A stretch of DNA of 32,000 nucleotides. It comes from Desulfotalea psychrophila LSv54 (lineage in GTDB: Bacteria; Desulfobacterota; Desulfobulbia; Desulfobulbales; Desulfocapsaceae). Below, in pieces: positions 1-32,000 of the stretch (the stretch's first letter is position 1; every line of letters starts with the position of its first letter). Location of the stretch: the NCBI RefSeq assembly GCF_000025945.1, contig NC_006138.1, forward strand, positions 750,001 through 782,000. Direction: 5' to 3'. The position numbers and the translations under genes are program-made. The notes beneath the pieces are model-generated. The model worked only from the letters and a program-made list of their open reading frames with translations, searched no databases and had not been told where the DNA came from.

Positions 1-1253
1 GCATGTTTACAGAGATCAATTCTTTTCGGATTGATAACAATCAGCTTTGCGCCTCGGCGAACAGCATCCTTTATCTGCAGGGCGATAATTGGATGGGCGG
101 CGGTGGTATTGGTACCAATCGCCAGGATTACCTGAGCATCGCCAATTTCGGCAATGGAGTTTGTCATTGCGCCGCTTCCAAAAGCAGTGGCCAGACCGGC
201 CACGGTGGGAGCGTGTCACAAACGGGCGCAGTGATCTATATTGTTGGTTTTCATCACCGTGCGGGTAAATTTTTGCAGGAGGTAGTTTTCCTCGTTGGTG
301 CATTTGGCAGAGGAGACTGCGGCAAAGCTATCACCCTTGTTCTTGGCAAAATTGTCGGCAATGAGATCAAGGGCCTCATCCCAGCTTACCGGCACAAAAC
401 CTTCGGGCCTGCGCACCATGGGGGTGGTGAGTCGTTCCTTTGAGTTGACATAGTTAAAACCAAAGCGGCCCTTAACGCAGAGGCGGCCCCTATTGGCTGG
501 ATTACCATGTTCGCCCCGGGCGCTTACTATCTTGTTATCGCGTACCCCCAGATCAAGTCCACATCCACAGCCACAGTAGGCGCAGACGGTTTTAACCCAG
601 TGGCTCGGCTTAACATAATCTTTTTCAGTAAGGGCTCCCACCGGACAGCGGGCAACACATTCTCCGCAGGATTCGCAGTTAGAGAGGATCCTGGCCTTGT
701 CGCCAAAACCGGCTACCTTGGTTGTCAGACCACGGTAGGCAAAGTCGATGGCGTTGATGTTTTGCAATTCGTCACAGGTACGTATGCAGATACCGCAGAG
801 CACGCATCTATTGGGATCGAAGTCAAAAAACGGGTTGGAGTCATCTATGGGCAGAAGTACCTCCGGCTTTTTCAGGCGAGCCAGATGTTTTTTGTTCACC
901 CCGATATAGTCTGCTGCCTGCTGGAGTTTGCAGGTGGTGTTGCGGGCACAGGCCAGACAGTCCATGTCATGGTCGGCAATGAGCAGTTCAATGGCAATTT
1001 TTCGGGTTTTGGCAATTGTCTCTGTCTCTGTCTCAATGACCATGCCTTCTTCCACGGGGGTCTTGCAGGAGAGGGCATCCCAACGACCGTTTACCCGCAC
1101 GGTGCAGAGGCGACAGGCTCCCACTGGTTCGAGATCGTTATGGTAGCAGAGATGGGGGATATAGATTCCCTTCTGCAGGGCAGCCTGGAGGACATAGCTC
1201 CCCTCGGGGGCAGTTACGGAACGGCCGTTAATCGTTAGTGTTACTTTCTTCAT
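1..1253 (-). CDS. fdhA: Formate dehydrogenase catalytic (alpha) subunit, selenocysteine-containing. NuoG-like N-terminal Fe-S domains are fused to a molybdopterin domain. Partial: the C-terminal part runs off the window start.
   Basis: Track ORF 216-1253 has a 2Fe-2S ferredoxin-like N-terminus ([17 protein letters not shown]), [14 protein letters not shown], two 4Fe-4S motifs ([23 protein letters not shown]) and a MopB-type cluster ([10 protein letters not shown]). It ends ...IDHCARL at TGA 216-218. My hand translation of the same frame past the TGA stays open to the window edge: [71 protein letters not shown]. This gives the conserved C-A-R-[VL]-U-H-x-P-[ST]-V Sec active-site motif of FdhF/FdhA enzymes. 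Confidence 0.9.
187..203 (-). promoter_or_regulatory. SECIS-like hairpin (selenocysteine insertion element) downstream of the fdhA UGA
   Basis: The mRNA reads UGA-CACGCUCCCACC-GUGGCC-GGUCU-GGCCAC. This is a perfect 6-bp stem with a 5-nt loop containing GGUC, starting 12 nt after the UGA. Geometry and loop resemble the E. coli fdhF SECIS. Confidence 0.6.
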
Positions 1254-1256
1254 ATA

Positions 1257-3140
1257 TTATTCTCCCAACCCATTACCGGGGATGCAGCTAACTGCGGCCC
1301 ATTTTTTCGGACATTTTTCCAGACAAACTCCGCAACGGATACAGAGTGCTTGGTCGATTTGATGTACCTGTCTCTTTTCGCCACTGATGGCCGAGACAGG
1401 GCAGGCCCTGGCGCAGGCAGTACAGCCTGTGCATTTTTCAGGGTCGATGTGAAAAGAGATAAGGTCTTTGCATGCACATGCGGGACAGGCCTTGTCGCGG
1501 ATATGAGCCTCGTACTCGTCTCTAAAATATTTAATGGTGGTGAGAACGGGGTTTGCTGCACTCTTGCCCAGTCCGCAGAGAGAACCAGCGTTAACTGCCT
1601 CGCCCACCTCAAGAAGTAGCTCTATGTCTCCCTCTTTGCCGCGACCGGCGACAATATCTTCAAGGATGTTGAGCATCTGTTTGGTGCCAAGCTTGCAGAG
1701 GGTGCACTGGCCGCAGGACTCTTTTTGGGTGAAATCGAGAAAATATCGGGCAATGTCCACCATACAGGTTGACTCATCCATGACCACCAGTCCACCGGAG
1801 CCCATCATGGCCCCGGCAGAAACCAGAGAGTCATAATCCACAGGGGTATCAAGGGTGTGGGCGGGAAGGCAGCCACCGGAGGGGCCACCGGATTGAATGG
1901 CCTTGAAGGGACTTTCACCGACCATCCCACCACCCAGCTCAAAGACGATTTCACGCAGGGTGGTGCCCATGGGGACTTCGATGAGTCCGCAGTGCTTGAC
2001 CATTCCGGTCAGGGCAAAGACAGCGGTACCCTTGCTCTTCTCGGTACCGATGGCGGCAAAGCTTTCACCGCCGCTGTTGATAATCTTGGGGACATAGGCA
2101 AAGGTCTTTACGTTATTGAGCAGGGTTGGCTTGTCAAAGAGACCCTCGTCGGTGGTACGGGGGCGGGGAGAGGCCTTGGGCATGCCGCGGTAGCCCTGGA
2201 TGGATTGGGTGAGTGCCGTCGATTCCCCGCAGACAAAGGCCCCTGCTCCCTGGAATAGTTCGATGTCAAAGGAGAAGTCTGTGCCGAGGATGTTGGCTCC
2301 GAGGAGGTTTTTCTCCTTGGCCTGATCGATGGCATTTTGCAATCGGGCAATGGCAAGGGGGTATTCTGCCCGGACATAGATATAGCCTTTTTCAGAACCA
2401 ATGGTGAGGCCGGCAATGGCCATGCCCTCAAGAACTGCATGGGGATCACCCTCGAGCACGGATCGATCCATGAAGGCTCCGGGGTCACCTTCATCTGCGT
2501 TACAGACCACATATTTAGGGTGACCTGTAGCTTTCCTGCCCGCCTCCCACTTGCGGGCAGCAGGGAAGCCGCCACCGCCGCGACCGCGTAGGGCAGATTT
2601 TTTTATCTCGGTAAGTACCATGTCAGGGCCCTCTTGCAGGGACTTTTCCAGGGCCAGGTAGCCATCATGGACGAGGTAGTGCTCTATATTGGTGGGGTCG
2701 GTAAAGCCGAAGCTGGCAAAGAGAATTCTTTTTTGCCGGGCAAATTCTGGCTTTTCATCAAGGTATGGCAATTCCTTTTCCCGTTCAATGCCATCTTCTG
2801 GGACGGCAGCAAAGAGATAGTCACGGGGAATCTCTCCTGTTTGCAGGTAGCCAGTCACCAGTTCTTCCGCCCTCTCTCCGTCGACATTTTGAAAGAAGAG
2901 CTTGGTCTTGCCGGGTCTGGCAATACAGATCAGGGGCTCTGTGTAACAGGGGCCAAAGCAACCCACCTCGACAATTTCAGCCTTAACATTTTGTTTTGCC
3001 AGCTCTGTCTCAAAGGCTTTTTTGGTTTTTAGGGCGCCGGCGGAACGTCCACAGGTTGCAGCTCCAATATAGATAACGGTGCCCTTTATAAGTGACTGCC
3101 AGTTCGCCTCTGCCTGCTGTCGTATCTCTTTAATCGTCAT
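1257..3140 (-). CDS. NuoF-like NAD(P)H-binding flavoprotein subunit (HydB/HndC-type). It has an N-terminal thioredoxin-like 2Fe-2S domain and a C-terminal 2x[4Fe-4S] ferredoxin domain.
   Basis: Motifs: GRGGGGFPAARKWE (FMN/NADH site), ESCGQCTLCKLGT (N3 cluster), and C-terminal CTGCTACARACP...CIRCGVCLEKCP. I prefer ATG 3140 (MTIKEIRQQ) because GAAGGAAGAGG sits just upstream. The track ORF extends to 3170. The stop is 3 nt before the fdhA start. Confidence 0.9.
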   Translation of the reverse strand: MTIKEIRQQAEANWQSLIKGTVIYIGAATCGRSAGALKTKKAFETELAKQNVKAEIVEVGCFGPCYTEPLICIARPGKTKLFFQNVDGERAEELVTGYLQTGEIPRDYLFAAVPEDGIEREKELPYLDEKPEFARQKRILFASFGFTDPTNIEHYLVHDGYLALEKSLQEGPDMVLTEIKKSALRGRGGGGFPAARKWEAGRKATGHPKYVVCNADEGDPGAFMDRSVLEGDPHAVLEGMAIAGLTIGSEKGYIYVRAEYPLAIARLQNAIDQAKEKNLLGANILGTDFSFDIELFQGAGAFVCGESTALTQSIQGYRGMPKASPRPRTTDEGLFDKPTLLNNVKTFAYVPKIINSGGESFAAIGTEKSKGTAVFALTGMVKHCGLIEVPMGTTLREIVFELGGGMVGESPFKAIQSGGPSGGCLPAHTLDTPVDYDSLVSAGAMMGSGGLVVMDESTCMVDIARYFLDFTQKESCGQCTLCKLGTKQMLNILEDIVAGRGKEGDIELLLEVGEAVNAGSLCGLGKSAANPVLTTIKYFRDEYEAHIRDKACPACACKDLISFHIDPEKCTGCTACARACPVSAISGEKRQVHQIDQALCIRCGVCLEKCPKKWAAVSCIPGNGLGE

Positions 3141-3594
3141 TGGCCTCTTCCTTCTGGTCAAAATATGCATTCATTTTTTTTGGAGTTAAGTTGGCCTCAA
3201 CCTCTTCATTGATCATGACACAGGGAGCAAGGGCACAACAGCCGATGCATGCTGCTGTTTCCAGGGTGTACTCACCATCTTCCGTGGTTTCACCTTCTTT
3301 TATACCAAGGCGTTTTTCAACGCTTGCTATGATCTTTTGAGCCCCTCGTACATGGCAGGCAGTTCCGCGGCAAACGGTGACCTTAGTTTTGCCGACGGGA
3401 GTAAAGCGAAATTGTTCATAAAATGTGGCGACGCCGTAGACGCGACTTTCGGGAATGCGTAAGAAATCGGCGACTTCTCTCATGGCATCTTCCGGCAGGT
3501 AGCCAAATTTGTGTTGGACATTCTGCAGAATGGGAATGAGTTCCATGTCTATGCCTGTGTATGAGTCAAGGATAGTTTTCACGATGTTTTGCAT
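3130..3594 (-). CDS. NuoE-like [2Fe-2S] subunit (24-kDa / HndA-type)
   Basis: CRGTACHVRG ... CIGCCALAPC is the four-Cys motif of the NuoE family. The ORF overlaps the NuoF-like start by 11 nt. Confidence 0.9.
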   Translation of the reverse strand: MQNIVKTILDSYTGIDMELIPILQNVQHKFGYLPEDAMREVADFLRIPESRVYGVATFYEQFRFTPVGKTKVTVCRGTACHVRGAQKIIASVEKRLGIKEGETTEDGEYTLETAACIGCCALAPCVMINEEVEANLTPKKMNAYFDQKEEANDD

Positions 3595-4022
3595 GATTTT
3601 GCTCGCAGAATTGATGTTTTGGGAAAAATAAGTATTGATGATATGGTAGTTGTTACTGCTAATTTATAAAATTTACGTCAATAGTCCAAGGTAAATAAAC
3701 GGGACAGCCTAGAGAACATTGCTTCTAAAGGCTATTTATTTTACACCTAAATTTTTTTTAAGGTGAGAAAGATATTTGCAAAAAGAGGAAAACACATATA
3801 TGATATTTTTTCTTGTTCTTATAGAGAACAAAATAACTATTTTGTGAGATTCGTTCAAAGAAAATGATAGCATGTTGTAGGCGAACTTATAAAAAAAGGT
3901 TGTTTTGTATCTTTATGATGCTAAGAGGGTATTTTTTTTGTATTGTAGCAGGAGTGTATTTATTACAATTATGTGCTGTTTTTGTGAACCATTACTCGTA
4001 ACCTCAATTAGATAAGACTGTT

Positions 4023-4295
4023 ATGATATTTGCGGGATTAAAATTAATGCTGGTCGGGATGACCACAGTACTTCTTTTTCTTATTGCGATGATCTTGCTC
4101 ATCCAACTTATTTCTTACTGTACTCGCGGGTTTGCCCGAAAGGAACTTGATGAGATAGAGGCAACAAGGCGTCGACAGGCTGAAGCAAGAAAGAAGAAGG
4201 CAGCAGCGAAGAGGACAGCAGTGGAAAATGTCGATGAAGATATTGCTGTTATTTCTGCAGCGGTTGCAGCCTTTGAAGCAGAGCGATATGCGTAG
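4023..4295 (+). CDS. oadG: Oxaloacetate decarboxylase gamma-chain-like small membrane subunit
   Basis: 90 aa with one N-terminal TM helix (LKLMLVGMTTVLLFLIAMILLIQLI) and a charged C-terminal tail. It lies directly upstream of oadA/oadB. Confidence 0.6.
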   Translation: MIFAGLKLMLVGMTTVLLFLIAMILLIQLISYCTRGFARKELDEIEATRRRQAEARKKKAAAKRTAVENVDEDIAVISAAVAAFEAERYA

Positions 4296-4354
4296 AGCAA
4301 AGACGCAAATGATAAGAGTTAATTCACCCCTTCCAGTATAAGGAGAATGATCAA

Positions 4355-6145
4355 GTGGGTAAGAAAGTAATTAAATTTATGGACACATCCTTTAGGGATG
4401 GGTTTCAGTCGGTTTTTGGTGCTCGAGTTTTGACCGATGACTTTATGCCAGCGGTAAAGGCATCTGTTGATGCAGGTATTACGCATATTGAGGCTGGTGG
4501 TGGAGCTCGTTTTCAGAGTTTGTTTTTTTACTGCGGTGAGTCTGCCTTTGACATGATGGATCGCTTTCGTGCTGAGGTTGGTCCTGATGTAGAGTTACAG
4601 ACACTTGCTCGGGGTATCAACGTAGTGGCCTTGAGCCAATGTCCACGCGATATTATCGATCTCCATGCCAAAATGTTCAAAAAGCACGGAATGACAACCA
4701 TCCGTAACTTTGATGCTCTTAATGATGTGCATAATCTTGAGTACTCTGGTGCCCGTATTGCTCACCATGGTCTGAAGCATCAGATTGTTGTTTCCATGAT
4801 GGATCTTCCTCCCGGCTGTGAAGGTGCGCATACTGCTGAATTTTATATGGATCGTCTCAAGCAGATAATTGCCGCAGATATCCCCTTTGATTCCATCTGT
4901 TTTAAGGATGCCTCTGGTACCTCGAACCCAAGAAAGGTCTACAATACCTTTAAGATGGCTCGTGCTATTGTTCCTGAGGGTACTATCCTTTGGTTTCATA
5001 CCCATGACACTGCCGGTCTTGCCATTGCCCAAAATATGGCGGCTATTGAGGGTGGTGCAGATGGTATTGATCTGGCCAAAAGCCCCGTTAGTGGCGGTAC
5101 CTGTCAGGCTGATATCCTCTCTCAGATGCATGCTCTGAAGGGCACCGATTATACCCTTGATCTGGATTACGAGAAGGTGCTTGTTGCCTCCGAGGCCTTT
5201 GAGTTGGCAATGAAGGACTACTTCATTCCACCCGAAGCCAAGATGGTCTCTCCCACCGTAACCCTGTCACCAATGCCTGGTGGTGCTCTTACAGCCAATA
5301 CCATGATGATGCGTGATACCGGTACCCTTCATCTCTATCCTCAGGTAATCAAAGAGATGTCTGAGGTGGTGAGACGTGGAGGTTTTGGCACTTCGGTGAC
5401 TCCAGTATCTCAGTTTTATTTTCAACAGGCATATCTTAATGTTACTCAGGGGCGCTGGAAGAAGATCAATCCCAGCTATGGCAATATGGTGCTTGGTTAC
5501 TTCGGTAACACTCCTGTTCCAGCTGATCCGGAGATTGTGGCCCTGGCCTCAAAGCAGCTTGGTAAGCCTGTCTTCACCGATGACCCTCTGGATATTCTTG
5601 AGCCTGGTATTCCTAAGGCCACAAAGATCCTTGAGGAAAATAATCTCCCCGTAAGTGATGAAAATATTTTTATTATTGCCAGTTGCGAGCAAAAGGGTCT
5701 GGACTTCCTTCAGGGTAAGGCTATCACCAGTATTCGTAAGATAACCGACGAGAAGCCCGTTGCCCCTAAGGGCAAGGGCAAGAAAGCAGCTCCGGTTGCC
5801 GCTCCTGTTGGTCCTCGTAGCTATAGTATTACCGTTAACAGTCGTGCCTATGATGTTGTGGTTTCGGAAGGTGGCGCTGTTCAGGCTTCTCCTGCTACGG
5901 CAGCTCCGGCCGCAGCCCCTGTTGCCGTTTCAGGCACAGAGGTTGAGGCTCCTACCCCAGGTAATATCCTCAAGATTTTGGTGGATGTTGGTGACAGCGT
6001 GACTGAGAATCAGCCTCTGCTTGTTATGGAGGCGATGAAGATGGAGTCAGAGGTGACAGCTCCCTGTGCCGGTAAGGTGCTTGCCATTGAGGTAGCTACC
6101 GGTGATACGGTACAGGCTGGAACCGAGCTCCTTATTATTGGCTAA
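4355..6145 (+). CDS. oadA: Oxaloacetate decarboxylase alpha subunit (carboxyltransferase domain plus C-terminal biotinyl carrier)
   Basis: GTG start 8 nt after AAGGAGA. N-terminal FMDTSFRDGFQS and HTHDTAGL motifs match the PYC_OADA carboxyltransferase. An Ala/Pro linker precedes a biotinyl domain with EAMKME (Lys codon 6038-6040). Confidence 0.9.
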   Translation: MGKKVIKFMDTSFRDGFQSVFGARVLTDDFMPAVKASVDAGITHIEAGGGARFQSLFFYCGESAFDMMDRFRAEVGPDVELQTLARGINVVALSQCPRDIIDLHAKMFKKHGMTTIRNFDALNDVHNLEYSGARIAHHGLKHQIVVSMMDLPPGCEGAHTAEFYMDRLKQIIAADIPFDSICFKDASGTSNPRKVYNTFKMARAIVPEGTILWFHTHDTAGLAIAQNMAAIEGGADGIDLAKSPVSGGTCQADILSQMHALKGTDYTLDLDYEKVLVASEAFELAMKDYFIPPEAKMVSPTVTLSPMPGGALTANTMMMRDTGTLHLYPQVIKEMSEVVRRGGFGTSVTPVSQFYFQQAYLNVTQGRWKKINPSYGNMVLGYFGNTPVPADPEIVALASKQLGKPVFTDDPLDILEPGIPKATKILEENNLPVSDENIFIIASCEQKGLDFLQGKAITSIRKITDEKPVAPKGKGKKAAPVAAPVGPRSYSITVNSRAYDVVVSEGGAVQASPATAAPAAAPVAVSGTEVEAPTPGNILKILVDVGDSVTENQPLLVMEAMKMESEVTAPCAGKVLAIEVATGDTVQAGTELLIIG

Positions 6146-6222
6146 CATGCCCACCCTATTTTCTGGCTTCTCTCTTCGGAGGGGAGTCAGGATGTTCTAG
6201 GATTTCTTTCGCAGGATAGATC

Positions 6223-7728
6223 ATGAAAATGCGTTTTTTTGTCAATGTACTCTTCGTCCTCCTGGCCTTCTGTGGTCAGGCAGTAGCGGCGGATGTTGTT
6301 TCTATAGTGTCTCCCGTTGATGCAACCGTTAAGCATGTTGATATGCAGATAGATGGCTATGTGTATAGTGGGGATGCCCTGGTGGTGCTTAAACAGGATG
6401 ATGGCACTATTCTCAGTCTGAAGGCTGGTGTTGCTGGTAAGGTTACCGGTGTAGAAATCCAAGCGTTTCAGAGGGTTACGGCTGGACAGACCTTGGGTCG
6501 CATAGAGGCTTCGGCCATCGTTGTCGACACCCCTGCGGTATCAACGACAAGTCATCTTCCCTCTGTTTCAAAACTTGCCGGCAGGCTTTTTGAGACCACG
6601 GGAATTTATGGTTTTATCGAGGGCCAGACCAAGGATTGGACCATGGGAATTGGTCGAGTCCTGATGATCTGCGTCGGTCTGCTGCTTATCTACCTGGGTA
6701 TCTTTAAGGGCTTTGAGCCACTTTTACTTATTCCTATCGGCTACGGTGCTATCCTCTCCAATATTCCCTTGGCCGGTATTGCCGGCCCCGGTGGTCTCCT
6801 TCACTATATCTATGAAGTTGGTATCATGACCGGTGTTTTTCCTCTGATCATCTTCATGGGCGTTGGTGCCCTGACCGATTTTGGGCCGATGATCGCTAAT
6901 CCTAAGCTCATCCTCCTTGGTGGAGCTGCTCAGTTTGGTATTTTTACCACCCTGCTCGGTGCCCTCTTTTTAAGTGATATGGTCTCAGGAATTAACTTCT
7001 CCCTTCGCGATGCAGCCTCCATTGGTATTATTGGCGGTGCAGATGGGCCTACGGCAATCTTTCTTTCCAGTAAGTTGTCGCCTCGTCTATTAGGCTCTAT
7101 TGCCATTGCTGCCTATTCTTACATGGCCCTTGTGCCTCTTATCCAGCCGCCTATTATGAGGTGGCTGACCACCGAGGATGAGCGACAGATTAAAATGGTC
7201 CAGTTGCGTCATGTTTCAAAGATAGAAAAGATTATTTTGCCTCTTCTGGTGCTTGGTATCTGCGTCCTCCTTCTTCCTTCGGCGGCGCCTCTGATTGGTA
7301 TGTTTATGCTGGGTAATCTGGCCAAGGAGTGTGGTGTGATTGATAGGTTGTCCGATACTATCAAAAATTCACTGATGTATATTGTTACCATCTTTTTAGG
7401 ACTGGGCGTTGGTAGTAAGCTTTCAGCTGAAAAGTTTTTAAATCTTGAAACCCTGGGCATTCTTGCTCTGGGAATGATTGCCTTTGGGATTGGCACCGCT
7501 TCTGGGTTATTGTTGGCAAAACTTATGAATAAATTTTCTAAGACTCCAATTAATCCATTAATAGGCGCAGCTGGAGTTTCTGCTGTACCTATGGCTGCTC
7601 GTGTGGTAAATAAAGTAGGTCTTGAAGCAAATCCTCAAAATCACTTGCTTATGCATGCAATGGGCGCAAATGTGTCTGGTGTTATCGGTTCCGCTGTTGC
7701 TGCGGGTGTTTTGCTTGCTTTGTTGTAG
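6223..7728 (+). CDS. oadB: Na+-translocating decarboxylase beta subunit (OadB family) with a ~115-aa N-terminal extension
   Basis: From about residue 117 it reads like OadB/GcdB/MmdB ([20 protein letters not shown], multiple TM helices to the C-terminus). The N-terminal part is described in findings. Confidence 0.9.
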
Positions 7729-7751
7729 AGACTGCTACCAAACCAAAAACG

Positions 7752-7785
7752 AAAAGGGCCTGTCGCTTAGCGACAGGCCCTTTTT
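7752..7785. terminator. Rho-independent terminator between convergent oadB and the letB-like gene
   Basis: GGGCCTGTCGC-tta-GCGACAGGCCC stem, flanked by an A-run upstream and TTTTT downstream, so it could work in both directions. Confidence 0.75.
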
Positions 7786-7844
7786 GTGTCTAACTCTTCT
7801 CTCCAGATAGCCTTAGGCCTTCCCCTTTTTGCCTGCATTGCCAG

Positions 7845-10484
7845 TTACTGCTGCCAGCACTCTTTGCCCTCCTCGTGAAGAAGAAAATGCTGATTTTCCC
7901 GTGCTAATTTTCTCTTCTCTTTTTTTACCGGGTTGCCCAGAGATATTCCACCTGCCATAAATGCTGCCAGAGATTCTGTGCGTACCGTTACCCCGGAGAA
8001 GATACCCGCCTTGACAGTTACTCCACTGCTGTTCCAGAACTTGGTTTTCTGGCAGATGAGATTTCTGTATTTATCGTCGATATTAATACGTACCTCAACG
8101 TTCTCAAAGTTTTTTGCCAGAGCGTAGCTGACCACCTCTCCCACCTGCAGCTGTCGATAGTAAACAGGTGAGCCAGGCGTTAGAGAGTTTAATCTCTTTG
8201 CCTCCAGCACCACTGGAAAGCCGGTAGTCAAGAGAGCATCAGGTGGGCCATCAATGGCCCTGAAGTATCTTCTTTGCTCACCTTGGCCGGGGAGAAGAGT
8301 TACAGAGGGGCCGAGGATTACCGATTGCAGATTTTTTATTTCGGCAAGATTTATCTGTGCCTGTCTTAACCAGATTTTTGTGCCCTGTCGAAAGAGGGGG
8401 AGGGTCTTTTCCTCTACCAGAAGGGTGGCAGAGACAGAGTGAAGATTTTTGCCGAGGTTCAGCTTTGTTACTGAGCCGATCTCAATGCCCTTGTACATTA
8501 CTGGAGCGCCTGTCTTCAGTCCGCCAAGATCGTTAAAGAGCACCCTTATATTTACCTTGGCGTAGAGGGCGTCGTGAAAGTTATTGTAGAGGGTATATGG
8601 TGCGGAGCTTTTTTTGGGCTCTCCCTCAGTGGGGGTGAAACAGCCTATGCCTCCCGCTACAATGGATTGAAGTGGGCCTGTCTGAATATTGAACCCCCCT
8701 ATTCCACCGCTAACTTGAACGCCGCTTGCGTCGTAGAAGCGGGTTTTGGGCTTAATGAGGCCTTGGTACTGTTTCTCCACAAAACATTTTGCTATGATAT
8801 CCCGGTCATTTTTTCCTCGTTTGAAGCTGACAATATGGCCAATGGCAGTGTTTGTATGGAGGAGAGGGGAGCCAATGTTGAGACTTGTTTCTCTTGCTGT
8901 ACGTAGCCAAAAAAACTTTCCTGGTTTTTGCAGGGCAGCTACATTTTTAACGGCCATTTGCCGGCTGGCATAGAGTGGAAAGCGAGCATTTTCTTTTGGT
9001 GGGATATTTTTTTCTTTTTTCAGCTTATCCGGGGTGGTGAAGGCGATACTGCCGGAGATTATTTTGCGTATAGGGCCCATTTTCACCTCGATTCCCGAGA
9101 GGCTTGCCTGGATGTCAATGCCACTGTACTGCCAGAAAACGCTCTTTGAGCTGAGGAGTACGAGATATTTTTGGTAAATATATATCTGGGTGTGGATCGT
9201 TCTCCCGGAGTTTTTAAGGCTACTTTTGACTACCTCGCCCACCTGGATATTCTTAAAGTATACGGCAGCACCATCTATAAAGCTGATCTTGGCGGATTCG
9301 AGAAAGAAGGACTTCCCCCTGCGCAGCGGGATAAGGGCAGGAGGTACGGGAGAGATGTTAAAGCTGTCCCGAAAGGCACCTTTGCCTGGGCTGAAAGCTA
9401 TGTGTGGTCCCGTAAGCAGGGTGTTGATGTTTTCAATTCCTTCAATGGAGACCTTGGGTTCCACCAACCAAAAAACGGTCTCCTCTCGCAGCGCTACCTC
9501 TGCCCTGGGATCAAGGAGGATGGTGGCGGTGATGATATCCTGGTCTCTGCTGGTGTCTATATGTTTGACAAAACCTACCTCTACCCCATGGAAGATGACC
9601 TTGGTGTCACCTTCGGAAATGTTATAGTTTGAAGGGAGATGAAGCTTGAACTCCAGGCCGTACTCTGCATCACTGAAATTTTTATAAAAGGTGTATTCCT
9701 GGCCATTTTCTGCCGGTGGGTCGCCAATAAATTTTTCCGGTGTGTACAGTATGATTCCTCCCTTGATAAGGGCGGCAATTGATTCTATTTGTATTTTAAT
9801 TTTGGGGAGTTTGCCTTTGATGGAGATACCACTGGCATTGTAGAATCTGCTCTCATTATGAACAAGGTGGGCGTATTGAGGATAGATAAAGACCTTGATG
9901 GAAACTTTTTCCTCACCGATAAGTTTAAATTCGCTTACCATTCCTATTTCGATATTTCGAGAATAAATGCCTGTGCTTTTTTGGATTGATCCCAGGCTGT
10001 CGGCGATCAGGGTAATATGCAGGCCGGGGGCGTCGAGGTTCACTGGCGGGGATGAACTCAGGCCTTGAAAGCTCTCTCCCCGCTCCGTTGATTTACCAAA
10101 CTCAACCTCTATATAGCTGCCGCCAACTATGGTATCAAGTCCCTCAATTTTGGTGACGGAGAGTTCCGGCTTTACAATCCAAAAAAGGCTGTCTTTGCTG
10201 ATTTTCTCTTCTACCCTCCTGTCCAGTTTGACCGTGGTTTTTATTTTACTGTCTTCAAGGCCGGGGTCTATGTCTGTGACAATGCCAATTCGTACTCCCC
10301 TCGTCATCACCAAGGTTTTATCCGCAATTATTCCCGTGGCGTCATCGAAATAGACGGTGACATCTATACCCGCATTTTTGTAGCTGCTGTAGAGGAGCCA
10401 GCTGCATATTACCAGGGCCAGTATGGGCAGTATCCAAATCGCAGAGATGCCCTTCTCTTTTTGAACTGTTGCAGGTTTGATCAT
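7845..10484 (-). CDS. letB: PqiB/LetB-family protein with seven tandem MCE domains and an N-terminal membrane anchor
   Basis: The N-terminus (ISAIWILPILALVICSWLLYSSYKNAGIDVTVYFDDATGI) is PqiB-like. Seven MCE-type modules are seen by eye: GVRIGIVTDI, NIEIGMVSEF, GVEVGFVKHI, NIQVGEVVKS, NTAIGHIVSF, GIEIGSVTKL, QLQVGEVVSY. The 879-aa length matches 7-MCE LetB/YebT rather than 3-MCE PqiB. Confidence 0.85.
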   Translation of the reverse strand: MIKPATVQKEKGISAIWILPILALVICSWLLYSSYKNAGIDVTVYFDDATGIIADKTLVMTRGVRIGIVTDIDPGLEDSKIKTTVKLDRRVEEKISKDSLFWIVKPELSVTKIEGLDTIVGGSYIEVEFGKSTERGESFQGLSSSPPVNLDAPGLHITLIADSLGSIQKSTGIYSRNIEIGMVSEFKLIGEEKVSIKVFIYPQYAHLVHNESRFYNASGISIKGKLPKIKIQIESIAALIKGGIILYTPEKFIGDPPAENGQEYTFYKNFSDAEYGLEFKLHLPSNYNISEGDTKVIFHGVEVGFVKHIDTSRDQDIITATILLDPRAEVALREETVFWLVEPKVSIEGIENINTLLTGPHIAFSPGKGAFRDSFNISPVPPALIPLRRGKSFFLESAKISFIDGAAVYFKNIQVGEVVKSSLKNSGRTIHTQIYIYQKYLVLLSSKSVFWQYSGIDIQASLSGIEVKMGPIRKIISGSIAFTTPDKLKKEKNIPPKENARFPLYASRQMAVKNVAALQKPGKFFWLRTARETSLNIGSPLLHTNTAIGHIVSFKRGKNDRDIIAKCFVEKQYQGLIKPKTRFYDASGVQVSGGIGGFNIQTGPLQSIVAGGIGCFTPTEGEPKKSSAPYTLYNNFHDALYAKVNIRVLFNDLGGLKTGAPVMYKGIEIGSVTKLNLGKNLHSVSATLLVEEKTLPLFRQGTKIWLRQAQINLAEIKNLQSVILGPSVTLLPGQGEQRRYFRAIDGPPDALLTTGFPVVLEAKRLNSLTPGSPVYYRQLQVGEVVSYALAKNFENVEVRINIDDKYRNLICQKTKFWNSSGVTVKAGIFSGVTVRTESLAAFMAGGISLGNPVKKEKRKLARENQHFLLHEEGKECWQQ

Positions 10485-11872
10485 GGTGTTTTTGGGGGTT
10501 GAGGGGGGACAGGCCCGGAGCCTGCTGTGTTTTCGTACTTATCCCAGAGAAGGCGCGGGTCAAATGCCAGGGCCGCGGCCATGGTGGTCAGGACAACTCC
10601 ACAAAAATATGTTGCGGCGGAATCCGCCGAAACGGAGGAGAAAAAGCCAAAATTTACCAGGGCTGTGAGCAGACCGATAACAAAGATATCAAGCATTGAC
10701 CATTTGCCGATAAAGGAAATGTATCGGTACATAATAGCTTTTTTACGCAGGTAGTGATGGAAGTTAAACTTGATACTTATGAGGAGGATGGTGATGCCCA
10801 CCACCTTGAATATTGGTACCAGTATGCTTGCCGTGAGGATAACTATGCCAATAAATAACTGTCCAGAGTCAAAGAAGAATCTGATGCCGTCCATGATAGT
10901 TGAAGGCGTCGGGGTCCCCATAAAGCTCACCTGCATGATGGGCAGGAGGTTGGCTGGGAAAAGCAGGATAATGGCGGAGCAGAGCAGGGCCCAGGTTCTG
11001 GAGATACTCTGTTGTTTTCGTAGGTGCAGGTAGGCGCCACAGCGAGGGCATTTGTCCATGCCATCTGCTATGGGAATCAATTTATGACAGTCGTGGCAGT
11101 GGCAAAAGCCGTTTGCTGCTGCACTCTCTCCTCTGCTTTGAGGAGAAAATGGCAGGGCCTCGGTTGGCCTGTCCTTAAATTCTATTCTTTCCCAAAAGAG
11201 TCTCTTGTCCATGGTGGCATTTATTCTCACCGTGATAAGGACCACTAGCATAAAGCAGAAAAATCCGGCGTCGTAGCCGATGGTAGAGCTGTCCTTCATC
11301 TTGATGATGGCAACGATAATGCCCAGGAAAAAAACTTCGGTCATGGCCCACTCTTCTGTTCGCACATAGATGCGAAAGATGTGGCGTAGCCAGGGCGGGT
11401 ATTTGTGAAAATAGAGAGATAGGGAGGTGAGGAGGGCAGAGAGGAGAAGCAGGCAGGGAAAGACAATAGCCGAGAGGAAGATGGCCAGGGTAACAAAGTA
11501 GTACTCTGCCTGGTAAAATTCTATGATGCAGCCAATGACGTTGCTGCTATCGGTAAAACCGACTGCCTCAAAGGTAAGCAGGGGGAGAAAAATGGCAGGC
11601 AGATAGAGGAGTATTCCGGTAATGCTGTGGGCAAGTACCTTGGCGATGGAGTGGTGAATTGACCTGTCGAGGCATCTGCCACAGCGGGGACATTTGGCAG
11701 AGTAGCCCGGGGGGACCTTGGCCTGGATGACAAGGAGGTCGCAGTCTTTGCAGGCCATCAGGTGTTCTGTTCTTTGAGGAGCCACAGTTGATTCTTTTCC
11801 TATATGAATGCCATTCCCCTCTTCGTTGAATCTCTCGATGAAATGTCGCAATTGTAGCAAAAAATAATCCAT
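10481..11872 (-). CDS. letA: PqiA/LetA-family integral membrane protein (two PqiA repeats, each with a Cys4 zinc-ribbon-like motif)
   Basis: CKDCDLL...CPRCG and CHDCHKL...CPRCG motifs each precede a block of TM helices. The stop overlaps the letB-like start (ATGA, 10481-10484). The start is uncertain: TTG 11911, ATG 11872 or ATG 11758, none with a clear RBS. Confidence 0.85.
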   Translation of the reverse strand: MDYFLLQLRHFIERFNEEGNGIHIGKESTVAPQRTEHLMACKDCDLLVIQAKVPPGYSAKCPRCGRCLDRSIHHSIAKVLAHSITGILLYLPAIFLPLLTFEAVGFTDSSNVIGCIIEFYQAEYYFVTLAIFLSAIVFPCLLLLSALLTSLSLYFHKYPPWLRHIFRIYVRTEEWAMTEVFFLGIIVAIIKMKDSSTIGYDAGFFCFMLVVLITVRINATMDKRLFWERIEFKDRPTEALPFSPQSRGESAAANGFCHCHDCHKLIPIADGMDKCPRCGAYLHLRKQQSISRTWALLCSAIILLFPANLLPIMQVSFMGTPTPSTIMDGIRFFFDSGQLFIGIVILTASILVPIFKVVGITILLISIKFNFHHYLRKKAIMYRYISFIGKWSMLDIFVIGLLTALVNFGFFSSVSADSAATYFCGVVLTTMAAALAFDPRLLWDKYENTAGSGPVPPQPPKTP

Positions 11873-12061
11873 ATTAAAATAAAGTGTACAGAAAAATAGA
11901 GTTATTTTCAAGGATTGTGGGGGAGGAGAGCACCGTGTAAAAAAGAGTGTCCTCTTTTCTGGTCCAAAACGTCTTGTAAATTCATGGGACTGATGGTCTA
12001 ATTTATTGTTAATAGTATCTTATTCTGTTTTTCAAGGCTTAACTTTTACAGGGAGAAGGGG

Positions 12062-13057
12062 ATGGATTTTAGAAATATCGGTTTTGTGGCCTGCGCGCTA
12101 CTTTTGAGTGCCTGTCAGCCTGTGGTTTATAGGCAAATGGTTCCGGTGACGACCAATCCCATGGGGGCAGATGTCCTTGTTGATGGTATCGCCTCCGGGA
12201 AAACGCCTACCTCACTTGATTTGGCGCGCAATCAGGATCATATCCTTACCCTGACTAAGTCGGGTTATCGTCAAGAGGATGTTACGGTAAAAAGGGTTTA
12301 TCATGCAGAGCAATCGGTTCTGGGGGCGGTGAGTCGAGGTCTTTCCGATGGTAAGTTCTTTGACGATGCCAATATGGGCATACAGTCAGGCATCTCTTCT
12401 CTGGAAACTCAAAAAACGACTGGCGAAGCCTATACTCTTTCGCCAACTGCTGTGGTTGTTACCCTTATGCCCGTTGGTGGGGTGGTGTCTGCCCCCGTAG
12501 CGGTGTCGGGAGAGGCTTTTGCTGCTCCCTCAGCACAGTCAACGCTGAATGTGACAGAGATAATGACATCCTTTGATCGGGAAATGCTTGATCGGGCTCT
12601 TGAGACGGGTAGATCGGGGCAGTCTGTGCAGTGGACAAATCCCGATAGTGGTTGGCATTTTGTAGTGGTGCCTCATTCTGCCGGTAGGCAGGAGGGGATG
12701 GTTACCAGAGATATTAGCGTTGTGGGCACCAAGGCAGGTCGTGTTTCCAAGGGGAAGTATCCGACCTATCGAGAGAATCGTAATGATTGGCGGATAGGTT
12801 ATCCAATGCATACCACCAAGGCTCTGGAAGTTGCGCCGGTAAACGAGAGAGCGCTTCTCTTTGGTGCGGCAAAGGTTGGTGCATCTGGGTTAAAGCCTAT
12901 TGGTGGAGAGAAGGAGTTGAGTCACTCAAGTCATAGCAGTGAATCCTGGGGGGCTGATGGCAGTCACACCACTACAACCAAGTCGAGTTCGACCAGTGCC
13001 AGTGTTTCTGTGAATCCGGCTGGAGCTATTGATTTGTTGGAGAAGTTGACTGAGTAG
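12062..13057 (+). CDS. Lipoprotein with an N-terminal PEGA domain and a C-terminal region with a surface-antigen-like motif and a Ser/Thr-rich tail
   Basis: Lipobox LLSAC at residues 14-18. PEGA-like segment: VTTNPMGADVLVDGIASGKTPTSLDL...LTLTKSGYRQEDVTV. The later segment GRSGQSVQWTNPDSGWHFVVVP resembles 17-kDa surface-antigen-type domains (from memory). Confidence 0.7.
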   Translation: MDFRNIGFVACALLLSACQPVVYRQMVPVTTNPMGADVLVDGIASGKTPTSLDLARNQDHILTLTKSGYRQEDVTVKRVYHAEQSVLGAVSRGLSDGKFFDDANMGIQSGISSLETQKTTGEAYTLSPTAVVVTLMPVGGVVSAPVAVSGEAFAAPSAQSTLNVTEIMTSFDREMLDRALETGRSGQSVQWTNPDSGWHFVVVPHSAGRQEGMVTRDISVVGTKAGRVSKGKYPTYRENRNDWRIGYPMHTTKALEVAPVNERALLFGAAKVGASGLKPIGGEKELSHSSHSSESWGADGSHTTTTKSSSTSASVSVNPAGAIDLLEKLTE

Positions 13058-13073
13058 GTGCAGTAGAAACAGA

Positions 13074-13108
13074 AAAAGGGTTTAGCAATTAAATTGCTAA
13101 ACCCTTTT
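13074..13108. terminator. Rho-independent terminator shared by the PEGA gene (+) and the tRNA-Glu/Lys operon (-)
   Basis: AAAAGGGTTTAGCAA-ttaaa-TTGCTAAACCCTTTT: a 15-bp stem with T-runs on both strands. Confidence 0.8.
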
Positions 13109-13114
13109 ATGTCT

Positions 13115-13192
13115 TGGCGTCCCCAAGGGGATTCGAACCCCTGTTGCCGCCGTGAAAGGGCGGTGTCCTAGACCTGACTAGACGATGAGGAC
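13115..13192 (-). tRNA. tRNA-Glu (anticodon UUC), copy 1, CCA encoded
   Basis: The reverse complement GTCCTCATCGTCTAGTCAGGTCTAGGACACCGCCCTTTCACGGCGGCAACAGGGGTTCGAATCCCCTTGGGGACGCCA folds as a cloverleaf. The anticodon loop is CUUUCAC. Confidence 0.95.
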
Positions 13193-13199
13193 AAGTGCG

Positions 13200-13275
13200 T
13201 GGTGGGGCGTGCGCGGCTCGAACGCGCGACTCTCTGATTAAAAGTCAGATACTCTACCAGCTGAGTTAACGCCCC
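13200..13275 (-). tRNA. tRNA-Lys (anticodon UUU), copy 1, CCA encoded
   Basis: The reverse complement GGGGCGTTAACTCAGCTGGTAGAGTATCTGACTTTTAATCAGAGAGTCGCGCGTTCGAGCCGCGCACGCCCCACCA has anticodon loop CUUUUAA. Confidence 0.95.
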
Positions 13276-13289
13276 ACTTGCGTGGCGGG

Positions 13290-13318
13290 AATATATAAGT
13301 TTCTTTGCTCTATGTCAA
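13290..13318 (-). promoter_or_regulatory. Sigma70-type promoter of tRNA operon copy 1
   Basis: The minus strand reads TTGACA-17 nt-TATATT, followed by a GC-rich discriminator (CCCGCC), 14 nt before the tRNA-Lys 5' end. Confidence 0.6.
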
Positions 13319-13726
13319 CACTTTTTCCCTAAAAAGTGAATGAATGTTGCTTTTATTTGAGTCCATTCCTTCTCCGGATCTATCCTCTTACCCCTTCTTT
13401 AAATTTTAAAAACCTAATTTCATAATCTTAGCCGTGTGACGGGTGGGTTTCCTTTTTGGTGGAGATAAGGGATTTAGCAAAATATTTTTTTGCGTTATCC
13501 CTGTTTTCTTTTGGATCTCTCCTAAAGGGAGCAAAGATAAATTTATAGTCGAAGGGTGGAGCAAGCACCTCTTGCCCAGGCTATTTTTTTTAAAGAGGGC
13601 CCCTTTGTTAGTCTTAATTCAGTTTTCTCTTGACATATGTTAACTAATATTTGACTTTTGCCTAATTTTTTAGTTGTTTCTTGCTCTGTATACAAAATTA
13701 TGGTGAATTTTATTTGGGAGATATTG

Positions 13727-13903
13727 ATGATTGGCTTAGAAGGTATAGCTGTGCCGCTTGGCATTATTCTTACCCTGCTCAGCACCCTGCTCTGCGTAGC
13801 TTATGGAGTGGTGAACTGGAATAGGGGGCATGTTACCGAGGGAGAACTTGCCCAGGAGTTGATGTGGAAGGCAGAAGAAATTAAAATTAAAGAGAATCTT
13901 TAG
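13727..13903 (+). CDS. Symporter small accessory protein (single-TM, 58 aa)
   Basis: GGGAG RBS 6 nt before ATG 13727. MIGLEGIAVPLGIILTLLSTLLCVAYGVVNWNRG resembles the small proteins encoded immediately upstream of SSS-family symporters. It ends 9 nt before the symporter start. The track ORF starts earlier, at 13658. Confidence 0.55.
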   Translation: MIGLEGIAVPLGIILTLLSTLLCVAYGVVNWNRGHVTEGELAQELMWKAEEIKIKENL

Positions 13904-13912
13904 GAGAGGATC

Positions 13913-15523
13913 ATGAATGTTCCCCTATTGACAACGGTGGTGCTGCTCTATCTATTTGTTGTGGGTTGTTTGACCGCAAAGGCCTACAGGGACACGGCAA
14001 CCACTGCCGACTATCTGGTTGCCGGTCGTGATATACATCCCTTTGTCATGGCCATATCCTACGGGGCGACCTTTATCAGTACCTCGGCTATTATCGGTTT
14101 TGGTGGGGCTGCCGCCGTCTTTGGCATGAGTTTGCTCTGGCTCACCTTTTTGACAATTTTTGTTGGTGTCTTTATTGCCTTTGTTTTTTTCGGGCGCAAG
14201 ACCAGAGTGATGGGAAGAAACCTCGATGCCCATACCTTTCCCGAATTTTTGGGGCTGCGTTTCCAATCAAAGACCCTGCAGGGCGGTATTGGCGGGGTGA
14301 TTTTCTTGACCATGCCCCTCTATGCCAGCGTTGTTCTCATGGGTGGGGCAAAATTTGTCTCACAGATTTTATCCATTGATTACAATGTGGCACTTTTTTT
14401 TCTCACCGTTATCATTGCCATTTATGTGATAATGGGTGGTCTTAAGGGTGTTATGTACACCGATGCCTTTCAGGGTGCCATCATGTTTATTGGCATGTTT
14501 GTTCTTCTTTTTTTCACCTATCATAAGTTGGGTGGTGTAGTTGCCGCCCATGAACAGCTGACCGCAATGAAGGATATCGCTATTAAGATATTTGGGGCGA
14601 AGGGACATACGGGCTGGACATCCTTTCCTGCCTTTGGTTCTGATTTTTGGTTTGTGGTGGTCACAACTCTTATAATGGGCGTGGGTATTGGGGTGCTTGC
14701 TCAACCGCAGCTTATTGTTCGCTTTATGACGGTGAAGAGTAATAGGGAGTTGAATCGCGCTGTTTTGATTGGTGGTGTTTTTATTGCGGTGGCGGTGGGG
14801 GTCTCCTTTGTTGTCGGAGCTCTTTCAAATGTGTTTTTCTATAAGTATGATCCGGCAACCCTGGGTAAGATATCGTTGTTGGCAACGGATAAGAACGTTG
14901 CTGAGATCATTCCCATGTATATCAGCCATGCCATGCCACAGTGGTTTACCGTTGTTTTTATGGTAACTCTGCTCAGTGCGGCGATGTCGACCCTGAGTTC
15001 TCAATTTCATACCATGGGCACATCCCTTGGCCGTGATATTTATGAGAAGGCCCTGGGACGAACGGGAAACTCTATCCTGATTACCAAGGCAGGTATTCTC
15101 CTGGCGATTTTGCTCAGCTATTTTCTGGCCTGGGGTCTGCCGCATTTTTTTGAGGGTGGTACTGCAATTATTGCCCGAGGCACAGCCATTTTTATGGGCA
15201 TATGCGCCGCTACCTTCTTGCCCATGTATTTTGGCGCCCTCTACTGTCGGGGGATGACCTTGTTTGGGGTCTATGTAAGTTTTTTTTCGGGCTTAGTGAC
15301 AAGTCTTTTTTGGATATTTTTTGTCCATCTTAAGGAGTCGAAACCGCTCATGCTCTGTCAGACGATTTTTGGTGTGGATTCTCTGGCCATGGGCAGTAAA
15401 TGGGCCCTGGTTGATCCTCTGATGATAGCTCTGCCGGTATCGATCGTGGCCATGTTTCTCTGTCGCTCCATGGGAAAACCGCTCTCATCAGAGCATCTTG
15501 ATCGCTGTTTCCGTAAGGTTTAG
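13913..15523 (+). CDS. Sodium:solute symporter (SSS) family transporter, substrate unknown
   Basis: 536 aa, about 13 predicted TM helices, SSS-like N-terminal region (DYLVAGRDIHPFVMAISYGATFISTSAIIGFGG). Confidence 0.9.
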   Translation: MNVPLLTTVVLLYLFVVGCLTAKAYRDTATTADYLVAGRDIHPFVMAISYGATFISTSAIIGFGGAAAVFGMSLLWLTFLTIFVGVFIAFVFFGRKTRVMGRNLDAHTFPEFLGLRFQSKTLQGGIGGVIFLTMPLYASVVLMGGAKFVSQILSIDYNVALFFLTVIIAIYVIMGGLKGVMYTDAFQGAIMFIGMFVLLFFTYHKLGGVVAAHEQLTAMKDIAIKIFGAKGHTGWTSFPAFGSDFWFVVVTTLIMGVGIGVLAQPQLIVRFMTVKSNRELNRAVLIGGVFIAVAVGVSFVVGALSNVFFYKYDPATLGKISLLATDKNVAEIIPMYISHAMPQWFTVVFMVTLLSAAMSTLSSQFHTMGTSLGRDIYEKALGRTGNSILITKAGILLAILLSYFLAWGLPHFFEGGTAIIARGTAIFMGICAATFLPMYFGALYCRGMTLFGVYVSFFSGLVTSLFWIFFVHLKESKPLMLCQTIFGVDSLAMGSKWALVDPLMIALPVSIVAMFLCRSMGKPLSSEHLDRCFRKV

Positions 15524-16321
15524 GCGTTCAGGGGCTTGCTCTTTAAAGACCTGTCCCGCTCCCCAGAGTTGGCTTATCTGGGCTGTTACCTCTGTTTGGT
15601 TGCCGCTGGTCCAGAATTCAGTTCTGCCATCCCTCTTCGTAGGAGAGAGGAGGGATGATATGGCTAATTGCTTTTTGAGCTCTTGGGTGACGGGCACTGA
15701 GGTGTCGATGAGTTGGGCCCTGCCTGAAATAATCTTTTTGATGCTCGGGGCGAGAAAGAGGTAGTGGGTACAGCCAAGGACAATGTAGTCAGCACCGGCC
15801 CTGAGCAGAGGCTCTACGTATCCCTCTATGGCCTCGGTGGTCTCGTTACCGGTGAGATTGCCTGCTTCGACCAGTTCCACCAGGCGGGGGCAGGCTTGAA
15901 TTTCTATTTGGCTTTTTCCTGCAAATCTCTTTTTCAGTGTTTGAAAGGAGCTACTCTTCAGAGTTTGTCGGGTGGCAAGAACACCTATTATGCCTGATTT
16001 ACTCTGCTGCACAGCAGGTCTTATGCCGGGCTCAACGCCAATAATGGGGATATTTGATGTGGCTCGCAGATATGCTATGGCATTTGCGGTGGCGGTGTTG
16101 CAGGCCACGACGATGGCCTTGCAGCCTTTTTTAATCAGGAAAGCGGTAATATGTTTTGCCCTGCTTCTGATCAGCTCTGCAGGTTTTGTTCCGTAGGGTG
16201 AAAAACCCGTGTCAGCAAAGTATATAAGGTCTTCCCGCGGCAGAAGCTCTTTGATTTTAAGGGCCACGGAGAGTCCGCCGACACCCGAGTCGAATATTCC
16301 TATAGGTTTTTTTGCTTTCAT
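15488..16321 (-). CDS. murI: Glutamate racemase
   Basis: Motifs IGIFDSGVGGLSV, VVACNTATA and LGCTHYLFL (the two catalytic Cys motifs). I prefer ATG 16321 (MKAKKPIGIF) over GTG 16375. Confidence 0.9.
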   Translation of the reverse strand: MKAKKPIGIFDSGVGGLSVALKIKELLPREDLIYFADTGFSPYGTKPAELIRSRAKHITAFLIKKGCKAIVVACNTATANAIAYLRATSNIPIIGVEPGIRPAVQQSKSGIIGVLATRQTLKSSSFQTLKKRFAGKSQIEIQACPRLVELVEAGNLTGNETTEAIEGYVEPLLRAGADYIVLGCTHYLFLAPSIKKIISGRAQLIDTSVPVTQELKKQLAISSLLSPTKRDGRTEFWTSGNQTEVTAQISQLWGAGQVFKEQAPERLNLTETAIKML

Positions 16322-16460
16322 CTTGATAAGTTGTTTGGCTCGCTTAGTCTGTTTATAGCACTGCCCGAAAGGCACAATCGTTTACTATAATAATTTTCTG
16401 TAGAATAAAAGCAAGCTTTGCCTCTGGGCGGATGGGGTGATTTGCTACAGGTTGGCAGTT

Positions 16461-16470
16461 GGGGGGGGGG
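16461..16470. repeat. Homopolymeric G10 tract (intergenic)
   Basis: Ten consecutive G between the murI upstream region and the copy-2 tRNA terminator. Confidence 0.95.
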
Positions 16471-16502
16471 ATGTTTTGCGCTATTGGTGGCTAGAAACCA
16501 AA

Positions 16503-16536
16503 AAAGGGTTTAGCAAGAAAACTTGCTAAACCCTTT
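16503..16536 (-). terminator. Rho-independent terminator of tRNA operon copy 2
   Basis: AAAGGGTTTAGCAAG-aaaa-CTTGCTAAACCCTTT: a perfect 15-bp stem. On the minus strand it is followed by a T-run. Confidence 0.8.
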
Positions 16537-16544
16537 ATAAATCT

Positions 16545-16622
16545 TGGCGTCCCCAAGGGGATTCGAACCCCTGTTGCCGCCGTGAAAGGGCGGTGTCCTG
16601 GACCTGACTAGACGATAGGGAC
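16545..16622 (-). tRNA. tRNA-Glu (anticodon UUC), copy 2
   Basis: Same as copy 1 except one D-loop change and two acceptor-stem changes that keep pairing (C5:G68, U6:G67). Confidence 0.95.
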
Positions 16623-16638
16623 AAATCATGGAAAGCAA

Positions 16639-16714
16639 TGGTGGGGCGTGCGCGGCTCGAACGCGCGACTCTCTGATTAAAAGTCAGATACTCTACCAGC
16701 TGAGTTAACGCCCC
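16639..16714 (-). tRNA. tRNA-Lys (anticodon UUU), copy 2
   Basis: Identical to copy 1 by eye. The spacer to tRNA-Glu is 16 nt, versus 7 nt in copy 1. Confidence 0.95.
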
Positions 16715-16728
16715 CCTTGCGAGCGAGT

Positions 16729-16757
16729 TTTATACAAATATATGAACTTCCTGTCAA
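16729..16757 (-). promoter_or_regulatory. Sigma70-type promoter of tRNA operon copy 2
   Basis: The minus strand reads TTGACA-17 nt-TATAAA, with an AT-rich stretch upstream. Confidence 0.6.
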
Positions 16758-16978
16758 GCATAAAAAGCAAATAAAAGTGAATTTGATTTTAGTAGATAAG
16801 TTATGGTCTTTTCTATCCTCAAATTTTCATAGGAAATAAGTCCTTATCTGGAAATATTTTTTTTCCCGGGAAAACTCCTTGTGGTGAGGGTTTATATACG
16901 ATAGAAGAACAGCAATAATTACAATTGATATGTTTTGTCTGAATATCGTAACTATACTTTTTAACTATAAAAACAGGG

Positions 16979-17890
16979 ATGACAGATATGCACACTATGA
17001 AAAAATGGCTGAAAATATCCATAGAGGCCAACCCTCTTATGGTGGAGGTCGTGAGTGATTATCTGGTGGGTATTCATGGCGCAGGTGTTGATCTTGCCGC
17101 AGATAAGGATGAAAATCCTGCGGGGCAAATTGTTGCCTTTATTGAGCAGGCAGAGCTGAGTACAGCAGATGCTGAAAAATGTGCAACGCAGATAAGTGTA
17201 TTCCTGGCAGAGATGGCTGCTGTTTTTAATGTGGCCAGTCCAAGCCTGGTTTGGGAATTTCTTGAGGAAGAGGATTGGAGTAAGAACTGGAAGGAACATT
17301 TTGTCCCCTTTACCATTGTCCCTGGTTTGATAATTGCCCCCACCTGGGAAAATTATGAGGCCCAAGGTGATGAGTTGGTAATAGAGATGGATCCCGGCAT
17401 GGCTTTTGGCACAGGACATCATGCAACCACAAGCCTTTCCCTCTCCTATTTGCAGGATGTTGTCACTCAGCGTGGTGCAAAAACTGTACTTGATGTTGGT
17501 TGCGGTACAGGGATTTTGGTGATGGGGGCGGTACTTTTTGGTGCCGAGCGTGGTTTGGGTATTGATAACTGTCCCGATGCTGTGGCGGCTGCCAGTAATA
17601 ATGTTGTCCATAATCATTTAGCTGAAAAAATAGATATTGGCATTACTCCGCTGAGCGAGTTGCGGGAGGAGTATGATCTGGTGGTGGCCAATATTATTCA
17701 TGATGTGCTTGCCTCCATGGTACTTGAGCTCTATAGCCGAGTTAAAAAAGAGGGCCACCTCATTCTCTCGGGCCTGCTTGCCGACCAACAGGTGGATTCC
17801 ATTATAGAGATCTTTGCCAGAGAGGGTTTTGTTTTGCTTGAAAAGGGGATTGAGGGTGAGTGGGGAGCTGTTCTCCTGCAGAAGAGATAG
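16979..17890 (+). CDS. prmA: Ribosomal protein L11 methyltransferase
   Basis: Motifs DPGMAFGTGHHATT and LDVGCGTGIL (SAM-binding). The start could be ATG 16979, 16988 (best RBS spacing) or 16997. Confidence 0.9.
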   Translation: MTDMHTMKKWLKISIEANPLMVEVVSDYLVGIHGAGVDLAADKDENPAGQIVAFIEQAELSTADAEKCATQISVFLAEMAAVFNVASPSLVWEFLEEEDWSKNWKEHFVPFTIVPGLIIAPTWENYEAQGDELVIEMDPGMAFGTGHHATTSLSLSYLQDVVTQRGAKTVLDVGCGTGILVMGAVLFGAERGLGIDNCPDAVAAASNNVVHNHLAEKIDIGITPLSELREEYDLVVANIIHDVLASMVLELYSRVKKEGHLILSGLLADQQVDSIIEIFAREGFVLLEKGIEGEWGAVLLQKR

Positions 17891-17891
17891 A

Positions 17892-18281
17892 CTATCTCTT
17901 TTGGTTGAAAAAAGAGCTTTCTCCTGGTTGTATTGGTGTTACCGTGTAGTTATTGTTAAAGACCATGGCGATACCATCTGCCTCCTGGCGAATAACAACT
18001 CCCGTTGTAATGACCCAAACCCTGGGCCTTTGGCAAAACTCTTTTAGGCTGTTGATAGAGAGGATAAAGCGGAGCTTTTTTAGGTTTTCCATATCAAGGA
18101 GAAACTCTACCTGCAGTTTAGAGGCCAGGGGGAGAGGTTGCAGGGTGCGGAGAAAGGCCCCGCCGTTGCTTATATTGGCGCTGACCGTTTCCACCTGTTC
18201 TGGTTCTTGGTTGTGCCGATAGGTAATCTTAACGGCTGTTTCTAGGGAGAATCGTTTTCCGCTTCGCTGTTCTCTGGGCAT
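17892..18281 (-). CDS. PilZ domain protein (putative c-di-GMP receptor)
   Basis: RSGKR (RxxxR) near the N-terminus and NISNGGAF (D/NxSxxG) about 30 aa later. Confidence 0.7.
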   Translation of the reverse strand: MPREQRSGKRFSLETAVKITYRHNQEPEQVETVSANISNGGAFLRTLQPLPLASKLQVEFLLDMENLKKLRFILSINSLKEFCQRPRVWVITTGVVIRQEADGIAMVFNNNYTVTPIQPGESSFFNQKR

Positions 18282-18430
18282 GGTGTCATTATGGGTGGAA
18301 GATTGTAGATATGTTTAACCTCTGGTAATTATAGCGTAAAAAAAACAACGAGGCTAGAGATAACGACTTGTCCCCTATTTTATTTGAGAATGAGTTTTTC
18401 ACTAGTTTTTAGAGGATAGAGTTATAGCTT

Positions 18431-19169
18431 ATGAGAAGATTTTTTTTCAGTCGGCAACAGGAAGAAGAGGGGCTGGTGGTTCTTTCACCAGAGGAGTCCA
18501 GGCATATCAGTAGGGTTCTCCGGCTTGAGCCCGGTGAGGTGGTTGAACTGCTCGATGGTCGTGGCTCTGTCTTTGGTGGTGAAATTGTTGCGGTTGGAGC
18601 AGAGGTGCAGGTAAGAATTACGGCAGAGCGTCCAACTGTGGTGGGACAAACGGACGGTACGTGTTGCTCAGGGCGTTTTGAAGGGGCAGAAGATGGATTT
18701 GGTCATTCAAAAGTGCACTGAACTCGGCGCCGAGGTGTTTATTCCCTACGATGCTGCCCGTAGTCAGGGCAAGCTCGATGCCAGTCAGGCCCGGAAAAAG
18801 CAGGAACGTTGGCAGCGTATCTCCCTTGAGGCCTGCAAGCAATGTATGCGTCCCCAACCTATGACCGTTGCCTCTCCCGCCAGTTTTGTCGATCTTGTTA
18901 CGGCTGAGTCAGTCGAAGGACCTCGGCTTAAACTTATCTTCTGGGAGGAGGAGAGTGCGACAAATTTATATAACTTGCCGGGGCTTGCCGATGCCTCTGG
19001 GGTGGATATCATTCTTGGCCCGGAGGGAGGGATCTCCCGGGAAGAGATAGAGATTGCTCGCGCTCATGGTTGGCAGACGGTGAGTCTGGGACAGCGCATT
19101 CTTCGGGCAGAAACGGCAGCCATTGTCGCCCTTACACTTGTTCAGTATTTGACGGGAAATTTATCGTGA
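18431..19169 (+). pseudogene. rsmE: 16S rRNA (uracil1498-N3)-methyltransferase RsmE, split by a +1 frame change (pseudogene, sequencing error or recoding)
   Basis: ORF 18431-18721 gives the PUA-like N-terminus (MRRFFF...EESRHISRVLRLEPGEVVELLDGRG). The conserved SPOUT part (VRVAQGVLKGQKMDLVIQKCTELG...ILGPEGGISREE...LRAETA) is in the next frame, which is open from 18615 to 19169. Confidence 0.6.
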
Positions 19170-20224
19170 AAAAAGAGAAGGAAGGGCAAGCAATTGATCC
19201 CGAAACTATGTTGGCTGAGGCTTTACATAGCGTGGCCTTTACCGATCCCTCCTATGGGGATTATCTGGTGGTCGATGTTCGCACTCATGCAGAATTTATC
19301 GAAAATTCCCTGCCAGGTGCGATCAATATTCCTCTCTTTGATGAGATGGAGCGAAGCGTTATTGGTACCCTCTATAAGCAGGTGGGCAGGCAGGAGGCCG
19401 TGCAGGCAGGATTTGAAATTGTCCACCCTAAGCTCTCCGCGATTGTCGAGAGCTTTGAACCTTATCGACAGAGAAAATTGCTTATCTCCTGTGCCCGTGG
19501 TGGCATGCGTTCCCGGGCGGTGGTCAATCTTTTAGCAGGGCAGGGGTTTAATATTGCTCAGCTGGAGGGTGGTTATAAGGCCTATCGTCACACTGTTCTG
19601 GACAGGGTGAAGAACTTTGCCCCGGAGATGATTGTCCTGCACGGGATGACTGGGGTGGGAAAGACCCGCATCATCGAAAAGCTCTCCCCTAGTATTGATC
19701 TGGAGTTGATGGCTAATCATCGAAGTTCTCTCTTTGGTGCCCTGGACCGAGAGGCGAGCAATCAAAAAGGTTTTGAGGCGGCGTTTTATCAAAAAATAGA
19801 GGAAGGTGGGCAGGAACCATTTTTTGTGGAAGGAGAGAGCAGGAAGATCGGTCAGGTCTTTATGCCCGATCGTTTTGCTGTGGCCATGAAGCAGGCTAGG
19901 ATGGTATTTGTTACAGCTTCCATGGAGACCCGTGTTCAACGCATTATCGAAGACTATCCCATGGATGATCCTCAGGTGCGTAGCAAGGCCCTGGCTGTAG
20001 TTAAATCCCTGCGTCAACGGTTGGGAGGGAAGATTGTTGACCAGCTTTCCCTTCTTCTGCAGCGTGATGATCTCTCCGAGTTTGTCCATATTCTTCTTAC
20101 TGACTATTACGACGGGCGTTATGGCAACTGTATGCTCGAGTATAACTACGACCTTCGCCTCTCCTCTGAGAATATTGACGATACCGTGGCCGAGTTGGTT
20201 AAGTATCGACAGAGCCTGCTCTAG
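19166..20224 (+). CDS. selU: tRNA 2-selenouridine synthase (rhodanese domain plus P-loop domain)
   Basis: VVDVRTHAEF...INIPL...ERSVIGTLYKQ, rhodanese active site CARGGMRS, and Walker A GMTGVGKT. The proposed GTG start at 19166 overlaps the rsmE stop (GTGA). The track ORF begins at TTG 19070, inside rsmE. Confidence 0.85.
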   Translation: MKKEKEGQAIDPETMLAEALHSVAFTDPSYGDYLVVDVRTHAEFIENSLPGAINIPLFDEMERSVIGTLYKQVGRQEAVQAGFEIVHPKLSAIVESFEPYRQRKLLISCARGGMRSRAVVNLLAGQGFNIAQLEGGYKAYRHTVLDRVKNFAPEMIVLHGMTGVGKTRIIEKLSPSIDLELMANHRSSLFGALDREASNQKGFEAAFYQKIEEGGQEPFFVEGESRKIGQVFMPDRFAVAMKQARMVFVTASMETRVQRIIEDYPMDDPQVRSKALAVVKSLRQRLGGKIVDQLSLLLQRDDLSEFVHILLTDYYDGRYGNCMLEYNYDLRLSSENIDDTVAELVKYRQSLL

Positions 20225-20417
20225 CCTCGCTTGATCCCCTCCTTTGAATAGCTCGTGGCCACGGGTATTTTTTACTTTGTGGCTTTTTAGCGAGGAGAAG
20301 CATTCTCGGTGCGAGGAGGAAGGGCAAACCTAAGCTCAGAGTTGCTTCGGTTACCATATAAAAATATTGTAATCCTATTACGCCAATTATTTTCTTATCC
20401 CCTTAGGGAGGTTCCCA

Positions 20418-21647
20418 GTGTTTCATAGTTTCAGATCTTCTCTCTTGCTTGTTCTCCTGGTAGCAGTGACAGTTTGGCCCTTAACCAGTAGCGCAGAAGG
20501 TGGAGAACCCGGTTGTAAATACAAACAGTGGGTAAGGTTGATAGAGCATGATGGTGAGGAGGTAAGTCTGTCCAGTGCCAGAATAAGAGTAATCGCCGGT
20601 GATGAACTCTTAATTACCATGGCGGATGGTCATCTGCAGCTCGTCCGCCTCCATAATATTCTCTGTCCGCAGCCCGGCCAGGCATTAGACTCAAAAGCCA
20701 GAGAATTTACCCTTAAATACATCGAAAAAAACCGCGCTAGCCTCTATTGGCTGGAAACTGGCAAGAGAGACGATCATCTGGTTGGTCACATTTATTCAGG
20801 GGAGCCGGACTTCTCAGTTCTTGACTCCGACATAGGGAGTATGCTTGGCAACGAGTTGGTTTACTCAGGGCTGGCCTCTGTCGAGTCAGACTCGCCTGGC
20901 GCCTCTTCTGAGTCATTGCTGGTAATGAGGAGAAATGAAGAGCTCCTCTCCTTCCAGGATGCGGCTATCGCCAGCAAAAGAGGACTTTGGTCCGCTACGG
21001 TAAAAAACAAGCCTCAGGTTCTCCTGGTCCGCCAATTCAAATTTTCCGGCAGGGACTATTGGGCAACCTACCTGGAGGACTTTGAGTACACCAGTTGGCA
21101 CCGCAGTTGGCAGCGTGCCAAATTAGAGGCAACCGGGGAAGCACCCCCGACGGACGCCCCGCCAAGTGATCCCACGGCTGTCGGGGAGGTCAAACCTGAT
21201 GAGCAGCTGACCAACTGTGTATTTAATAGAAACCGCTCTGACAACCGGGATAAAGTTCCTTGGAACGGTGCTGTTTGGGAGTGTGGGGAATATTATAACA
21301 ACGGTCGTTGCAAATTCACCAGAAAGTATAAGGGCGGTGATCCCATAGCAAACAAAATGGGTTCTCGGCCAGACGGGGAAAAAGTTCGGATTGAAAGATC
21401 TGATGTGAAGGCTGTGGAGGCCAGGCCTTCTGAGGCTTCAAAGCCTGAGAGAGTATCGAGCGTCCCTTCAGCTAAGACCACAGCTTTCGGGGAGGGCGAG
21501 AAGCTGGCCAACTGTGTATTCAACAGAAACCGCTCTGACAACCGGGAAAAAGTTATCTGGAACGGTGCTGTTTGGACGTGTGGGGAATATTATAACAACG
21601 GTCGTTGCAAATTCACAAAAAAGCTTAGAGACCTGAAACCCCAGTGA
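20418..21647 (+). CDS. Secreted hypothetical protein: signal peptide, degenerate SNase (thermonuclease)-like domain, two copies of a 40-aa three-Cys module
   Basis: GGGAGG RBS 6 nt before GTG 20418. Signal peptide MFHSFRSSLLLVLLVAVTVWPLTSSAEG. SNase-like stretch VIAGDELLITMADGHLQLVRLHNILCPQ...HLVGHIY...ELVYSGLA. C-terminal repeats NCVFNRNRSDNR[DE]KV.WNGAVW.CGEYYNNGRCKFT. Confidence 0.75.
   Translation: MFHSFRSSLLLVLLVAVTVWPLTSSAEGGEPGCKYKQWVRLIEHDGEEVSLSSARIRVIAGDELLITMADGHLQLVRLHNILCPQPGQALDSKAREFTLKYIEKNRASLYWLETGKRDDHLVGHIYSGEPDFSVLDSDIGSMLGNELVYSGLASVESDSPGASSESLLVMRRNEELLSFQDAAIASKRGLWSATVKNKPQVLLVRQFKFSGRDYWATYLEDFEYTSWHRSWQRAKLEATGEAPPTDAPPSDPTAVGEVKPDEQLTNCVFNRNRSDNRDKVPWNGAVWECGEYYNNGRCKFTRKYKGGDPIANKMGSRPDGEKVRIERSDVKAVEARPSEASKPERVSSVPSAKTTAFGEGEKLANCVFNRNRSDNREKVIWNGAVWTCGEYYNNGRCKFTKKLRDLKPQ
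21207..21326 (+). repeat. Intragenic repeat, copy 1 (40 codons)
   Basis: 109 of 120 nt are identical to 21504-21623 by my manual alignment. The offset is 297 nt (99 codons). Confidence 0.9.
21504..21623 (+). repeat. Intragenic repeat, copy 2 (40 codons)
   Basis: See copy 1. Confidence 0.9.
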
Positions 21648-21648
21648 T

Positions 21649-21852
21649 ATGAAGAGCTATGAGCGATGCGTTTTTGCAAGCGAGCTCGCTAAAGACCGTT
21701 ACCGGGAGCTTGTAGACGAGGCCTCTTATCGGATAATGGCCCTGTTCTACAATCATGCGGATATGGAGCTCTGGTTGTCGGCGAGGGGCAGGAGATGCCG
21801 CATCTGGCCCATCTTCTGTTTTTGCGCCACGAGGAGTCCAGCTAAGTGGTAA
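21649..21852 (+). CDS. Small hypothetical protein (67 aa), possibly degraded at its 3' end
   Basis: The ATG is 1 nt after the upstream stop. The first ~44 aa look helical and protein-like (MKSYERCVFASELAKDRYRELVDEASYRIMALFYNHADMELWLS). The tail is R/C/W-rich and looks out of frame. Confidence 0.3.
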   Translation: MKSYERCVFASELAKDRYRELVDEASYRIMALFYNHADMELWLSARGRRCRIWPIFCFCATRSPAKW

Positions 21853-21916
21853 TGGGGCCGGCAATACTGTCGGCATTTTGATGAAAGGCATAATAGCTTG
21901 ACGGGGTCGTTGCCTA

Positions 21917-22414
21917 ATGAACGCTTTTGCTATTTTTCTGACAATATTTTTTGCTGCGCCCGCATTGTGCCTGGAGACCTCCGTCGACGGCGAGCTTTTT
22001 GAGACGAGCCGGCAGGTCGATGTTCTTGATTGTGGCTCATATAAGATTGAAACGGTGCAAGAGATTTGGCCGGAAGAACTTCTCTGGGACCTGATACCCA
22101 AAGGCGCATCCAGCGGCCATTTTGCCGACCTGTCAGTGCTCTCGCATGAAAACTACCTTGTTCTACCTCGAGGGGAGAGGATTAGGATCCCGAATTTTAA
22201 GCGAATCCACCAGGACAGCCCGGGATTGTATCGGGATCGGGTTTATTTTTCGTACCCCCAGGCCTGCGTGGGGAGGAAGGTGATTTTTACCCTGTGGGCC
22301 GGGGGTAACTGCAGTAAATGTGAGGTGTGGATCGAGGCGGTCTTTTCCGAAGAAGGTACACTGATTAACTCGCAGATCATCGACTATCAGGAAGTTGAAG
22401 GGCAATTGCCGTAA
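21917..22414 (+). CDS. Secreted hypothetical protein (165 aa, 4 Cys after the signal peptide)
   Basis: Signal-peptide-like N-terminus MNAFAIFLTIFFAAPALCLE. I recognise no family. Confidence 0.55.
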   Translation: MNAFAIFLTIFFAAPALCLETSVDGELFETSRQVDVLDCGSYKIETVQEIWPEELLWDLIPKGASSGHFADLSVLSHENYLVLPRGERIRIPNFKRIHQDSPGLYRDRVYFSYPQACVGRKVIFTLWAGGNCSKCEVWIEAVFSEEGTLINSQIIDYQEVEGQLP

Positions 22415-22644
22415 TGGAGAAACGAAGCTTGTCACCATCTCCACCTCAACCTAAAGCGGTTCATAAGATGATTTCTTCCGAAAGACTCAGAATCTTTTTC
22501 TTCATGACCGAGGTCGGTTCCAGTTATAAACTCAACAGCCGCCTTTTTGTTAAAAACCCGGATATAGATTATTGCTCTCAATTAGAGTGGTGCAGAACGG
22601 AATATTACATCTTCAAGGCTGGGAAGTTTGTTCCCCTAAGGTAG
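22414..22644 (+). CDS. Small hypothetical protein (76 aa)
   Basis: The ATG overlaps the upstream TAA by 1 nt (TAATG). No recognisable motif. Confidence 0.3.
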   Translation: MEKRSLSPSPPQPKAVHKMISSERLRIFFFMTEVGSSYKLNSRLFVKNPDIDYCSQLEWCRTEYYIFKAGKFVPLR

Positions 22645-22768
22645 GCTTTGTCTATTCACAGGCGGTGGCGTTTAGGCTATGCGGGCGATGTGCTGTGGAT
22701 GTAGGCAGTTCGTCGCCGCAGCTTATCATTACACCTTATCTGGCAAAACATTTAAAATATATGGACCC

Positions 22769-23140
22769 ATGAATACTGATAACATAAAGCAAGAGTTTGT
22801 TGTTCCACCTCTTCAGCCCCTCAGGGTAACGGAAGGCTGGCTAATGTTATATAACAGCGCCTTATATGAGATAGACCCATTGTCTGAAGTTATTTCGGAA
22901 GCCGAGAGATGGTGGCTCTGCAAAGAGGATATGCTGCAAATGCGTCATGATGCCCGAAATAGGATGCTTGACTTGGGGTGGTGTAGAGAGGGTGATCTCG
23001 AAAATGGGAATTATATGTTGGTGCTCCATGAGGGTGATTGTACTGGAAAGCTTCTTTACGAAAAACTAAGCACTAGCAGGCTTGAGATTGTTTCTGAAAT
23101 TGAAAAAATCTTGCTTCTGGTTACCGAGGGAAAGTTGTGA
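22769..23140 (+). CDS. Cytoplasmic hypothetical protein (about 124 aa, acidic, Trp-rich)
   Basis: The track ORF is open from 22679. The compact protein-like part starts at MNTDNIKQEF (ATG 22769). No signal peptide or TM helix. Confidence 0.5.
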   Translation: MNTDNIKQEFVVPPLQPLRVTEGWLMLYNSALYEIDPLSEVISEAERWWLCKEDMLQMRHDARNRMLDLGWCREGDLENGNYMLVLHEGDCTGKLLYEKLSTSRLEIVSEIEKILLLVTEGKL

Positions 23141-23585
23141 AAATGCCGCATAACATCGCAGGTATGCAGCAGTCAAATTTTCCTCTATGTTCATGGTCTC
23201 TCTTATGGGGATTTTGTCCTGGCCGGGAAAAAGCAGAATGCGAGGGGAACATCAGGGAGAGGTGGATCATTCTCTGCAGGTAGGCCTCGGAATTAGCAGA
23301 TATTGCCGTATAGAGGTGCAGCCGACAAGAACAGTGTAGGTGTAGAAAATCCTTGTTACCTTCCCTGTAGCTTGCGCAATGCCCTCCCTTTTAAAGCCTC
23401 TCGATGAGAACCCCGGTAAGAACGACTGAGGCAATTTCCAAAGAGATATAACTAGAATAGGGAGTATCTTTTTTCTGTTGTTAAACGCACTGGGAAAAGG
23501 TTGTTAAAACTGTTGTGACTGTCTTGATTTAGGTATATGTTGTAAGCAGTTACATGCTACTAACTGGTAGCATGTTAAATGATTA

Positions 23586-23724
23586 ATTCTCAGGGCGGGG
23601 TGGAATTCCCCACCGGCGGTGATTCCCTGTGGGGACAGCCCGCGAGCGCCTGTCATTATGGCAGGGTCCAGCTGATCTGGTGAGATTCCAGAGCCGACGG
23701 TTAGAGTCCGGAAGGAAGAGATAA
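23586..23724 (+). promoter_or_regulatory. FMN riboswitch (RFN element)
   Basis: CTCAGGGCGGGGTGGAATTCCCCACCGGCGGTGA...AGCCCGCGAGCGCC...GGTCCAGCTGATCTGGTGAGATTCCAGAGCCGACGGTTAGAGTCCGGAAGGAAGAG matches the conserved RFN core. It lies 88 nt upstream of ribB. Confidence 0.92.
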
Positions 23725-23811
23725 GGCGGTAATCCGTAGTGGTGCTTTCTGTGCCATGTTCTTTAATGCTCCTCCATGCCCTGATTCTGGTAAATAAAAG
23801 GAGAAATTACC

Positions 23812-24456
23812 ATGGGTCAGTCTCTATTGAGTTCTTTTGGCGATGCACAACAGCGAGTTGAAAAATCACTTCAGGCCCTGCGACAGGGAGAAGGGGTGCT
23901 TTTGGTGGATGATGAAGATCGCGAAAATGAAGGCGATCTCATCTATTCTGCAGAGCATCTCACCGCCAAGCAGATGGCTCTGATGATCCGGGAAGGTTCG
24001 GGTATTGTCTGTCTCTGTTTGACTGGAGAGAAGGTGGATGAGCTTAAGCTACCCCAGATGGTGACCAACAATAATAGCCGCCATGGTACGGGATTCACTA
24101 TCTCTATCGAGGCTCGGGATGGCGTAACCACGGGCGTTTCTGCGGCAGACCGTACTCAGACTGTCAAGGCAGCTATTGCTGAAGGTGCCGTGGCTGAAGA
24201 TCTCTGTCAGCCAGGTCATGTTTTTCCACTTCGTGCTCGGGATAATGGCGTACTTGATCGTCGTGGCCATACCGAGGGCACCGTTGATCTGATGAAGCTT
24301 TCAGGTCTCGCTCCCGCAGGCCTTCTCTGTGAGTTGACCAATGTCGATGGAACCATGGCTCGTCTTCCCGAGATTGTAGACTTTGCCCGCAAGAGAGATA
24401 TGCAGGTGCTCAGCATTGAGGATATTGCCCAATATCGTCAGGGACACAATTTATAG
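23812..24456 (+). CDS. ribB: 3,4-dihydroxy-2-butanone 4-phosphate synthase (stand-alone)
   Basis: [20 protein letters not shown] and [11 protein letters not shown] motifs. AGGAG RBS 8 nt before the ATG. Confidence 0.92.
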
Positions 24457-24479
24457 ACGAGGGTTACGGGGCCTGGTAG

Positions 24480-25091
24480 CTAAAGGTCCTTATTGATGCT
24501 CAGGCCTTGGTGTTCCAGGGTCCTGAGTTGGCAGAGGCATTCCGAAAAACTATCAAGACGTAAATTGGTAGAGAGTTTTATTAATGCCCCATAGTCAGTG
24601 CTGAGGCTTTCGGCTTCATATTCGGTAAGGATTCTGTTTACCGCCTGTTGTAGTGGGTAGGAGAATTCAAGTGCCACCCTTTGGTAGGAGTGTTTGGTTC
24701 GAGTTTTGAGTTCTGCCAGGGCATGTTGTACGGCTCCGCTGTAGGCACGGGCCATACCTCCGGTACCTAACTTTGTCCCACCAAAATAGCGACTGACCAC
24801 GGCACATATTTCACCGATGCCCGAGTGATGGATAACGTTGAACATGGGTTTGCCCGCACAGCCCTTGGGCTCTCCATTGTCGTTCATCCCCCAGCAGGAG
24901 GGATCTGTTGGTTTTCCCGCGACATAGGCCCAACAGTTATGGCTTGCCGTGGGGTGTAGGCACTGTATCTTTTTTATAAAATCCTGGGCAATATCTTGTT
25001 CAGGGCAGTGGCTGATATAGCAGATAAACTGGCTTTTTTTGACGATGTCCGTTGTCTGGTGTTCGTGGGCGGGGATAGGATAACTCTGCAT
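24480..25091 (-). CDS. yigZ: YigZ / IMPACT-family (UPF0029) protein
   Basis: KSQFICYISHC...ASHNCWAYV...DNGEPKGCAGKPM...VVSRYFGGTKLGTGGMARAYSGAV. Confidence 0.8.
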   Translation of the reverse strand: MQSYPIPAHEHQTTDIVKKSQFICYISHCPEQDIAQDFIKKIQCLHPTASHNCWAYVAGKPTDPSCWGMNDNGEPKGCAGKPMFNVIHHSGIGEICAVVSRYFGGTKLGTGGMARAYSGAVQHALAELKTRTKHSYQRVALEFSYPLQQAVNRILTEYEAESLSTDYGALIKLSTNLRLDSFSECLCQLRTLEHQGLSINKDL

Positions 25092-25134
25092 GGGATAGCG
25101 GGAAGGTAGTTGGCACCACCTTCCCTATAGGCCT

Positions 25135-25755
25135 CTATTTGTTTTTCTTGTCTTTCTTCTTGCAAGCAGCTTCTTTGGGTGTCTTTCCGTCTTCTTGCTT
25201 TTTGCCCTTCTTTTTCTCTTTTTTCTTTTTAGCTTTTTTCTTCTTCTCTTTTTCGGACTGCTCTTTTAGGGAGAGAAGCTTCTGCTCTTTTTTATCCTTC
25301 TTCTTGCTATCTTTGTCGTTCTTCTTTTTCTTCGCCATCTTTTTCTTCTCCTTTTTTACTGGTATTATTGAATTATCCATTTCAACTTTGGCAGAATCAG
25401 GAGCTGTCGTCAAATTTATTTTTTCAGTCTCTGCAGGTTCCGGAACATCCATGACCTCTGTCTCCTCTGCGGGGACTTCTGGTGCTGGACTTATGGCTAT
25501 CAAGGCAGGATCTGTGTCAGCAAACATTTGCAGACCACTCTTTTTAAAGAGGACAAGGGCGTAGCGTAGTTGTCCTAGAGTCATGCTGCTGGCTTTTGCC
25601 GCCTGGGTTTGGGTCATTCCGTCGTCGATAGAGAGCAGGGCGGTAGCTCTTTTGCTGTCGGAAATTACCTCCTGCTGCGCAACTTTTTCGCAGATTGTCC
25701 GTTCGGAGAGACTCAATAGTTTTCCTGGTGTTATATCTGAGGATATTTCGGTCAT
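25135..25755 (-). CDS. Putative DNA-binding protein: N-terminal HTH-like domain, acidic linker, extremely Lys-rich C-terminal tail
   Basis: RATALLSIDDGMTQTQAAKASSMTLGQLRYALVLFKKSGLQMF resembles HTH_23/transposase-type helix-turn-helix domains. About half of the last ~73 residues are Lys (KKEKKKMAKKKKNDKDSKKKDKK...KKKKAKKKKEKKKGKK...). Confidence 0.65.
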   Translation of the reverse strand: MTEISSDITPGKLLSLSERTICEKVAQQEVISDSKRATALLSIDDGMTQTQAAKASSMTLGQLRYALVLFKKSGLQMFADTDPALIAISPAPEVPAEETEVMDVPEPAETEKINLTTAPDSAKVEMDNSIIPVKKEKKKMAKKKKNDKDSKKKDKKEQKLLSLKEQSEKEKKKKAKKKKEKKKGKKQEDGKTPKEAACKKKDKKNK

Positions 25756-26054
25756 TTTTTATGCCCCTGTAAAGTAATATAGGTGGTGGGATGAGGCTGT
25801 TATCTTTTAAGAGGAACAACTTGCCCGTCGATGATAGGCGCTATTTGTTTGTAAAAAGCAAACAATATCCTGATAATAGTTATTTTCGAAAAATAATGCC
25901 TTAAAAATTTCAAAAATAAAATGAAAATCTTCTGTGATTTAACTGCGGAAATTTTTGTTTTTTTATGCTATTTTCAAGGCGCATATGATCTGCCCTTTGT
26001 AGGGTAGTATGCCATCGATATCATTTTTTCTCAAAAGTAAAAGGAATTACCGTC

Positions 26055-29000
26055 ATGGGTGTATCAGTTACACAGCTGTATAGAAGAATAGATGAGAGTC
26101 GTGCCTACTGTTTTAATGTTGAATCATCCAGCTCTTTAACCCCTGAAGAGTTGAACTGTCTAAGGCTTATTTTAGCTGAGGGTTTTTTACTCGAGACAGT
26201 ATCATTTGAGCCAGTGCTTGTCGGTGATCGAGTTGTTGAGCTCGGACCGCGCATGAACTTTGCCACAGCCTGGTCTTCTAACATGGTTTCCATCTGCCAG
26301 GCCACGGGCCTTGGCATTATTAGCCGTGTTGAGCGCTCCCGACGATACCTTGTACCTGCTGATGTTGATACCCAAGAATTTATTGCTGCTCACCACGATC
26401 GAATGACCGAATGTCATTACCCCCAGCCCATTACCACCTTTGAAACCGGAATCAAGCCAGCAGAGGTCTATGATGTTGATTTGATGAGCGGCGGTGCCGA
26501 TGCCCTGTTGAACATTCCCGGTATCTCCATGGATGAGTGGGATCGTAACCTCTATTACGACTACTTTGTTAACCAAGAGGGACGGAATCCGAGCATTGTC
26601 GAGATCATGGATCTAAATAATGCCAACTCCGAGCATTCCCGCCATGGCTTTTTCAAGGCTAAGCAGGTAATTGATGGTGAAGAGCAGGAGGGAACCCTTT
26701 TTGATCTTGTCACCGATACCCTTGATGCCCATCCCGCCGGTTCAATCATTGCCTTTAAAGATAATTCCAGTGTTATTGCTGGCCATAGCTTTTCAGCTCT
26801 TGTTCCAGAGAGTCCAGGCCAGAGTTGCCCCTTTGTCCGCAGGGATGTGACCTATAATCCTCTCCTTACCGCTGAAACCCATAACTTTCCCACTGGTGTG
26901 GCTCCCTTCCCCGGTGCTGAAACAGGCACAGGCGGTAGACTTCGTGATACCATGGCTACCGGTCAGGGTTCAATGTTTATAGCTGGTACAGCAGGTTACT
27001 GTGTTGGTAATCTCAATATTCCTGGTTATGAGCTCAGCTGGGAAAAGAACTATCCATGTCCCACCAATCTTGCCTCTGCCCTTGAGATTGAAATTGAGGC
27101 CAGTAACGGTGCTTCTGATTATGGTAATAAGTTCGGCGAACCCCTGATTCAGGGATTCACCCGTTCCTTTGATATGCGTCTTGAAAACGGTGAGCGCTGG
27201 GGCTTTCTTAAGCCCATCATGTTCACCGCCGGTATTGGTCAGATGAATGATCAACATACTGTAAAGTCAGCTGAAGAAAAGGGCATGATCATCGTTCAAG
27301 TTGGCGGTCCTGCCTACCGTGTTGGTTTTGGTGGTGGTGCAGCCTCTTCTATGCTGCAGGGTGAGAATGAGTCTGAATTGGATTTTGATGCGGTTCAGCG
27401 TGGCGATGCCGAGATGGAACAGAAGATGAGTCGTGTCATCCGCGCCTGTAACGAGATGGGCGAGAAGAGCCTCATTGAGATAATTCACGATCAAGGTTGC
27501 GGTGGTCCTGCCAACGTTATCAAAGAGCTGGTTGAAAAATCAGGTGGCCGGGTAGATATCAGAAAGATACAGGTGGGTGATCCTACCATGTCTGTTCTGG
27601 AAATCTATGTTGCTGAATATCAAGAGCGTTGTGGCTTCCTTATTCGTCCAGAGAATATTGAGCAATTTGAAAATATCTGTAAGCGTGAAAAGGTGGGCTG
27701 TGAGATCCTCGGTGAGGTGACAGGTGATCTTCGTTTCGTTCTCTTTGATTCCGAAAATGGTACAACACCCGTTGATATCGATCTTCCTGTGCTTCTTGGC
27801 GATATCCCGCAGAAGACCTTTGAAGATAACCGTACTAAGAATACATTCTCGCCATTGAAATTGGCAGCAGATGCTACCATTGAAAGCAGTCTTCACGATG
27901 TTTTACGTCTGGTTTCCGTTGGCTCCAAGAGGTTTCTGACTAATAAGGTGGATCGTGCCGTATCCGGTCTTATTGCCCAGCAACAATGTGTGGGGCCTCT
28001 TCAGTTGCCTCTCAGTAACGTGGCCGTGGTTGCTCAATCTCATTTTTCCAAGAGTGGTATTGCCAGTGCTATTGGTGAGCAGTCTATTAAGATGCTTATT
28101 GATCCCGCAGCCGGCGCCCGTATGGCCGTGGGCGAGGTCTTGACCAATATGGTCTGGGCTAAGATTGACGATATGGAGCAGATCAAGTGTTCCGCCAACT
28201 GGATGTGGGCACCAAAGCTTGCCGGCGAAGGTGCCGCTCTCTACGATGCAGCCAAGGCCATGCGCGATACTATGATTGAAGTGGGTATGGCCGTCGATGG
28301 TGGTAAGGACAGTCTCTCCATGGCAACCATGGTTGGTGATGAGGTGGTCAAGTCTCCTCGTGAGTTGGTTATCTCCACCTATGCCGCCATGGCCGATCTG
28401 GATAAGAAGGTCACCCCTGATCTCAAGCATGTGGACAGTGAACTCTTCTTCATCGATCCAAGCTGTGGCGCGGCCCGTATGGGTGGCACTGCCCTGGCTC
28501 AGGTTAATGGCCAACTGGGCGATAAGAGCCCCGATGTTGAGGATGGCGCCTTGCTCAAGAAGGCATTTCTTGCCGTTCAGGAGATGATTGATGCCGGTCT
28601 GATTTCAGCTGGACATGATAGAAGTGACGGTGGTTTAGTTACCACCATGCTCGAGATGGCCTTTGCCGGTAACTGTGGTTTGAAAATAGAGCTCAGCGGT
28701 GATGTTTCAGCCCATGACTATCTCTTCAATGAAGAGTTGGGAATGATGATCGAATGTGTGCCAGGTGCCGAGGCGGAGGTTGAGGAAATCTTGGTCGCAG
28801 CAGGTATCACTCCAGTAGCCCTTGGTTTCACCACTGCCGATAAGAATATCTCCATCTCCTATAACGGTGAGCAGGTTCTAAATCGTGAGATGCAGGTACT
28901 TCGTTCCTGGTGGGAGGAGACCAGTTATCAGCTTGAGCGTCTTCAGGTTAATGTCGCCTGTGCCGAGAGTGAAAAAGAGGTCATCTACGATCGCAAGGGT

Positions 29001-29858
29001 CCAGCTTATCATCTGCCATTTGCCCCTGAGCCTGCCACGGCAGAGGTCTTGGCTGCAACGGATAAACCAAAGATTGCCATCCTCCGTGACGAGGGTTCCA
29101 ACTCCGATCGCGAGATGACCGCAGCCTTCTATTCCGCGGGCTTTGAGGCATGGGATGTCTGCATGAACGATCTGCTGGCCGGATCGGTTGATCTTGCCGA
29201 CTTCAGAGGACTTGCCGCAGTTGGTGGTTTCTCCTATGCCGATGTACCGGAGTCTGCCAAGGGTTGGGCTGCTACCATTCAGTTTAATCCGCGTCTTAAG
29301 GAGATGTTTGATACCTTCTATAATCGTCCAGACACCTTTACCTTTGGTATCTGTAACGGTTGTCAGCTCTTTTCTCTTCTTGGTTGGGTCCCTCAGCTGG
29401 GCACCTCGGCTGAAGATCAGCCTCGTTTTGCTGGTAACCTCTCGGGTAGGTTTGAGTCTCGCTGGACAACGGTGAAGGTTCAGGCCAGTACCTCTATCAT
29501 GCTTCAGGGTATGGAAGATCTGGTCTTTGGTATCCATGTGGATCATGGTGAGGGACGTCTCCTCTTCCCCAACGCCGATATCATGGAGCATGTGAAGGAA
29601 CACGGCATGACCCCCATGGTCTATGTTGATGATGAGGGCGAGGCCACCGAGCAGTATCCGCTCAATCCCAACGGTTCTGCCGAGGGACTTGCCGGACTCT
29701 GTTCAGCAGATGGTCGCCATCTTGCCCTGATGCCACATCCGGAGCGCTGTTTTCTTCCATGGCAGATGCACTACCTGCCGGAGGAGATGAAGGAGCTGGA
29801 GGTTTCTCCATGGTTCCAGATGTTCAAAAATGCCTATGACTGGTGTATGAGTAACTAG
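26055..29858 (+). CDS. purL: Phosphoribosylformylglycinamidine synthase, single-chain large form
   Basis: 1267 aa. The central FGAM synthetase repeats carry the motifs AETHNFPT, GAETGTGGRLRD and GVAVDGGKDS-like. The C-terminal glutaminase has GICNGCQ and MPHPER. Confidence 0.95.
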   Translation: MGVSVTQLYRRIDESRAYCFNVESSSSLTPEELNCLRLILAEGFLLETVSFEPVLVGDRVVELGPRMNFATAWSSNMVSICQATGLGIISRVERSRRYLVPADVDTQEFIAAHHDRMTECHYPQPITTFETGIKPAEVYDVDLMSGGADALLNIPGISMDEWDRNLYYDYFVNQEGRNPSIVEIMDLNNANSEHSRHGFFKAKQVIDGEEQEGTLFDLVTDTLDAHPAGSIIAFKDNSSVIAGHSFSALVPESPGQSCPFVRRDVTYNPLLTAETHNFPTGVAPFPGAETGTGGRLRDTMATGQGSMFIAGTAGYCVGNLNIPGYELSWEKNYPCPTNLASALEIEIEASNGASDYGNKFGEPLIQGFTRSFDMRLENGERWGFLKPIMFTAGIGQMNDQHTVKSAEEKGMIIVQVGGPAYRVGFGGGAASSMLQGENESELDFDAVQRGDAEMEQKMSRVIRACNEMGEKSLIEIIHDQGCGGPANVIKELVEKSGGRVDIRKIQVGDPTMSVLEIYVAEYQERCGFLIRPENIEQFENICKREKVGCEILGEVTGDLRFVLFDSENGTTPVDIDLPVLLGDIPQKTFEDNRTKNTFSPLKLAADATIESSLHDVLRLVSVGSKRFLTNKVDRAVSGLIAQQQCVGPLQLPLSNVAVVAQSHFSKSGIASAIGEQSIKMLIDPAAGARMAVGEVLTNMVWAKIDDMEQIKCSANWMWAPKLAGEGAALYDAAKAMRDTMIEVGMAVDGGKDSLSMATMVGDEVVKSPRELVISTYAAMADLDKKVTPDLKHVDSELFFIDPSCGAARMGGTALAQVNGQLGDKSPDVEDGALLKKAFLAVQEMIDAGLISAGHDRSDGGLVTTMLEMAFAGNCGLKIELSGDVSAHDYLFNEELGMMIECVPGAEAEVEEILVAAGITPVALGFTTADKNISISYNGEQVLNREMQVLRSWWEETSYQLERLQVNVACAESEKEVIYDRKGPAYHLPFAPEPATAEVLAATDKPKIAILRDEGSNSDREMTAAFYSAGFEAWDVCMNDLLAGSVDLADFRGLAAVGGFSYADVPESAKGWAATIQFNPRLKEMFDTFYNRPDTFTFGICNGCQLFSLLGWVPQLGTSAEDQPRFAGNLSGRFESRWTTVKVQASTSIMLQGMEDLVFGIHVDHGEGRLLFPNADIMEHVKEHGMTPMVYVDDEGEATEQYPLNPNGSAEGLAGLCSADGRHLALMPHPERCFLPWQMHYLPEEMKELEVSPWFQMFKNAYDWCMSN

Positions 29859-29884
29859 TCTTTTATCAGCCTGCAAATATGCTC

Positions 29885-29926
29885 AAAAAAATCCCCACCC
29901 TGCCTCGCAGAGTGGGGATTTTTTTT
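29885..29926 (+). terminator. Rho-independent terminator after purL
   Basis: AAAAAAATCCCCAC-13 nt loop-GTGGGGATTTTTTTT. Confidence 0.75.
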
Positions 29927-30104
29927 ATTCTTTTGATATCTGCGGTTCAGAGGCGTATTATGGTAATGTATCAGGATTGTTAGACGTATTTTCCGTTAGA
30001 AGCCATTGGCGGGGTGTAAAGGATTGCTCGGTGACGCTGTTTTGTCCTACCTCTGCATCCCTTCCCTCATCTTTATACATTCTTTGTCTTAAAGGAGTCG
30101 TGAG

Positions 30105-30644
30105 ATGAAAGTTTCTGTGTATATCGCAACCAGCTTGGATGGATATATTGCCCGGGCCGATGGAGATATCTCCTGGCTCAGGGAGGCAGGTAGTTCTGCC
30201 GGTCAGGAAGATTATGGCTATGGAGAGTTCTTTCGCTCGGTGGACTGTATGATACTGGGGAGAAAGAGCTTTGAAACGGTCCTGAGCTTTCCCACCTGGC
30301 CCTATACCGGCAAACGGGTAATTGTCCTGACCAAGACCTTGGAGGAGATCCCTGCCCGGGTACGGGGAAGGGTTGAACTCTATTCAGGCTTGATGAAAGA
30401 ACTGGTGGCCAGCTTGGAGGCAGAGGGATGCAGGCGTATTTATATAGATGGTGGCAAAATTATCCGCTCCTTTCTGCGAAAAAATCTCCTTACCGATATT
30501 ACCATAACAAGAATTCCCCTCCTTCTCGGTGAAGGCATTCGTCTCTTTGGCGAGACCGGCTACGATATTAAGCTTAGACATATAAAAACAAAGTCTTATG
30601 AAAGTGGCTTTGTTAAGTCGACCTATGAGTTTGCCCTGCAGTAA
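30105..30644 (+). CDS. Dihydrofolate reductase-family / RibD C-terminal-domain protein
   Basis: MKVSVYIATSLDGYIARADGDISWL...ILGRKSFE...IYIDGGKIIRSFL...ITRIPLLLGEGIRLF is typical of the RibD_C family. Confidence 0.8.
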   Translation: MKVSVYIATSLDGYIARADGDISWLREAGSSAGQEDYGYGEFFRSVDCMILGRKSFETVLSFPTWPYTGKRVIVLTKTLEEIPARVRGRVELYSGLMKELVASLEAEGCRRIYIDGGKIIRSFLRKNLLTDITITRIPLLLGEGIRLFGETGYDIKLRHIKTKSYESGFVKSTYEFALQ

Positions 30645-30812
30645 TTGTTTAAAAGTGTTTATATAACTTTGTCAGCTATTTTTAGCTATAAAGATGACCT
30701 GTTAATGGCCATATCCGCAGAATTGTCTTTGCACTGTTATTTGTTGGCGACTTTATCCTTTCTCTCTCCTCACCTTTGCCAAAAGCGGCAGAAATATTAG
30801 GCTCCAGTTAGC

Positions 30813-30857
30813 AAAAAAAAGGTCAATCTGCGTCTCTAATGTCAATTGATTGACCTT
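30813..30857 (-). terminator. Orphan terminator-like hairpin, oriented for minus-strand transcription
   Basis: The minus strand reads AAGGTCAAT-21 nt-ATTGACCTT followed by TTTTTTGC (the A8 run at 30813-20 on the plus strand). No annotated minus-strand gene lies upstream of it. Confidence 0.35.
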
Positions 30858-31265
30858 AGGCAAAACTGTTCTAGCAGAGCTTATTTTGGTTCATTTTCTA
30901 CGGATTATGGACTTTTTGTCAGCAAATAATTTGTTTTATTGCTTTTTTAGGAGAAAAAAAGGCTAGGGAGTTGCCGCTTAAGACAACAGTAGAATTGTCT
31001 CTTTTGGTTATGTTTTGCCGAAGATTGTTCTGTTTTATGCCTGCTCTTCTAGCTCTACCCGAGGGCTTCTAACATGCAAAATAAATGGATTTTAACTTTT
31101 TCTTATTGTATTTAAGTAAATTGAGCCTGCAACAGTACTACCTAACTTAAGTTAAATAGCCCTAAGGATCTTCACAGAGGCCTAATAAGTTTTTTTTATT
31201 GAAAGCATAAAAAATAATAATTTAGCTTGTGCTCGGCCTCTCAGGTTTATATAGTGCATCAAATT

Positions 31266-31293
31266 TTTACATAGTATGTATCAAAATTATACA
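31266..31293 (+). promoter_or_regulatory. Candidate sigma70 promoter with an overlapping palindromic operator, upstream of the alanine:cation symporter gene
   Basis: TTTACA-16 nt-TATACA. The perfect palindrome TACATA-G-TATGTA (31268-31280) overlaps the -35 and the spacer. Confidence 0.35.
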
Positions 31294-31385
31294 TGCAAGA
31301 GGACATTTAGGTTTGGAGAGAAAATCTTTTTAGGTCTTTTTGCTGGTTGAGCAAACTGTTAAGTCAATGAGGGAGAGGAGAATAC

Positions 31386-32000
31386 ATGGATTTCTTGGAA
31401 ACTTTTGGGGTAGTTGTCGCAAAACTTAACTCTTTTGTCTGGGGGCCGCCAATGCTTATCATGTTGGTGGGTACCGGTTGTTGGCTAACCTACAACCTTC
31501 GCGGCATTCAGTTCCGACAGCTCGGCCACTCTCTCTGGCTTGCCTTTGTAAAGCGTAAGGAAGATACCGATGAGCCGGGTGATATCAGTCACTTTCAGGC
31601 CCTGATGACAGCCTTGGCCGCAACCGTTGGTACCGGTAATATTGCCGGTGTTGCCACGGCTATTGCCATTGGTGGTCCCGGAGCCCTTTTTTGGATGTGG
31701 ATGAGTGCCCTGGTCGGTATGGCAACGAAGTACGCTGAGGCCATCCTTGCAGTAAAATATCGTGTCCAAGATGAAAATGGTGAAATGTGTGGTGGCCCAA
31801 TGTACTACATTGCCCGTGGTTTGAAGAAGCCATGGCTTGGTGCAATTTTTGCGGCCCTTGCCGCAATTACCGCCCTGGGTACCGGGAATATGGTTCAGTC
31901 CAACTCCATCGCCGATGTCCTTGAGGCAACCTGCAGTATCCCACCCATGTACACCGGTATCGCTCTGATGATATTTACAGCCCTTGTTGTTTTGGGTGGT
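31386..32000 (+). CDS. Alanine/glycine:cation symporter (AGCS family), 5' part; continues beyond the window
   Basis: Not in the ORF track because there is no stop in the window. Hand translation from ATG 31386 (RBS GGGAGAGGAG upstream) stays open to 32000: [31 protein letters not shown]...[41 protein letters not shown]... This is the AGCS signature region. Confidence 0.85.

Follow-up and report, generated by a model that had tools for sequence, protein, structure and literature searches.

Between selU and ribB, two core genes of Desulfotalea psychrophila LSv54, lies a run of five co-directional open reading frames (ORF1 to ORF5), and their close packing raises the question of whether they are the parts of one undescribed system, as a sequence-only reading had proposed, or are neighbors of separate origin. 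The window referred to here is the whole 32,000-nt stretch of DNA that was analyzed (contig NC_006138.1, positions 750,001 to 782,000), and all coordinates are those of the window unless otherwise stated. The explanation that we favor, at a probability of roughly 0.7, is that the segment from 20225 to ~23570 is a lineage-specific accessory islet that occupies the selU-ribB spacer as a mosaic of unrelated cassettes and is in part a residue of polymorphic-toxin immunity. Judged by its homologies, the patch is a set of three unrelated orphan genes (ORF1, ORF3 and ORF5) and two broken remnants (ORF2 and ORF4). At least two of the five probably descend from immunity genes, whose products shield bacteria from the toxins of rival bacteria. 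The features on which the discussion draws are the following.

19217-20224, + strand: selU/mnmH, tRNA 2-selenouridine synthase, left-flank core gene (NCBIfam NF008750, E 8e-111)
20225 to ~23570, no strand: lineage-specific islet, ~3.35-3.4 kb, missing from the corresponding spacer of Desulfotalea sp. MAG tPB_Delt2
20251-20275, + strand: terminator-like hairpin and then a T-run, directly 3' of selU (consensus scan and the sequence itself)
20418-21647, + strand: ORF1 (DP0698), 409 aa, GTG start
20643-20993, + strand: SNase-like domain of ORF1, residues ~76-192 (Pfam SNase, borderline)
21201-21326, + strand: Cys module 1 of ORF1, first copy of a 126-nt in-frame direct repeat
21498-21623, + strand: Cys module 2 of ORF1, second copy of the repeat
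21649-21852, + strand: ORF2, 67 aa
21917-22414, + strand: ORF3, 165 aa
22414-22644, + strand: ORF4, 76 aa
22679-23140, + strand: ORF5, 124 codons from 22769, or a longer 153-aa reading from 22679
23141-23581, no strand: non-coding tail of the islet, ~441 bp
23582-23727, + strand: FMN riboswitch (Rfam RF00050, 106.9 bits), right flank, outside the islet
23812-24456, + strand: ribB, 3,4-dihydroxy-2-butanone 4-phosphate synthase, right-flank core gene (Pfam PF00926, DHBP_synthase, E 3.6e-79)

As a description of the layout, the sequence-only reading was accurate. All five ORFs are present where it had placed them, the spacings that it gave hold to the nucleotide (gaps of 1 nt between ORF1 and ORF2, 64 nt before ORF3 and 124 nt before ORF5, and a TAATG overlap of 1 nt between ORF3 and ORF4), and the flanks are the ones that it named, with selU upstream and the FMN riboswitch and ribB downstream. 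The selU product is 67% identical to its orthologue in the Desulfotalea MAG; its mechanical ORF begins at 19070, and the gene itself probably starts further downstream than that. The hairpin behind selU would act as the terminator of that gene, and within the five-ORF cluster there is no strong terminator, only a weak hairpin at 21857-21874. The unexplained stretch reported to follow the cluster is likewise there; it holds no notable ORF, matches nothing in Rfam at E<=1, and probably contains the ribB promoter within its final few tens of bases. It had also been claimed that the ORFs belong to no named family, and searches against Pfam, NCBIfam, PADLOC and PHROGs were indeed empty, except for a borderline SNase match in ORF1. 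A codon-usage test supported frame 0 for ORF1, ORF3 and ORF5, was marginal for ORF4 and gave no support for ORF2.

The ORF5 family and its recurrent toxin neighbor

The ~110-aa core of ORF5 (22808-23137) is intact, and its homologues number about 100 representatives with E values down to 1e-28. The product had been described as cytoplasmic and acidic, which agrees with the pI of 4.7 calculated for the 124-codon form, and its AlphaFold2 model (pLDDT 94.6) has no fold match in the PDB. The closest relatives have an N-terminal CxxC...CxxC zinc ribbon of which ORF5 keeps the second half only; one relative (P0004) aligns from 22676, and those with the zinc ribbon align only from the second CxxC on. 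By these alignments, the first half of the N-terminal zinc ribbon is gone from ORF5.

In three independent loci (L028, L063 and L041/L042), homologues of ORF5 lie directly 3' of one common toxin C-terminal domain of ~125 aa, at distances of 8-21 nt from the gene that encodes it. The domain is borne on an LXG and PT-TG scaffold in L028 and on an eCIS_core scaffold in L063, these two copies being 50% identical (E 5e-37), and in L041/L042 it takes the form of an orphan C-terminal fragment of 175 aa, preceded by a PT-TG + EndoU toxin and a small gene. Clustering of the neighboring genes singled it out as the only partner of the ORF5 family that recurs across lineages. The domain matches the toxin end of PDB entry 8qjc_A (E 1.8e-8), which is the C-terminal toxin of a Salmonella bongori PAAR-Rhs protein with a predicted RNase fold and the immunity protein S5MXF1, and the HGHP motif, in which H1515 and H1517 are the histidines proposed for the active site, is part of the match. 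The 8QJC toxin is described as an RNase-fold protein that needed a co-expressed immunity protein, and the authors who described it could assign the toxin domain to no family (bioRxiv 10.1101/2024.02.26.582050). Since the recurrent partner of the family is homologous to this toxin, ORF5 is best read as an immunity-type gene. A profile of the toxin domain found no match in the six-frame translation of the window, so ORF5 would be an orphan. In such a role, its product would bind an incoming RNase-type toxin domain like the C-terminal one in S. bongori PAAR-Rhs and block it, and competitors would deliver that toxin on scaffolds of the LXG (type VII secretion), Rhs (type VI secretion) or eCIS kind.

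It is unlikely, though a serious alternative, that the family has nothing to do with immunity and comprises general small cytoplasmic proteins (e.g., a regulator or a chaperone-like adaptor) whose adjacency to toxins is incidental. Most of the homologues do occur in non-toxin contexts. Those in the toxin loci are remote relatives of the window protein, at 29-38% identity, and the closest relatives (45-61% identity) are found in unrelated surroundings, with PSD1/PSCyt2, with an HTH_3 gene or in arrays of unknown small genes. Proximity to dUTPase is kept in one lineage and to CysS in another, family members occur as fusions to HEAT repeats, with zinc ribbons and as tandem copies, and one of them has a sub-threshold TY-Chap3 match (E 1e-4). 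What weighs against incidental adjacency is that the same toxin domain sits immediately upstream on three delivery scaffolds and is the sole partner shared between lineages. Moreover, orphan copies and fusions are usual among known immunity families as well. We continue, then, with ORF5 as a putative orphan immunity gene.

The intergenic block and its counterpart in a relative

The presence or absence of the islet could be compared with one related genome, that of Desulfotalea sp. MAG tPB_Delt2. On its contig (L001), selU stops at 10981, the FMN riboswitch comes 27 nt later, at 11009, and ribB is next; the 3.36-kb block is missing. In the junction alignment, similarity between the two genomes restarts only ~15-20 nt before the riboswitch. 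The MAG differs nearby too, in that it has an additional 528-aa gene after ribB.

This presence/absence difference is the sole island-like trait of the block. The sequence-only reading had noted that there is no integrase, transposase or adjacent tRNA, and it was correct in this; terminal repeats were likewise not found, and the search for the traits of a classical genomic island or mobile element (integrase, transposase, tRNA target, flanking direct repeats, composition shift) yielded none. The G+C content of the islet is similar to that of its flanks, with no anomaly. A weaker signal that counts toward foreign-looking genes comes from codon usage, for which the islet genes score 0.27-0.33, below the 0.42-0.60 of the core genes tested.

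With a single comparator, an insertion in LSv54 is not strictly separable from a deletion in the MAG, and one may ask whether the block is instead ancestral to Desulfotalea, an old and decaying chromosomal region that the MAG lineage has lost. A base composition equal to that of the flanks, the lack of detectable mobility genes and repeats, and the MAG's own difference 3' of ribB would all be compatible with such a history. We consider it improbable all the same: homologues of the intact genes are spread across unrelated metagenomic contexts rather than related lineages, one homologue of ORF5 lies on a plasmid of Calothrix, taxonomically far from Desulfotalea, ORF1 has no full-length homologue anywhere searched, and the codon-usage signal is below that of the core genes. 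An accessory islet acquired in the LSv54 lineage remains the preferred account.

ORF1 to ORF4

ORF1 begins behind a strong ribosome-binding site (GGGAGG, 5 nt 5' of the GTG) with a signal peptide, read by eye as MFHSFRSSLLLVLLVAVTVWPLTSSA/EGG, and continues with a degenerate SNase-like domain, a linker and two 3-Cys modules of the form CVFNxNR...WxC...GxC. It had been described as a secreted protein with a pseudo-nuclease domain and duplicated Cys modules, and each of these elements is borne out. The likeness to staphylococcal nuclease covers positions 2-106 of the 107 in the profile, at an identity of 26% to SNase, and the score against Pfam SNase (PF00565) is 20.9 bits (E 5e-4), just below the gathering cutoff of 21.0. 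ORF1 differs from the enzyme at the catalytic and Ca2+-binding residues: when compared with a reference SNase sequence, D21 and R35 are kept, D40 is replaced by L, T41 by C and E43 by Q, and the R87 region is deleted. Because of these replacements and this deletion, ORF1 is almost certainly not an active nuclease. The two copies of the 126-nt repeat are 90% identical and differ in 3 synonymous and 6 non-synonymous codons. An exhaustive search found homologues confined to the Cys modules, about 20 representatives that are small secreted proteins with 1-3 modules; the N-terminal 245 residues have no homologue at E<=1e-3 among 1.84 billion representatives. We read ORF1 as a putative secreted, non-catalytic SNase/OB-fold protein carrying two small Cys modules, which would most likely bind a ligand.

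ORF2 starts 1 nt past the ORF1 stop and corresponds to the last ~65 of the 217 codons of a gene like that of its only relative (P0128), with a frameshift near 21768-21774. A tblastn comparison of this relative with the window gave a piece in frame +1 that ends at 21768 and is convincing from ~21655, and a piece in frame +3 from 21774 to 21839, with a joint E of 3e-13. As the alignment has it, ORF2 is a pseudogene remnant, 5'-truncated and frameshifted; for these reasons, and because codon usage fails to support its frame, it is not a gene in its own right. The relative has a precomputed match to the MafI2 family (PF26541), that of the immunity protein of Neisseria MafB2, and an Imm22 gene adjoins it, which suggests that ORF2 may once have been an immunity gene of the MafI2 type. 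That match was not reproduced with a local Pfam copy; ORF2 itself matched no Pfam family, and a sequence search of the PDB was negative. ORF2 differs from MafI2 in retaining only the last ~30% of the gene, in frameshifted form.

The adjacency of ORF1 and ORF2 invites the idea of a decayed toxin-immunity pair, with ORF1 derived from a secreted nuclease toxin and ORF2 from its former immunity gene. A nuclease-like fold with a signal peptide, immediately followed by the descendant of an immunity-type gene, would fit such a relic. We nevertheless regard it as very unlikely, as MafI2-type immunity proteins inhibit an RNase A-fold toxin and not SNase (PMC9970974), and the homology of ORF2 starts only at about codon 153 of its 217-aa relative, which marks the boundary as a truncation junction rather than a native pair. 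In addition, the C-terminal Cys modules of ORF1 occur in small secreted proteins without toxin context, and for its N-terminal 245 residues the search at E<=1e-3 gave no homologue.

ORF3 is, by its sequence features, an intact secreted or periplasmic protein. It had been reported as secreted with 4 Cys, a count that holds for the mature part; there are 5 in all. The family alignment shows four conserved Cys and the motif W-[SGA]-G-G-N-C-x(2,3)-C-E in an uncharacterized family of ~165-aa proteins with ~21 representative homologues (best E 2e-19). The AlphaFold2 model (pLDDT 90.6) is all-beta, and its best PDB fold match is a weak one to 4id2, a DUF4738 protein (E 4e-3, TM 0.39-0.45). One homologue (P0032) lies inside an array with SUKH_5/SMI1_KNR4 and CdiI_3 immunity genes and transposases, and another (P0049) adjoins a phage-type integrase. 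As an exported protein, ORF3 may guard against an effector that acts in the periplasm, a weakly supported role for which the evidence comes essentially from one long locus.

In ORF4, only the last 48 codons (22498-22641) match a relative, a secreted protein of 160 aa (P0050), at its C-terminus, with 60% identity over 48 aa and E 9e-17. This protein is the sole match in 1.84 billion representatives, and the first ~112 codons of such a gene are missing. On this alignment ORF4 is a 5'-truncated gene remnant and, like ORF2, not a gene in its own right.

One system or a mosaic, and known counterparts

ORF3, ORF5 and the Cys modules of ORF1 represent three separate uncharacterized families, and their co-occurrence was examined by tblastn of all family representatives in 93 loci of ~510 kb in total: 463 kb from the ORF5 family (including 29 loci of 6 kb or more), 28 kb from the ORF3 family and 21 kb from the module family. 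No cross-family match was found in the 80 ORF5-family, 8 ORF3-family or 5 module-family loci. The proposal of one operon encoding a new system, with ORF1 as a secreted effector-like protein, ORF3 as its secreted partner and ORF5 as a cytoplasmic inhibitor, draws on the co-directional, tightly packed ORFs (a 1-nt gap and a 1-nt overlap), the lack of a strong internal terminator, and products none of which has a known function. It is very unlikely, since two of the five ORFs are gene fragments, the three intact families are never together in the other loci examined, the block is missing from the related MAG, ORF1 lacks the SNase catalytic residues, and the recurrent partner of the ORF5 family is another protein that is not in the window. 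Two of the three outcomes that the sequence-only reading had named beforehand as refuting it were found, namely small ORFs that are not conserved and components that do not co-occur, so its undescribed system fails. Its more speculative suggestion, an exported effector with an inhibitor or immunity arrangement, survives in part: the MafI2-like remnant and the three toxin-linked loci of the ORF5 family speak for immunity, and the effector half falls away, there being no toxin in the islet. Also very unlikely is a lineage-specific module, assembled de novo from unrelated cassettes, in which ORF1 would still work as a secreted SNase-like binder without catalysis, together with ORF3 as its partner in the periplasm and ORF5 as the cytoplasmic component.

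We return to the islet as a mosaic, at least partly a leftover of polymorphic-toxin immunity cassettes; as it encodes no toxin, any benefit would be defensive only. The region itself carries little weight: small accessory patches of this sort, strain-specific and with decayed genes, are common in bacterial genomes. Of wider interest is the widespread ~110-aa ORF5 family, which has no Pfam model and is tied to an 8QJC-type toxin domain, and thus offers a testable toxin-immunity pair. There are also two unnamed secreted families without a match in Pfam, NCBIfam, PADLOC or PHROGs, the 4-Cys periplasmic beta protein and the ~40-aa Cys module. We put at about even odds a proposition more modest than the de novo module, namely that the ORF5 family, whose fold is unmatched in the PDB, is an immunity family not described before and directed against the S. 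bongori Rhs-type RNase toxin, and that the CVFNxNR Cys module and the family of ORF3 are two further undescribed families of secreted proteins. For genome scans, the locus is a caution that cassette truncation, and not just operon design, can yield tight packing and 1-nt overlaps.

The closest known counterparts are the orphan immunity genes and arrays of the Rhs, CDI, Maf and LXG systems, including the "acquired interbacterial defence" clusters. The islet differs from these in that the scanned part of the 32-kb window contains no toxin, no Rhs, CDI, LXG or Maf scaffold and no secretion-system gene, in that it has no recombinase, and in that its largest gene, ORF1, is not recognizable as an immunity or toxin gene; of the five ORFs, only ORF2 and ORF5 are directly linked to immunity families. 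It resembles them in its small, co-directional and closely packed genes of unrelated families without a cognate toxin, in its 5'-truncated cassettes, one of them a MafI2-like remnant, in the membership of ORF3 in a family found inside one array with SUKH and CdiI_3 genes, and in the placement of the ORF5 family directly 3' of one toxin C-terminal domain that several delivery scaffolds share.

The selU-ribB islet and a related genome

The best explanation for the stretch of about 3.35 kb between selU and ribB (window positions 20225 to about 23570) is a mosaic, lineage-specific islet, consisting of three unrelated orphan genes and two gene remnants. The sequence-only reading had singled out its five ORFs as the best candidate for one undescribed system, and the underlying sequence feature is confirmed as real and accurately described: the ORFs are co-directional, occupy 20418-23140 and are spaced exactly as claimed.

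ORF1 (DP0698), 409 aa; 1-nt gap to ORF2
ORF2, 67 aa; 64-nt gap to ORF3
ORF3, 165 aa; 1-nt overlap with ORF4 (TAATG)
ORF4, 76 aa; 124-nt gap to ORF5, or 34 nt with an ORF5 start at 22679
ORF5, 153 aa from 22679 or 124 codons from 22769; end at 23140

The flanks are also as described, with selU (mnmH) on one side and an FMN riboswitch (23582-23727) and ribB on the other. Integrase and transposase genes, tRNAs and terminal repeats are lacking near the cluster, and neither Rfam elements nor terminal repeats were found within the islet. The statement that no named family can be recognized holds as well, since Pfam, NCBIfam, PADLOC and PHROGs searches with all five ORFs yielded a single match, to SNase in ORF1, which is borderline (20.9 bits, Pfam cutoff 21). 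Nothing relevant turned up in the literature under the locus tags DP0698-DP0702.

Scanning species-representative genomes with SelU recovered one relative, the Desulfotalea MAG tPB_Delt2 (locus L001), whose SelU is 67% identical to that of the window. The wider gene order is kept between the two (tRNA pairs, prmA, rsmE, selU, ribB, a UPF0029 gene and a lysine-rich HTH gene), and the MAG also has a large gene where the window has a 1267-aa ORF. In the MAG, the selU stop lies at 10981 and the riboswitch only 27 nt on (11009), followed by ribB, so window 20225 to about 23570 is without a counterpart there. The G+C content of the islet (0.46-0.53) is the same as that of its flanks. A codon-usage likelihood test, with a model trained on core genes of the window, gave in-frame signals of 0.27-0.33 for ORF1, ORF3 and ORF5 as compared to 0.42-0.60 in the core genes tested; the signal for ORF4 was marginal, and the ORF2 region scored best under a reverse-strand frame model.

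Elsewhere in the window, rsmE (16S rRNA methyltransferase) is split over two reading frames (18428-19169), with residues 7-73 of the MAG RsmE matching frame 2 (18428-18628) and residues 82-250 matching frame 3 (18654-19166); either the gene is genuinely frameshifted or a pseudogene, or the sequence contains an error. The tRNA-Glu/tRNA-Lys pair is duplicated (13115-13275 and 16545-16714), with two genes in the ~3.3 kb between the copies.

13913-15523, sodium:solute symporter
15488-16375, minus strand, Asp/Glu racemase-family gene

The tRNA pairs are only ~1.06 kb apart in the MAG, and the interval (13115-16714) is possibly another insertion specific to this lineage. Between ribB and the UPF0029 gene, the MAG carries an extra 528-aa gene (L001 12292-13878) where LSv54 has only 23 nt (window ~24456-24480). 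A 206-aa ORF on the minus strand (25135-25755), whose N-terminus weakly matches HTH and whose long tail is rich in lysine and of low complexity (KKKEKKK...), is conserved in position (L001 14749-15237). G+C drops markedly in two stretches, 3501-4500 (0.31-0.43) and 30501-31500 (0.37-0.38), as compared to about 0.49 elsewhere in the window.

Gene remnants and the question of one system

Families related to the ORFs were found by an exhaustive HMMER search of representative proteins, using the five products concatenated as the query. A word-indexed search of 5.8 billion proteins returned only ORF1 itself (177439.DP0698) and nothing for ORF2-5; the same search with a three-family profile returned only the representative P0149, and an exact-sequence look-up of ORF1 gave no record. 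In the exhaustive search, ORF2 matched a single protein, P0128 (217 aa), through ORF2 residues 3-40 only. When P0128 was compared to the window by tblastn, it matched in two frames (joint E 3e-13), a frame +1 piece ending at 21768 (convincing from ~21655) and a frame +3 piece at 21774-21839; ORF2 thus represents the final ~65 codons of a frameshifted 217-codon gene. ORF4 likewise had one match, P0050 (160 aa), an uncharacterized secreted protein, through its last 48 residues only; the match to the window is confined to 22498-22641 (60% identity, E 9e-17), and ~112 5' codons are missing. These two small ORFs are thus 5'-truncated remnants, that of ORF2 frameshifted as well. Paralogy of ORF3 and P0050, considered for the W-G-G-x-C motif in both, was rejected at a profile-comparison probability of 0.3%.

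P0128 carries the Pfam label MafI2 in precomputed annotation, but the label is provisional because the local Pfam copy failed to reproduce the match. MafI2 is an immunity protein that blocks MafB2, a toxin with an RNase A fold (PMC9970974). The P0128 gene overlaps by 1 nt a gene for PF14112 ("Immunity protein 22"), as detected in our family scan.

From these alignments, and from that of ORF5, the 5' end of the downstream gene is truncated at three successive junctions (ORF2, ORF4 and ORF5), and the tight spacing is a product of cassette truncation and not of operon design. Co-occurrence was assessed in 80 metagenomic loci with ORF5 homologues (463 kb; 29 of at least 6 kb), obtained by a metagenome scan with the ORF5 family alone, together with 8 ORF3-family loci and 5 loci of ORF1-module proteins. 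The sequence-only reading had allowed that genes never found together outside this genome would count against it, and tblastn with all 150 representatives and the window ORFs placed no family near another in the 80 + 8 + 5 loci. With two of the five ORFs being remnants, no co-occurrence in these loci and the block absent from the MAG, the reading of the cluster as one undescribed system is not supported.

The orphan genes ORF1 and ORF3

ORF1 is preceded by a good ribosome-binding site, its product carries a signal peptide, and its coding signal is positive. Its description as a secreted protein with a degenerate SNase-like domain and duplicated Cys modules is borne out by the signal peptide, the replaced residues and a 126-nt repeat. 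Aligned to a staphylococcal nuclease sequence, the domain is 26% identical, with D40, T41 and E43 replaced and the R87 segment missing, so ORF1 should not cleave nucleic acid; we infer that it is a secreted binding protein. Homologues of ORF1 cover the two Cys modules only, none being found at E<=1e-3 over the first ~220 residues. These relatives are secreted, small in size and built with between one and three "C-x-CVFNKNR...W-x-C...G-T-C" modules, and the ORF1 modules, unlike most of them, are without the first Cys. A recent duplication of 126 nt (90% identity) gave rise to the two modules, which differ at 3 synonymous and 6 non-synonymous codons, a count too small to show selection.

The exhaustive search gave about 21 homologues (~165 aa) of ORF3, which share a signal peptide, four conserved Cys and a W-[SGA]-G-G-N-C-x(2,3)-C-E motif. 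The AlphaFold2 model built with the family alignment (pLDDT 90.6) is all-beta behind the signal helix, and Foldseek against the PDB gave only a weak DUF4738 match (E 4e-3, TM 0.39-0.45). In the sole long ORF3-family locus (L087), small genes are arrayed in one direction, among them SUKH_5/SMI1_KNR4 and CdiI_3 immunity genes along with transposases and a reverse transcriptase, and another family member adjoins a phage-type integrase; these contexts hint at mobile, conflict-related cargo.

The ORF5 family and a probable toxin partner

The ORF5 core (~110 aa) has about 100 representative homologues, the best at E 1e-28 and the majority 105-120 aa long. Some have in addition a zinc ribbon (CxxC...CxxC) at the N-terminus, HEAT repeats or a second copy in tandem. 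ORF5 is clipped at the zinc ribbon with respect to its closest zinc-ribbon-bearing relatives (P0004, P0027 and P0029), which align to it from their second CxxC onward only ("RFWCARCQDW" against "MRAMCCGCRQF" at that point); the frame upstream of ORF5 is closed by stops. Its AlphaFold2 model, built with the family alignment, is beta-alpha-beta4-alpha (pLDDT 94.6) and had no Foldseek match in the PDB (best E 1.2). Judging by the models, the ORF3 and ORF5 families are both real and foldable, without a characterized relative; PDB sequence searches with ORF1, ORF3, ORF5 and P0128 found nothing meaningful. Kinship of ORF5 with the TY-Chap3 chaperones was dropped, as only one of 68 family members matched, below threshold. 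In plasmid and phage collections the sole find was an ORF5 homologue on a Calothrix plasmid, and viral contigs held no relatives of ORF5 or ORF3.

The genes around ORF5 homologues vary greatly (91 neighbours carry 87 Pfam families, none of which occurs in more than two), and some recurrences in all-against-all clustering are same-lineage synteny (dUTPase-linked, CysS-linked). The sole cluster that joins divergent loci consists of the proteins directly upstream in three places.

L028, LXG + PT-TG protein, 621 aa; C-terminal domain 7563-7952
L063, eCIS_core protein, 1270 aa; C-terminal domain 7585-7959
L041/L042, 175-aa orphan fragment after a PT-TG + EndoU toxin and a 111-aa gene; domain L041 1659-2075

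The last ~125 residues of these proteins are homologous (50% identity, E 5e-37), and an ORF5-family gene follows the domain by 8-21 nt in each locus. Toxin-immunity pairs are typically recognized by just such an arrangement, in which a single toxin domain is carried on several delivery scaffolds and members of one small-protein family come directly after it. The toxin-linked homologues are distant from ORF5 (29-38% identity), and its closest relatives lie in non-toxin contexts. One of these, a 168-aa zinc-ribbon protein, is encoded 3 nt downstream of a 92-aa HTH_3 gene of the Xre type and is followed by a run of small unknown genes (L012 7545-8333); the small-gene arrays there and in L054, with no recognizable immunity families and only an HTH_3 gene, are uninformative. 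This HTH_3 linkage may be another context of the subfamily closest to ORF5. The window itself lacks the toxin domain, and ORF5 would therefore be an orphan; the islet is best explained as partly derived from polymorphic-toxin immunity cassettes, without a toxin of its own.

The ~125-aa toxin domain has no Pfam match and is marked by the motifs "HG-x-KH", "W-[IV]-RAE" and a closing "HGHP". It matches the toxin at the C-terminus of PAAR-Rhs from Salmonella bongori (PDB 8qjc_A residues 1429-1520, E 1.8e-8, HGHP included), which is reported to have had no assignment to a CDD, Pfam or InterPro family, to have a predicted RNase fold like that of a CdiA-CT RNase toxin, and to have been made only with its immunity protein co-expressed (8QJC preprint, bioRxiv 10.1101/2024.02.26.582050). 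The most useful outcome of this analysis is the testable connection that it draws from the ORF5 family to the Rhs-type RNase toxin domain of S. bongori.
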